The notes beneath the pieces are model-generated. The model did no database searches and was not told the DNA's origin. It saw only the letters and a list, made by a program, of their open reading frames with translations. Shown piece after piece: positions 1 through 48,060 of a stretch of 48,060 nt of DNA. The number at the start of each line of letters is the position of its first letter. The first letter of the stretch is position 1. The position numbers were made by a program, and so were the translations under genes. The DNA is from an uncultured Gammaproteobacteria bacterium (lineage in GTDB: Bacteria; Pseudomonadota; Gammaproteobacteria; PS1; Pseudothioglobaceae). The DNA is taken from assembly GCA_937899995.1 (NCBI GenBank), contig CALCCK010000007.1:1-48060 (forward strand), in the 5' to 3' direction.

Positions 1-176
1 TCGATGTCACCTGCTGTGGTCCTAGTACTCCTCTGTATGTACAGGCGGTGTTCGTGGTACGACGAGGTACTCTGAGTAATGACTGTTGTTATGGTTGGGT
101 TGTTTTTTTTTTCAAGCAGAAGACGGCATACGAGATAGGCTTGTGACTGGAGTTCAGACGTGTGCTCTTCCGATCT
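1..176. other. Non-biological sequence: read-through junk (1-112) plus Illumina TruSeq indexed P7 adapter (113-176)
   Basis: Exact CAAGCAGAAGACGGCATACGAGAT (113-136), 6-nt index AGGCTT (137-142), then GTGACTGGAGTTCAGACGTGTGCTCTTCCGATCT (143-176). Preceded by a T homopolymer and unstructured sequence. Confidence 0.95.
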
Positions 177-635
177 AATATCCGCTAGAGAGACGATAAC
201 CAAAGTCTTTACAAGGCCTGTCCAGGGTTTTTTTAGGTCATTTTCTTGCCTTATTAAAAAACCAGCCATAAATAAAATCATCACCAGTTTCATCATTTCA
301 GAAGGTTGAAAATTAAACATTCCTAGGTTGATCCAACGTGTTGAGCCTTTAACTGCATGACCAATAGGCTCAGGTAAAAATACCATAGCAAGCAGAATCA
401 AGGTAATTACAAAAAATATGGGGGAGTATTTTTTTAAAAATGAAATAGGTATTTTTAAAACAAAAAAACCAGCGCCCAGCCCAAGTAAAATAAAAAAACC
501 TTGCTTGGCGGCAAATGAGTAGTTATTAAAATGCCCTAAAGAAGCAGAAAAAGACAGGATCCAGCCAAATGTAATTAGCACTAAAATGGCAATTAATAGG
601 TTTTTATCGGGATATTGTCCAGTTTGTTCAAACAT
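177..635 (-). CDS. SEDS-family peptidoglycan polymerase (FtsW/RodA-like), N-terminal 153 codons only; the 3' end is cut by the adapter junction
   Basis: My own minus-strand translation from the ATG at 635-633: MFEQTGQYPDKNLLIAILVLITFGWILSFSAS...VKGSTRWINLGMFNFQPSEMMKLVMILFMAGFLIRQ. The RW-x-LG-x-F-x-FQPSE-x-x-K motif is typical of FtsW/RodA. Not in the ORF track because the frame runs into the adapter. Confidence 0.75.
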
Positions 636-756
636 AAATGCTTAGATGTTGATTGCTAATAGGTAAGTATTTTATACCCTAAATACAGATACTACTAGTT
701 GAGCTTTTGTCGCTATTAGGGGATAATGTTGCTTTTTATAAATTTGTCCAGCTATT

Positions 757-2343
757 ATGATCTCTACTGCTAATATCACCATGCAATTTGGTGAAAAACC
801 TTTATTTGAAAATATTTCTATCAAATTTCAAGGTGGTAATCGCTATGGCTTGATCGGTGCCAATGGTTGTGGTAAATCAACTTTCATGAAAATCTTAACT
901 GGCGAGTTAACACCCTCTAATGGTACGGTAAGTATCAGTGATGGTGAGAGACTTGGTATTTTGCGCCAGGATCAATTTGCTTATGAGGAATTCCGTGTTG
1001 TTGATACAGTCATCATGGGTCACGAAAAACTTTGGGAAGTAAAAAAAGAAAGAGACCGTATTTATGCTTTGCCAGAAATGAGCGATGAAGATGGTATTAA
1101 GGTCGGAGAATTAGAAATGGAGTTTGCCGAGATGGATGGCTATATGGCCGAATCTTCTGCCAGTGAATTACTGTTAGGCTTAGATATTCCTGAGGAGCAA
1201 CATTACGGCTTAATGAGTGAGATTGCTCCTGGTTGGAAGCTACGTATTTTGCTTGCTCAAGCATTGTTCTCTGATCCTGAAATATTGTTATTAGATGAGC
1301 CAACCAACAACTTGGATATCAACTCAATCCGTTGGTTGGAAGGGGTGTTGAATGAACGTAAAGCGACTATGGTCATCATCTCTCACGATAGACACTTCTT
1401 AAATGGTGTTTGTACCCATATGTCTGATTTGGACTATGGTGCGCTTAATACTTTCCCAGGTAATTACGATCAATTTATGATTGCTGCAACTGCTATTCAA
1501 GAAAAAATGCAAACGGATAACGCCAAGAAAGAAGCTAAGATTAAAGAGCTTAAGCATTTTGTTTCTCGTTTTTCTTCAAATGCTTCTAAAGCTAAGCAAG
1601 CAACATCACGTCAAAAACAACTTGAAAAAATTGAACTTTATGATATTAAGCCTTCATCAAGAGTGAGTCCGTACATTTTCTTTAATCAAGAAAACAAACT
1701 CCACAGAAACGTATTGGAAGTTGCAGGCCTTAACAAAAGTTTTGATGATCTTCACGTACTTAAAGATATTGAGTTCTTGTTTGAGGTTGGTGAGCGTGTT
1801 GCTATTATTGGTCAAAATGGTATTGGTAAAACTACTTTATTGCGTACCTTAGTTGGCGAACTTGAGGCTGACAAGGGCAAGGTTAAGTGGAGTGAAAATA
1901 TTAATATTGGTTATTACGCACAGGATCATACTGCTGATTTTGAAGAGGATATGACCGTACTGGATTGGATGAGCCAATTCAAGAGCGAGAAAGACGATAT
2001 TCAAGCAATGCGTAGTGTTCTTGGCAAGATGCTATTTGGTAAGAATGACATCACCAAGAGTGTTAAATCACTTTCTGGTGGTGAAAAGGGCAGAATGTTA
2101 TTCGGAAAGTTAATGCTACAAAAGCCAAATGTATTGGTAATGGATGAACCAACTAACCACTTGGATATGGAATCAATCGAAGCGCTTAACCTGGCACTTG
2201 ATAACTATGAAGGTACCTTGATTTTTGTTAGTCACGATAGAGAATTTGTCTCTTCATTATCTACTAAAGTGGTGGAACTTAAAGAAGATGGCATGCATTA
2301 CTATTCTGGCAATTATGAGGACTATTTAAAGTCTCAAAGATAA
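757..2343 (+). CDS. ybiT: ABC-F family ATPase, YbiT-like (two ABC domains, no transmembrane domain)
   Basis: Collinear with my recollection of E. coli YbiT (TMQFG[35 protein letters not shown]). Two Walker A motifs ([18 protein letters not shown]) and two [13 protein letters not shown] signatures. Confidence 0.9.
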
Positions 2344-2716
2344 TGTCTTATCCATTATTCTTAAAGAATGCAAACAATCATTATCGATATAAAATTTCAC
2401 TCATATCAAGCACTTATTCATTTAACAATAATTTTCTTATGGGCACGTTTATTTTCCGTAAAAACTTGACTTTTTTAAAAAAATGTGGTAACACTACGCC
2501 CAATCTCTATTTAATGATGAATAGATGAATTAATATAATCTTCCAATGTAGGAATGAGTATATATATCAGATAAAGTATTCTGTACTTCTCTTTATAGGT
2601 AAAGTCGCCTGTTAATTTTTATAAATTGTATGCGAATTAATAAAGAGTGCTGTTAATAATTTAGCTATTTTGCTGAATTATTTATATCTTAAATATATAT
2701 TCTTGGGAGGATTATT

Positions 2717-4006
2717 ATGAGATCGTATAAAAATAAAGTTAAGATGGTATTGGCTGCTAGTTTGGCCATTACTTTAAATGTCACTGCATTTGCAGCAGAC
2801 ACTATCAAAGTGGGAGTACTTCACTCTCTTTCAGGCACGATGGCAATTAGTGAGACAACATTAAAAGACACAATGTTGATGCTAATCGAAGATCAAAATA
2901 AGAAGGGTGGCGTACTGGGTAAAAAATTAGAAGCGGTTGTAGTTGATCCTGCATCTAATTGGCCTTTATTTGCTGAAAAGGCACGAGAATTACTTGAAGT
3001 GGATAAAGTTGATGTAATTTTTGGGTCATGGACGTCAGTTTCTAGAAAATCTGTTCTTCCTGTTATAGAAGAGCTAAATGCTGTTTTCTTCTATCCAGTT
3101 CAGTATGAAGGTGAAGAGTCATCTAAGAATGTATTTTATACGGGTGCTGCTCCAAACCAACAGGCAATACCAGCTGTAGATTATATGATGAATGATATTG
3201 GTATTAAGCGTTGGGTTCTGGCAGGAACAGATTACGTGTATCCACGTACAACTAATAAGATCTTAAGAGCATATCTAAAAGCTAAGGGAGTTGCTGAATC
3301 AGATATTATGATTAATTACACGCCTTTCGGGCATTCGGATTGGCAAACTATTGTATCTGATATTAAATCATTTGGTTCTACAGGCAAAAAGACAGCTGTA
3401 ATTTCTACTATTAATGGTGATGCTAATGTTCCTTTTTACAAAGAGTTAGGTAATCAAGGTATGTCAGCATCTGATATTCCAGTAATAGCATTCTCAGTTG
3501 GTGAAGAGGAGCTTTCTGGTTTAGATACTACTCCGTTGGTTGGACATCTTGCTGCATGGAACTACTTCATGAGTGTAGACGCACCAGAAAATGATGATTT
3601 TATTGCTAAATGGAAGGCATTTATTAAAGATGATAAAAGGGTAACTAACGATCCAATGGAAGCTCATTATATTGGTTTTAATATGTGGGTTAAGGCTGTG
3701 GAGAAAGCAGGTACAACCGATCCTTCTGCAGTACAAGAAGCCATTATTGGTGTAACTACTCCTAATCTATCAGGTGGTGTATCTGCAATGATGCCTAATC
3801 ATCATATTACTAAGCCCGTGATGATTGGTGAGATTCAAGCAGATGGTCAATTTGATATTGTTTGGTCTACTTCAGGTCTTGTAGCTGGTGATGCATGGTC
3901 AGATTTTTTACCAGGCTCTAAGGATTTAATTGCAGATTGGAGAGCTCCTTTAAGTTGTGGTAACTACAATGTTAAAACAGCTAAGTGCTCTGGACAGAAC
4001 TATTAA
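2717..4006 (+). CDS. urtA: Urea ABC transporter substrate-binding protein UrtA
   Basis: Signal peptide (…VTAFAAD), then the Leu/Ile/Val-type binding-protein fold motif IKVGVLHSLSGTMAISE. First gene of a urtABCDE set. SD GGGAGG lies 7 nt upstream. Confidence 0.9.
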   Translation: MRSYKNKVKMVLAASLAITLNVTAFAADTIKVGVLHSLSGTMAISETTLKDTMLMLIEDQNKKGGVLGKKLEAVVVDPASNWPLFAEKARELLEVDKVDVIFGSWTSVSRKSVLPVIEELNAVFFYPVQYEGEESSKNVFYTGAAPNQQAIPAVDYMMNDIGIKRWVLAGTDYVYPRTTNKILRAYLKAKGVAESDIMINYTPFGHSDWQTIVSDIKSFGSTGKKTAVISTINGDANVPFYKELGNQGMSASDIPVIAFSVGEEELSGLDTTPLVGHLAAWNYFMSVDAPENDDFIAKWKAFIKDDKRVTNDPMEAHYIGFNMWVKAVEKAGTTDPSAVQEAIIGVTTPNLSGGVSAMMPNHHITKPVMIGEIQADGQFDIVWSTSGLVAGDAWSDFLPGSKDLIADWRAPLSCGNYNVKTAKCSGQNY

Positions 4007-4025
4007 ATTCTGATTTTTATATAAT

Positions 4026-4065
4026 AAAGGTATTGTGGTGTAATAAACATTAATACCTTTTTTTT
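4026..4065 (+). terminator. Hairpin plus T-run after urtA; probable intra-operon attenuator or partial terminator
   Basis: AAAGGTATT (4026-4034) pairs with AATACCTTT (4052-4060) across a 17-nt loop, followed by TTTTT. The AT-rich stem makes it weak. Confidence 0.4.
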
Positions 4066-4082
4066 ATAAAATATATAAAAAA

Positions 4083-5672
4083 ATGAAATATATTTTATTT
4101 TTACTTATAGGATTTTTTTCCTTAAGTGGTTATGCTGATGAAAGCAGTTTTCAGAATACACTTAATCAATTAATTTCCAAAAATTTCTCAACAAGATTTC
4201 AAGTCATTGAAGAAATTATTGATAGCGAACACCCTAGAACTAAGTTTGTTCTTCAATCCTTATTAAAAAATAAAATCTATTATATTAAACATCAAAAGAG
4301 TGTTGCTTTGATGTTAAAGAAAGATGGAAAATATGTATTAAGCAGTCTAATAAATGGAAATCATATAGGTATTTTTTCTAAACGAGAAATAAAAAAAATA
4401 GGTATAAATAATAAAATTAGAAAGAAAATTAAGGCCAACCTCTCAATATTAGATTTGGCACATTCAGATAAACTTGTTAGATTGAAATCTGTAAAAAATA
4501 TTTATAGTAGTATTAATCAAGACACCTTTAATATATTAAGGCTATTGGAAAAGACAGAGCATGATATAGATGTGAAGAATTCAATATCTATTGCTATAAA
4601 TATTTACAATTTAGATAATAAGCATGCATCTGAACGTATTAAGGCAATTAAATATCTGTATGGTAATTTAGAGCCTATTGTTAAAGTTAGACTTAATACG
4701 TTGGCGAGTAATGATTCAGATAAAGAAGTTAGATTAGCAGCTACAGTATCATTAAAGTCTATTGAATCAAAAACTAATGTATTCAAAATATTAGAGACTT
4801 TATTTTTTGGAATGAGTTATGGCTCAGTTCTAATTCTAGCGGCAATCGGTTTATCCATTACTTTCGGCGTCATGGGAGTCATTAATATGGCTCATGGAGA
4901 ATTAATTATGATTGGGGCATATACTACTTATGTTGTCCAATTATTAATGCCAAACTATATTGGTTTATCTGTATTAGTTGCAATTCCAGCAGCCTTTATT
5001 GTATCTGGATTGGTTGGGGTTTTGATAGAGCGAGGGATTATTCGGCATCTTCATGGTAGGCCATTAGAGACATTGCTTGCCACCTTTGGTGTGAGTTTAG
5101 TTTTACAACAAGCTGTACGCACAATATTCTCACCACTAAATCGCTCTGTACTAACTCCAGATTGGATGTCTGGGTCACTTGAGATAAATGGAATTCTATC
5201 CTTAACTTGGAATAGACTTTATATTATTGCTTTTTGTTTAATTGTATTTTTAGTTCTCGTTATGGTTCTTAAAAAAACTTCATTAGGTTTACAAGTAAGA
5301 GCGGTTTCTCAAGATAGGAATATGGCTCGTGTCATGGGGGTGCGTTCAAATTGGGTTGATGCAATGACATTCGGTTTAGGTTCTGGAATCGCTGGAATCG
5401 CTGGCGTTGCATTATCCCAATTAACAAATGTTGGTCCAAATCTTGGTCAAGCTTATATTATTGATTCGTTTATGGTTGTGGTTTTTGGAGGTGTTGGGAA
5501 CTTATGGGGAACCTTATTGGGGGGGTTTGGTTTAGGTATTATGAATAAATTAATGGAACCAGCAGTTGGCGCTGTTTTGGCAAAAGTATTAATATTAATA
5601 TTTATTATTCTATTTATTCAAAATAGACCTAAAGGCTTATTCCCTCAAAAAGGCAGATCTGGAGAGAATTAA
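4083..5672 (+). CDS. urtB: Urea ABC transporter permease UrtB, with a ~230-aa N-terminal exported repeat (HEAT-like) extension
   Basis: The C-terminal ~300 aa is a LivH-type permease (GVINMAHGELIMIGAYT...). The N terminus has a signal peptide and helical-repeat-like sequence. Position is between urtA and urtC. Confidence 0.9.
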   Translation: MKYILFLLIGFFSLSGYADESSFQNTLNQLISKNFSTRFQVIEEIIDSEHPRTKFVLQSLLKNKIYYIKHQKSVALMLKKDGKYVLSSLINGNHIGIFSKREIKKIGINNKIRKKIKANLSILDLAHSDKLVRLKSVKNIYSSINQDTFNILRLLEKTEHDIDVKNSISIAINIYNLDNKHASERIKAIKYLYGNLEPIVKVRLNTLASNDSDKEVRLAATVSLKSIESKTNVFKILETLFFGMSYGSVLILAAIGLSITFGVMGVINMAHGELIMIGAYTTYVVQLLMPNYIGLSVLVAIPAAFIVSGLVGVLIERGIIRHLHGRPLETLLATFGVSLVLQQAVRTIFSPLNRSVLTPDWMSGSLEINGILSLTWNRLYIIAFCLIVFLVLVMVLKKTSLGLQVRAVSQDRNMARVMGVRSNWVDAMTFGLGSGIAGIAGVALSQLTNVGPNLGQAYIIDSFMVVVFGGVGNLWGTLLGGFGLGIMNKLMEPAVGAVLAKVLILIFIILFIQNRPKGLFPQKGRSGEN

Positions 5673-5675
5673 TAT

Positions 5676-6767
5676 ATGTTTTTTTCAAAAATTTTAGATC
5701 ATGACACTGGCGGTAAGATTTTTCTGTCAATTCTTTTGTTTGTTAGTATATTGATACCTGTTCTACATTTAACTGTCCCTGTGGATAACTCCTTGCATAT
5801 ATCAATCTATACAGTAACTATTATAGGAAAATATTTAACTTACGCATTGTTAGCAATTGCGGTTGATTTAGTGTGGGGATATTTGGGTATTCTTAGTTTG
5901 GGGCATGGAGCATTTTTTGCATTAGGTGGATATGCTATGGGTATGTACCTTATGAGACAGATTGGAGAGAGGGGAGTGTATGGGGATCCAATACTACCTG
6001 ATTTTATGGTTTTTCTTGATTGGAAAGAACTGCCATGGTTCTGGCATGGATTTGATCAATTTTGGTTTGCAATGATTATGGTTGTCCTAATTCCTGGATT
6101 GTTAGCTTTTATTTTTGGGTGGTTAGCATTCAGGTCTAGGGTGACTGGAGTTTATCTGTCTATTATGACACAAGCTTTAGTTTATGCTTTAATGCTTGCA
6201 TTCTTTAGAAATGAACTAGGTTTTGGTGGTAATAATGGTTTGACAGATTTTAAAGACATTCTAGGTTTTGATTTGAAACTTAATTCTACTAGAATTGGCC
6301 TATTTATCGCATCATCAGTTGCATTGGCTTTCGGTTATTTATCGAGTAAAGCAATTACCAATTCAAGATTAGGTCGTGTTGCTGTCGCTATCAGGGACTC
6401 TGAAGATAGAGTGAGATTTATCGGATATCGTGTTGAATACGTAAAGCTATTTATCTTTATATTTTCAGCAATTTTAGCTGGTATAGCGGGGGCATTATAT
6501 GTGCCACAAGTAGGGATTATTAACCCTGGAGAATTTTCTCCAGTTAACTCAATTGAGATGGTTATATGGGTAGCCATTGGTGGTAGATATACTTTATATG
6601 GCGGCGTAATTGGTGCCGTACTTGTTAATTATTCTAAAACATTACTTACTAGTGCTATGCCAGAAATTTGGCTGTTTGTTTTAGGTGGAATGTTTATTCT
6701 AGTAACTATATATTTACCAAAAGGTATTGCAGGTCTATTTAACAAATCTAGGGACATTAGAAGATGA
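5676..6767 (+). CDS. urtC: Urea ABC transporter permease UrtC
   Basis: LivM-type permease (LVWGYLGILSLGHGAFFALGGYAMGMY). The stop overlaps the urtD start (ATGA). Confidence 0.9.
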   Translation: MFFSKILDHDTGGKIFLSILLFVSILIPVLHLTVPVDNSLHISIYTVTIIGKYLTYALLAIAVDLVWGYLGILSLGHGAFFALGGYAMGMYLMRQIGERGVYGDPILPDFMVFLDWKELPWFWHGFDQFWFAMIMVVLIPGLLAFIFGWLAFRSRVTGVYLSIMTQALVYALMLAFFRNELGFGGNNGLTDFKDILGFDLKLNSTRIGLFIASSVALAFGYLSSKAITNSRLGRVAVAIRDSEDRVRFIGYRVEYVKLFIFIFSAILAGIAGALYVPQVGIINPGEFSPVNSIEMVIWVAIGGRYTLYGGVIGAVLVNYSKTLLTSAMPEIWLFVLGGMFILVTIYLPKGIAGLFNKSRDIRR

Positions 6768-7570
6768 AAAAGAATAGATTATTTTTTGAAAGGGCATCCC
6801 CAACTAGAAATATTGATTTACATAAAGATATAGTGCTTTATTTGGAAAATATTACAGTTAGTTTTGACGGATTTAAAGCCCTTGATAATTTAAGTTTATA
6901 CGTTAATAAAAATGAGTTGCGCTGTATTATTGGCCCTAATGGAGCAGGAAAAACAACTATGATGGATATTATTACTGGGAAAACACGTCCTGATAAAGGC
7001 ACCGCATGGCTTGGACAAAACTTTAATTTATTGTTGCACTCTGAGGATGAAATTGCAAGGGCTGGAGTTGGTAGGAAGTTTCAGAAGCCTACAATTTTCG
7101 AAAATTTAACAATTTTTGAGAATTTAGAATTGGCACTGGACAGTGATAAAGGTGTTTTTCAAACACTTTTTGCTCAATTAACCTCACAACAAAAAGAAAC
7201 TATAGAAATAGCATTAGAGACAATTAATCTTGCAGATAACGCAAAAGAATGTGCTGGATTGCTTTCACATGGTCAAAAGCAATGGCTGGAAATTGGTATG
7301 TTGTTAGTTCAGAATTCTCAACTTTTGTTGATTGATGAGCCAGCTGCAGGTATGACACACCAAGAGATAGATAAAACTGCTGAGTTATTAATGTCCTTAA
7401 AGAAGAGCCATACAATTATAGTAGTTGAGCATGATATGGATTTTGTTAAATCACTTGAAAGTCCTGTAACTGTGTTACATCAGGGGAGTGTTTTGGCTGA
7501 AGGAAGCATGAAGAGTATTCAAGATAATCCCAAAGTAGTGGAAGTGTATTTAGGCGAACTATATGATTAA
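6764..7570 (+). CDS. urtD: Urea ABC transporter ATP-binding protein UrtD
   Basis: Walker A GPNGAGKTT, signature LSHGQKQWLEIG, Walker B LLLIDEP. LivG-like, in urt context. Confidence 0.9.
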   Translation: MKKNRLFFERASPTRNIDLHKDIVLYLENITVSFDGFKALDNLSLYVNKNELRCIIGPNGAGKTTMMDIITGKTRPDKGTAWLGQNFNLLLHSEDEIARAGVGRKFQKPTIFENLTIFENLELALDSDKGVFQTLFAQLTSQQKETIEIALETINLADNAKECAGLLSHGQKQWLEIGMLLVQNSQLLLIDEPAAGMTHQEIDKTAELLMSLKKSHTIIVVEHDMDFVKSLESPVTVLHQGSVLAEGSMKSIQDNPKVVEVYLGELYD

Positions 7571-8258
7571 AGTAGAAAAATTGAATCAATTTTATGGGGA
7601 AAGTCATACATTATGGGACTTAAGTTTTGATGTGCTTGATGGTGATTGTATTGCGATTATGGGACGTAATGGTGCAGGAAAAACAACATTAGTTGAAAGT
7701 ATTATGGGTCTTTTACCCATAATGAATGGGTCTATTATTTATCAAGATATTGATATTTCTAAACAATCTCCCGAAAGTAGAGCTTCAATAGGAATTGGAT
7801 ATGTACCTCAAGGAAAGAGGATCTTTCCGCTTTTAACTGTAGAAGAGAATCTGAGAATTGGACTACCAGTAAGAAAAGATAAGTCTAAAGTAATACCTGA
7901 ATTTATTTATGAGATTTTTCCTGTATTAAAAGATATGTTGAATCGTAAGGGTGGTGATTTATCAGGTGGACAACAGCAACAGTTAGCTATTGCTAGGGCA
8001 TTAGTTATTGACCCTAAGTTATTAATATTAGATGAACCTACCGAAGGCATTCAACCGAACGTAATCTCTGAAATTTGTGATATTATTAAAAAATTAAACC
8101 AAGAGAAAGGTATGACCGTGATAATAGTAGAGCAGAAACTACCTATTGCCAGAAGAATTGCAGATAAGTTTGTTATTCTTGAACGTGGTACTAACGTCTG
8201 TTCAGGTTTAATCAGTAATTTAGATAAGGAAATAATTAAGAAATATTTAACTGTATAG
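7563..8258 (+). CDS. urtE: Urea ABC transporter ATP-binding protein UrtE
   Basis: Walker A GRNGAGKTT, signature LSGGQQQQLAIARAL, Walker B LLILDEPTEG. LivF-like. Overlaps urtD by 8 nt. Confidence 0.9.
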   Translation: MIKVEKLNQFYGESHTLWDLSFDVLDGDCIAIMGRNGAGKTTLVESIMGLLPIMNGSIIYQDIDISKQSPESRASIGIGYVPQGKRIFPLLTVEENLRIGLPVRKDKSKVIPEFIYEIFPVLKDMLNRKGGDLSGGQQQQLAIARALVIDPKLLILDEPTEGIQPNVISEICDIIKKLNQEKGMTVIIVEQKLPIARRIADKFVILERGTNVCSGLISNLDKEIIKKYLTV

Positions 8259-8274
8259 GAGGATAGATATAAAT

Positions 8275-8475
8275 ATGTTTACGAAAATTAAAAAATATGT
8301 GGTGACAACATTGATTTTCTCTACAACCACAGTGTTTGCACATGTAACGCCAGAACATGTGCTTGGTTATAGCTATGAGCCATGGAGCTCATGGGATGCT
8401 TTTGGTGTTTTATTGCTAATACTTATCCTTTTTTTTATTGTAATTGCATTATCAAAAGAGATAGATATTGAATGA
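8275..8475 (+). CDS. 66-aa bitopic membrane or exported miniprotein, function unknown
   Basis: AGGAGG lies ~10 nt upstream. An N-terminal hydrophobic signal or anchor (VVTTLIFSTTTVFA) is followed by HVTPEHVLGYSYEPWSSWDAFG and a second TM segment (VLLLILILFFIVIAL). The stop overlaps the ureD ATG (ATGA), implying translational coupling. Confidence 0.55.
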   Translation: MFTKIKKYVVTTLIFSTTTVFAHVTPEHVLGYSYEPWSSWDAFGVLLLILILFFIVIALSKEIDIE

Positions 8476-9332
8476 CATTTATTGCTGAAAAACAGACGAG
8501 ACTTATAGAAGGCCCTATAGATAAAGGTTGGATTGCTAAGTTAGAGCTACAGTTTTCCAAGAGTAAGTCAAAAACTTTTCTCTCGAAAAGAAAACATGTG
8601 GGGCCATTAGTAATTCAAAGACCTTTTTATCCTGAAGGTGATCTATGTCATTTATATTTATTACATCCGCCAGGAGGTGTAGTTGGTGGTGATCAGTTGT
8701 TAATTAAAGTTAATACAGATCCTAATTCTTGCGCATTGATTACCACGCCTGGTGCAACTAAAGTATATCGCACTCTTGAGAATAGACATTCTATTATTAG
8801 TCAAAATTTTTCTATTGAAAATAACAGTTCACTTGAGTGGTTGCCAATGGAAACCATTATTTTTCCTGGGGCGGAATCAAAATTTTCTACTAAATTTTCA
8901 TTATTTGGAAATGCCAAGATTGCAGCATGGGAAATTCATTGTTTAGGTCGACCTGCAATTGGAGAATTGTTTGATAGTGGGAGTTTAAGTTTTAGTTTTG
9001 AATTATGGAGAGACGAATCTCCTATATTACTTGAAAAATTACAAATTGATAATTCTGAGCTGGAAAGCTCTATAGGTCTTAGGGGTTATCCGGTTTTTGC
9101 TACTTTTGTTATTAGTAGTTCTGATGAGGAGGTTCTTGATTTAGTTCGTAGTAATATACATAATAGCGATCATTATGTATGTGGAGCAACTCAAATTGAA
9201 GACTTAATTGTAATAAGGTGTCTTGGTAATAAAACACATTTAATTCAGGAACTTTTTAGAAGGATTTGGAAATTAACTCGTCCATTAGTATTTGGTAGAG
9301 AAGCTTCTGTGCCAAGAATATGGGCAACATAA
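8472..9332 (+). CDS. ureD: Urease accessory protein UreD
   Basis: Size, position and motifs (HLYLLHPPGGVVGGD..., TTPGATKVYR) are typical of UreD/UreH. Confidence 0.85.
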   Translation: MTFIAEKQTRLIEGPIDKGWIAKLELQFSKSKSKTFLSKRKHVGPLVIQRPFYPEGDLCHLYLLHPPGGVVGGDQLLIKVNTDPNSCALITTPGATKVYRTLENRHSIISQNFSIENNSSLEWLPMETIIFPGAESKFSTKFSLFGNAKIAAWEIHCLGRPAIGELFDSGSLSFSFELWRDESPILLEKLQIDNSELESSIGLRGYPVFATFVISSSDEEVLDLVRSNIHNSDHYVCGATQIEDLIVIRCLGNKTHLIQELFRRIWKLTRPLVFGREASVPRIWAT

Positions 9333-9347
9333 ACTATAGAGGTATAT

Positions 9348-10001
9348 ATGAATTTAACACCGCGTGAAAAGGATAAATTAATAATTTTTACTGCCGCTTT
9401 ATTGGCAAAGAAGCGTAAGGATAGGGGTACTAAATTGAACTATCCAGAATCTATTGCTTATATTTCATTCGAAATTTTAGAAGGTGCTCGTGATGGAAGA
9501 AGTGTGGCAGAATTAATGGATTATGGTCGACAATTATTAACAGATAATGATGTTATGCCGGGAGTGTCATCTATGATTCCTGACATCCAGGTTGAAGCTA
9601 CATTTCCTGATGGTACAAAATTAGTTACTGTACATGACCCAATACAGCCTGTTCAGTCTACTCAAAAAACTGAAGGATGTTTAAATGATGTTCTCATTCC
9701 AGGCGAAATACTTATTTCTATTTCGGATGAAATAGAAATTAATTTAGGCCGAACTCGAGTCAGAGTTTTAGTGTCGAATCATGGTGATAGGCCAATTCAA
9801 GTCGGGTCACATTATCATTTTTTTGAAACAAATCAATCCTTAATATTTGATAGAAAAAAGACAAAGGGGTTTAGATTAAATATTCCTTCTGGAACGGCGG
9901 TAAGGTTTGAACCTGGACAAGAGCGTGAAGTTGAGTTAGTTGAGTACGATGGGAATAAAGCTATTTATGGTTTTAATGCTAAAGTAATGGGGAATGTATG
10001 A
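9348..10001 (+). CDS. ureAB: Fused urease gamma plus beta subunit (UreA-UreB in one polypeptide)
   Basis: Residues 1-100 are the gamma subunit ([11 protein letters not shown]...[23 protein letters not shown]). Residues ~117-217 are the beta subunit (IPGEI...[19 protein letters not shown]...[17 protein letters not shown]). A ~16-aa linker joins them with no stop between. Confidence 0.9.
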
Positions 10002-11701
10002 CAAGTATATCTAGGAGAGCTTATGTTGAGATGTATGGCCCCACTACAGGTGATAAAGTTCGTCTAGGTGATACTGAATTATTTATTGAAGTGGAAAAAG
10101 ATTTAACAACTTATGGTGAAGAAGTTAAATTTGGAGGCGGAAAGGTTATTCGCGATGGTATGGGTCAAAGTCAATTATGTAGTAAAGATGTTGTCGATGT
10201 TGTAATTACAAATGCATTAATTCTTGATTATTGGGGAATTATTAAAGCAGATATTGGCATTAAAGATGGGCGTATTGCAGGGATAGGAAAGTCTGGTAAT
10301 CCAGATGTACAACCTAATATTGATATTGTAATTGGTGCAGGTACTGAAGTTATTGCAGCAGAAGGGCAGATTGTGACAGCAGGCGGTATTGACGCACATA
10401 TTCATTTTATTTGTCCTCAGCAAGTCGAGGATGCTTTAATGTCTGGTATCACAACAATGCTAGGTGGTGGGACAGGGCCTTCTGCAGGAACTAATGCAAC
10501 AACATGCACTCCAGGACCATGGAATATACATAGGATGTTAGAAGCCGCCGAGGATTTGCCTATGAATCTTGGTTTTATGGGAAAGGGAAATGCTAGCTTG
10601 CCTTTACCATTAGAGGAGCAAGTATTAGCGGGAGCGATGGGTTTAAAACTTCATGAGGATTGGGGGACAACACCTGCTGCTATTGATAATTGTTTATCAG
10701 TTGCTGAAATATATGATGTCCAAGTCGCAATTCATACAGATACGTTAAATGAATCTGGCTTTGTTGAAGATACAATAGCTGCATTCAAAGGAAGGTCTAT
10801 CCATACTTATCACACTGAAGGAGCTGGTGGTGGTCATGCACCCGATATTATTAAAGCATGTGGTTACAGTAATATACTCCCATCTTCTACCAACCCAACA
10901 CGACCATATACTATTAATACAGTTGACGAGCATTTAGATATGCTTATGGTTTGTCATCATCTAGACCCATCAATAGCTGAAGATGTTGCTTTTGCTGAAT
11001 CACGTATACGAAGAGAAACAATTGCAGCAGAAGATATATTACATGATTTAGGTGCATTTTCTATGATTGCTTCAGATTCGCAAGCGATGGGACGGGTTGG
11101 AGAGGTTATTACAAGGACTTGGCAAACAGCTAATAAAATGAAAATTCAAAGAGGATCATTAGAAGAAGAAATCTCAGATAATGATAATTTTAGAGTAAAG
11201 AGGTATATTGCTAAATATACAATTAATCCCGCTATTACACATGGCATATCTCATGAAGTTGGTTCTATAGAGGTTGGAAAATTGGCTGATTTAGTTTTAT
11301 GGAAGCCTAAATTTTTTGGCGCTAAGCCTGGTGTTATTATTAAAGGCGGAATGATTGTAGCAGCCCCTATGGGAGATCCTAATGCATCAATACCAACTCC
11401 TCAACCAGTTCATTATAGAAAAATGTTTGGGGCATTAGGAATGGCTAGACTCAATACTCGAATGACTTTTTTATCTCAGGCAAGTGTTGAAGATGGAATT
11501 GTAGATCGCTTATCTCTTAAATCGTTAATAGGAATAGTAAAGAATTGTAGATCTGTTACAAAATCATCAATGATTCATAATGATTACCAGCCAAAAATTG
11601 AGGTTGATCCTCAAACATATGAAGTTAAAGCAGATGGGGTATTATTAACTTGTGAACCAGCAGATGAGCTTGCATTGGCGCAAAGATATTTTTTATTTTA
11701 A
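9998..11701 (+). CDS. ureC: Urease alpha (catalytic) subunit UreC
   Basis: [35 protein letters not shown] and MVCHHLD are classic urease active-site motifs. 567 aa. Confidence 0.95.
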
Positions 11702-11703
11702 TT

Positions 11704-12159
11704 ATGAAAGAATTTATTAATAAAATTTCAGCATCTGACAAGATAGATGACACAGTTACATTAGCTTTTGAACAAAGAGTAAAGAGTCGACTTAGAGTGA
11801 AATTAGACAGTAATGAAGATGCGGGTATATTTATGCAAAGAGGCAGCATACTTGAACATGGCGATCTTATTGCAACCAAGGGTGATTTTATTGTCCAAGT
11901 AGTGGCCGCCTCAGAATTATTATCATCAATTTACACAACTGATACATTGTTACTAGCTCAAGTTTGTTACCATCTTGGGAATCGACATATTGAACTTCAA
12001 ATTAAGCCAAATAGTGTGCATTATAAGCATGACCATGTTCTGGATGGGATGGTGCAAAGTTTTGGGTTAAAAGTTATTTCTGAGATGCTACCTTTTGAGC
12101 CAGAACAAGGTGCTTATAATTCTCATTCTTTGGATTATGGACATTCTCACGAACATTGA
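11704..12159 (+). CDS. ureE: Urease accessory metallochaperone UreE
   Basis: Position after ureC, GNRH motif (YHLGNRHIE), short His-rich tail (HSLDYGHSHEH). Confidence 0.85.
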   Translation: MKEFINKISASDKIDDTVTLAFEQRVKSRLRVKLDSNEDAGIFMQRGSILEHGDLIATKGDFIVQVVAASELLSSIYTTDTLLLAQVCYHLGNRHIELQIKPNSVHYKHDHVLDGMVQSFGLKVISEMLPFEPEQGAYNSHSLDYGHSHEH

Positions 12160-12826
12160 ACAACTTAGCTTGTTAAGGTTAATGAGTCTAACAAGCCCAA
12201 CTTTACCTATAGGAGGCTTTACTTATTCTCAGGGCATCGAAAAAGCTGTAGAAGATGGATGGATTGTTAGTATGGATACAGCACACGATTGGCTTAGTGG
12301 GCAATTATTAAATGGCCTAACTTATACGGATCTTCCTATATTAATAAAACTATATGATGCTTTTGTTTGTAATAATAGAATAGATATTATTAAGTGGAAT
12401 CAGATTCTATTAGCATGTCGTGAAACGAGTGAATTAAGACAAGAAGAAGTTAATAGAGGGAGGGCGTTAACGAAAGTATTACAAGGTTTAGACGAATCAA
12501 TAGTTGAAGATTATCAAGAAGTAATTAATACCAATCACTTGTCTGGATTTGCATTGATCAGTGTCCACTGGAATATACCCATTAGAGAGTTATTGTTAGG
12601 TTATAGTTGGTCTTGGCTTGAAAATCAAGTATCAGCTGTTGTCAAGATTATTCCACTCGGGCAAACGCAAGGGCAACAGTTATTACATAAGTTAATTGAG
12701 TTAATTCCTGAAATTATTGATCAATCAATCCAGGTGGATGAACAAGATATTGGCAGATCACAACCAGCCTTGGCAATAATTAGTAGTTTGCATGAGACTC
12801 AATATACAAGAATTTTTAGATCATAG
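12137..12826 (+). CDS. ureF: Urease accessory protein UreF
   Basis: LLRLMSLTSPTLPIGGFTYSQGIE is the UreF N-terminal signature. The ORF-track start at 12095 is a TTG deep inside ureE, so I prefer the ATG at 12137. The start remains uncertain. Confidence 0.8.
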   Translation: MDILTNIEQLSLLRLMSLTSPTLPIGGFTYSQGIEKAVEDGWIVSMDTAHDWLSGQLLNGLTYTDLPILIKLYDAFVCNNRIDIIKWNQILLACRETSELRQEEVNRGRALTKVLQGLDESIVEDYQEVINTNHLSGFALISVHWNIPIRELLLGYSWSWLENQVSAVVKIIPLGQTQGQQLLHKLIELIPEIIDQSIQVDEQDIGRSQPALAIISSLHETQYTRIFRS

Positions 12827-12838
12827 GATATATAGAAA

Positions 12839-13450
12839 ATGGGTAATAATCAGCAGCCATTAAGGGTAGGTGTTGGCGGGCCAGTTGGCTCAGGAAAAAC
12901 TGCTTTGTTAGATGTATTATGTAAAGCTATGCGTGATAGTTATCAGATTGCAGTTGTTACGAATGATATCTACACTAAAGAAGATGCAATGTTTTTAACC
13001 GCAAGTAATGCTTTAGATAAAGATAGGATTATAGGTGTAGAAACAGGCGGCTGTCCTCATACTGCAATTAGGGAGGATGCTTCAATGAATCTCGCAGCAA
13101 TAGAGGATTTATGTCAAAAATTCCCCAATCTAGATATTATTTTTATTGAAAGTGGTGGAGATAATTTATCTGCAACATTTAGTCCAGAATTGGCAGATAT
13201 TACTATTTATGTGATTGATGTAGCAGAAGGTGAAAAAATACCAAGAAAAGGAGGCCCGGGAATCACTCGTTCAGATTTATTAGTGATTAATAAAATTGAT
13301 TTAGCGCCGTATGTTGGCGCTTCGTTAGATGTTATGGAAAGTGATACTAAAAAAATGAGGGGAAAGAAACCTTTCGTCTTTACAAATTTAAAGAAATCTA
13401 TCGGGGTTGAAACAGTAATTAATTTTATTATTAATGAAGGTATGTTGTAA
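12839..13450 (+). CDS. ureG: Urease accessory GTPase UreG
   Basis: P-loop [13 protein letters not shown] motif ([13 protein letters not shown]), and ESGGDNL. Confidence 0.95.
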
Positions 13451-13547
13451 TTCTGCAATAAAAACATACCATTTAAGGGATTTTCTAGAAATACAAATGT
13501 ATTAGTTTGAACTATACACCATATTAAAGTTAGTTTACAATCGATAC

Positions 13548-14348
13548 ATGAGATTTCTTGTATCGGTATTTAAAATATTTACCAAACGCCAAAGTTTGGA
13601 CGCGGCGGCAATATTGTCATTCGACACCTTGTTTGCTGTTGTTCCCGGTTTAGCTTTGGCTTTGAGCGTGTTTTCACTATCACCATATTTTGCTGAATTT
13701 CAACAACACTTAGAGGAGCTCCTGTTTGCCCAGCTATTGCCACAAAACTATGATGCAGCAAAGGGTTATGTTCATCAGTTTATTGTTCAGGCGCAATCAA
13801 TTAAAGGACTGAGTTTTTCTTTTTTAATCTTTACAGTGATAATACTGTTGTACGATATTGATAAGCGCATTAATTTAATCTGGCAGGATTCACATCAACG
13901 TCATTGGTTTAAAGGGTTACTGTCTTATTTAGCTATTTTATTTTTAGGCCCTATCTTGTTAGGTGCATCCTTATTTTTTAGCTCTTACGTGATGGCATCG
14001 GAATTGTTTAGTAGTTTACCGGCAGCTGAATACGCACCTTTCCTACTGCCGTTTGTCCTATCTTGTTTTGGCTTCTCAAGCTTGTATTATGCAGTACCTT
14101 TAGAAAAAGTACGTTTAATTAATGCCTTACAAGCTGGGTTGATTGCGGCGGTATTATTAGAAGTAATCAAATATGCAATGTTTATTTATATTCAATATTT
14201 CCCATTGTACGAGTTGATTTACGGCACATTGTCCATACTTATGTTGGTAATGCTGTGGGTTTACCTGGCATGGGTAATCGTATTGTTAGGGGCTAGTTTT
14301 TGTTATTGCTTTGAAAACAAAGAGATAAGCTACTTATCTAACAACTAG
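13548..14348 (+). CDS. YihY/BrkB-family inner membrane protein
   Basis: Polytopic membrane protein whose N terminus (AAAILSFDTLFAVVPGLAL) and overall pattern are typical of the YihY (formerly RNase BN) family. Confidence 0.7.
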   Translation: MRFLVSVFKIFTKRQSLDAAAILSFDTLFAVVPGLALALSVFSLSPYFAEFQQHLEELLFAQLLPQNYDAAKGYVHQFIVQAQSIKGLSFSFLIFTVIILLYDIDKRINLIWQDSHQRHWFKGLLSYLAILFLGPILLGASLFFSSYVMASELFSSLPAAEYAPFLLPFVLSCFGFSSLYYAVPLEKVRLINALQAGLIAAVLLEVIKYAMFIYIQYFPLYELIYGTLSILMLVMLWVYLAWVIVLLGASFCYCFENKEISYLSNN

Positions 14349-14386
14349 CGTAAAATTAGAAACCTTTAATATAGTCAACATTTCTT

Positions 14387-14980
14387 ATGTTTACAGGCAT
14401 TGTTCAAGCCATTGGTCAAATCAAAACTAAAGATGTTCACGATAAAGGTGCGGTGTTTAGTTTTGCTTCAAGCGAGCTAGATTTTTCCTCTGTGGCAATC
14501 GGCGATAGCATTGCAGTGAATGGCGTATGTTTAACTGCGATTGAAATCGGTACTGATACATTTAAAGCGGACCTTTCTCAAGAGACACTAGATTGCTCTA
14601 TTTTTGGTGATTTATCGGTTGGTGATGACATCAACCTCGAAAAATCCCTGAGACTTAATCAAGGTATTGACGGCCATCTAGTCAGTGGTCATGTAGACGG
14701 AGAGGGTGAAGTGATCGATAAATACACTGAAGGTGATTCCACACGTTTTAAAATTAGCACGCCACAGAATTTGGTAAAATACATAGCTAGAAAAGGCTCA
14801 ATCACCATGAATGGTGTAAGCTTAACGGTTAACAGTATTGAGAATAATGTGTTTGATGTGAATATCGTTCCTCATACATTGACAGCAACAACATTAGGGC
14901 AACTGAGTGTAGGTAGTAAGATTAACCTTGAGGTTGATATTATTGCTAGGCATTTAGAGCAGTTGTTAAATAAAGATTAA
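14387..14980 (+). CDS. ribE: Riboflavin synthase
   Basis: MFTGIVQAIGQI start and two lumazine-binding repeats (GDSIAVNGVCLT / GSITMNGVSLTV). Confidence 0.9.
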   Translation: MFTGIVQAIGQIKTKDVHDKGAVFSFASSELDFSSVAIGDSIAVNGVCLTAIEIGTDTFKADLSQETLDCSIFGDLSVGDDINLEKSLRLNQGIDGHLVSGHVDGEGEVIDKYTEGDSTRFKISTPQNLVKYIARKGSITMNGVSLTVNSIENNVFDVNIVPHTLTATTLGQLSVGSKINLEVDIIARHLEQLLNKD

Positions 14981-14996
14981 TTAAGTAAGGATTTGA

Positions 14997-16073
14997 ATGA
15001 AAGCCACTATTGAAGAAATCTTAAAAGATTATAAGCAAGGCAAGATGATTATCCTTATGGATGATGAAGATCGTGAAAATGAAGGTGACCTAATTATTCC
15101 TGCAGCTACTTGCACTAAAGAAGATATTAATTTTATGGCCACACATGGTCGTGGTTTGATTTGTTTAACACTCACTCAAGAGCGTTGTAAGCAACTTAAT
15201 TTACCACTGATGGTGGCGCAAAATAACGATGCTAACGGCACTAACTTTACGGTTTCAATTGAAGCTGTAGAGGGTGTAACCACTGGTATTTCAGCTGCAG
15301 ACAGAGCCAAAACCGTATTAGATGCAGTGGCACCAAATGCAACACCTGCTGATATCGTACAGCCAGGTCATATTTTCCCTTTAATGGCACAGCCAGGCGG
15401 TGTGTTAATTCGCGCAGGCCATACTGAAGCAGGTTGTGATCTAGCGCGTTTAGCGGGCTATGAACCAGCTTCCGTGATTGTTGAAATCCTGAATGAAGAT
15501 GGCACCATGGCACGTCGTGATGATTTAGAAATCTTCGCTAAAAAACACAATATTAAATGGGGTACGATTGAAGATTTGATTTCTTATCGTGTTGAAAATG
15601 AAAAAACCATTGAGCGCATTAATGAGCGTGAATTCAAAACCGAGAATGCAACCTTTAGATTGGTTTCATTCCTTGATAGCATTCACAACGAAACCCATCT
15701 AGCCTTAGTTAAAGGCGATATTACTAGTGACGGCACCACTTGTGTGCGTGTACATATGGAAGATACTTTTAAGGACGTATTGCATGAGGCTAGCCCAAGT
15801 TTTGGTGTTGAGTCAGCGCTAAAACATATTGCCAAATCAGACAGCGGTGTGTTCTTACTATTAAGAAAACAAACAGATAAATCTATCCTGCAAAATATTG
15901 ACGCTACAGTTCGAGACAATGGTGGCGATGATATTAAAACTTACGGTGTCGGTGCGCAGATTTTGTCAGATCTAGGTGTTAAGAAAATGAGAATTTTAGG
16001 CAGCCCTAGAAAACTACATGGTCTTAAAGGTTTTGGCTTGGAAGTGGTTGAATACGTTGATACCAAAAAATAA
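14997..16073 (+). CDS. ribBA: 3,4-dihydroxy-2-butanone-4-phosphate synthase fused to a degenerate GTP cyclohydrolase II-like domain (RibBA/RibBX type)
   Basis: The N-terminal half is a canonical RibB ([26 protein letters not shown]). The C-terminal half aligns to RibA but reads [21 protein letters not shown] where RibA has VRVHSECLTGD...RCDCG, so the zinc cysteines are absent. Confidence 0.9.
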
Positions 16074-16078
16074 GGGAA

Positions 16079-16585
16079 ATGATGGAATTTAAATTTGATC
16101 GTGATGCCAATCAAGATTTTTTAGTAAATGCTAAAGTGGCTATTATTGTTGGTTATTTTTACCAAGATATTGGTGATAAATTGTTAGCAGCTACACATGA
16201 AACTTTAGCTAAATACGGTATTAATGAAAACAACGTTAACGTATTTTATGCGCCAGGTGCCTTTGAGATCCCGCTATTGGCTAAGCGTCTAGCTGGGCAA
16301 AAATCAGCCGGTGAAAATCTATACGACGGCATTGTTACTTTGGGTGCTGTGATTAATGGCGAAACTCCGCACTTTGATTTTGTTTGTAATGAGTGCGCCC
16401 GTGGTATAGCTGATGTCTCTTACCAGTATGAAATTCCAACCGCTTTTGGTGTGCTAACCACCTCAAACATGGATCAAGCTATTGGTAGGGCTGGTGGCTA
16501 CAAAGGCAACAAAGGTGAGGAAGCCACTATGGCAATGATTGAAATGCTTTATTTAATGAAGCAAGCTGACAGCCAGGCGTTTTAA
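16079..16585 (+). CDS. ribH: 6,7-dimethyl-8-ribityllumazine synthase
   Basis: Position in the rib operon. VFYAPGAFEIPLLAKRLA and GAVINGETPHFDFVCNE motifs. Confidence 0.9.
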   Translation: MMEFKFDRDANQDFLVNAKVAIIVGYFYQDIGDKLLAATHETLAKYGINENNVNVFYAPGAFEIPLLAKRLAGQKSAGENLYDGIVTLGAVINGETPHFDFVCNECARGIADVSYQYEIPTAFGVLTTSNMDQAIGRAGGYKGNKGEEATMAMIEMLYLMKQADSQAF

Positions 16586-16589
16586 GATT

Positions 16590-17015
16590 ATGGCCTTCAA
16601 AACCCCAAAACAACGCTCACGCGAGCGTGTAGTCCAAGCTCTGTATCAGTACCTAGTATCAGGTGGTGAGGTCTTGCAAATTGAACAGCAATTTCTCAAT
16701 CAGAAAGAAGGTAAGATTTCCAAAGCATTCTTTTCTAATCTATTTCTTAATATCTTAAGAAATAGAACTGAATTAGATGATCTAATTGCACCAACTATTT
16801 CTAGAGAAACCGATGAACTAGGTTCTGTTGAACATGCCGTGCTCTACTTGGGTGTGTACGAGTTACAAAATAGTATTGAAGTACCTTATAAGGTGGTGAT
16901 TAATGAGGCGCTTGAAATTGCTAAGTTATACGGCGCAGAAGGTGCTTTTAAGCTTATTAACAGCTCGTTAGACCAGTTAGCCAAAGAACTACGCAGTGTT
17001 GAGGTAAATGCCTAA
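16590..17015 (+). CDS. nusB: Transcription antitermination factor NusB
   Basis: SRERVVQALYQ start, typical size (141 aa), conserved ribH-nusB linkage. Confidence 0.9.
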   Translation: MAFKTPKQRSRERVVQALYQYLVSGGEVLQIEQQFLNQKEGKISKAFFSNLFLNILRNRTELDDLIAPTISRETDELGSVEHAVLYLGVYELQNSIEVPYKVVINEALEIAKLYGAEGAFKLINSSLDQLAKELRSVEVNA

Positions 17016-17016
17016 A

Positions 17017-20000
17017 TTATTCTAAATTTGGCGAAAGCAGTCTTTCTGCTTGATCAACCGAAATTCCTTTTCTGCTTGCATAATCTTCCACTTGTTCTTG
17101 GTTGATTTTTGCCACACCAAAATAGCGCGATTCAGGATGTGAAAAATACCAGCCACTGACGGATGCTGTTGGCAACATTGCATACGAGCTGGTGAGTGTC
17201 ATGCCGATATTTTTCTCAACATCGAGTAATTCCCATAACTTGTCTTTTTCACTGTGTTCAGGGCACGCAGGGTAGCCAGGGGCTGGGCGAATGCCGCGAT
17301 ATTTTTCTTCAATAAATTCATTGTTGTTGAAGTTTTCATCACTATAGCCCCAAATTTCAGTGCGGAACTTATAATGCATCATTTCCGCAAAAGCCTCGGC
17401 TAAACGATCAGCCACAGCTTTGATCATAATTGAGTTGTAGTCGTCATGATCAGCTTCGAAAGCCTCTACTAGTGGTTCAATGTTAATACCAGCAGTTACT
17501 GCAAATGCACCCATATAATCAGTCACACCATTGTCTTTAGGTGCGATGAAATCACTCAAACAAAAGTTTGGTGTGTTGCCTTTTTTATCCAGCTGTTGGC
17601 GAAGCTGGTTGAGTGTCATTAGTACATCACCGCTCTCATCATAAAGTTCAATATCTTCATTCACGCTATTGGCTGGGAAGATGCCCACAACTGCGTTAGC
17701 GCTTAATAATTTCTCGTCGATGACTTTCTTAAATAGGGCTTGAGCATCTTTATAAAGATCTGAAGCTGATTCACCTACCACTTCATCCGTCAAGATGTCT
17801 GGAAATTTTCCGGCCAACTCCCAAGTACGGAAGAATGGTACCCAGTCGATAAATTCAAAAATCTCAGCTAAGTCGTAGTCTTTATATACTTGTATGCCGA
17901 GTTGATTAGGCGTTGTAATCGCATCAAATTTGAGTTTTGGTTTGTTGGCTCTAGCCTTGTCCATTGAAATAAGCTTACTCTTGCCTTTGTTGGCACGACG
18001 CTGTCTAACCACTTCGTACTCTTCTTTAGTTTCGGCCAGTAGTTTTGGCTTGGCCTCTAATGAAAGTAAGTTAGAGGCGACACCCACTGCTTTGGAGGCG
18101 TCTTGTACGTAAAACACACCTTTGTCATACTCTGGCTCAATCTTAACGGCTGTATGCGCTTTAGAGGTTGTGGCACCACCAATCATTAATGGCAAGCTAA
18201 AGCCTTGGCGTGTCATTTCCTTGGCCACAAATACCATCTCATCAAGTGACGGAGTGATCAGGCCAGACAAGCCAATAATATCCACATTTTCTTTTTTAGC
18301 AGTTTCTAAAATAGTCTCAGTTGGTACCATGACACCAAGATCAATAATCTCATAATTATTACAAGATAACACCACGCCAACAATATTTTTACCAATATCA
18401 TGTACGTCACCTTTAACCGTGGCCATTAGAATTTTTCCTTGCGAGGTGGATGCGCAATCATCTTTTTCAGTTTCTAAGAATGGATCTAAGTAAGCCACTG
18501 ATTTTTTCATTACACGGGCAGATTTAACTACTTGTGGTAAGAACATTTTGCCAGCACCAAATAAATCACCCACCACATTCATACCATCCATCAACGGACC
18601 TTCAATCACCAATATAGGGCGTCCAAGCTTATCAAATGCCTCTTGAGTGTCTTCGTCAATAAATTTAGTAATACCTTTAATCAGGGCATGTTGTAAGCGT
18701 TTTTCTACTTCCCACGAGCGCCATTCTAAATCCTTCAGATTTTCTTTTTGTTCGCCAGTACCAGAGAATTTTCCAGCGATATCAACCAGGCGCTCACCTG
18801 CATTTTCATCGCTATTGAGCACCACATCTTCTACTGCTTTTTTAAGTTCAGGATCAATATCATCATAAACCACCAGCTGACTAGCGTTAACAATACCCAT
18901 AGTCATGCCCGCTTTTACAGCGTGGTATAAAAATACTGAGTGGATCGCTTCACGTACCGGGTTGTTACCCCTAAATGAGAACGATACATTAGATACACCA
19001 CCTGATATTTTCGCATAAGGTAGGTTTTTGGTTATCTCGCGCGTGGCTTCAATAAAGTCTACGCCGTAGTTATTGTGCTCTTCAATACCAGTGGCAATGG
19101 CAAAGATATTAGGATCAAAGATAATGTCTTCTGCTGGGAAGCCAACTTCATTAACCAAGATGTTATAAGCCTCTGTGCAAATCTCAATCTTGCGCTCTTG
19201 CGTGTCAGCCTGGCCAACTTCATCAAACGCCATAACGATAATCGCCGCACCATAACGCTTACAAAGTTTGGCATATTTAACAAAATTCTCTTTGCCTTCT
19301 TTGAGTGAGATTGAGTTAACAATTGCTTTGCCTTGTGTGCATTTAAGGCCGGCTTCAATAATATCCCATTTAGATGAGTCCACCATCAGTGGCACTTTAG
19401 AGATATCGGGCTCAGAGGCGATTAGATTCATAAAACGGACCATTGCCGCTTTACCATCGAGCATACCTTCATCCATATTGATATCAATCACTTGCGCACC
19501 TTCTTCTACTTGTGCACGGCAAATATCCAGCGCTTCTTCAAATTCTTCGTTGAGAATCAAACGCTTAAATTTAGCGGAGCCGGTGACATTAGCACGCTCA
19601 CCTATATTTACAAATAAAGCTTCATCGCCAATATTAAATGCTTCTAGGCCAGATAATCGACACTTTGGTTTAATATTAGGAATTTTTCTAGGTGCTAAAC
19701 CCTCAATCGCATCAGCAATCGCCTTAATATGCTCAGGCGTAGAACCACAACAACCACCCAAAATATTCACCAAGCCTGAACTTGCCCATTCACCTACTTG
19801 CTCACTCATGGTGATGGCACCTAGATCATATTCACCAAATTCATTTGGCAAACCAGCATTTGGGTGTGCAGACACATAGGTGTTGGCTATGCGAGACATC
19901 TCAGCCACATATTGGCGTAATAAATCAGGGCCTAATGCACAGTTAAGGCCAATAGAGATAGGGTTAGCATGACGCAATGAATTATAAAATGCTTCCGTCA

Positions 20001-20670
20001 TTTGCCCAGATAGGGTACGACCAGAGGCGTCTGTGATGGTACCTGAGATCATGATTGGAAGTTCAACACCGTCATCTTCGAAGACTTGTTGAACGGCAAA
20101 AATAGCCGCCTTGGCATTTAGCGTATCAAAAATAGTTTCAATTAAGATGATGTCTGAACCACCCTCGATCAAACCACGAGTTGATTCCATATACACGTCA
20201 ACCAACTCATCAAAGGTGACATTTCTAAAACCAGGGTCATTCACATCTGGTGAGAGTGAACAAGTACGCGAAGTCGGGCCAATAACACCCGCTACAAACC
20301 GTGGCTTATTTTCGGTAGAAAATTCGTCACAAGCAGTCTTCGCAAGGCGAGCACTTTCTACATTGATTTCATAAGCAAATTCTTCCATCTTGTAATCAGA
20401 CATAGAAGTTTTAGTTGCGTTAAAGGTATTTGTTTCAACAATGTCAGCGCCTACCTCTAGATATGAGCGGTGAATATCCTGAATTATTTTTGGCTGAGTG
20501 AGCGATAAAAGGTCATTATTACCTTGTACCAAAATATGCCAATCTTTAAAGCGTTCACCACGATACTGCTCTTCGCTGAGCTTATGCTTTTGAATCATGG
20601 TGCCCATAGCACCATCTAGTACTAAGATTCGTTGCTCTAAAAGGGATTGTAATATCTGTTTTGTCGACAT
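17017..20670 (-). CDS. metH: Cobalamin-dependent methionine synthase MetH
   Basis: All modules are present: Hcy-binding ([18 protein letters not shown]), pterin-binding, B12-binding ([10 protein letters not shown]) and the AdoMet activation domain. I set the start at [14 protein letters not shown] (ATG at 20670) rather than the ORF-track extension to 20745. Confidence 0.95.
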
Positions 20671-20757
20671 GCTGGGTATTATACCCAAAGCTAACAAGCA
20701 CCCACAGGGCATAAATTCGGCTTTATAATGAACGCAGTATTTCAATACAAAGTAACT

Positions 20758-21180
20758 ATGAAAAGATTGTTAATGACTACTTTATTTATCAGTAGCTTGC
20801 AGGCCCATGCATTTTTAGATTTTAATAATTATGGTGCAGACTATAAAGATAATAACTGGCCAGTTTGGACGCCCATGTATTGGATGGAGAAAGTAACTGA
20901 TAACGATATGTTTGGTAATAAACGCAATCAAGGTTATGGCTATCCTTATAACAACCGACCTTACAACATCAACGCTTCACATTTTGACATGAGCCAAATG
21001 CCAACTCCGGATCAAGCTTACCAGGCAGAGAGTAATCGTATACCAACCCCAATGTTTATGACACCTGCAGCGCAATCATTTGTCAATCCAGGTAATATGG
21101 GTGGTTATGATTTACCAAGCCCTTACCCTAGTAATTATCAGTTTAACGAGCACTCTAATCCTTATCCAAATGGATTCTAA
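20758..21180 (+). CDS. Small Sec-exported low-complexity protein (Asn/Pro/Tyr/Met-rich), paralogue 1, uncharacterised
   Basis: Signal peptide [18 protein letters not shown]|F. The mature part contains [33 protein letters not shown] and [15 protein letters not shown]. The start is taken at the second ATG because it gives a canonical signal peptide; the ORF-track start is 20728. Confidence 0.6.
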
Positions 21181-21206
21181 TTGATTCTCATTTTGAAACT
21201 ATAGTA

Positions 21207-21234
21207 TTGACTTATAATATTATTATGTTATAAT
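21207..21234 (+). promoter_or_regulatory. Near-consensus sigma70 promoter with extended -10 for the gene at 21274
   Basis: TTGACT (21207-21212), 16-nt spacer, TGT-TATAAT (-10 at 21229-21234). About 40 nt upstream of the ATG. Confidence 0.5.
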
Positions 21235-21273
21235 ATATGCTCCTTTAACAATTAAAAATATGGAGATAAGACA

Positions 21274-21603
21274 ATGAAAAAGATTTTCGCAGTAATATTA
21301 TTAGCATTTTCACTAGGTGCTAACGCATTTTTTAACAACAATGACATGCCTTGGAACAACGGCTTTAACAACAACGTTAACGGCTACCAGCAAGACAATG
21401 GAATTTTTTCATACAATCCGTACGATTACTGGGATCCACGTTGGTACATGGAAGAAATGAGCAATATGGTTGACGAGTTTGACGATGAGTTTAATAACAA
21501 TAACAACAATCGTTATGGTTATAACTCATACAACAATGGCCCTTGGAACAGAACTGCAGCAGTTACATCTGCACCAGTTAAGACTGAGGCAGCAGCAAAA
21601 TAA
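21274..21603 (+). CDS. Small Sec-exported Asn/Gly/Trp/Tyr-rich low-complexity protein, paralogue 2, uncharacterised
   Basis: GGAG SD. Signal peptide MKKIFAVILLAFSLGANA|F. Mature part contains MPWNNGFNNN, the acidic motif DPRWYMEEMSNMVDEFDDEF, and NRYGYNSYNNGPWN. Has its own terminator. Confidence 0.7.
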   Translation: MKKIFAVILLAFSLGANAFFNNNDMPWNNGFNNNVNGYQQDNGIFSYNPYDYWDPRWYMEEMSNMVDEFDDEFNNNNNNRYGYNSYNNGPWNRTAAVTSAPVKTEAAAK

Positions 21604-21621
21604 TTTAAATTAATTTGCTAG

Positions 21622-21654
21622 AAAAAAAACCAGCACTAGTTGCTGGTTTTTTTT
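21622..21654 (+). terminator. Rho-independent terminator
   Basis: A-run, then stem CCAGCA / TGCTGG (21630-21635 / 21641-21646) with a 5-nt loop, then T8. Confidence 0.75.
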
Positions 21655-21719
21655 CGTCTATATAAAAAAATATTGGTTTATAATGAACTTACTTTTTATA
21701 AAAATCAGAGGAGAGTTAG

Positions 21720-22241
21720 ATGAAAAAAATTATCACAATTTCACTATTAACCCTAACATTAAACGCAACGGCAGGTTGGGGTGCTAATAACAGCCCTTGG
21801 GGTAACAATGGCTGTAGTAACGGTCCATGGGGTGGCTTAAATAATAATAACGGTTTTATTGGCAACAACCGATATTCAATGTTCACACCAGATTGGTTTA
21901 GTGAAGAAATGGATGATATGATGGATGAATTTGATTCTAACAACAATGGTCCTTGGGGTAATAGAGGCTTTAACAATGGTCCTTGGGGTAATAGAGGCTT
22001 TAACAATGGTCCTTGGGGTAATAGAGGCTTTAACAATGGTCCTTGGGGTAATAGAGGCTTTAACAATGGTCCATGGGGTAATAATGGCCCTTGGAATAAC
22101 TCTAATTTTGGCAATATGCCCTGGGGTAATCAAAATAATCCTTGGAGTAACAACTCTTGGAGGAATAGTCCGTGGGGTAACTACGGCTATAACAGAGCTA
22201 TTCCTACATCAGCAAATACTGGTGCAACAAATTCCAAGTAA
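21720..22241 (+). CDS. Small Sec-exported Asn/Gly/Trp/Pro-rich repeat protein, paralogue 3, uncharacterised
   Basis: GAGGAG SD. Signal peptide MKKIITISLLTLTLNATA|G. Motif TPDWFSEEMDDMMDEFD, then (NNGPWGNRGF)x4 and further PWGN/PWSN repeats. Has its own terminator. Confidence 0.7.
   Translation: MKKIITISLLTLTLNATAGWGANNSPWGNNGCSNGPWGGLNNNNGFIGNNRYSMFTPDWFSEEMDDMMDEFDSNNNGPWGNRGFNNGPWGNRGFNNGPWGNRGFNNGPWGNRGFNNGPWGNNGPWNNSNFGNMPWGNQNNPWSNNSWRNSPWGNYGYNRAIPTSANTGATNSK
21942..22083 (+). repeat. Perfect 30-nt tandem repeat x4 (21942-22061) plus a diverged partial fifth copy, in frame within the CDS
   Basis: AACAATGGTCCTTGGGGTAATAGAGGCTTT is repeated head to tail with no mismatch and encodes NNGPWGNRGF. 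Confidence 0.95.
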
Positions 22242-22258
22242 GTAAATCACTTAATCTT

Positions 22259-22288
22259 AAAAAAGCCAGCTTTATGCTGGCTTTTTTG
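22259..22288 (+). terminator. Rho-independent terminator, 20 nt upstream of the ABC permease start
   Basis: Stem AGCCAGC / GCTGGCT (22264-22270 / 22276-22282), loop TTTAT, then a T-run. Confidence 0.75.
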
Positions 22289-22307
22289 TTGCTAAAATAC
22301 TTTAATC

Positions 22308-23285
22308 ATGTGGACTTACATACTTAGACGTGCCCTATACAGTATCCCTATTTTATTAGGCGTTAACCTAATTACATTTCTGTTGTTTTTTATGGTGAAT
22401 ACGCCGGATGATATGGCGCGTATTCAGCTAGGTGCTAAGCACGTCACACAGGCTGATATTCATACTTGGAAAGAAGAAAAAGGCTACAACAAGCCTTTGT
22501 TCATTAATACTAATCAATCGGGTTCAGCAATACTTACAGACACCATTTTTTATCAAAAATCTATTCCTTTGTTTCAGCTTGATTTTGGTCATTCAGACTC
22601 GGGTAGAAACATCAACAAAGACATTGCTCAGCGTATGTGGCCGTCATTAGCCTTGGCCATTCCATCTTTTATTATTGCGCTGATTACCAACATCGTGTTT
22701 GCCATGTGGATGGTGATGTTGCTCGGCACCAAGCTAGAGCGAATGAGTTTAATTTTTACCGTGGCGCTAATGTCTATATCAGGGCTTTTTTATATCATCA
22801 TCGGCCAAAAAATAGTGGCTGGTATGTGGCATTGGTTCCCTGTTTCAGGTTACCAAAGTGGCTTTGAGTCTTGGCGTTTTGTCATGTTGCCGGTACTGAT
22901 TGGTGTGGTCGCCGGACTCGGTTCAGGAGTCAGATGGTATCGCTCGATCTTCCTAGAAGAAATCAACAAGCCGTATGTCAATACAGCCCGTGCCAAAGGT
23001 CTTAGCGAGCAACAAGTGTTATTCAAGCATGTGTTGAAAAATGCTATGATTCCGATTTTGACCGGTGTAGTTGTCATCATTCCATCGTTATTTATGGGCA
23101 GCTTAATCATGGAAAGTTTCTTCTCTATTCCAGGCTTAGGTAGCTACACCATTGATGCGATTAATTCACAAGATTTTGCCATTGTGCGTGCCATGGTATT
23201 TTTAGGCTCAATTCTCTATATTGTTGGCCTATTGTTGACGGACATCTCCTACACTTGGGTTGATCCGAGAGTGAAGTTCAAATGA
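22308..23285 (+). CDS. Opp/Dpp-type (peptide/nickel family) ABC importer permease, DppB/YejB-like
   Basis: MWTYILRRALYSIPILLGVNLITFLLFF start, and the EAA-loop region YVNTARAKGLSEQQVLFKHVLKNAMIP. Confidence 0.85.
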   Translation: MWTYILRRALYSIPILLGVNLITFLLFFMVNTPDDMARIQLGAKHVTQADIHTWKEEKGYNKPLFINTNQSGSAILTDTIFYQKSIPLFQLDFGHSDSGRNINKDIAQRMWPSLALAIPSFIIALITNIVFAMWMVMLLGTKLERMSLIFTVALMSISGLFYIIIGQKIVAGMWHWFPVSGYQSGFESWRFVMLPVLIGVVAGLGSGVRWYRSIFLEEINKPYVNTARAKGLSEQQVLFKHVLKNAMIPILTGVVVIIPSLFMGSLIMESFFSIPGLGSYTIDAINSQDFAIVRAMVFLGSILYIVGLLLTDISYTWVDPRVKFK

Positions 23286-24592
23286 CTTTTGTCTGGCTGT
23301 GGACCGACTTCTTGCTTTGGGTGTTATTCGCTCTGAGTATGGTTGCCGTGGTGAAAATACGCGGTAATGAATTATTATTACAAAAATGGCAAAAAATCTT
23401 TGCCCAACCTTTAGCGCTATCTGCTTTTATTATATTTACATTTTATATTTTAATCGGCTTGTCAGACTCCATTCACTTTAGGCTGGATAACAACACCACA
23501 ACTTATAGTGTATTGGATAGGGTGCTATTACCTGCATTAGAGGCTGAAGAAAAAACCTACTCTACGCCACTGAATTTTGAGCAATTTTCAAAAGAATATT
23601 TAGACAACGGCCTTCGCGGACGCGTGCACTTAAACCTAGTATCAGATGAAATCACCAATGCTGGTGACAACAATAAAAATCTATTAGCCATTAGTGTCAA
23701 TGCGTTGCTTTATGCAGCCGTTATTTTTATTGCCTTTATTTTAGTTTTATTAAAATTTACCTCAGTCAAAATCAGGCGCAACCGTTCAGTTCTAGTCACT
23801 ATTTTTACTTTGATGTTTTTCTGTGTGTGGGTGGTATTACTCATGCCAAATTATCACATCTTAGGGACAGATAAAGCTGGTATTGATGTCTTTTACAAAG
23901 CTGTTAAGAGCATTCGTACTGGTATGGTGTTTGGCTTATTGACAACACTTTTAGCCTTACCACCGGCAATTATTTTGGGATTAATGGCAGGCTATTTCAA
24001 AGGCAAAACTGACGATGTGATTCAATACATCTATACCACCATTAACGCCATTCCAGGCATCCTACTTATCGCCGCCTTGGTGCTAATATTGCAAGTATAT
24101 ATGGATGAACATGCCTCTGATTATGCCTCTGCTCTAGAGCGCTCAGATCTTAAATTACTGTTACTTTGTATGATACTAGCACTCACTTCATGGACAGGTC
24201 TGTGTCGTTTAATTCGTGCAGAAACACTTAAACTATCAGAGCTAGAATTTGTCCAAGCTGCTAAAGTATTCGGCATCAGTAATATTAAAATTTTGTTTAA
24301 TCATCTTATGCCGAATATCATGCACTTAGTGCTTATCTCCATTGTGCTTGATTTCTCAGGTTTGGTACTGATTGAAGCGGTGTTGTCATATGTGGGTGTA
24401 GGTGTAGATGCCACCACTATGAGCTGGGGCAATATGATTAACGCTGCACGTCTAGAGTTATCTACTGATCCTGTAGTCTGGTGGCCTCTAGCTTCTAGTT
24501 TTATCTTTATGTTTATTTTGGTGCTAAGCGCCAATCTATTTGCTGATCGTGTACGTCAGGTGTTTGATCCAAAAGGAGATGAAGATGCTTAA
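23282..24592 (+). CDS. Opp/Dpp-type ABC importer permease (DppC/YejE-like) with a ~190-aa N-terminal extension
   Basis: The C-terminal core has HILGTDKAGIDVF and the EAA-loop FVQAAKVFGISNIKILFNHLMPN. The extension adds TM segments and a ~80-aa predicted periplasmic loop. ATGA overlap with the upstream permease. Confidence 0.85.
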   Translation: MTFVWLWTDFLLWVLFALSMVAVVKIRGNELLLQKWQKIFAQPLALSAFIIFTFYILIGLSDSIHFRLDNNTTTYSVLDRVLLPALEAEEKTYSTPLNFEQFSKEYLDNGLRGRVHLNLVSDEITNAGDNNKNLLAISVNALLYAAVIFIAFILVLLKFTSVKIRRNRSVLVTIFTLMFFCVWVVLLMPNYHILGTDKAGIDVFYKAVKSIRTGMVFGLLTTLLALPPAIILGLMAGYFKGKTDDVIQYIYTTINAIPGILLIAALVLILQVYMDEHASDYASALERSDLKLLLLCMILALTSWTGLCRLIRAETLKLSELEFVQAAKVFGISNIKILFNHLMPNIMHLVLISIVLDFSGLVLIEAVLSYVGVGVDATTMSWGNMINAARLELSTDPVVWWPLASSFIFMFILVLSANLFADRVRQVFDPKGDEDA

Positions 24593-26135
24593 GCCATTAC
24601 TATCAGTTGAAAATTTATCGATTTTCACTAAATCACAAAAAATCGTAAAAAATATCAGCTTTACTATTAACCAAGGTGAAATCTTTGCCTTGGTAGGTGA
24701 ATCAGGCTCTGGAAAGAGCTTAACAGCTTTAAGTATAGTTGATTTACTAGCAAAAAATCTTAAAAAGAGCGGTAAAATCACCTATAAAGACGCCGATTTA
24801 AGTCATTCGCAAAATATCCAAAATTTTCGTGGCTCAGAAATTGCCTTTATTTTTCAAGATCCAACCAACAGCTTGAACCCTATTATGACCATTGGCGAGC
24901 AAGTAGACGAAGTATTAGCTTTGCATACCAATTTAAACAAAAAACAGCGTAAATCTCGTGTTTTAACTCTTTTTGAGCAGGTTGATTTGGATACCAGTGT
25001 TCAAATGTACGCGCGTTATCCTCATCAAGTCTCTGGCGGGCAAAAGCAACGAGTAATGATAGCCTGTGCACTTGCCGGCGGTGCTAACTTACTCATTGCT
25101 GATGAGCCAACCACAGCACTTGATGTCACCACGCAAAAACAAGTATTAGAGTTATTACTAGATTTAAGAAAAAATCAAAAATTATCGATATTACTCATTA
25201 CCCACGATTTATCCGTAGTGAAACTGATGGCAGACAGAGTGGCGGTGATGCACCAAGGTAATATTATTGAAAACCGCGATAAAACCGAATGTTTCCAAAA
25301 CCCAATCGAAGCTTATTCTAAAAAGCTTTTAGTCTCTTTGCCAAAAGGCAGTCGAGACCAAACCTTTGGTGATGTGCTGATCAAGGGTGATAAGGTTAAG
25401 GTTTATTTCCCAATTAAAACTGGCTTATTCCAGCGTACCACTGATTATGTCAGAGCCGTTGATGAGGTCAACTTCACCCTCAAACAAGGGCAAAACCTTG
25501 CCATTGTTGGTGAGTCAGGTTCCGGTAAAACCACACTAGCCAAAGCCATAATGCGCCAGTTAGATTTGCACGAGGGCAGTGTAAGTATGTGTAATAAAGC
25601 CATTAGTACTTATGCACGCAAGGCGTATGCTGCCAAGGTACAAATTGTATTTCAAAATGTCACCTCGAGCTTTAACCCACGTATGCGTATCTCTCAAACC
25701 TTGCTAGAGTGCTTGCAAGCGTTAAATCCAAGCCAAGCAAATACCGCTTATTTAAAAGAATTATTGCAAGAAGTAGAGCTCGATCCTGAACTCATGCATC
25801 GTTACCCGCATGAGCTTTCAGGTGGGCAATTGCAGCGCTTATCGATTGCACGTGCCATTAGTGTTAACCCGCAAGTAATTATCTGTGATGAGCCTACTTC
25901 AGCTCTCGATGCCACTATTAAAGTGCAAATACTTAATTTATTATTACGCTTGCAGCGTGAAAAAGGCGTTAGTTACATCATCATCACTCACGATATCTCA
26001 ATTGTAGATTATTTTGCTGATCATGTGATTGTGATGAAGCAGGGTAAAGTTTTAGAGGATGGGGCTACAAATGAGATACTTAATAATCCTAAAAATAACT
26101 ACACCAAAGCTCTTTTATCTTCAGTTTTAAGTTGA
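24585..26135 (+). CDS. Fused double-ATPase subunit of an Opp/Dpp-type ABC importer (YejF-like)
   Basis: Two Walker A motifs (GESGSGKS twice) and two signatures (VSGGQKQRV, LSGGQLQRL). I set the start at the ATG at 24585 (GGAG 6 nt upstream; ATGCTTAA overlap with the previous stop). The ORF-track start is 24540. Confidence 0.85.
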   Translation: MLKPLLSVENLSIFTKSQKIVKNISFTINQGEIFALVGESGSGKSLTALSIVDLLAKNLKKSGKITYKDADLSHSQNIQNFRGSEIAFIFQDPTNSLNPIMTIGEQVDEVLALHTNLNKKQRKSRVLTLFEQVDLDTSVQMYARYPHQVSGGQKQRVMIACALAGGANLLIADEPTTALDVTTQKQVLELLLDLRKNQKLSILLITHDLSVVKLMADRVAVMHQGNIIENRDKTECFQNPIEAYSKKLLVSLPKGSRDQTFGDVLIKGDKVKVYFPIKTGLFQRTTDYVRAVDEVNFTLKQGQNLAIVGESGSGKTTLAKAIMRQLDLHEGSVSMCNKAISTYARKAYAAKVQIVFQNVTSSFNPRMRISQTLLECLQALNPSQANTAYLKELLQEVELDPELMHRYPHELSGGQLQRLSIARAISVNPQVIICDEPTSALDATIKVQILNLLLRLQREKGVSYIIITHDISIVDYFADHVIVMKQGKVLEDGATNEILNNPKNNYTKALLSSVLS

Positions 26136-26151
26136 TTTTAAAACATAAGGG

Positions 26152-26180
26152 TTGCAATAAGTATATTATAATGTTATAAT
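26152..26180 (+). promoter_or_regulatory. Near-consensus sigma70 promoter with extended -10 for the gene at 26210
   Basis: TTGCAA (26152-26157), 17-nt spacer, TGT-TATAAT (-10 at 26175-26180). Shares the 13-mer ATGTTATAATATA with the promoter at 21207-21234. Confidence 0.5.
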
Positions 26181-26209
26181 ATACAGCTCATCAACCAAGA
26201 GGAAGTAAA

Positions 26210-26653
26210 ATGAAAAAAGTTATCACTGCCATGTCAATGGCTATCGTATTAGCAAGTAGTAACGTTATGGCTCAAGAGGAATTTAATTTAGGCGCAATTA
26301 GTGATTTCTTTTCAGAAATGGGTAACTCAATCAAAGATGGCGTTTCTAGTGCCTCTGACTCAATTAAAGAAAGTACAACAGAAGTTCAAAATATTGATTT
26401 CTCATTTGACGATATTAAAACAGCAATTTTTGGCGAGTCTGAAGTTGTAGAAAAGATTGTCTATAAAGATAAGCCGGTAGAAGTAGTAAAAGAGAAAATT
26501 ATTTATAAAGAGAAAATTATTTATAAAGACAAAATTGTTGAGAAGATTATCAAGGTTCAGCCTAAAGAAAGAACTTGTGTAACAAAAGTTCACCAGTTGG
26601 CAGTGCCAGCAGGTGAATCAACAACAGTAACAACTTGTACTGAATGGAAATAA
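26210..26653 (+). CDS. Small Sec-exported protein with EKI(I/V)YK(D/E)K repeats and a C-terminal Cys pair, uncharacterised
   Basis: AGAGGAAG SD. Signal peptide MKKVITAMSMAIVLASSNVMA|Q. Repeats EKIVYKDKPVEVVKEKIIYKEKIIYKDKIVEKIIK. C terminus C-x28-C. Has its own promoter and terminator. Confidence 0.6.
   Translation: MKKVITAMSMAIVLASSNVMAQEEFNLGAISDFFSEMGNSIKDGVSSASDSIKESTTEVQNIDFSFDDIKTAIFGESEVVEKIVYKDKPVEVVKEKIIYKEKIIYKDKIVEKIIKVQPKERTCVTKVHQLAVPAGESTTVTTCTEWK
26492..26527 (+). repeat. Perfect 18-nt tandem duplication within the CDS (encodes EKIIYK x2)
   Basis: GAGAAAATTATTTATAAA occurs at 26492-26509 and again at 26510-26527. Confidence 0.9.
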
Positions 26654-26670
26654 CATCTATTTAAAATAAT

Positions 26671-26697
26671 AAAAAGCCGCTTTAAGCGGCTTTTTTA
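26671..26697 (+). terminator. Rho-independent terminator
   Basis: AAGCCGC / GCGGCTT stem (26674-26680 / 26686-26692), 5-nt loop, then a T-run. Confidence 0.75.
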
Positions 26698-26768
26698 TTG
26701 CCAAGTAAAATACTTATGATAGGTGATTATTGTAAAATATCATTCCATTAAGACTTTAGGAATAAGTA

Positions 26769-27176
26769 ATGAGTGACAACTGTATTTTTTGTAAATTAAG
26801 AGATGAACGTGTTATTTATGAATGCGAATATACAAAAGCATTTATTGATACTTATCCTGCCTCACCTGGGCATACGCTGATTATTCCCAAGCGCCATTTT
26901 GCCACGTATTTTGAAGCTACTGAAGATGAAATATTAGCTATTGGTAAAGCACTCAAAGCTGCTAAAAAAATTCTTGATGAAGAATTCTCACCCGATGCTT
27001 ACAACATTGGCGTTAACAATGGCGAGGCTGCTGGACAAAGTGTAATGCACTTACATGTGCACTTAATGCCACGATACAAAGGCGATGTCAATGATCCAAA
27101 AGGCGGCGTACGCTGGATTTTAAAAGATAAGGCTAATTATTGGAACAAAAAAGAAACCACCAAAAGAGTAACCTAG
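26769..27176 (+). CDS. HIT (histidine triad) family nucleotide hydrolase/transferase
   Basis: CIFC zinc-like motif at the N terminus and the histidine triad HLHVHLMPR. Confidence 0.85.
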   Translation: MSDNCIFCKLRDERVIYECEYTKAFIDTYPASPGHTLIIPKRHFATYFEATEDEILAIGKALKAAKKILDEEFSPDAYNIGVNNGEAAGQSVMHLHVHLMPRYKGDVNDPKGGVRWILKDKANYWNKKETTKRVT

Positions 27177-27254
27177 TTAAAAATACGCTCTTCTATTTTT
27201 ATTGACTGATTAGGTGTATAGTTGAATTAAACCAATTAAAAAATAGGAGGTAGT

Positions 27255-27500
27255 ATGAAGTTTAAAAATATTACTATGACGCTTGCAGCCGCTATGTCAA
27301 CGGCTACCACTTCAATGGCCGCACAATCATGGGCCAAAGATTATGCTCAATCGGTACACACACAGGCAAAGATTAATACTCAAGTTGTTCAGCCCTGGCA
27401 CAAGGGTTATCAACCAGAAGTTCAACCTTGGGAAAAGTTAAGTAATCGTCACTTGAAGGGCGCAGCTAGAATGTATAACCACGGTATTAAAAGAGTATAG
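27255..27500 (+). CDS. Small putative exported protein (81 aa), uncharacterised
   Basis: AGGAGG SD 5 nt upstream. Signal-like N terminus (…ATTSMAA|QSW). Internal repeat VQPWHKGYQPEVQPWEK. No recognisable family. Confidence 0.4.
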   Translation: MKFKNITMTLAAAMSTATTSMAAQSWAKDYAQSVHTQAKINTQVVQPWHKGYQPEVQPWEKLSNRHLKGAARMYNHGIKRV

Positions 27501-27581
27501 CTAAGTTTTTACAATCGTAAACTAAGCTTATTTTTTAGTTTGTTTTGTATGTGCATATTTTGTTGACTCAGGCTCGACAGC

Positions 27582-29186
27582 ATGGGTGTGAGCATGGTGA
27601 ATATTGAACAACTATTATTAAAACCAAGTGTCTATCCTCATCATGTTGATGAGGTTGAGCATATTGAGACGCACATTTCTCACATCTTTCTAGCCGGTGA
27701 GTATGCCTATAAAGTTAAAAAATCACTTAATCTTGGGTTTTTAGACTTCTCTACACTTGAAGCTCGTAAACACTTTTGCGCTGAAGAGGTGCGCCTCAAC
27801 TCAAGACTAGCAAGAGATATTTATATTGATGTTGTATCAATTATCTGTAATGATGATCGAATTTTCATTACTGATAAGCAAACTGACAAATACACGAATG
27901 TTGTTGAGTATGCTGTGCGGATGCACCGTTTTGACCGTGAAATGGAGTTGGATAAATTACTTGAAAATCATTCTAAGTATTGGAAAGATGAGTGGTTAGA
28001 TGAGCTCTGCATAATTGTGGCTAAGTTCCACTTAGACTCTACTCGAGCTAAGATTGACTCAGGTTATGGCGAAGTCGATGTTATTTTTTCATTCGCACAT
28101 GAGAATTTCGTCCAGATTAAGCAACATTTGCACAATTATCAACATATTGTCAAAACTTCTGAACAACTCCAAGAATGGACCACCTTACAAAAGAAAAGAC
28201 TTTCTAGTGAGATTGATTCAAGATTGAAGAATGGGTTTGTTCGGGAATGTCATGGAGATATGCATTTAGCAAATATGGTGTACTGGCAATCAAAGGTGCA
28301 AATTTTTGATGGTATTGAGTTTAGCGCCGAGCTTCGATGGATCGATGTCATTAGTGAGGTGGCGTTTTTAGTCATGGATTTGGAAAGTCGAGAAAGGCCT
28401 GATTTAGCTTGGCAGTTTTTAAATGGTTATCTTTCTTTAACTGGCGATTATGCAGGCTTGAGTTTATTGGATTTTTACCGTAATTATCTCGCCAGTGTTC
28501 GTGCCAAGGTCTTGTCAATTCGATGTTCACAACTAAACGCGAGAGATGCTAAAGAACAAAAAATCCTACTTGATGGAGTGGACCATTATTTAGCATTAGC
28601 AAGCGCCTACACTCAACCTAAAAAACCTAGTGTAATTATGCTACATGGCTTATCTGGCAGTGGAAAAAGCACACTTGCTGCCCGCCTTAATGAACGACTA
28701 TTGGCTATTTGGATTCGCTCCGATGTTGAAAGAAAGCGTTTATTCGGCATATTTGATGGCGGTCAAGGTTTATTACTGAAAGGGGATATGTATGCTCCAG
28801 AGGCAACCAGAGTCACTTATCAACGATTGCTTGATTTAACTAAATCCATTATTGAGGATGGCTATAGTGTTATTGTTGATGCAACTTTTCTTCAAGTAAA
28901 AGAGCGTCAAATGTTCTATCAGGATTTTTATAAAATTGATACTGCTATTATCATTCTTGATTTACAAGTAGAAAAGAACGAACTTCGTGAGCGTGTTAGA
29001 CAACGTTCAAATGATCAAAATAATATCTCAGATGCTGATGTGAGTGTATTAGAGCAACAATTTCACTTATTGGATCCACTTAAAGACACCGAAAAGGTGA
29101 CAATATTACATATAAATGCAAATAAAATCCTAGATTCAAAAGCAATTGCAAATAAAGTACGTAAATTGATAAATACAATTAATTAA
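27582..29186 (+). CDS. Two-domain protein: N-terminal aminoglycoside-phosphotransferase-like kinase fold plus a C-terminal P-loop (AAA_33/zeta-like) kinase domain; conserved but uncharacterised
   Basis: N terminus IETHISHIFLAGEYAYKVKKSLNLGFLDFSTLEARK...ECHGDMHLANM (APH-type HGD catalytic loop). C-terminal Walker A GLSGSGKSTLA. An alternative start lies at 27594. Confidence 0.75.
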   Translation: MGVSMVNIEQLLLKPSVYPHHVDEVEHIETHISHIFLAGEYAYKVKKSLNLGFLDFSTLEARKHFCAEEVRLNSRLARDIYIDVVSIICNDDRIFITDKQTDKYTNVVEYAVRMHRFDREMELDKLLENHSKYWKDEWLDELCIIVAKFHLDSTRAKIDSGYGEVDVIFSFAHENFVQIKQHLHNYQHIVKTSEQLQEWTTLQKKRLSSEIDSRLKNGFVRECHGDMHLANMVYWQSKVQIFDGIEFSAELRWIDVISEVAFLVMDLESRERPDLAWQFLNGYLSLTGDYAGLSLLDFYRNYLASVRAKVLSIRCSQLNARDAKEQKILLDGVDHYLALASAYTQPKKPSVIMLHGLSGSGKSTLAARLNERLLAIWIRSDVERKRLFGIFDGGQGLLLKGDMYAPEATRVTYQRLLDLTKSIIEDGYSVIVDATFLQVKERQMFYQDFYKIDTAIIILDLQVEKNELRERVRQRSNDQNNISDADVSVLEQQFHLLDPLKDTEKVTILHINANKILDSKAIANKVRKLINTIN

Positions 29187-29236
29187 CATTGGAGGAGTAC
29201 AATCATAAGTAGATAACTGAAAGAAAGGAGTGTGTG

Positions 29237-29421
29237 ATGCAATGCAATGTAGGCAGGGAGGACAAAATTGTTAGATTCGTTGCTGGTGTTGTTATTATTG
29301 GTGCAGGATTTATTACGGCTCGTATTTAGGAGTAATTGGCGTTGTATTAGTGCTTACAGGGTTGTTTGGTTTATGTCCTGTTTATTCAATTTTAGGTATA
29401 TCAACTTGTAAAAAAGATTAG
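29237..29421 (+). pseudogene. DUF2892 (YgaP C-terminal-like) small membrane protein gene interrupted by a 1-nt frameshift
   Basis: AAGGAG SD lies 6 nt before the ATG. Frame 1 gives MQCNVGREDKIVRFVAGVVIIGAGFITARI*. A second frame continues GSYLGVIGVVLVLTGLFGLCPVYSILGISTCKKD*. Joined, they match the family pattern N-V-G-x-x-D-[RK]...TG...CP-x-Y-x-x-x-G-x-x-TC. The span is 185 nt, which is not a multiple of 3. Confidence 0.65.
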
Positions 29422-29474
29422 TTCTTCAATCTTTATTATTAAAGGTCTTTTTAAATGGTTGAAAGGGCTTGGGT

Positions 29475-30572
29475 ATGGTTTTATTGACTAAAAATTTTTT
29501 TATTTTTCTATTAATTTTTTTTCTATCTTCTGTTGTTTATTCTAACGCTTTTCAGCTTAAACAGATTGTTTCAGGTTTAGGTATACCTTGGAGTATGGTT
29601 TTTATCTCAAATGATGAAATCTTATTTACCGAGCGCAAGGGCAGAGCGGGTGTACTCAACATTCAATCAGGAAAATTTAACTACTTAACTGGCACTCCAG
29701 AAGTAATGGCAAGTGGTCAAGGTGGTTTGTTAGATGTAGCAAAAGCGCCTGAGTATAAAGAAGGAGATTGGATATATTTTACTTATTCTAAAGCTATTCA
29801 AGATCAAGGCGCCACCACACTTGCCAGAGCACACATAGATGACCATGCATTAAAAGATTGGCAAGATTTAATCATCACAGATTCAAAAACCGATACTAGT
29901 GTGCATTATGGTAGTCGGATAGCGTTTGATGATAAAGGCTATCTTTATTTTTCTATTGGCGATCGTGGTGTCAGGTCCAACGCGCAAGATTTAAATTCAC
30001 ATGCGGGTTCTATTTTAAGGCTGAATCTTGATGGATCTACACCAAAAGATAATCCTTTTGTTGGGCACTCAAATGTCTTGCCACAGATATGGAGTTATGG
30101 TCATCGAAATCCACAAGGACTGGCTTGGGACAATGAAAACAAACGCCTTTGGTCAATCGAGCACGGCCCCAGAGGTGGTGATGAAATTAATCTAATTGAA
30201 GAAGGTAAAAACTATGGTTGGCCTACTATATCTTATGGCAAGGAGTACTGGGGTCCAGTGTCGGTAGGTGAGGGAACACACAAAAAAGGCATGGAACAGC
30301 CGGTAAAAGTTTATGTACCCTCAATAGCACCAGGTAGTTTGCTGTATTACACTGGTGATGCTTTTAAAGACTGGCAGGGTAGTTTATTTTCAGGTGCGCT
30401 TAAACTACGCCATATTAATAGAATTACACTCGACGCACAGGGTAGAGTGGCTGCAGAAGAACGTTTATTTGAAAACCTAGGTGAGCGTATTCGGGCACTC
30501 CTTCAGAGCTCGGAGGGCTGGATATATTTTTCAACAGACAGTGGAAAAATCTATGTTATCAAACCTAAATAA
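29475..30572 (+). CDS. PQQ-dependent soluble sugar (aldose/sorbosone) dehydrogenase, YliI-like, exported
   Basis: Signal peptide, then beta-propeller motifs (GLGIPWSMVF, GQGGLLDVA, HYGSRIAFD, GHRNPQGLAWD, EHGPRGGDEIN). I set the start at the ATG at 29475; the ORF track uses a TTG at 29469. Confidence 0.8.
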   Translation: MVLLTKNFFIFLLIFFLSSVVYSNAFQLKQIVSGLGIPWSMVFISNDEILFTERKGRAGVLNIQSGKFNYLTGTPEVMASGQGGLLDVAKAPEYKEGDWIYFTYSKAIQDQGATTLARAHIDDHALKDWQDLIITDSKTDTSVHYGSRIAFDDKGYLYFSIGDRGVRSNAQDLNSHAGSILRLNLDGSTPKDNPFVGHSNVLPQIWSYGHRNPQGLAWDNENKRLWSIEHGPRGGDEINLIEEGKNYGWPTISYGKEYWGPVSVGEGTHKKGMEQPVKVYVPSIAPGSLLYYTGDAFKDWQGSLFSGALKLRHINRITLDAQGRVAAEERLFENLGERIRALLQSSEGWIYFSTDSGKIYVIKPK

Positions 30573-31197
30573 TACAAAAAAATCGCTATTGAAAAAAATG
30601 CGAAGCAATAGGATTGTTGAGGATGATAAAGTGATAGACGCTTTTCGAGCAATATCCAGAGAGTTATTTGTACCTTTAAACTCTAAAAAAGAGGCATACA
30701 TTGATACTCCACTCAGTATTGGATATAAGCAAACTATTTCTCAGCCTTCTACGGTGTTTTCAATGGTTGAAGCGTTAGAACTTAAAAAAACAGATAAAGT
30801 TTTAGAGGTTGGCTCTGGTAGTGGTTACGAAGCAGCGATTATAAGTCAATTATGCGATCAAGTTTATTCTGTTGAGATTGTGCCAGAGCTGGTTAATTTT
30901 GCTAAGGAAAATCTAGCTAAAGCCAAAATAAATAACGTAGAAATCATACAATATGACGGTGGATTAGGCTATGAGCAGCAAGCACCCTATGATAAGATTA
31001 TTGTATCAGCTGCATGTGTGGAAATCCCACAAGCATTGGTAGAACAGCTAAAAGATGGTGGTATTTTAGTCGCCCCTGTTGGTGATGGCTGTATGCAAGA
31101 AATGATTAAAGGCGTTAAACACAATCAAGTACTAGATGAAACTGATTTGGGAGATTATATCTTTGTGCCATTAACGGGAGAATTTGGAAGAGTATAG
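30553..31197 (+). CDS. pcm: Protein-L-isoaspartate O-methyltransferase
   Basis: QTISQPSTV, the SAM motif VLEVGSGSGYEAA, and PYDKIIVSAA. I set the start at the ATG at 30553 (20-nt overlap with the upstream gene) rather than the ORF-track start at 30481. Confidence 0.85.
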   Translation: MLSNLNNTKKSLLKKMRSNRIVEDDKVIDAFRAISRELFVPLNSKKEAYIDTPLSIGYKQTISQPSTVFSMVEALELKKTDKVLEVGSGSGYEAAIISQLCDQVYSVEIVPELVNFAKENLAKAKINNVEIIQYDGGLGYEQQAPYDKIIVSAACVEIPQALVEQLKDGGILVAPVGDGCMQEMIKGVKHNQVLDETDLGDYIFVPLTGEFGRV

Positions 31198-31233
31198 TAG
31201 TTAGTACCGTTGTTGGATTTTTTATGAGGGATT

Positions 31234-32091
31234 ATGAAAATTTTAATTTTAGGTGGTACAGGATTAATTGGTCGTGCGTTAGAGCGGCATTTATCTGCCG
31301 ATCATCAGGTTGAATGTGTTGACCGTTCAGCTTTTGTTAACCAAGACGCCTTGAACAAACTGGTTCAAGGTAGGGATTTAATTATTAAACTTTCTGGCGC
31401 TAATATTATTAAGCGCTGGAATACAGCTTATAAGCAAGAGATCTGGGATAGTCGGGTTAAAACCAGTCAGCAATTAAAGACTTCTTTAGATTTGTTAACA
31501 ATTAAACCACGTATTTTTTGTGCATCAGCAGTTGGATTTTATCCTGAGTCATTATGTAGCCAACCTTTTAATGAAGATTATCAACACTCAGGCACTGGTT
31601 TTTTGTCTGATCTTGTTGTAGCTTGGGAGCAGCAATCAAAAACTCTTGCTGAGAATGTGTTAATTTTTAGATTTGGGGTGGTGTTATCAGTGAAGGGTGG
31701 TGCGCTTGGTCAGATGCTGTTGCCATTCAAATTGGGGTTTGGCGGTCCAGTAGCCGGTGGAAAGCAATGTTTTTCGTGGATTCATGTAGATGATTTACTC
31801 AAGGCATTTTCTTATGCTATTGAACATCTAGATATGCAAGGTGTGTTTAACCTAACTTCTCCAAACCCTATTACACAGGCTAAATTTGGTCAAACCTTAG
31901 CAAGTTTATTACACCGACCTTTTTTAATACCCTTATTCAAATGGCAAGTTAAATTGTTATTTGGTGAAGGCTCCCAGGTGTTAACGCAGGGTGTATCAGT
32001 AGTTCCTAAAAAATTGCTTCAATTAGGTTTTAAATTTGATTATGTAGAGGTAAGATCGGCATTAAAAGATGTTATTAATAATAAAAAGTAA
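31234..32091 (+). CDS. Atypical SDR / epimerase-family protein, YfcH-like (TIGR01777 type)
   Basis: MKILILGGTGLIGRAL Rossmann motif, and a C-terminal region typical of the YfcH/DUF1731 tail (GEGSQVLTQGVSVVPKKLLQLGFKF). Confidence 0.75.
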   Translation: MKILILGGTGLIGRALERHLSADHQVECVDRSAFVNQDALNKLVQGRDLIIKLSGANIIKRWNTAYKQEIWDSRVKTSQQLKTSLDLLTIKPRIFCASAVGFYPESLCSQPFNEDYQHSGTGFLSDLVVAWEQQSKTLAENVLIFRFGVVLSVKGGALGQMLLPFKLGFGGPVAGGKQCFSWIHVDDLLKAFSYAIEHLDMQGVFNLTSPNPITQAKFGQTLASLLHRPFLIPLFKWQVKLLFGEGSQVLTQGVSVVPKKLLQLGFKFDYVEVRSALKDVINNKK

Positions 32092-32101
32092 TGTCGAATC
32101 T

Positions 32102-32635
32102 TTAATTGGTTTTTTGTAAAGTGGATAAATCTTTAAGTATCTCTTGAATATGAGTTTGTGGATCTACACCCCTGTAGATCTTAACAATATCACCTGTTGG
32201 ATTAATGATAAAGCTGTTCCTTTTAGCAAACTTAATAATCCAATAATCTCCTAAAGAATCATATTGTTTGGCTACTTTTCCACCTGGATCAGAAAGAATA
32301 GAAAAAGGCAGTTTATTTTTCTTAGAAAATTTTTGATGGGATTCTACATCATCTAAGCTAATGCCAAACACAATTGCACGCTTGGCAATGATGTGATTAA
32401 TAGCATCACGAAAATTACAGGCTTCGGTTGTGCAGCCCGGTGTGTCGTCTTTGGGGTAGAAATATAACACTACCCACTGACCTTGGTAATCACCCAGCGT
32501 GTGTTGTGCATTGTGTTGATCAATCAGCGTAAAATTCGGCGCTCGTTGGCCTAGCTCAAGGGCTGCTTGTGATTGATTAAATAAAGTGAGCAGACTAAGC
32601 ATAACTAAAAATTTTTTAATAAAAGTAAGTAGCAT
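32102..32635 (-). CDS. bcp: Exported thiol peroxidase, Bcp/PrxQ-type peroxiredoxin
   Basis: N-terminal signal peptide, then APNFTL...VVLYFYPKDDTPGCTTEACNFRD (peroxidatic Cys-x4-Cys). Confidence 0.85.
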   Translation of the reverse strand: MLLTFIKKFLVMLSLLTLFNQSQAALELGQRAPNFTLIDQHNAQHTLGDYQGQWVVLYFYPKDDTPGCTTEACNFRDAINHIIAKRAIVFGISLDDVESHQKFSKKNKLPFSILSDPGGKVAKQYDSLGDYWIIKFAKRNSFIINPTGDIVKIYRGVDPQTHIQEILKDLSTLQKTN

Positions 32636-32643
32636 AACAATTT

Positions 32644-32688
32644 AATTATTAATAATTATATTAATACTTTAGCATAATTATTAATAAT
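32644..32688. promoter_or_regulatory. Two copies of the palindromic box (A)ATTATTAATAAT in the bcp / DUF411 divergent intergenic region; candidate operator
   Basis: The 12-bp perfect palindrome ATTATTAATAAT occurs at 32645-32656 and 32677-32688, centres 32 bp apart. The AT-rich background lowers its significance. Confidence 0.3.
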
Positions 32689-32780
32689 CTTAGTGGTATT
32701 TACAAATACACTAATCTATCTTAAGTAATATAAGACTCCATACTTAGGTTAAAATGTATTTTTTAAAAATTAAAGTCAGT

Positions 32781-33245
32781 ATGAATTTCGGTAAAAAAGC
32801 ACACATTGTTTCAACCCTCAGTTTTTTTGTAACCGCACTTACATTTAGCCCTATAGCTCACTCAGCAGAGACAATAGAGGTTTGGAAATCTCCAACTTGT
32901 GGTTGTTGTAAAAAATGGGTTTCTCATCTAGAGAAGAATGGCTTTAGTGTTATTACGCATAATACTAAAAAGATGCAATCAATTAAAGATGATTTTGGCG
33001 TACCTAAAAAGTTAAGAAGTTGCCATACAGCTAAAATTGGTCAATATGTTATTGAAGGTCATGTACCTGCCAGTGATATTAATGAGCTTTTAAAAACAAA
33101 TCCAAAAGATGTTAAAGTGTTGAGCGCTCCAGGCATGCCTGCCGGCTCTCCTGGTATGGAAATGGGAAAACGATTTGACCCTTACCCAACAGTGACATAC
33201 AACACAAATAAAGAATTTACTCTATTTAATTATCATTCTGAATAA
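32781..33245 (+). CDS. DUF411 family periplasmic metal-binding protein (CopG-like)
   Basis: Signal peptide, then the WKSPTCGCCKKW motif, CHT, GHVP and GMPAGSPGME motifs typical of DUF411. I set the start at the ATG at 32781; the ORF-track start is 32754. Confidence 0.75.
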   Translation: MNFGKKAHIVSTLSFFVTALTFSPIAHSAETIEVWKSPTCGCCKKWVSHLEKNGFSVITHNTKKMQSIKDDFGVPKKLRSCHTAKIGQYVIEGHVPASDINELLKTNPKDVKVLSAPGMPAGSPGMEMGKRFDPYPTVTYNTNKEFTLFNYHSE

Positions 33246-33274
33246 ATCATCGATTCAAATTAGGAACACGTAAA

Positions 33275-33751
33275 ATGAAAAAAATATTCGCAACTACTTT
33301 AATGTCTTTAATTTTAATGAATGTATCTTTTGCTGGCGCAGGTAGCATGGGTCATGGTCATGACTCACAACATTGGGATGCACCATTCTATGTTAAATAT
33401 TGGTATAACAACCCTATCTCGGCTAATACGCATTCAGTTAACCAAGGTGAGCAGATTTTTCAGAAAAATTGTATCAGTTGTCATGGCAAAAGTGCTCGTG
33501 GTGATGGTCCTTTAGCTAAAACACTAATGCCTAAGCCGACTAATTTAAGAATGATGTCTGGTATGCACGCAGATGGTGATTTTGCTTGGAAGATCAGTAA
33601 TGGCAGAGGGGCAATGCCAGCATGGAAGGAAACACTCAAACAAGAGAAAATATGGCATGTGGTTAATTATATTCAATCGCTAGCTAAAAGAACTAAGTTA
33701 GCTAAGAGTGAATCATCCCATGCTCATGATGACCAAAGTCACGGTCACTAA
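33275..33751 (+). CDS. Exported class I c-type cytochrome with His-rich N- and C-terminal tails
   Basis: Signal peptide, haem motif CISCH, and the distal Met region GRGAMPAW. Tails are GSMGHGHDSQHW and SESSHAHDDQSHGH. Confidence 0.8.
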   Translation: MKKIFATTLMSLILMNVSFAGAGSMGHGHDSQHWDAPFYVKYWYNNPISANTHSVNQGEQIFQKNCISCHGKSARGDGPLAKTLMPKPTNLRMMSGMHADGDFAWKISNGRGAMPAWKETLKQEKIWHVVNYIQSLAKRTKLAKSESSHAHDDQSHGH

Positions 33752-33774
33752 TGAATAGAGTATAAAAGTCACAC

Positions 33775-33805
33775 AAAAAATCCTGTATTAGCAGGATTTT
33801 TTTTT
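33775..33805 (+). terminator. Rho-independent terminator (A-run, stem, T-run; could act in both directions)
   Basis: AAAAAATCCTG / CAGGATTTTTT with a 6-nt loop, then T9. Confidence 0.8.
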
Positions 33806-33884
33806 GATCATTTATGATCACATTTTCATAGAGTTATATCAACACTCTACGCTTATTAAATAATATTTTTAGATCAATTTTAAC

Positions 33885-33913
33885 TTGTACCTCGTTTAAA
33901 CGAAGTGTATAGT
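33885..33913 (+). promoter_or_regulatory. Putative sigma70 promoter for the gene at 33952, with a 12-bp palindrome in the spacer
   Basis: TTGTAC (33885-33890), 17-nt spacer, TATAGT (33908-33913). The spacer contains the perfect palindrome TCGTTTAAACGA (33892-33903). Confidence 0.35.
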
Positions 33914-33951
33914 TCAATTTAACACTTTTTTAAATTCTTGAGAGGAGCAAC

Positions 33952-34395
33952 ATGAAAATAACAGCAGTAAAATTATGTATCGGCTTAGCGCTGGCTATCA
34001 GTACAATAGTACAGTCTAATTGGGGTAATTCAGCAAGGATGATGCCATTTAGCGGCCAAGGTTTTTCTCAACAAATGCAGCCTTTTAGTGGTAACAGTAT
34101 GCCGTGGGGTGGTGGTCAAAGTTATAACCAATCAAGATATCAGCCCAGATACAATCCTTACAATCGTGGAGGCTATGGCAGGGGTTATCAGCAAGCACCA
34201 CAAGTGCAGCCTTTTGGGGGTATGAGTATGATGCCTTTTAGTGGCATGTCGCAACCTCAAACTCAATATCGTCAGCAACAATCATCATTTATGATGCCAG
34301 GCATGGATCAAGGTATTCGTTCCATGATGGAGCCTGGAAAAATCATGGCAGAAGAAGCAACACCAGGCATGTACATGAAACCAACTTGGCGTTAA
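33952..34395 (+). CDS. Sec-exported Met/Gln/Pro/Gly-rich low-complexity protein, uncharacterised
   Basis: GAGGAG SD. Signal peptide …AISTIVQS|NWG. Repeated MMPFSG / QPFSG / MMPGM units plus NPYNRGGYGRGY. By my count about 16 Met in ~125 mature residues. Confidence 0.6.
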   Translation: MKITAVKLCIGLALAISTIVQSNWGNSARMMPFSGQGFSQQMQPFSGNSMPWGGGQSYNQSRYQPRYNPYNRGGYGRGYQQAPQVQPFGGMSMMPFSGMSQPQTQYRQQQSSFMMPGMDQGIRSMMEPGKIMAEEATPGMYMKPTWR

Positions 34396-34446
34396 ATTAA
34401 TTTTATCAATTCAACACACAAGCTTCATACAACTTGAAGCGCTATA

Positions 34447-34983
34447 ATGCCAGTATTAGTAGAGGCGACCTCAGTAATAATCAAGCGCTCAGCCATTGAT
34501 GAAAAATGGCCTGGAGGCTGGGAGTCATTTGTACGAGACGTTCCTAATCAAACACTTTGTGCCGACACTTTGCTTGCACGAGTAGGTTTTATGAACCCAG
34601 ATGATGTTGAATCGTATATAAATTCACTTAAGAAGAAGGGCTTTAAATATTTAAGCAAAACTGATGAGGATGATTTAATTATCGCTGATCAACTGCAAGG
34701 ATTATATGTCGATTGTAATTGGGCGCAGTTTGGCTATGTTAATCATGATCAAGATTCTGAGGAAAGGGTGGCAGCATGTATTCATGTTGATGACAAAGAC
34801 GATCCTATCATGACACCAGATTGGTGGAAATTTGAAGGATCCTTAAGTCATACATTTGCATTTGCACCATCAGAACTTGTGGATAAGAGTTTGAAATTTT
34901 TAAGACATGAAAATGGTGTAGATGTATATTTAAATAAATTAACAGGTGAAGAAGTTTATTCAAGCAGAACTGGAGAAAGATAA
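34447..34983 (+). CDS. Hypothetical cytoplasmic protein (178 aa), no family recognised
   Basis: Long ORF with ordinary globular composition (MPVLVEATSVIIKRSAIDEKWPGGWESF...). No signal peptide or TM segment. No motif I can name. Confidence 0.5.
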   Translation: MPVLVEATSVIIKRSAIDEKWPGGWESFVRDVPNQTLCADTLLARVGFMNPDDVESYINSLKKKGFKYLSKTDEDDLIIADQLQGLYVDCNWAQFGYVNHDQDSEERVAACIHVDDKDDPIMTPDWWKFEGSLSHTFAFAPSELVDKSLKFLRHENGVDVYLNKLTGEEVYSSRTGER

Positions 34984-34994
34984 TTAAAAGTCAA

Positions 34995-35021
34995 ATTTGA
35001 ATAATGTTACAATATTCAAAT
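34995..35021. promoter_or_regulatory. Perfect 9-bp inverted repeat overlapping the -10-like element and start codon of the umuD-like gene; candidate operator
   Basis: ATTTGAATA (34995-35003), 9-nt spacer, TATTCAAAT (35013-35021). The spacer contains TGT-TACAAT (extended -10, hexamer at 35008-35013). The ATG is at 35020. Confidence 0.4.
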
Positions 35022-35607
35022 GAATACAAAAATACAAAACCATGGCGGTGCTAGAGCGGGCGCTGGACGTAAGAAAAATTCGGGTAAATTTAAGGAAAAT
35101 ACCAAGGTGATGCGCGTACCGGCTAGCTTGGTCGATACGGTCAAATCAACACTTGAGGTGTATAGGTCACAATTAAAGTCTGATGTTGTCGTGTCCTTGC
35201 CGGCTGATAATGCAGCTGATATTACTACTCCTATTTTTACCTCACGTGTGCAGGCGGGTTTTCCCTCCCCTGCAGATGATCACTTAGAGGATAGGCTTGA
35301 TTTAAACAAGTATTTGATTCATCATCGAGAGGCTACTTTTTTTGTGCGTGCACAAGGTGAATCTATGCTTGGTGCAGGGATCCATCCTGGTGATATTCTA
35401 GTGGTGGATAAGTCTCTTATTGCTAAAAGCGGTAAGATAGTGATTGCCGTGGTGGATGGTGAGTTTACAGTTAAGCGTCTTCATAAATACAAGGGCAAGA
35501 TTACTTTAAAAGCAGAAAACCCTGAGTTTGACGATATTGTCATTAGCGAGGGTAGTGAGCTTATTATTTGGGGTGTGGTTACCTCGGTAATCCACCAATA
35601 TGCCTAA
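35020..35607 (+). CDS. umuD: UmuD-like S24 self-cleaving peptidase (Pol V accessory subunit) with a ~55-aa basic N-terminal extension
   Basis: Ala-Gly cleavage site in [10 protein letters not shown], catalytic Ser in QGESM, Lys in FTVKRL. Extension: [37 protein letters not shown]. 8-nt overlap with umuC. Confidence 0.85.
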
Positions 35608-36850
35608 GTTTAATCAACAAAAGTTTGCACTGGTTGATTGTAATAATTTTTATGCTTCGTGCGAACGAGTGTTTGATCCAAAATTAGAACGACAACCTAT
35701 CGTTGTACTTAGTAATAATGATGGCTGTGTGATTGCACGTTCGAATGAAGCTAAAGCGCTCGGTATTAAGATGGGCGTGCCGTATTATCAAATCAAGGAT
35801 TTAATGATTGATAAGTCGGTGGTGATTAAGTCGTCAAACTATCCTTTGTATGGTGATATGTCGTCACGAGTGATGAGTATTGTTGGTGAGTATGCACCTA
35901 TTCAAGAAGTGTATTCGATTGATGAGAGTTTTTTAGATTTATCAGGGCTGATGGTGAATTTGAATGCGCATATGCAAGCACTTAAAAGTCAAGTTAAATT
36001 ATGGACAGGGGTGCCGGTTTGTATTGGCATTGGTCATACCAAGGTGCGGGCAAAGTTGGCTAATCGTATTGCTAAGATTTACCCAAGATTTAATGGGGTG
36101 TTTGATATTGATTTATTGTCTGACAGTCGATTTGAGAAGTTGTTAGCTTCAGTTGATGTGGGGGATATTTGGGGTGTAGGGTCAAAATCAGCGTTTAAGC
36201 TTAATCGTGTTGGCATTACAACGGCACTCAATTTTTACAAGGCGGATATTGGTATTATTGAAACCTTACTAGGGGTGAATGGAAAACGCATCTATCGAGA
36301 GCTGTATGGGTATTCTTGCTTGGCGATAGAGGAGATAGCACCACCAAGACGACAGATTGTGTTTTCTCGTTCGTTTGGGAATGATTTAAGCGCTTTTGAT
36401 GAGATTAACCAAGCATTGACCATATTGACAAGAAAAGCCGTTAATAAGCTTAATAGGCAGTCTTTGGCAACCACCTCGATGAGCGTGTTTATCTGTACCA
36501 ATCCTTTTAAGAAGAATATGCCTTACATTAACTTGTCAAAAACCATTGGCATGAGTGTACCAATTAGCGATGAAAAATTACTCATCCCTTTGTGTGCAAA
36601 ATTATTAAAGCAAATTTATGAGCCAGGTTATGGGTTTTACAAAGGTGGTGTGATAATGGGTAATTTAACTTTAGACAAAAGCCAGCAAGATTTGTTTGTG
36701 GCTAATGACAAGAATACTCAATTAAGCAATCATCCCTATGGGCATTTATTACGTTATGCTAGTGAACTGGGTAATGATCGCTGGTTGCCAAGGGCAGAAT
36801 TTCAATCCAATCGATTCACAACACATTGGAATGAGTTGCTAAGTGTATGA
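35600..36850 (+). CDS. umuC: Y-family DNA polymerase V catalytic subunit UmuC
   Basis: [19 protein letters not shown]...[25 protein letters not shown] is collinear with my recollection of the E. coli UmuC N terminus. Confidence 0.9.
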
Positions 36851-36918
36851 ACAATAAAAACCCCTGTTTTATATAGGGTTTAATAGGTTAAATTTTACTT
36901 TTAGGTAGTAGGTAACCG

Positions 36919-37374
36919 TTAGAATGGAATGTCGTCATCAAAGCCAGAATTATCTACTGGTGTGATCGGGTCAGCCGTAGGTGCTTGCGCTTGAGGTGCG
37001 GATTGTCTTGATGTACCGCCAGCATCGTCACGACGATCAAGCATTTGCAAGGTGCCATTAAAGCCAGATACAACCACTTCAGTGGTGTAACGATCAGCGC
37101 CAGATTTATCTTGCCATTTGCGGGTTTGGAGTTTACCCTCAACATAAACTTTAGAGCCTTTGTCTAGGTATTGGCCTGCGATTTCGGCGAGTTTGCCAAA
37201 TAAACAAACACGGTGCCATTCTGTTTTTTCTTGTTTTTGGCCGGTGTTTTTATCAGTCCAAGACTCTGAAGTCGCGACTGATAAGTTGGTAATTGCGTTA
37301 CCATTTGAGGCGTATTTAACCTCAGGTTTTGCGCCTAGATTACCCACTAAAATTACTTTATTAATACCTGCCAT
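36919..37374 (-). CDS. ssb: Single-stranded DNA-binding protein
   Basis: [11 protein letters not shown]...TEWHRV OB-fold, a Gly/Pro/Gln linker, and the acidic tip DDDIPF. Confidence 0.95.
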
Positions 37375-37378
37375 TTTG

Positions 37379-38548
37379 TTACTCTCCCGTTGGATTCTGT
37401 TGTTTCATGGTGAGTACGACTACCCACCAAATTATTGCCATAAATGTGGTGAATAAGAATACACTATTTAGGTCGTATGTGTTGTAAATCCACCCGCCAA
37501 AAACACCGCCTATGAAGGCGCCTAAGAATTGTGAGGTGGAATACATACCCATAGCAAGACCGCGTTTTTCACTATTTGCAGTCTTAGAGATGAGTGATGG
37601 CAGCATGGCCTCCATAGTGTTAAAGGCAATAAAAAATAGTGTTAATAAAATAAAGAAAGTGGTGTAGTTGAGTGGGGTTTGATAAAACAAGATTTGGCTC
37701 ATAATCATAATAGAGATAGCGGTGAGCAGCATAGCTTTGTGTTTGTGGTATTTCTCGGCCAAAATGATCATCGGCAACATGCCAACAAAAGAAACCAACA
37801 TTACCGGTAGGTACATGGTCCAGTTGTCTTTTAAATCACTGGCAACGATGTTGTTTTCTACCAGAAGTTTTGGCATAACGATAAAAGCACAGGTAAGAAT
37901 CAAGTGCAGGGTGAAGATACTGAAATCTAATTTAAGTAATTTAGAAGTTAAGACTTGTTTTATGTTTGATACTGATAAGGTGTATTGCGCGTGTGGCTTA
38001 ACATGAGGCAAAGTAAATACGATGCCTAGTGCGGCAATAGACAAGCCGGCAATCACCCAAAAAAGTCCAGAAATGCCTAAATTGACCGTGATTAGTGGAC
38101 CAATGAGTAGCGAGAGCATAAATGCTATACCGATTTGCATACCAACAAAGGCATTGGCTTTAGCACGTTGCTCAGGTGAAACAAAATCAGCCAAGAAAGC
38201 CATTAGCACAGCAGAGATCGCACCTCCGCCTTGTAAGGCCCTACCGATTACCACACCGATAATATCAGTTGCATTAGCGGCAACGACACTACCAATAAAG
38301 AAGATAATTAATCCGATAATAAGCATAGGTTTACGACCGTATTGATCAGATAAATAGCCAAACGGGATTTGTAGTAGGGCTTGGGTTAGCCCATAAATAC
38401 CAATAGCAAGGCCAATTAAGTAGGGCGTGGTGCTTTCATATTCAGAGGCATAAACTGAGAAAACAGGGAAAATCATAAACAACCCGAACATACGAGTTGC
38501 CATAATAGATGAGATTTTAAGCGCGAAAAAACGCTCTTGCTTGTTCAT
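37379..38548 (-). CDS. MFS transporter (12-TM type), immediately upstream of ssb
   Basis: Polytopic. The MFS loop 2-3 motif [13 protein letters not shown] is present. A 4-nt gap separates it from ssb. Confidence 0.85.
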
Positions 38549-38563
38549 TAATATACGTTGAGT

Positions 38564-39370
38564 TTAGTTTTTTAAAGAGTAGTGTGGTTCGTATAAAGGG
38601 TAACTATTTTTAAGTACACGACGTGCATCTTTTGCCAATGTTTCCATGCCAATTACATCGTAATTATAGGCCATTAAATGCAATGCAGCTGGCACTGATG
38701 GCGTGTTAGGATATTTTTCAATAATGTATTTGCATCGGTTAACAGCGGCAATATTGGAGTTTCTTTTGCTGTAGAAAATTGCGACAAATAATTCATGTCT
38801 TGCCAAAATATTTCTAAGTACAATTAGGCGTGTTTTAGCCTCTGCAGCATATTCAGTTGTTGGAAATTTGTCAATTAAAGCCATGTAATAGTTAAACGCA
38901 TCACGCACGCTATCTACATCGCGTTGTGCATTGTCAGTAATATAATCATCCAAGATAGAGCGAGATTTATCTTCTGAAATAACGCCACGTAAATAATAAG
39001 CATATGGTGTTGAGAAGTGCTCTGGATAAAGCTTGATGTAATTATTAAGATGATCAATAGCTTGATCATAATCCTCACCTTTGTAAAGAGCATAAGCGAT
39101 TTCTAATTTAGATTGTAGTGCGTATTTAGAGCCGGGATAAGCTGCTTGCAATTGTTCGAATAGTTCGATGGCTTTATCAGTTGCATTGTTTGATAATTCT
39201 TGTTTGGCTTCATTAAAGAAGGCTTTAGGCGATAAACCCTTAGTGATGGATTCTCTTTTAACTTCTTCTTCTGACCAGAAACAACCGCTTAATGAAAGCA
39301 TTAACAGCGGTAGTATTAAAATCAGTTTTGCACTGTGTAAAAAAATATAAGAGCTATTTTTATTGTTCAT
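38564..39370 (-). CDS. bamD: Outer membrane protein assembly factor BamD (lipoprotein, TPR)
   Basis: Lipobox LSLSGC and TPR-like repeats (AIELFEQLQAAYPGSKYA, YYLRG, EYAAEA). Confidence 0.85.
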   Translation of the reverse strand: MNNKNSSYIFLHSAKLILILPLLMLSLSGCFWSEEEVKRESITKGLSPKAFFNEAKQELSNNATDKAIELFEQLQAAYPGSKYALQSKLEIAYALYKGEDYDQAIDHLNNYIKLYPEHFSTPYAYYLRGVISEDKSRSILDDYITDNAQRDVDSVRDAFNYYMALIDKFPTTEYAAEAKTRLIVLRNILARHELFVAIFYSKRNSNIAAVNRCKYIIEKYPNTPSVPAALHLMAYNYDVIGMETLAKDARRVLKNSYPLYEPHYSLKN

Positions 39371-39469
39371 TTTAAGTGGGTTAGGTTTTATCTAATATGC
39401 CAGCATTATACTGATTGACACTAGATTATAATGGCAAAGAATGACTAAGTTTTTATGAAATATTGGTAA

Positions 39470-41569
39470 ATGAGTTTATTTAAAAAAAGAATCTTAATTA
39501 GTGACTTGTGTAAAGTGCTGGAAGACTACATGCCTAAAGATCAGGTCGAGAGCGTGTATCAGGCTTATATTGTTGCTGCAACAGCTCATGATGGGCAATA
39601 TCGCCGCTCAGGCGAGGCTTATGTATTTCACCCAATTAATGTGGCCATGATTTTGGCTGAGTTAAAGCTGGATTATTACTGTATTACCGCAGCGTTACTA
39701 CATGATTGCATTGAAGATACCTCTTTAACTCAAGAAGACATTGTTAAAGATTTTGGTGAAGAGGTGGCGCATATTGTACAAGGCGTCTCAAAACTTACTG
39801 GTTTAGAGTTTCATTCTAATATTGATAAACAAGCGCAAAATTTTAGAAAGCTATTTTTAGCCATGAGTACCGACATGCGAGTGATGATGATCAAGTTGGC
39901 TGATCGTCTACACAACATGCGAACGCTTAAATCCATGAATCGAGATAAGCAGATTAGGATTGCTAAAGAAACAGCTGAAATCCATGCACCTATTGCTAGA
40001 CGTTTAGGCTTGAATAGTATTAGGGTTGAGTTAGATAATTTGTGCTTTGAAATTACACATCCTTATCGTTACAAGGTGTTGTTACACCAAATTAAAAAAC
40101 AATGTGGTAATCGAAAAAAGATTATTAAACACATTCAAAAGGAGATTGAAGCACGTCTTCAGCAAGAAGAGCTAACCCAAGTAAGTATTACAGGTCGTAG
40201 AAAGCAACCTTTTAGTATCTATAAGAAGATGAAGATTAAGCAGTTAAAGTTTTCTCAAGTACTTGATATGTATGCTTTTAGGGTGGTAGTGGATGATGTT
40301 GCACAGTGTTATCAAGCACTGGGCATCATTCATAATTTATATAAGCCATTACCAGGTAAGTTTAAAGATTACGTTGCTTTGCCTAAGTCTAACGGTTATC
40401 AGTCGCTACATACGGTATTGTTTGGCCCAAATAAGATTTTTATTGAAGTACAAATTCGTTCAGAAGATATGCACTTTATATCAGAGTACGGTATTGCTGC
40501 ACACTGGCATTACAAAAGTAGCAGTAGCAATCCATCTGAATTAGCCAGTAACTGGTTAGGGTCCTTGTTAGACATTCAGAAAAATTCAGGCACTTCGATA
40601 GATTTTTTAGAGGAAACAAAAATCGATTTATTCCCTTCCGAAGTGTTTGTTTTTACTCCGCAAGGAGATATTATTCAGATGCCTTATAAATCAACTGTAT
40701 TAGATTTTGCCTATGCCATTCATACCAATGTAGGTAATCGAACCCTTAAGGCTAAAGTAGACCAGGTTAGTGCTCCTATTTCAAGCGAACTCAAATCAGG
40801 TCAAACTATTGAAATTATTACCCATAAAAAAGCCAAACCACACCCATCTTGGTTGCAAATTGCAGTCACAGTTAAGGCTAGGTCTTCTATTAAAGCAATA
40901 TTGAAAGAAGAGTCTACTTCTGAGTTAATACAGTTAGGAGAATATTTACTTACTAATGCACTGCATTACCAAGGCGGTAATAAACCGATTAACGAAGAAA
41001 AATGGCAACTCTGCTTAGAAGATTTAAAGTGTACTTCCAAAGAAGAGCTTTATATGAAAATTGGATTATCTGAAATCCTGATTTCTATCGCACTTAATAA
41101 GCTTCAAAGTGAAAATGGCAATGACGTGATTAAAAGCATTAGTATTAGGCAGACACAAGGTAAATCTATTAGTTTTGCACGTTGTTGTTATCCAATTCCT
41201 GGGGATAAGGTAGCGGGTATATTAACCAATATTAAAGGTTTGGTGATGCATCGTTCTGATTGTGGAAATTTAATCCACGCTAAGCAAAAAAACGAGCAAT
41301 GGCTAGATATTGATTGGCAAGCAGATGATAGTGAAGAATTCGAGGCGTTAATTAGAGTGAAAGTAGAAAACCGTCGAGGTATGTTGGCCTCAATCGCTAA
41401 TGTCATTGCTAATATTAATATTAATATTGAGCATTTAGAAGTCGAAGAAAGAGACCATTCAATGAAGGCATTAAATCTAGTGATTAGTGTGGCAAACACC
41501 TCTCAATTAGATGAGGTGATGTATGAGATTAAAAGCCTTGAGTTTGTACAACTGGTAGAGCGGATTTAG
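39470..41569 (+). CDS. spoT: Bifunctional (p)ppGpp synthetase/hydrolase, SpoT-type
   Basis: Intact HD hydrolase motif (HPINVAMIL...LHDCIEDT), a RelA/SpoT synthetase domain (YKPLPGKFKDYVALPKSNGYQSLHT), and TGS and ACT regions. Confidence 0.9.
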   Translation: MSLFKKRILISDLCKVLEDYMPKDQVESVYQAYIVAATAHDGQYRRSGEAYVFHPINVAMILAELKLDYYCITAALLHDCIEDTSLTQEDIVKDFGEEVAHIVQGVSKLTGLEFHSNIDKQAQNFRKLFLAMSTDMRVMMIKLADRLHNMRTLKSMNRDKQIRIAKETAEIHAPIARRLGLNSIRVELDNLCFEITHPYRYKVLLHQIKKQCGNRKKIIKHIQKEIEARLQQEELTQVSITGRRKQPFSIYKKMKIKQLKFSQVLDMYAFRVVVDDVAQCYQALGIIHNLYKPLPGKFKDYVALPKSNGYQSLHTVLFGPNKIFIEVQIRSEDMHFISEYGIAAHWHYKSSSSNPSELASNWLGSLLDIQKNSGTSIDFLEETKIDLFPSEVFVFTPQGDIIQMPYKSTVLDFAYAIHTNVGNRTLKAKVDQVSAPISSELKSGQTIEIITHKKAKPHPSWLQIAVTVKARSSIKAILKEESTSELIQLGEYLLTNALHYQGGNKPINEEKWQLCLEDLKCTSKEELYMKIGLSEILISIALNKLQSENGNDVIKSISIRQTQGKSISFARCCYPIPGDKVAGILTNIKGLVMHRSDCGNLIHAKQKNEQWLDIDWQADDSEEFEALIRVKVENRRGMLASIANVIANININIEHLEVEERDHSMKALNLVISVANTSQLDEVMYEIKSLEFVQLVERI

Positions 41570-41671
41570 TTTTTTCAAAATACTTAATTTTTACAAAAAA
41601 CAAAGCCATTTTTTGATTAAAATTTAGCGTATCTTTATTGCTTATATTTTTCATTTTATTAGAGATTTTTT

Positions 41672-41866
41672 ATGACTTGGACAGACTCCCTAGATATTGC
41701 TATTGCACTAGATGAAGCGCACCCTGATTTTGACCCAACTTTTATTAATTTTGTCGATCTTAGAAAGATGGTTATTGCACTAGATGAGTTTGATGGCGAT
41801 GAAGATAAATCAGGTGAAAAAATCCTTGAAGCTATTCAAATGAACTGGCTAGAAGAAAGAGAATGA
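41672..41866 (+). CDS. iscX: Fe-S cluster assembly protein IscX (YfhJ)
   Basis: 64 aa. W-TDS...PD-x-DP...F-x-D...FD-x-D...EKILEAI-x-x-x-WL-x-E matches my recollection of E. coli IscX along its whole length. Confidence 0.8.
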   Translation: MTWTDSLDIAIALDEAHPDFDPTFINFVDLRKMVIALDEFDGDEDKSGEKILEAIQMNWLEERE

Positions 41867-43143
41867 AGCTCACTAGATTGTTAGCTGTTTTTGTTTGTCT
41901 GTATTCTGTAATGGCACATGCTATTTTGGAAGTAACTGTATTAAAACAGGATGAAGAAGCCTTCCCTATTGTTATTGCGCCTTTTGAAGTGGTGGGCAAT
42001 GTTAAACAAGGGCAAGAAATTGCCGATATTATGCGTGATAATTTTAATCGATCTGGTGAGTTTAATGCAAGTAGTTCTAAGGATGTAATTAACACCGAGG
42101 TTGATTATAATAAATGGCGTTCTCAGAAAATAGAAGCACTGGTATACGGAAAAATAGAAAAAGTCAACCAAAAAGTCTTTAAAGTAAAAGTCCATTTAGT
42201 CGATATTTATTCTTCTAAAGAACTCTATACTAAAGAATTTTCTGTGCACAATAGTGGTATTAGGCGAATCGCACACTATTTATCTGACCAAATTTATGAA
42301 GCGCTATTGGGTGAAAAAGGTTCGTTCTACACGCGCTTGTCTTATATCACTGTGGTTAATAAAGGGCGTGGTAAGCGAGAGTACCGGTTAGAAATTTCAC
42401 ACTCAGATGCGCAAAACCCACAAACCATCTTAGTTTCCTCTAGCCCTATCTTATCACCAGCTTGGTCACCAGATCAAAAGAAGATTGCCTATGTGTCTTT
42501 TGAGAATGGGCGTTCAGAGGTATTTATTCGTTATCCATTTGTGCGTAGAAAGACACAAAAGTTACCTTATTTTGATGGCATCTCTTCAGCGCCTTCTTGG
42601 CATCCAGATGGTCAAAGTATTGCATTAACCTTATCTAAAAAGGGTAATAAAGATATTTATTCGTACCATTTAAAAGACAAAAAACTCACTCGATTAACGT
42701 TTGACAATGGCATTGATACCGAGGCCAATTATTCACCCGATGGTAATAGTATTGTTTTCACCTCTAATCGCTCAGGACAAGTGCAGGTTTATATTAAGAA
42801 TCTGATCACCGGAAAGATTAAGCGTGCAACATTTTCTGGCGCTTACAATGCTAAGGCAGTATTCTCACCAGATGGCAAACAATTAGCCATGGTGCATCGA
42901 GTCGATAAAGACTACCGGATTGCCTTGTTAGATATTAAAACCAAAGATTTGATTATCATGACCAATAATACACTTGATGAATCACCTTATTTTTCACCAA
43001 ATGGAAATATGATTATTTTTGCCACCAACAAGAAAGGTCGAGGTGTTTTGTCTGTTGTTTCTTTATTGGGGCGTGAAACTTTCGAATTAGCAAGTAAAGC
43101 AGGGGAAGTAAGAGAGCCAAACTGGTCTCATTATTCAAGATAG
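41863..43143 (+). CDS. tolB: Tol-Pal system periplasmic protein TolB
   Basis: Signal peptide, an N-terminal alpha/beta domain, then beta-propeller repeats (SPAWSPDQKKIAYVSF, APSWHPDG, ANYSPDGNSIVFTSNRSG, AVFSPDGKQLA, PYFSPNGNMI). Confidence 0.9.
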   Translation: MKLTRLLAVFVCLYSVMAHAILEVTVLKQDEEAFPIVIAPFEVVGNVKQGQEIADIMRDNFNRSGEFNASSSKDVINTEVDYNKWRSQKIEALVYGKIEKVNQKVFKVKVHLVDIYSSKELYTKEFSVHNSGIRRIAHYLSDQIYEALLGEKGSFYTRLSYITVVNKGRGKREYRLEISHSDAQNPQTILVSSSPILSPAWSPDQKKIAYVSFENGRSEVFIRYPFVRRKTQKLPYFDGISSAPSWHPDGQSIALTLSKKGNKDIYSYHLKDKKLTRLTFDNGIDTEANYSPDGNSIVFTSNRSGQVQVYIKNLITGKIKRATFSGAYNAKAVFSPDGKQLAMVHRVDKDYRIALLDIKTKDLIIMTNNTLDESPYFSPNGNMIIFATNKKGRGVLSVVSLLGRETFELASKAGEVREPNWSHYSR

Positions 43144-43153
43144 GAGAAATATA

Positions 43154-43711
43154 ATGATAAAAATAGTAATATTAAGTGCAAGTGTTGTTTTATTATCAGC
43201 GTGTAGCACCATTGAAGGGTTTGTAAACAAGGTTATCGGAGAGCCGGATGTAGTTACAGTTGAAGACCGTCGTAGCACAACACAAGAAAACATTATTGAA
43301 CAAGACAACTCTAGTTTTGAAGTGCAAAACTATAGTGGTACAAATGCCGTTGCTAAAGACGCGGTAACAGCATTAAAAGAGGAAGGTGTTGTTTTTGTTC
43401 TACATTTCTCTTATGATGGTTATGAGATTGATGAAAAATCAACCAAAGAAATCATTAAGCATGCTAACTTTATGCGTGACAACCCTCAAGTTGACTTAAC
43501 TTTAGCAGGGCACGCTGATGAGCGTGGTACACGTGAATATAATTTAGCTCTAGGTGAAAATCGCGCACTAAGTGTTAAAGAAATTTTAGGTCTTTATGAT
43601 TTAACAACACGAGTTGAAGTGATTAGTTTTGGTGAAGAAAATCCGATTTCACAAGCGCATGATGAACAAGGTTGGCAACAGAATAGACGCGTAGAATTTA
43701 TTTATAAGTAA
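43154..43711 (+). CDS. pal: Peptidoglycan-associated lipoprotein Pal (OmpA-like domain)
   Basis: Lipobox LLSAC. OmpA-like motif LAGHADERGTREYNLALGENRA...RRVEF. Confidence 0.9.
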   Translation: MIKIVILSASVVLLSACSTIEGFVNKVIGEPDVVTVEDRRSTTQENIIEQDNSSFEVQNYSGTNAVAKDAVTALKEEGVVFVLHFSYDGYEIDEKSTKEIIKHANFMRDNPQVDLTLAGHADERGTREYNLALGENRALSVKEILGLYDLTTRVEVISFGEENPISQAHDEQGWQQNRRVEFIYK

Positions 43712-43717
43712 AAATAA

Positions 43718-44563
43718 ATGAAGCTTATTGCTTATATTGGTGTCAGTCTGTTTGCATTACAAATGCCTATTAGTGCCGCTGAAATAAACACAAGTAATAT
43801 TTTAATTGAACATAATAATAAGCTAAATCAACTCAAAAAAACAAATAAAGATTTACAAGGTCAGATAGAGGTCTTACAGCAACAGCAGAAAATCATTGTT
43901 GAAAAGATCCAATCATTGTTTCATTTGCTAAAGTACAAAAAATCTACCGTAGTGGGTAAGAAATTACTACGCGTTGAGGTTGCTGATAAAGCCTCCAAAA
44001 AAGCTTACACTAATGCTAAAGGCTTTTTAATGATTGGAGAGTACGATAAGGCGATTGAGCTATTTACCGCATATCTAGAGCTTTACCCTAATAACAACCA
44101 TACTTCTGATGCTCATTATTGGCTGGCAAAGTCTTATTTGGCTAAAGAGAAGTATCACGCCGCTAAGAAAGTGTTTATTGAGTTCCAGAGAGAAAATGAA
44201 TTGCATCACAAGTTTGCCAATTCTTTATACGAATTGGCTAAAACTTATGCTGAGATTGATCAAAACGATAAAGCAGAATTATTAATCAACACCATGATTA
44301 AGAAATTTCCAGAACATGTGGCTATTTTTAAAGCCAAAGCCCTGTTAAAAACATTACAGAAAGTGACTATACTCGAGCCAATTAAAGCCGTGGTTATTCC
44401 TAAGACTCCAATCCCAGACTCTATCGTTGTTAAGGTTAAAACAAAACCAACCAGTACGCCGCCAGTAGCACCTACCACTATTGACATTTCAATAAAGCCA
44501 GCAAAGGCATCAGTAGATACACTGACAGTTATGCCAGTAAAGGCTAAAACCAAAGCTGAGTAA
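43718..44563 (+). CDS. cpoB: Cell division coordinator CpoB (YbgF) with a C-terminal Pro/Thr/Lys-rich tail
   Basis: Signal peptide, coiled coil (LQGQIEVLQQQQK), and TPR region (YPNNNHTSDAHYWLAKSY). Position after pal. An extra ~65-aa tail reads PKTPIPDS...KPTSTPPVAPTT... Confidence 0.8.
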   Translation: MKLIAYIGVSLFALQMPISAAEINTSNILIEHNNKLNQLKKTNKDLQGQIEVLQQQQKIIVEKIQSLFHLLKYKKSTVVGKKLLRVEVADKASKKAYTNAKGFLMIGEYDKAIELFTAYLELYPNNNHTSDAHYWLAKSYLAKEKYHAAKKVFIEFQRENELHHKFANSLYELAKTYAEIDQNDKAELLINTMIKKFPEHVAIFKAKALLKTLQKVTILEPIKAVVIPKTPIPDSIVVKVKTKPTSTPPVAPTTIDISIKPAKASVDTLTVMPVKAKTKAE

Positions 44564-44568
44564 TTATT

Positions 44569-45858
44569 GTGAAAGTTTTATCGATTCCTAGTGTTGCACT
44601 AGATGCGTTGTGCCAGCTTAATGCTAAGCGTTATCCATTTCTATTAGAAAGTGTTAATCACAATCAGGCCAATCGTTATTCTATTTTGTTTGCGCACCCA
44701 ACTGAGAAAATCGTTCTAAATAATTTGGATGAGTTTGATTTTTTATCAACACTAGAATCAAGTATTGATATGCCTACTATTCAAAGTGATTTGCCTTTTA
44801 CTGGCGGTTGGTTTGTATATTTGTCGTACGAGTTAATTGGGCAGATTGAACCTGTTTTAAAGAATGATTTGCATTCGGGTGATCAAGTAGTAGCGATTGC
44901 AGTTAAGATTCCAACAGCGATTGTGATTGACCATACCGATAACCAAACTTATTTGTTAGATCAATTTAGTGATCAGACGCGTATTGATCAAGTGTTGGAA
45001 GATATTGAACATTTAAATGAGATTGAAGCTATTACCATCAAAGGCGTATTATCTTGGGAAGAAGAGAATAAGTTTCTCTCAGGCGTAGAGCGTAGTCGTG
45101 ACTATATTGTAGCTGGTGATGTGTTCCAGGTGAATTTATCACGACAATGGCAATACCAGCTTGATAAGAAAATTGCACCAGTGCAAATCTACCAGGCTTT
45201 AAAACGCTCTAACCCGGCACCATTTTCTGCTTTGGCACAATTCGAAGACTTTAGTATTATCTCTTCCTCGCCTGAGCGTTTGTTTAGTGTAGATGGTGAT
45301 CAAGTAGAAACTCGACCGATTGCAGGTACACATCCTCGTGGTAGTGGCGAAGAAGATGAGCGCTTAAAGGCGCAGTTAATCAACCATCCTAAAGAGCAAG
45401 CCGAACATATCATGTTGCTGGATTTAGAGCGTAATGACTTGGGTAGGGTGTGTGAGTATGGCTCAGTGCATGTAAATGAGATTATGACTTTAGAAAGCTA
45501 TCCTTATGTGCACCACATTGTTTCTAATATTAAGGGTAAGTTAAGGCCAGATATTGATATTAAAGCCTTGGTACAGGCTTTATTTCCAGGTGGTACGATT
45601 ACTGGCTGCCCTAAAATTCGTTGTATGCAAATTATTGCCGAATTAGAGCAAATGCCACGTCAAGCCTATACAGGGTCGTTGGGTTATATTAGTAGTAACG
45701 ACAAGATGGATTTTAATATCTTAATTCGCACTATTACTCAGCAAGATAACACACTCACGTTGCGTGCTGGTGCTGGCATTGTGTTTGATTCAGTAGCTGA
45801 GCGTGAGCTTGAAGAAACCCAGCACAAAGCTGAAGGTATGCTAAAAATATTTGATTAA
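44569..45858 (+). CDS. pabB: Chorismate-utilising enzyme, aminodeoxychorismate synthase component I-like (PabB)
   Basis: GTG start. Motifs SSSPERLF, RPIAGT, LLDLERNDLGRV and FPGGTITGCPK. The short length (429 aa) favours PabB over TrpE. The PIAGT variant leaves this uncertain. Confidence 0.65.
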   Translation: MKVLSIPSVALDALCQLNAKRYPFLLESVNHNQANRYSILFAHPTEKIVLNNLDEFDFLSTLESSIDMPTIQSDLPFTGGWFVYLSYELIGQIEPVLKNDLHSGDQVVAIAVKIPTAIVIDHTDNQTYLLDQFSDQTRIDQVLEDIEHLNEIEAITIKGVLSWEEENKFLSGVERSRDYIVAGDVFQVNLSRQWQYQLDKKIAPVQIYQALKRSNPAPFSALAQFEDFSIISSSPERLFSVDGDQVETRPIAGTHPRGSGEEDERLKAQLINHPKEQAEHIMLLDLERNDLGRVCEYGSVHVNEIMTLESYPYVHHIVSNIKGKLRPDIDIKALVQALFPGGTITGCPKIRCMQIIAELEQMPRQAYTGSLGYISSNDKMDFNILIRTITQQDNTLTLRAGAGIVFDSVAERELEETQHKAEGMLKIFD

Positions 45859-45862
45859 TCTA

Positions 45863-47737
45863 CTAAGGCTGAAACTTAGAAGTCATCGGGTAGCGACGCT
45901 CTTTACCAAAGGCATTCTGACTGACTTTAGGCCCTGGAGCAGATTGTCGGCGTTTATATTCATTGTTAAGTACCATACGACTTATACGCTTAACCGTATC
46001 TTGATTAAAGCCTTGCTGAATAATGTGTTGAATCGATTGTTTGTGTTCAATAAACAATTCTAAAATCGCATCCAGTTCTTCATAAGGCGGTAAAGAATCT
46101 TGATCTACTTGGTTGGGTGCAAGCTCTGCAGAAGGCTCACGATCAATCACACGCCCAGGAATAACATAATCAATGGAGTTACGATAATTAGCTAGACGAT
46201 AAACCAAGGTTTTAGCAATATCTTTAAGTGGGGCGAAGCCACCAGACATATCACCATACAGGGTGGTATAACCTACCGCCATTTCAGATTTGTTACCCGT
46301 CGTGAGTACAATTTTGCCAGACTTATTAGAGACTGCCATCAATAGGGTGCCACGAATACGTGCCTGTAAGTTTTCTTCAGTAGTATCGGATTCAGCGCCT
46401 GCAAATAAAGGGCTAAGCTGTGTGTTGAAGCTATCCATCATTGAATGAATGTTAATCTCATGGTAATCAACTCCCATACTGCTAGCCTGGGCTTTAGCGT
46501 CTTCCAAACTCATGCTAGAGGTGTATTCATACGGCATCATAATGGCTTGCACATGCTCAGCACCTAGGGCATCAACGGCAATGGCCAGAGTCAATGCTGA
46601 ATCAATACCACCGGACAAGCCAATCACGGCACCATTAAACACGCCATTTTTTTCAATGTAGTCTCTAGTTGATAATACCAAAGCGTCATAAACAGTTTTT
46701 TCAATCGACTCATCAGTGTTTTGTAGAATGGGCTGATCTAGGGAATGAGTTAAGACTTGAAAGAAGGGTAATTGGTGCGTGATTGTGCCACTAGTATCCA
46801 TAACAAAGGATCCACCATCAAATACCAGCTCGTCTTGCCCACCAACAGCATTAACATAAATGAGGGTGATATTATTCTCCAACACCCTTTGTCGCATGGT
46901 TTTAATTCTTTGTTGATGCTTGCCTAACTGAAAGGGTGAGGCGTTAAGACTAATCACGGTTTGAGCACCATGACTAACTGCAGCACTAATGGGTGAAATT
47001 TCCCATGCATCTTCACAAATCACCACACCAATTTTGGTTTGTTGGCATTCGAATACGAACGAATCTGTACCGGGTTCAAAATACCGTTTTTCATCAAACA
47101 CGCCGTAATTAGGCAAATATTGTTTGTGATAAGTACTTACACGGCCTTGTTGCATTAAGTAAGCACTGTTGTGTAAATGACCATCAACACGTGCAGGTGC
47201 GCCAAATAAAATACTGATGTCTTCAGGCAGTTGAGTGAGTATGTACTCAATAGCAGATTCGATCTGATCAATAAAGCCCTCACGTAGTAATAAGTCTTCT
47301 GCTGGGTAACCAATTAGCGCTAATTCTGGAAAAACCAGTAAATGGGTGCCAGATTCATTCGCATCATGCGCTAGAGTGATGATCGTCTGTGCGTTATTGT
47401 TTAAATCACCAACAGTAGGGTTAATTTGTGCAATATCAATTTTGATAGGCTCTGAGCCATTTGAAAGGTTTTCTAGCTGCTCCTGCCAAAATATGGTCTT
47501 CGATTTATTACCTGTGAGTTTTGCATGCTCAAGTTTGGTGTTGGCTACCACTTCAGCAGGATTAACACCTAAAATACTGGCAAATTGCCAGGCATGGGTT
47601 TCAGATAAGGCTGTTTTTCCTGATTTATATTTACTTAGGTTAGACTGATTAATGTCATATTTCTGAGCTATCTTATAGTCCGAAAGTCCAGTCTTTTTGC
47701 GTACTTTAGCGAGATAGTCTTTGGTTTTGTTTGCCAT
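45863..47737 (-). CDS. nadE: Glutamine-dependent NAD+ synthetase (nitrilase-like glutaminase plus synthetase domains) fused in frame to an N-terminal ~95-aa XRE/Cro-CI-type HTH domain
   Basis: Residues ~98-624: IKIDIAQINPTVGDL, VFPELALIGY, VVICEDAW (Glu-Lys-Cys glutaminase) and the GLSGGIDSAL ATP-PPase loop. Residues 1-95: GLSDYKIAQKYDINQSNLSKYKSGKTALSETHAWQFASILGVNPAEV (HTH). There is no in-frame ATG/GTG/TTG near the NadE domain boundary. Confidence 0.85.
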   Translation of the reverse strand: MANKTKDYLAKVRKKTGLSDYKIAQKYDINQSNLSKYKSGKTALSETHAWQFASILGVNPAEVVANTKLEHAKLTGNKSKTIFWQEQLENLSNGSEPIKIDIAQINPTVGDLNNNAQTIITLAHDANESGTHLLVFPELALIGYPAEDLLLREGFIDQIESAIEYILTQLPEDISILFGAPARVDGHLHNSAYLMQQGRVSTYHKQYLPNYGVFDEKRYFEPGTDSFVFECQQTKIGVVICEDAWEISPISAAVSHGAQTVISLNASPFQLGKHQQRIKTMRQRVLENNITLIYVNAVGGQDELVFDGGSFVMDTSGTITHQLPFFQVLTHSLDQPILQNTDESIEKTVYDALVLSTRDYIEKNGVFNGAVIGLSGGIDSALTLAIAVDALGAEHVQAIMMPYEYTSSMSLEDAKAQASSMGVDYHEINIHSMMDSFNTQLSPLFAGAESDTTEENLQARIRGTLLMAVSNKSGKIVLTTGNKSEMAVGYTTLYGDMSGGFAPLKDIAKTLVYRLANYRNSIDYVIPGRVIDREPSAELAPNQVDQDSLPPYEELDAILELFIEHKQSIQHIIQQGFNQDTVKRISRMVLNNEYKRRQSAPGPKVSQNAFGKERRYPMTSKFQP

Positions 47738-47738
47738 G

Positions 47739-47791
47739 ATTTTTTACCTAAAATTCAATGTATTTTTTACCTATTATAGTTATTTTTACCA
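47739..47791 (-). promoter_or_regulatory. Three direct repeats (sense TAGGTAAAAAAT) across the nadE promoter, 5' UTR and RBS; candidate operator array
   Basis: On the plus strand, the exact 12-mer ATTTTTTACCTA occurs at 47739-47750 and 47762-47773, and an imperfect copy ATTTTTACCA at 47782-47791. Spacing is 23 and ~20 bp. Confidence 0.45.
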
Positions 47792-47801
47792 CTATTGTCA
47801 G
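47773..47801 (-). promoter_or_regulatory. Putative sigma70 promoter of the HTH-nadE gene
   Basis: On the minus strand: CTGACA (47801-47796), 17-nt spacer, TATAAT (47778-47773). About 35 nt upstream of the ATG. Confidence 0.45.
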
Positions 47802-47893
47802 TCAATCATTGTAGTTAAAAAATACTAGTAGTAGTAAAAGTACCATAATTACAACATAAGTTATTGATTTAACATTAAATAATCAATAGTTAA

Positions 47894-48060
47894 AGATCGG
47901 AAGAGCGTCGTGTAGGGAAAGAGTGTAGATCTCGGTGGTCGCCGTATCATTAAAAAAAAAAAAAAAGAGAAAAAATAAAAAAAAAACACAAAAAAACAAA
48001 AGAAGAAGTTTACTAGAACAGCATCAAAGTCACAGAGGCGCCTGCACGAGACCCGACTCG
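47894..48060. other. Non-biological sequence: reverse complement of the Illumina TruSeq universal (P5) adapter (47894-47951) plus poly-A-rich read-through junk
   Basis: Exact AGATCGGAAGAGCGTCGTGTAGGGAAAGAGTGTAGATCTCGGTGGTCGCCGTATCATT, followed by A homopolymers. Confidence 0.95.

Follow-up and report, generated by a model that had tools for sequence, protein, structure and literature searches.

Three consecutive genes (genes 1, 2 and 3) in the 48,060-nt stretch of DNA analysed here (the window) encode small proteins of strongly biased composition, which raises the question of whether they are genuine and related genes and, if so, what their products do. All three open reading frames (ORFs) were found at the positions given in Table 1 and read as quoted in the preliminary description of this locus. 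The longest ORF of gene 1 begins at 20728; the 33 orthologues begin at an MK(K/R) codon, which corresponds to 20758 here. Since database homologues number 66 and 72, the gene order is kept in 55 loci and dN/dS lies at 0.06-0.18, in the range of purifying selection (0.07-0.15 for gene 1, 0.06-0.14 for gene 2 and 0.12-0.18 for gene 3), we conclude that the genes are more than chance ORFs. A minus-strand ORF in the same region was rejected as a gene and is a shadow of the gene 3 repeat.

Table 1. Positions of the features discussed in the text, numbered from the first nucleotide of the window.
Feature	Position	Strand	Details
Gene 1	20758-21180	+	140 aa; AXA-type signal peptide (AHA↓F); mature ~14 kDa, pI 4.6
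Acidic-box region of gene 1	20857-20913	+	residues 34-52; nearly invariant across the orthologues aligned
Promoter-like site for gene 2	21207-21234	+	TTGACT, 16 nt spacer, TATAAT, TG before the -10; 11/12 matches, a consensus match only, with the site count in the region not above shuffle expectation
Gene 2	21274-21603	+	109 aa; signal peptide MKKIFAVILLAFSLGANA↓F (ANA↓F); mature 10.8 kDa, pI 4.1
Acidic box of gene 2	21433-21483	+	DPRWYMEEMSNMVDEFD; residues 54-70
Intrinsic terminator after gene 2	21621-21655	+	A-tract, CCAGCA stem, U-tract
Gene 3	21720-22241	+	173 aa; signal peptide MKKIITISLLTLTLNATA↓G (ATA↓G); mature 17.2 kDa
Acidic box of gene 3	21885-21935	+	TPDWFSEEMDDMMDEFD; residues 56-72
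Tandem DNA repeat in gene 3	21942-22083	+	30 bp x 4.7 copies, 99% identical; encodes NNGPWGNRGF units
Intrinsic terminator after gene 3	22258-22288	+	A-tract, GCCAGC stem, U-tract; -18.4 kcal/mol, z -5.1
Rejected ORF	21716-22114	-	132 aa
ABC importer	22308-26135		
Fourth protein	33952-34395	+	147 aa, Met/Gln/Gly-rich, exported; conserved C-terminus SSFMMPGMDQGIRSMMEPGKIMAEEATPGMYMKPTWR

By-eye inspection of the N-termini bore out the Sec-type signal peptides that had been assigned to the three proteins: each begins with an MKK or MKR n-region, continues with 10-12 hydrophobic core residues and closes with an AXA site, and neither a lipobox nor a twin arginine was seen in any of them. The products are predicted from their sequences to be Sec-exported and periplasmic. 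Their mature parts (10.8-17.2 kDa) contain 15-27% N, 17-20% aromatic residues, 2-6% I+L+V and few K/R residues, with GRAVY values of -1.1 to -1.4, in agreement with the earlier characterisation as low-complexity chains rich in N, G, W, P and Y and poor in aliphatic residues. An AlphaFold2 model of the gene 2 protein built from 23 sequences reached a pLDDT of 50 and a pTM of 0.15 and contained, outside the signal peptide, only one short helix (residues 56-62); the protein is predicted to be disordered. The individual expression signals that had been proposed were likewise recovered, namely a GGAG 6-9 nt upstream of the ATG of genes 2 and 3, an intrinsic terminator after each of these two genes and a promoter-like site for gene 2. 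The terminator after gene 2 has a folding energy of -19.8 kcal/mol (z -5.9), and none of 200 shuffled sequences folded as well.

The three genes had been described as paralogues of one another, and this holds with different strength for its parts. Genes 2 and 3 match each other in BLASTP with composition correction (E 2.5e-9), and when their families were compared as profiles after removal of the signal peptides, the mature parts aligned with an hhalign probability of 99.3% (E 1.4e-20); they are clear paralogues at the sequence level. Gene 1 gave a weaker match to the gene 2 family (69%, E 4e-5; mature parts) and is probably related to genes 2 and 3 at a greater distance. We defined the acidic-box family by a signal peptide, an aromatic stretch ending in [DT]P-x-[WY][WYF]-x-EEM-x-[DN]-M/F-x-D-[ED] and a low-complexity tail. 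Genes 2 and 3 match this definition in full, and gene 1 carries a variant of the box in which the acidic part is degenerate. Across 23 sequences, the box columns D54, P55, R56, W57, E60, E61, M62, M65, D67, E68, F69 and D70 of gene 2 are invariant or nearly so, and those of gene 3 are invariant at W59, E62, E63, M64, E70, F71 and D72. In gene 1, the C-terminal half is also conserved among the 33 orthologues aligned, and the string WP(E/V)W(T/S)PM(Y/F)WMEEM of its acidic-box region recurs in proteins of other sulfur oxidisers (P0316, P0277, P0307, P0208 and P0209). The box of gene 3 is followed by a long tail of (N)GPWGN-type repeats, the copy number of which differs among orthologues and even between near-identical assemblies: one of these (L057) has 2 units (153 aa), and another (L056) has an N gap within the array.

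An exhaustive profile search of 1.84 billion proteins returned only 74 relatives. The distant ones belong to other sulfur oxidisers and share the acidic box, as WDPRYWMEEMED or a variant form, with tails rich in Gly/Tyr/Pro; the tails here contain 26-30% N, compared with 24% G, 20% Y and 20% P in the GC-richer relatives, and this composition fits a genome of 37% GC. Nearly all members of the family are labelled 'hypothetical protein', and a few of the distant relatives, from lucinid symbionts and Ca. Thiopontia, are named as sulfur globule proteins ('sulfur globule protein CV1' or 'sulfur globule protein' at NCBI, 'Sulfur globule protein CV1' in UniRef). The UniRef name also stands on three homologues of gene 2. 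When mature-part profiles were aligned to the named group with hhalign, gene 2 scored 98% (E 1.5e-13), gene 3 96% (E 1.7e-9) and gene 1, compared with the wider family that includes this group, 87% (E 4e-6). The 'CV1' names may themselves reflect low-complexity similarity alone, and as far as sequence goes the family would be connected to the biochemically proven Sgp proteins of Allochromatium via database names only. A tblastn search of plasmids with a named relative, for an annotated Chromatiaceae sgp gene, gave no match.

As the preliminary description had led us to expect, no characterised family was recognised: Pfam and NCBIfam scans of genes 1-3 and of a fourth protein encoded further downstream gave nothing at E<=1, and Pfam nothing at E<=10. 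The silence of NCBIfam is uninformative, because it returned nothing meaningful even for the relatives named Sgp. The Pfam family SGP (PF17228, gathering threshold 26.7 bits), which we take to be built on SgpA and SgpB, had no match at E<=10 to genes 1-3 or the fourth protein, and genes 1-3 therefore lie outside this curated family. Among 108 acidic-box relatives, 102 were likewise without a match to PF17228 and six matched weakly (best E 0.18), so the acidic-box family as a whole falls short of this model.

The MetH protein encoded in the window is 92-94% identical to that of SUP05 and Ca. Ruthturnera metagenome-assembled genomes, with which the window also has its gene order in common, and by this identity and synteny the host is placed in the sulfur-oxidising SUP05/Thioglobaceae clade. 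SUP05 bacteria oxidise sulfur and rank with the leading sulfur oxidisers and dark carbon fixers of oxygen minimum zones, vent plumes and animal symbioses, where stored sulfur bridges gaps in sulfide supply. To our knowledge, the proteins that bound SUP05 globules have never been defined at the sequence level. In the cultured SUP05 isolate Ca. Thioglobus autotrophicus EF1, periplasmic sulfur globules were observed, four putative sgp genes were listed and three Sgp proteins were detected, in whole-cell proteomes only (Shah et al. 2019, mBio, PMC6509183).

An alternative is that the proteins are disordered components of the periplasm or envelope in general, with no particular connection to stored sulfur; they could, for example, form a matrix in the periplasm, buffer stress or osmotic change, or support cell shape in a clade without FtsZ. 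Neither sox nor dsr genes lie within the 48,060-nt window, as had been noted before, and sqr and fcc were not found there either. No sulfur genes adjoin the cluster or the second-locus paralogues of gene 2, which follow gyrA or ccoNOP; linkage to sox, dsr or fcc is missing from the window and the SUP05 loci alike. Gene 2 is the core member of the cluster and the only one retained in the reduced genomes of clam and mussel symbionts; its retention in even the most reduced clam symbionts would be expected of a housekeeping envelope protein, and the predicted disorder and the lack of a PF17228 match point the same way. Against a general envelope role, however, the named homologues of genes 2 and 3 all come from Ca. 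Thioglobus, SUP05 or the symbionts of Bathymodiolus, vesicomyids and Catillopecten, and wherever an organism is named in the wider family it is a sulfur oxidiser. In Ca. Thiopontia, moreover, a gene 1-type relative adjoins fccAB (flavocytochrome c sulfide dehydrogenase), and the globules that the clade forms in its periplasm require a boundary; putative sgp genes had already been flagged in this clade (PMC6509183). We therefore regard a general envelope function as unlikely.

The surroundings of the genes bear on two further explanations. The order metH (minus strand), gene 1, gene 2, gene 3 is syntenic in 55 loci of Thioglobaceae (SUP05, Ca. Thioglobus, mussel and clam symbionts), and in most of these a further paralogue and a HIT gene come after gene 3. 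The adjacency to HIT was seen in SUP05 and one Gigantopelta symbiont and not in three other contexts. It had been suggested that the proteins are precursors of peptides taken up by the adjacent ABC importer, a suggestion whose sole support is adjacency in the window. Since most syntenic loci lack genes for the permease and the ATPase, this suggestion is refuted and any coupling to the transporter is rejected on synteny; the terminator of gene 3 stands before the transporter, the proteins have Sec signals and not leader peptides, and no modification or processing genes are present. Exported-peptide precursors or importer substrates thus deserve next to no credence. Many carriers of the genes are symbionts, and adhesive proteins often contain aromatic repeats of low complexity, both of which would suit surface or secreted factors that associate with an S-layer or take part in host interaction. 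The largest gene sets, however, occur in free-living SUP05 genomes and the smallest in reduced symbionts, no secretion-system signal beyond Sec is present and the clade has another protein as its S-layer protein (PMC6509183). An adhesive function is consequently highly improbable.

The same synteny allows a comparison with EF1, in which MetH is SP60_00100 and the HIT protein SP60_00070, with five locus tags between them. Judged by locus-tag order, EF1 appears to have the same metH-to-HIT cluster, in which SP60_00095, an uncharacterised protein of 145 aa that was detected, fits gene 1, and the genes of this cluster are probably orthologues of genes 1-3. We infer, again from locus-tag order, that the four genes listed as sgp by Shah et al. 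are those of the metH-to-HIT cluster; the label 'sgp' does not occur in their dataset, and the available text reports no motif, family definition or localisation (PMC6509183).

The fourth protein had been regarded as related to genes 1-3 by composition. Its hhalign probability against every other family is 1% or less and its pairwise BLAST match (E 3e-4) falls in a low-complexity stretch; we rejected it as a homologue of genes 1-3. In nine genomes (L005, L008, L016, L017, L018, L022, L024, L030 and L036) it directly follows the cluster and HIT, and in the window it follows a DUF411 protein and a cytochrome c. The latter position, together with its Met-rich composition, the acidic box and the pI of 4.1-4.6 of the products of genes 1 and 2, could be taken to mean that the proteins bind metals or minerals in the periplasm, with the DEFD/EEM box and Met residues holding Ca, Fe or Cu. 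Genes 1-3 nevertheless offer no His or Cys ligands and no Met-rich motifs, and the fourth protein is not homologous to them and elsewhere follows HIT and not copper-type genes, which makes metal binding very unlikely.

Collectively, we consider it likely, with good but not full confidence, that genes 1-3 represent, in SUP05/Thioglobaceae, a family of putative sulfur globule proteins defined by a shared motif. The Sgp-like coat put forward as the leading hypothesis in the preliminary description gains support from the clade of the host and from the profile link to 'CV1'-named proteins of sulfur oxidisers. In such a coat, each protein would be exported by Sec and cleaved after its AXA site, and the mature product, 10-17 kDa in size and for the most part disordered, would remain in the periplasm. 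Sulfur from the oxidation of thiosulfate or sulfide would build periplasmic globules, and the proteins would assemble on the sulfur surface. The N-proximal module, composed of the aromatic stretch and the box W-x-EEM-xx-M-x-DEFD with its predicted short helix, would most likely be the element of assembly or interaction, the variable Trp/Tyr/Phe/Pro-rich tails may form the surface-active part that contacts sulfur, and tail length would change fast through gain and loss of repeats. Both the location of the products at globules and these roles of box and tails are what we infer. A bolder reading, which we hold tentatively and at somewhat below even chances, is that the W-x-EEM box proteins constitute a distinct superfamily, separate from Pfam SGP, that forms the globule coat in SUP05 and many marine thiotrophic symbionts, with the box as the element of assembly or of sulfur nucleation. 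The box has two subtypes (WDPRYW and WPxWTPMYW), both of which SUP05 would retain together in its rapidly evolving array of three to six genes by metH.

The sulfur-globule idea is already known for this clade from Shah et al. (2019, PMC6509183), and our gain is incremental. A literature search for the motif strings of the acidic-box family found no paper containing them. The defined motif and locus could serve as a simple marker of the potential for sulfur storage in genomes and metagenomes and provide candidates for globule proteomics in the cultured isolate, and if the distinct-superfamily reading is true, metagenomes could be screened with a box profile for the capacity to store sulfur. The family would also exemplify a low-complexity structural protein in which a short box stays conserved and the tail tracks genome base composition.

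How do these proteins compare with known globule proteins? SgpA and SgpB (CV1 and CV2) of Allochromatium vinosum are described as small, Sec-exported periplasmic proteins with several partly redundant paralogues and a repetitive make-up like that of structural proteins (PMC10386293), and the small size, Sec signals, paralogy, low-complexity character and predicted disorder of the products of genes 1-3 broadly agree with this description. The agreement in size and composition is partial. Mature globule proteins of this class have about 8-14 kDa and are rich in aromatic residues and Gly, whereas the mature products of genes 1-3 have 10.8-17.2 kDa and, at 17-20% aromatic residues, are rich in Asn and not in Gly/Tyr. 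The Allochromatium Sgp proteins are also said to be extremely hydrophobic (PMC10386293), whereas those of genes 1-3 are hydrophilic by the negative GRAVY values given above. SgpC and SgpD of A. vinosum are further globule-envelope proteins with Sec signals, the latter a predicted coiled-coil protein (PMC10386293); they show that proteins unrelated to one another can occur in the same coat, and the fourth protein, which may be a further globule-associated protein, is possibly a parallel case. The closest likeness is to acidic-box proteins elsewhere, for example those of a Bathyaustriella symbiont (P0239, P0250), Ca. Thiopontia autotrophica (P0258, P0316) and a Gigantopelta symbiont (P0218). Like genes 1-3, to which they align with hhalign probabilities of 87-98%, these relatives encode a signal peptide, a chain of 100-145 aa, an N-x-YDEWDPRYWMEEMED or variant box, an acidic run and a low-complexity aromatic tail. 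Unlike genes 1-3, they have tails rich in Gly/Tyr/Pro/Ala and not in Asn, and many of them carry a conserved pair of Cys residues (ECYGPYGKIPGCN) that genes 1-3 lack. They also occur as single genes, whereas in SUP05 the family forms an array of three to six.

The three consecutive genes g1, g2 and g3, which encode small exported low-complexity proteins, lie between metH and an ABC permease gene (22308). They are real genes, since homologues were present in a 5.8-billion-protein collection (66 for g2 and 72 for g3), a one-genome-per-species scan recovered 55 loci, and dN/dS against five of these 55 loci was 0.06-0.18 for each of the three. The longest open reading frame of g1 starts at 20728; because all extracted orthologues (33/33) begin at the MK(K/R) codon, we consider 20758 the better start. 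A 132-aa minus-strand ORF with PLLKPLLPQG repeats lies opposite g3 (21716-22114) and was rejected as a gene, being the mirror product of the g3 repeat.

Inspection by eye agreed with the signal peptides assigned in the preliminary description: each N-terminus has a positive n-region followed by a hydrophobic core, the AXA sites read AHA before F, ANA before F and ATA before G, respectively, and neither a lipobox nor a twin arginine was seen in g1, g2 or g3. The mature proteins (10.8-17.2 kDa) contain 15-27% Asn and 17-20% aromatic residues, with GRAVY values of -1.1 to -1.4 and a pI of 4.1-4.6 for g1 and g2; Ile, Leu and Val together account for 2-6%, in line with the reported near absence of aliphatic residues. 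The individual expression signals that had been described, namely a Shine-Dalgarno sequence and terminator for both g2 and g3 and a promoter for g2, were likewise found. GGAG lies 6-9 nt before the ATG of both genes, a promoter-like site precedes g2, and each gene is followed by a hairpin of which no shuffled version folds equally well; the same fold scan gave no hairpin downstream of g1.

Coordinates of features in the window and in related genome loci (L numbers)
Feature	Position	Strand	Remarks
Urea ABC transporter, then urease genes	757-13450		
metH	17017-20745	-	divergent flank of g1-g3
g1	20758-21180	+	140 aa ORF
Promoter-like site	21207-21234	+	TTGACT-16-TATAAT with TG; upstream of g2
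g2	21274-21603	+	109 aa ORF
Hairpin after g2	21621-21655	+	A-tract/stem/U-tract; -19.8 kcal/mol
g3	21720-22241	+	173 aa ORF
30-bp tandem repeat	21942-22083	+	g3 tail; 4.7 copies, 99% identity
Hairpin after g3	22258-22288	+	A-tract/stem/U-tract; -18.4 kcal/mol
Two Dpp/Opp-type permeases and fused double ABC ATPase	22308-26135		between g3 and HIT
HIT-family gene	26769-27176; L061 9422-9832		
p4	33952-34395; L005 12091-12591; L017 6122-6613; L018 9399-9899		six more loci
g3b	L018 8114-8563; L005 10983-11462; L024 10914-11513		others
g1-type gene and fccAB	L063 and L064, 6001-8872		flavocytochrome c sulfide dehydrogenase pair

The three proteins had been regarded as paralogues, which holds firmly for g2 and g3. 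These match each other in BLASTP with composition correction (E 2.5e-9) and in profile-profile comparison with signal peptides removed (99.3%, E 1.4e-20), and share the motif NG(I/F)x-x-NPY-xx-(W/F)-(D/T)P-x-W-(Y/F)-x-EEM-xx-M-x-DEFD, the core of which we call the acidic box. By the same profile-profile method g1 reached 69% against the g2 family and did not match g3, suggesting that it is a more distant relation than the g2-g3 pair. Its conserved string is WP(V/I)WTPM(Y/F)WME(K/E), with a WMEEMFD version in some orthologues.

In its full form the locus comprises metH (minus strand), g1, g2, g3, g3b, HIT and p4, with g2 present once or in up to three tandem copies; in several genomes it is doubled or tripled. 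Many SUP05 genomes have g3b between g3 and HIT. Its exported product is rich in Asn, Pro, Trp and Met, shows homology to the g3 tail (hhalign 98.3%) and lacks the acidic box; g3b is missing from the window. In vesicomyid and Thiodubiliella symbionts g2 is the sole gene kept, and one Ruthia genome has a decayed g1 remnant. It had been proposed that g1-g3 encode peptide precursors for the adjacent ABC importer. This proposal is contradicted by synteny: only some of the related loci have the permease and ATPase genes in the interval from g3 to HIT, so these genes are a lineage-specific insertion and not partners of g1-g3; no binding-protein gene accompanies them at 22308-26135. The HIT gene sits within the SUP05 cluster (g3b-HIT-p4), and the Gigantopelta aegis symbiont has one immediately upstream of an acidic-box gene; in three other contexts examined there was none beside the acidic-box gene. 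An exported 147-aa protein at 26210-26653, with KIIYKEK/KIVEKII repeats and two C-terminal Cys, has no family match and a 74% homologue in L004 only, other matches being weak.

The Met/Gln/Gly-rich exported protein p4 had also been linked to g1-g3. Homology to g1-g3 or g3b was not found (hhalign 1% or less), nor was any family match; what stands is synteny, p4 directly following HIT in nine SUP05 genomes. Its Met-rich C-terminus, SSFMMPGMDQGIRSMMEPGKIMAEEATPGMYMKPTWR, is almost invariant. In the window, HIT and p4 lie ~6.8 kb apart, with unrelated genes (27582-33751) in between. This block encodes an AAA_33 kinase fusion, glucose/sorbosone dehydrogenase, PCMT, an epimerase, a Bcp/AhpC peroxiredoxin, DUF411 and a cytochrome c with His-rich ends, the last two of which look like a copper-related pair.

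Besides g1-g3, the window holds urea transporter and urease genes, riboflavin genes, nusB, metH, the ABC transporter, HIT and assorted housekeeping genes. The urea transporter is complete (Peripla_BP_5 binding protein, two permeases, two ATPases), with ureD, a fused gamma-beta subunit, alpha, ureE, ureF and ureG 3' of it. As stated previously for sox and dsr, no sulfur gene was found across the window. Named homologues of g2 and g3 all belong to Ca. Thioglobus, the SUP05 cluster, or Bathymodiolus, Catillopecten and vesicomyid symbionts (Ruthia, Vesicomyosocius, Thiodubiliella and Ruthturnera), and the window MetH is 92-94% identical to those of SUP05 MAG-6 and Ca. Ruthturnera MAGs; the host is therefore a member of the sulfur-oxidising Thioglobaceae. 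A 164-kb marine metagenome scaffold is 100% identical to the window. Two loci labelled 'uncultured PS1 clade bacterium' (L036 and L038) have the SUP05-type metH-g1-g2-g3-g3b-HIT-p4 arrangement and a MetH 88% identical to that of the window, and on these grounds they seem to be Thioglobaceae genomes under a mistaken label.

A g2+g3 profile scored against 1.84 billion representative proteins retrieved only 74 at E<=0.001. Distant matches carry the box NPYDEWDPRYWMEEMED or WP(E/V)W(T/S)PM(Y/F)WMEEM, followed by an Asp run and Gly/Tyr/Pro/Ala-rich tails, and a search with their alignment yielded 232 proteins, which come from sulfur oxidisers wherever the organism is known: lucinid symbionts, the Gigantopelta symbiont, Sedimenticolaceae, Chromatiales and Ca. 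Thiopontia. Profile-profile comparison of mature parts with this wider group gave 98% for g2, 96% for g3 and 87% for g1, and both the g1 and g2/g3 box types occur outside SUP05. Among the matches listed, Ca. Thiopontia autotrophica has a g1-type acidic-box gene 560 bp from convergent fccAB.

With the host placed in the sulfur-oxidising Thioglobaceae and relatives in sulfur oxidisers, the sulfur-globule reading of the preliminary description has gained support: that g1-g3 are globule coat proteins is the best-supported explanation, and we consider it probable. The proteins would be exported by Sec, be disordered in solution and assemble on periplasmic sulfur, the conserved acidic box possibly acting as an interaction module and the aromatic tails as the surface-active part. 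An AlphaFold2 model of g2 has a pLDDT of 50 and one short helix, at RWYMEEM. The tails contain 26-30% Asn here versus 24%, 20% and 20% Gly, Tyr and Pro in GC-richer relatives, and their Asn richness fits drift with the 37% GC genome. The g3 repeat has four full units in the window versus two in L057, with an N gap in L056 (around 3669-3850 in both L056 and L057); these assemblies are otherwise 99.7-100% identical, and the difference reflects either population polymorphism or assembly uncertainty.

The envelope of periplasmic globules contains small structural proteins exported by Sec, the sulfur globule proteins (Sgp), which are partly redundant, number one to six paralogues per genome and are found in nearly all Proteobacteria that form globules (Kümpel et al. 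2023, PMC10386293). That no characterised family had been recognised is upheld: g1-g3 did not match Pfam SGP (PF17228) at E<=10, and only 6/108 acidic-box relatives matched it at all (best E 0.18), so the acidic-box family is distinct from the curated SGP family. NCBIfam gave nothing meaningful, even for relatives named sulfur globule protein, and no paper in the searched literature contains the motif strings. A few relatives bear the NCBI name 'sulfur globule protein CV1' or 'sulfur globule protein' or, in UniRef, the name 'Sulfur globule protein CV1', which UniRef also applies to three g2 homologues; these names, on which the link to Allochromatium SgpA-D rests, are leads rather than tests. 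Shah et al. (2019, PMC6509183) describe periplasmic sulfur globules by cryo-tomography in the SUP05 isolate Ca. Thioglobus autotrophicus EF1, four putative sgp genes in its genome and three detected Sgp proteins. Their data list MetH as SP60_00100 and the HIT protein as SP60_00070; because five locus tags lie between them and SP60_00095, an uncharacterised 145-aa protein, fits g1, EF1 very likely has the same metH-to-HIT cluster. The family was already flagged for the SUP05 clade and not defined there; g1-g3 are additions to a known functional class, within a family lacking a curated model, and what the finding offers is not surprise but a motif and a locus definition that can be put to use.

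What the first reader, a model, noticed from the sequence alone, without database searches (positions are those of the whole stretch)
45863..47801. In-frame fusion of a Cro/CI (XRE)-type HTH domain to glutamine-dependent NAD+ synthetase, with three direct repeats across its own promoter, TSS and RBS
The 624-aa ORF comprises a complete two-domain NadE (from about residue 98, IKIDIAQINPTVGDL) preceded by ~95 residues. Those residues read like a stand-alone phage-type HTH regulator: KKTGLSDYKIAQKYDINQSNLSKYKSGKTALSETHAWQFASILGVNPAEVVANTKLEHAKL. From memory this resembles a ~100-aa stand-alone HTH family; that is unverified. There is no ATG, GTG or TTG in frame near the domain junction, and no room for a stop, RBS and start. 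On this sequence the fusion is therefore the only way to express NadE. Upstream, a good promoter (CTGACA-17-TATAAT) is interleaved with three direct repeats of sense TAGGTAAAAAAT. Two copies are exact 12-mers 23 bp apart and the third is imperfect. One copy lies in the -35/-10 spacer, one over the predicted TSS and one over the RBS. This is an autoregulatory layout. I am not aware of an NAD-biosynthetic enzyme carrying its own DNA-binding domain of this type; the known NAD regulators NadR, NiaR and NrtR are different architectures. The protein could be an enzyme-regulator that couples NAD(+)/NaAD or glutamine status to transcription.
Basis: partly seen in the sequence, partly recalled or inferred. 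Interest (0 to 1): 0.65.

Follow-up and report, generated by a model that had tools for sequence, protein, structure and literature searches.

The report
NAD synthetase fused to its repressor

Summary
ORF 45863-47737(-) encodes a 624-aa protein with three parts. These are an XRE/HTH_3 module (aa 1-96), a nitrilase-type glutaminase and an NAD synthetase. No in-frame start could make NadE without the HTH.

The fusion is not an assembly chimera. More than 100 protein clusters (67-93% identical, 623-626 aa) show the same full-length architecture across the SUP05 clade, including complete genomes. More divergent fusions (42-65% identical to the divergent fusion P0158) exist in other gene neighbourhoods. 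The HTH is under purifying selection as strong as the enzyme (dN/dS 0.03-0.23 versus 0.05-0.11).

The repeat picture needs revising. The conserved unit is a 14-bp box, TAGKTAAAAAATAC. One copy abuts the -10 hexamer and covers the predicted start site. One inverted copy lies 52 bp upstream. Two weaker copies lie about 20 bp from these. The copy over the ribosome-binding site is exact in only three of the sequences compared, with one near-exact. Exact boxes occur 25 times in 4,981 bp upstream of fused nadE genes and never in 171,674 bp elsewhere.

Best reading: a bifunctional enzyme-repressor that regulates its own gene. DNA binding, any metabolite effector and any wider regulon are untested.

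The window end (47894-48060) is Illumina adapter plus junk.

The parts
45863..47737 (-). HTH-NadE gene: 624 codons plus stop
   Evidence: Full-length orthologues 67-93% identical.
47450..47737 (-). N-terminal DNA-binding module, aa 1-96. Five-helix XRE/HTH_3 core (helices at aa 4-16, 20-26, 31-39, 46-56, 60-75) plus a sixth helix (78-93) carrying the family-conserved FW. Predicted recognition helix INQSNLSKY.
   Evidence: Pfam HTH_3 31.5 bits. phrog_4441 E=3e-14 over aa 3-93. AlphaFold2 pLDDT 88.5. Foldseek hits to XRE-fold regulators at probability 0.93-1.0. INQSN and KY invariant in 26 fusions. dN/dS 0.03-0.23.
46733..47449 (-). Nitrilase-type glutaminase domain, about aa 97-335. Putative Glu138-Lys205-Cys241 triad is invariant.
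   Evidence: Pfam CN_hydrolase. Invariant columns. PDB 5KHA and 4F4H align from query residues 94-97.
45944..46690 (-). NAD synthetase (ATP pyrophosphatase) domain, aa 350-598. SGGIDS loop at aa 375-380.
   Evidence: Pfam NAD_synthase 243 bits. Invariant S375-S380.
47773..47801 (-). Sigma-70-type promoter: -35 CTGACA (47801-47796), 17-nt spacer, -10 TATAAT (47778-47773).
   Evidence: 11 of 12 consensus matches. AACTATAAT invariant in 15 SUP05-type upstream regions.
47760..47773 (-). Box C: TAGGTAAAAAATAC. It starts at the last T of the -10 hexamer and covers the predicted transcription start. Strong and conserved.
   Evidence: Exact. At -35/-36 from the ATG in all SUP05-type loci with 0-2 mismatches.
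47812..47825 (+). Box A: TAGTTAAAAAATAC, inverted relative to box C, 52 bp start to start, upstream of the -35. Strong and conserved.
   Evidence: Exact. At -88/-89 in 13 of the 14 related SUP05-type loci and at -97 in L013, with 0-1 mismatches. The same 14-mer is exact upstream of the divergent fusions in L015, L140 and L142.
47779..47794 (-). The window has A5 where relatives have A6.
   Evidence: GTGGTAAAAAATAA in relatives, 20 bp upstream of box C.
47829..47842 (+). Box D' (weak, inverted): TAGTAGTAAAAGTA, 17 bp start to start beyond box A in this window (19-20 bp in relatives).
   Evidence: Inverted-repeat pair I5. Block conserved at 0.86 mean pairwise identity.
47739..47750 (-). Copy over the ribosome-binding site: TAGGTAAAAAAT. 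It contains the AGG Shine-Dalgarno. Exact only in a few close relatives.
   Evidence: Exact here and in L005 and L011, near-exact in L004, different in the other relatives.
47894..48060 (.). Not biological. Illumina TruSeq universal adapter (47894-47951, minus strand, 58/58) followed by poly-T junk to the window end.

Best explanation
HTH-NadE is a bifunctional enzyme-repressor (a 'trigger enzyme'). An ancestor of the SUP05 clade and its relatives fused a phage-derived XRE-type repressor module of about 95 aa onto the N-terminus of a type-2, Burkholderia/Acinetobacter-like glutamine-dependent NAD+ synthetase. The enzyme part keeps all catalytic motifs and is presumably the cell's working NAD synthetase. 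The HTH module most likely recognises 14-bp boxes (TAGKTAAAAAATAC) at the gene's own promoter. One box abuts the -10 hexamer and covers the start site. One inverted box lies five helical turns upstream. Two weaker boxes lie about two turns from these. Occupancy would block RNA polymerase and give negative autoregulation of nadE.

Shown here: the fusion, its conservation, purifying selection on the HTH, and the conservation and exclusivity of the boxes. Inferred: DNA binding, repression, and the stoichiometry (probably several HTH domains brought together by the oligomeric enzyme). Speculative: that NAD+, which allosterically inhibits type-2 NadE enzymes (PMC7196632), or a substrate modulates binding.
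For: Fusion and domains. Conservation of the full-length architecture in more than 100 clusters, including contigs of 1.2-1.95 Mb. More divergent fusions of 613-628 aa, and a clean break to HTH-less homologues of about 541 aa at 83-84% coverage. No internal start. HTH dN/dS 0.03-0.23 against 0.05-0.11 for the enzyme. Recognition helix INQSNLSKY almost invariant, and INQSNFNKY in the most divergent fusion. XRE fold. Phage HTH family. Box blocks about 0.86-0.9 identical between species, against about 0.55 for adjacent non-coding DNA and pS of 0.4-0.7. Exact 14-mer 25 times in 4,981 bp upstream of fused nadE and 0 times in 171,674 bp elsewhere in the same sequences. The same box is present upstream of divergent fusions with different neighbours, next to -10-like hexamers. 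No Rfam RNA element in the leader. Retained in a 1.23-Mb reduced clam-symbiont genome (L010).
Against: There is no experimental evidence of DNA binding or repression. Box A lies where an A/T-rich UP element would sit, about -58 to -45 from the predicted start, and all boxes are A-tract rich in a genome of about 37% G+C. Part of the conservation could therefore reflect promoter architecture. Box orientation and spacing differ between lineages, so the binding geometry is unclear, and two readings cannot be told apart: direct repeats 20 bp apart, or a 15-bp palindrome TAACTATAATAGKTA around the -10. The conservation counts are not phylogenetically independent within SUP05; only about 4-5 lineages are independent. 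Neither the regulon nor the effector could be tested.
Confidence: 0.7

Rival explanations
1. The HTH domain is a working DNA-binding domain, but the conserved upstream blocks are ordinary promoter architecture (UP element, spacer, discriminator) and not its operator. Its real targets lie elsewhere in the genome, for example at other NAD genes or at a prophage remnant.
For: Box A sits at the UP-element position and is A/T rich. The -10 region is invariant in any case. No genome-wide scan was possible.
Against: The same exact 14-mer recurs on both sides of the promoter in inverted orientation. It also recurs upstream of divergent fusions whose promoter layout and neighbours differ. There are no exact copies in 171,674 bp of other sequence, which includes many other promoters.
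Confidence: 0.15
2. The N-terminal module no longer binds DNA and serves a protein-level role such as oligomerisation, partner binding or enzyme regulation. The boxes are bound by another factor or by none.
For: Some XRE-fold domains act in protein-protein contacts, for example antitoxins and Stl. The Pfam HTH_3 score falls below threshold in many orthologues.
Against: The most conserved stretch is the predicted recognition helix. Its conservation parallels that of the DNA box across lineages. Stand-alone relatives sit in a phage-like setting of small divergent genes, with repeated similar motifs upstream.
Confidence: 0.1
3. Assembly artefact: a chimeric join, or a hidden frameshift or stop, falsely fuses a small regulator gene to nadE. 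The adapter sequence about 160 bp away makes this worth asking.
For: An Illumina adapter and junk lie at 47894-48060. The databases contain short HTH-only proteins of 93-160 aa.
Against: The identical architecture appears in more than 100 independent clusters from many assemblies and complete genomes. The short proteins come from contigs in which nadE itself is split by frameshifts, and in L016 pabB is also broken. The DNA between adapter and gene aligns with relatives.
Confidence: 0.01

Closest known systems
NadR of Enterobacteria (HTH + NMN adenylyltransferase + ribosylnicotinamide kinase)
   Same: An NAD-pathway enzyme with an N-terminal HTH that represses NAD genes, and the enzyme domains stay active (PMC2330246). 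Functionally this is the nearest precedent.
   Different: The enzyme domains are unrelated: NMNAT and RNK against glutaminase and NAD synthetase. The operator is different: an 18-bp palindrome TGTTTA-N6-TAAACA against TAGKTAAAAAATAC boxes. NadR controls nadA, nadB and pncB, whereas here only the enzyme's own promoter is implicated.
Type-2 (dimeric) glutamine-dependent NAD+ synthetase, e.g. Burkholderia thailandensis 4F4H and Acinetobacter baumannii 5KHA
   Same: The enzyme part is 47-49% identical and matches NCBIfam NF010588 above its cut-off. This class is feedback-inhibited by NAD+ and regulated by PII (PMC7196632).
   Different: The known members start at the glutaminase domain and have no DNA-binding module. 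Their nearest HTH-less relatives cover only 83-84% of the fusion.
Controller (C) protein-restriction endonuclease fusions, and other XRE-HTH-enzyme fusions
   Same: An XRE-type HTH fused in frame to an enzyme whose own promoter carries the operator (PMC3850674). C.AhdI and C.BclI are among the structural matches.
   Different: They belong to restriction-modification systems, not housekeeping cofactor biosynthesis, and their operators are paired palindromes.
BirA, PutA and RbkR (bifunctional enzyme-repressors, 'trigger enzymes')
   Same: An active metabolic enzyme and a repressor of its own pathway in one polypeptide (PMC2330246, PMC5397151).
   Different: They use other DNA-binding folds (winged HTH, ribbon-helix-helix) and other enzymes, and their effector logic is established. 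Here it is unknown.
Phage stand-alone HTH proteins: phrog_4441, phrog_638, and weakly the CTXphi RstR family
   Same: The whole 93-aa module (HTH plus two extra helices with the conserved FW) aligns end to end with these phage proteins of about 98-145 aa. The nearest stand-alone relatives are 44-50% identical.
   Different: Many of the stand-alone proteins continue into a hydrophobic tail, several ending in ILC. In the fusion the tail is replaced by NadE. The RstR model scores 27.7 bits against a cut-off of 80.

Membership tests
Glutamine-dependent NAD+ synthetase (NCBIfam NF010588 / PRK13981; type-2 NadE-Gln) | Whole-protein score above the curated cut-off | tested here: met
   737.9 bits against a cut-off of 479, over aa 97-623.
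Glutamine-dependent NAD+ synthetase (NCBIfam NF010588 / PRK13981; type-2 NadE-Gln) | Nitrilase-type Glu-Lys-Cys triad in the glutaminase domain | tested here: met
   E138 (FPELA), K205 (HKQ) and C241 (ICED) are invariant in 26 fusions. Assigning them as the triad rests on the known motifs of the family.
Glutamine-dependent NAD+ synthetase (NCBIfam NF010588 / PRK13981; type-2 NadE-Gln) | PP-loop SGGxDS in the synthetase domain | tested here: met
   S375-G-G-I-D-S380 is invariant. Pfam NAD_synthase 243 bits.
Glutamine-dependent NAD+ synthetase (NCBIfam NF010588 / PRK13981; type-2 NadE-Gln) | Dimeric quaternary structure and NAD+ feedback inhibition | not testable with these tools
   Inferred only from 47-49% identity to 4F4H and 5KHA and from PMC7196632.
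XRE / Cro-CI HTH (Pfam HTH_3, PF01381) | Score above Pfam's gathering threshold | tested here: met
   31.5 bits against 23, aa 9-62. Many orthologues fall just below threshold.
XRE / Cro-CI HTH (Pfam HTH_3, PF01381) | Five-helix lambda-repressor-like fold | tested here: met
   AlphaFold2 model with pLDDT 88.5. Foldseek probability 0.93-1.0 to lambda cI N-terminal domain, C.AhdI, C.BclI, ClgR and HigA, TM-score about 0.5-0.67 on the target. E-values are weak (0.03 or higher), as expected for a domain of about 65 aa.
XRE / Cro-CI HTH (Pfam HTH_3, PF01381) | Sequence-specific DNA binding | not testable with these tools
   Indirect only: conserved boxes at its own promoter.
Bifunctional enzyme-repressors (trigger enzymes: NadR, BirA, PutA) | DNA-binding domain and catalytically competent enzyme in one polypeptide | tested here: met
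Bifunctional enzyme-repressors (trigger enzymes: NadR, BirA, PutA) | Operator at its own or its pathway's promoters | tested here: inconclusive
   Conserved boxes overlap the nadE promoter, but binding is not shown and other NAD genes could not be examined.
Bifunctional enzyme-repressors (trigger enzymes: NadR, BirA, PutA) | DNA binding modulated by a substrate or product | not testable with these tools
   No data.
NadR | NMN adenylyltransferase and ribosylnicotinamide kinase domains | tested here: not met
   Only HTH_3, CN_hydrolase and NAD_synthase were found.
NrtR / NiaR | Nudix plus winged HTH (NrtR); 3H-domain plus HTH (NiaR) | tested here: not met
   No such domains.
RstR family repressor (NCBIfam NF041951) | Score above the curated cut-off | tested here: not met
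   27.7 bits against a cut-off of 80.

The most novel reading that the evidence does not exclude
HTH-NadE is the NAD+-sensing master regulator of the SUP05 clade, a fifth type of bacterial NAD regulator after NadR, NiaR, NrtR and NadQ. NAD+ bound at the allosteric site of the type-2 NadE scaffold would act as co-repressor. The enzyme that makes NAD would then switch off its own gene, and possibly nadA, nadB and nadC, when NAD is plentiful.
Probability: 0.2. Interest if true: 0.75.

Novelty: new variant of a known kind. Interest (0 to 1): 0.52.

Why it matters
Little is known about how bacteria outside a few model groups control NAD synthesis. The SUP05 clade (Ca. Thioglobus, Ruthia/Ruthturnera, and mussel and clam symbionts) is among the most abundant sulfur-oxidising lineages in oxygen-minimum zones and at vents, and it has small genomes with few regulators.

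A housekeeping cofactor enzyme that carries its own repressor domain would be a compact solution to homeostasis. This one is kept even in a 1.2-Mb symbiont genome. It is also a clear case of a phage repressor module being domesticated, and an easy system to test with EMSA and reporter assays.

The HTH in these proteins is not reflected in the source names I saw: they are named plain 'NAD+ synthase', and many orthologues have no precomputed HTH_3 hit.

Tried and rejected
(1) Chimera or frameshift artefact, prompted by the adapter at 47894-47951. Rejected.

(2) RNA element or riboswitch in the leader. No Rfam match at E<=1, and the predicted leader is only about 30 nt.

(3) Regulon search. 118 of the 120 stretches returned had no HTH-NadE nearby and are best read as chance hits in unrelated A/T-rich DNA. 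This was uninformative.

(4) Other NAD genes in the window. Candidates suggested by ORF length (534, 367 and 285 aa) turned out to be unrelated. The only other near-matches to the box in the window, at 21325 and 32756 with two mismatches each, are at chance level.

(5) Word-indexed search with the N-terminus alone. It returned only truncated or frameshifted fragments. The exhaustive representatives search was needed to find stand-alone relatives and the divergent fusion.

(6) A short upstream ORF in the leader. Not conserved.

(7) Oligomeric state from De Ingeniis 2012 (PMC3376133). No information there. PMC7196632 was used instead.
Full report
**1. What is in the sequence**

The minus-strand ORF 45863-47737 encodes 624 aa. 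Pfam finds HTH_3 at aa 9-62 (31.5 bits, threshold 23), CN_hydrolase at 102-335 and NAD_synthase at 350-598. The NCBIfam equivalog NF010588 'NAD+ synthase' scores 738 bits (cut-off 479) over aa 97-623.

The closest solved structures are the glutamine-dependent NAD+ synthetases of Acinetobacter baumannii (5KHA) and Burkholderia thailandensis (4F4H). They are 47-49% identical and align only from query residues 94-97 onward. The first ~95 residues are therefore an add-on.

In the first 200 codons the only in-frame ATG/GTG/TTG are codons 1, 63 and 195. None of 26 aligned orthologues has a Met at the junction. NadE cannot be made without the HTH.

The promoter CTGACA-17-TATAAT (47801-47773, minus strand) matches 11 of 12 positions.

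**2. Is the fusion an artefact?**

The question had to be asked, because the window ends in non-biological sequence. Positions 47894-47951 on the minus strand are an exact 58/58 match to the Illumina TruSeq universal adapter. Poly-T junk follows to 48060.

The artefact stops there. The 156 bp between adapter and start codon align base for base with the orthologous intergenic region of relatives.

The full-length architecture is found in more than 100 protein clusters. They are 67-93% identical, 623-626 aa long and cover 100% of the query. They come from NCBI, JGI, ENA and Logan assemblies, including contigs of 1.2-1.95 Mb. Named sources include Ca. Thioglobus, Ca. Ruthia/Ruthturnera, the Bathymodiolus thioautotrophic gill symbiont and a Catillopecten gill symbiont. 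The window is thus a SUP05-clade genome fragment.

Database proteins that look like stand-alone HTH versions (93-160 aa) come from contigs in which nadE is split by frameshifts, and in L016 pabB is also broken.

**3. How far the fusion extends**

An exhaustive search with the 97-aa module found a divergent fusion, P0158. It is 622 aa, its N-terminus is 43% identical, and it lies on a circular 1.58-Mb contig beside ppsA and gcvP rather than pabB.

Searching with P0158 found further fusions of 613-628 aa that are 42-65% identical to it. After these comes a clean break to HTH-less homologues of about 541 aa (Acinetobacter and others), which cover only 83-84% of the query. All fused forms are each other's nearest relatives. 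This fits a single fusion event.

**4. Is the HTH module functional?**

Against 14 orthologues, dN/dS for codons 2-62 is 0.03-0.23 (0.12 or below in 12 of the 13 pairs that could be computed; L012 gives 0.226). The enzyme part gives 0.05-0.11.

The predicted recognition helix I29-N-Q-S-N33...K36-Y37 is invariant in 26 fusions. The most divergent one has INQSNFNKY.

AlphaFold2 gives six helices with pLDDT 88.5 for the module alone, and the same helices in the full-length model. Foldseek matches XRE-fold regulators at probability 0.93-1.0, including lambda cI N-terminal domain, C.AhdI, C.BclI, ClgR, HigA and ImmR. The E-values are weak, as expected for so small a domain.

The whole module, aa 3-93, aligns end to end with the phage family phrog_4441 (98 positions, E=3e-14) and with phrog_638. 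The nearest stand-alone relatives are 44-50% identical. One of them lies in a phage-like setting of small divergent genes.

**5. The DNA repeats, revisited**

I aligned 15 SUP05-type upstream regions. Two blocks are far better conserved than their surroundings. Mean pairwise identity is 0.86-0.9 in the blocks and about 0.55 in the -35 region and the leader. Synonymous sites in the gene differ at 40-70%.

The recurring unit is a 14-bp box, TAGKTAAAAAATAC.
- Box C (47760-47773, minus strand) starts at the last T of the -10 hexamer and covers the predicted start site.
- Box A (47812-47825, plus strand) is its inverted copy, 52 bp away, about five helical turns.
- Weaker copies lie about 20 bp from these, about two turns: box B in the -35/-10 spacer and box D' beyond box A.

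Elsewhere that position holds a different Shine-Dalgarno region.

The same exact 14-mer also lies upstream of the divergent fusions in L015, L140 and L142. There it appears with other spacings and orientations, again next to -10-like hexamers and with extra degenerate copies.

Across the window and 20 loci, exact boxes occur 25 times in 4,981 bp upstream of fused nadE genes. They occur 0 times in the remaining 171,674 bp. These counts are not phylogenetically independent within SUP05. The divergent lineages add about four independent confirmations.

An alternative parsing is that the -10 hexamer sits inside a 15-bp near-palindrome, TAACTATAATAG(G/T)TA, which is perfect in L014. I could not decide between the two readings.

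**6. Mechanism**

The best-supported reading is a bifunctional enzyme-repressor. The enzyme keeps the Glu-Lys-Cys glutaminase triad and the SGGIDS loop. It is retained in a reduced 1.23-Mb symbiont genome (L010). It is therefore presumably the working NAD synthetase.

The HTH would bind the boxes and occlude the -10 hexamer and start site, giving negative autoregulation.

The enzyme part belongs with the type-2 NadE-Gln enzymes. These are dimeric and are feedback-inhibited by NAD+ (PMC7196632). That offers a plausible route by which NAD+ could act as co-repressor, but it remains speculation.

Rival readings keep about 25% of the probability between them. One is that the boxes are promoter architecture, including an UP element. 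The other is that the HTH now has a non-DNA role. No Rfam element is present in the leader.

**7. Comparison with what is known, and novelty**

Enzyme-repressor fusions are a known kind. Examples are NadR, BirA, PutA and RbkR (PMC2330246, PMC5397151) and C-protein-restriction endonuclease fusions (PMC3850674).

This protein is not a NadR, NrtR or NiaR, because none of their defining domains is present. It fails the RstR family cut-off.

Four full-text searches found no paper that describes an HTH-NadE fusion, or that mentions nadE together with SUP05-clade names. The sources that name these proteins call them plain 'NAD+ synthase'.

I rate it a new variant of a known kind. It is a neat, testable case in an ecologically important clade, but not a conceptual surprise given NadR.

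**8. Limits**

No binding data exist. The binding geometry is unresolved.

Noticed in passing
window 47894-48060: Exact 58-nt Illumina TruSeq universal adapter (47894-47951, minus strand), followed by poly-T and low-complexity junk to the window end. The contig end is a library or assembly artefact and should be trimmed. Genuine DNA ends at 47893.
   Followed up: yes
P0153, P0154, P0156, P0160, P0193, P0199, P0202, P0209, P0211: Stand-alone relatives of the HTH module (about 100-160 aa). Several carry a hydrophobic stretch, and all end in a conserved C-terminal [F/I/Y/C]-I-L-C motif. This could be a membrane anchor or a modification signal on a phage-type repressor family. Unexplained.
   Followed up: no
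window 47765-47779 (minus strand); L014 about 2960-2974: The -10 hexamer lies inside a 15-bp near-palindrome TAACTATAATAG(G/T)TA, which is perfect in L014. This is an alternative parsing of the operator, as a dimer site centred on the -10.
   Followed up: partly
L013 about 2955-2980 (Bathymodiolus thermophilus symbiont): A 10-bp insertion after the -10 hexamer duplicates the box (TATAATAAGTTAAAATAGTTAAAAAATAC). It adds a copy and shifts the upstream boxes by about one helical turn.
   Followed up: no
window 47779-47794: Box B has a run of five A where the related loci have a six-position run (six A in most). Box B to box C spacing is therefore 19 bp here and 20 bp elsewhere. This could be a real indel or a homopolymer error close to the artefactual contig end.
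   Followed up: no
L138 1224-1316: Upstream of the stand-alone relative P0153, which sits in a phage-like setting of small divergent genes, the 12-mer GGAAAATATACT occurs twice. It resembles the core of the nadE box (GGTAAAAAATAC) and hints that the whole family reads similar sites.
   Followed up: partly
L016 and L017: Database 'HTH-only' proteins of 119-140 aa, some named NAD+ synthase, come from frameshifted assemblies. In L016 pabB is also broken. They are not natural split genes.
   Followed up: yes
window 2717-13450: Complete urea ABC transporter (urtABCDE), followed by urease structural and accessory genes (fused gamma/beta subunit, alpha subunit, ureE, ureG). This is a urea-utilisation island in this SUP05 genome.
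   Followed up: partly
window 14387-16585, 17017-20745(-), 35600-36850, 39470-41569: Riboflavin synthesis genes (ribE, ribBA, ribH), cobalamin-dependent methionine synthase metH (1242 aa), a UmuC-like translesion polymerase, and a SpoT/RelA homologue. No NAD gene other than nadE is in the window.
   Followed up: partly
L002 2406-2762; L012 2408-2761; L017 1908-2261: In many relatives a small Sel1-repeat protein of 117-118 aa is transcribed divergently from nadE. It is missing from L013 and L014, yet the boxes are kept there, so the boxes go with nadE and not with the neighbour.
   Followed up: partly
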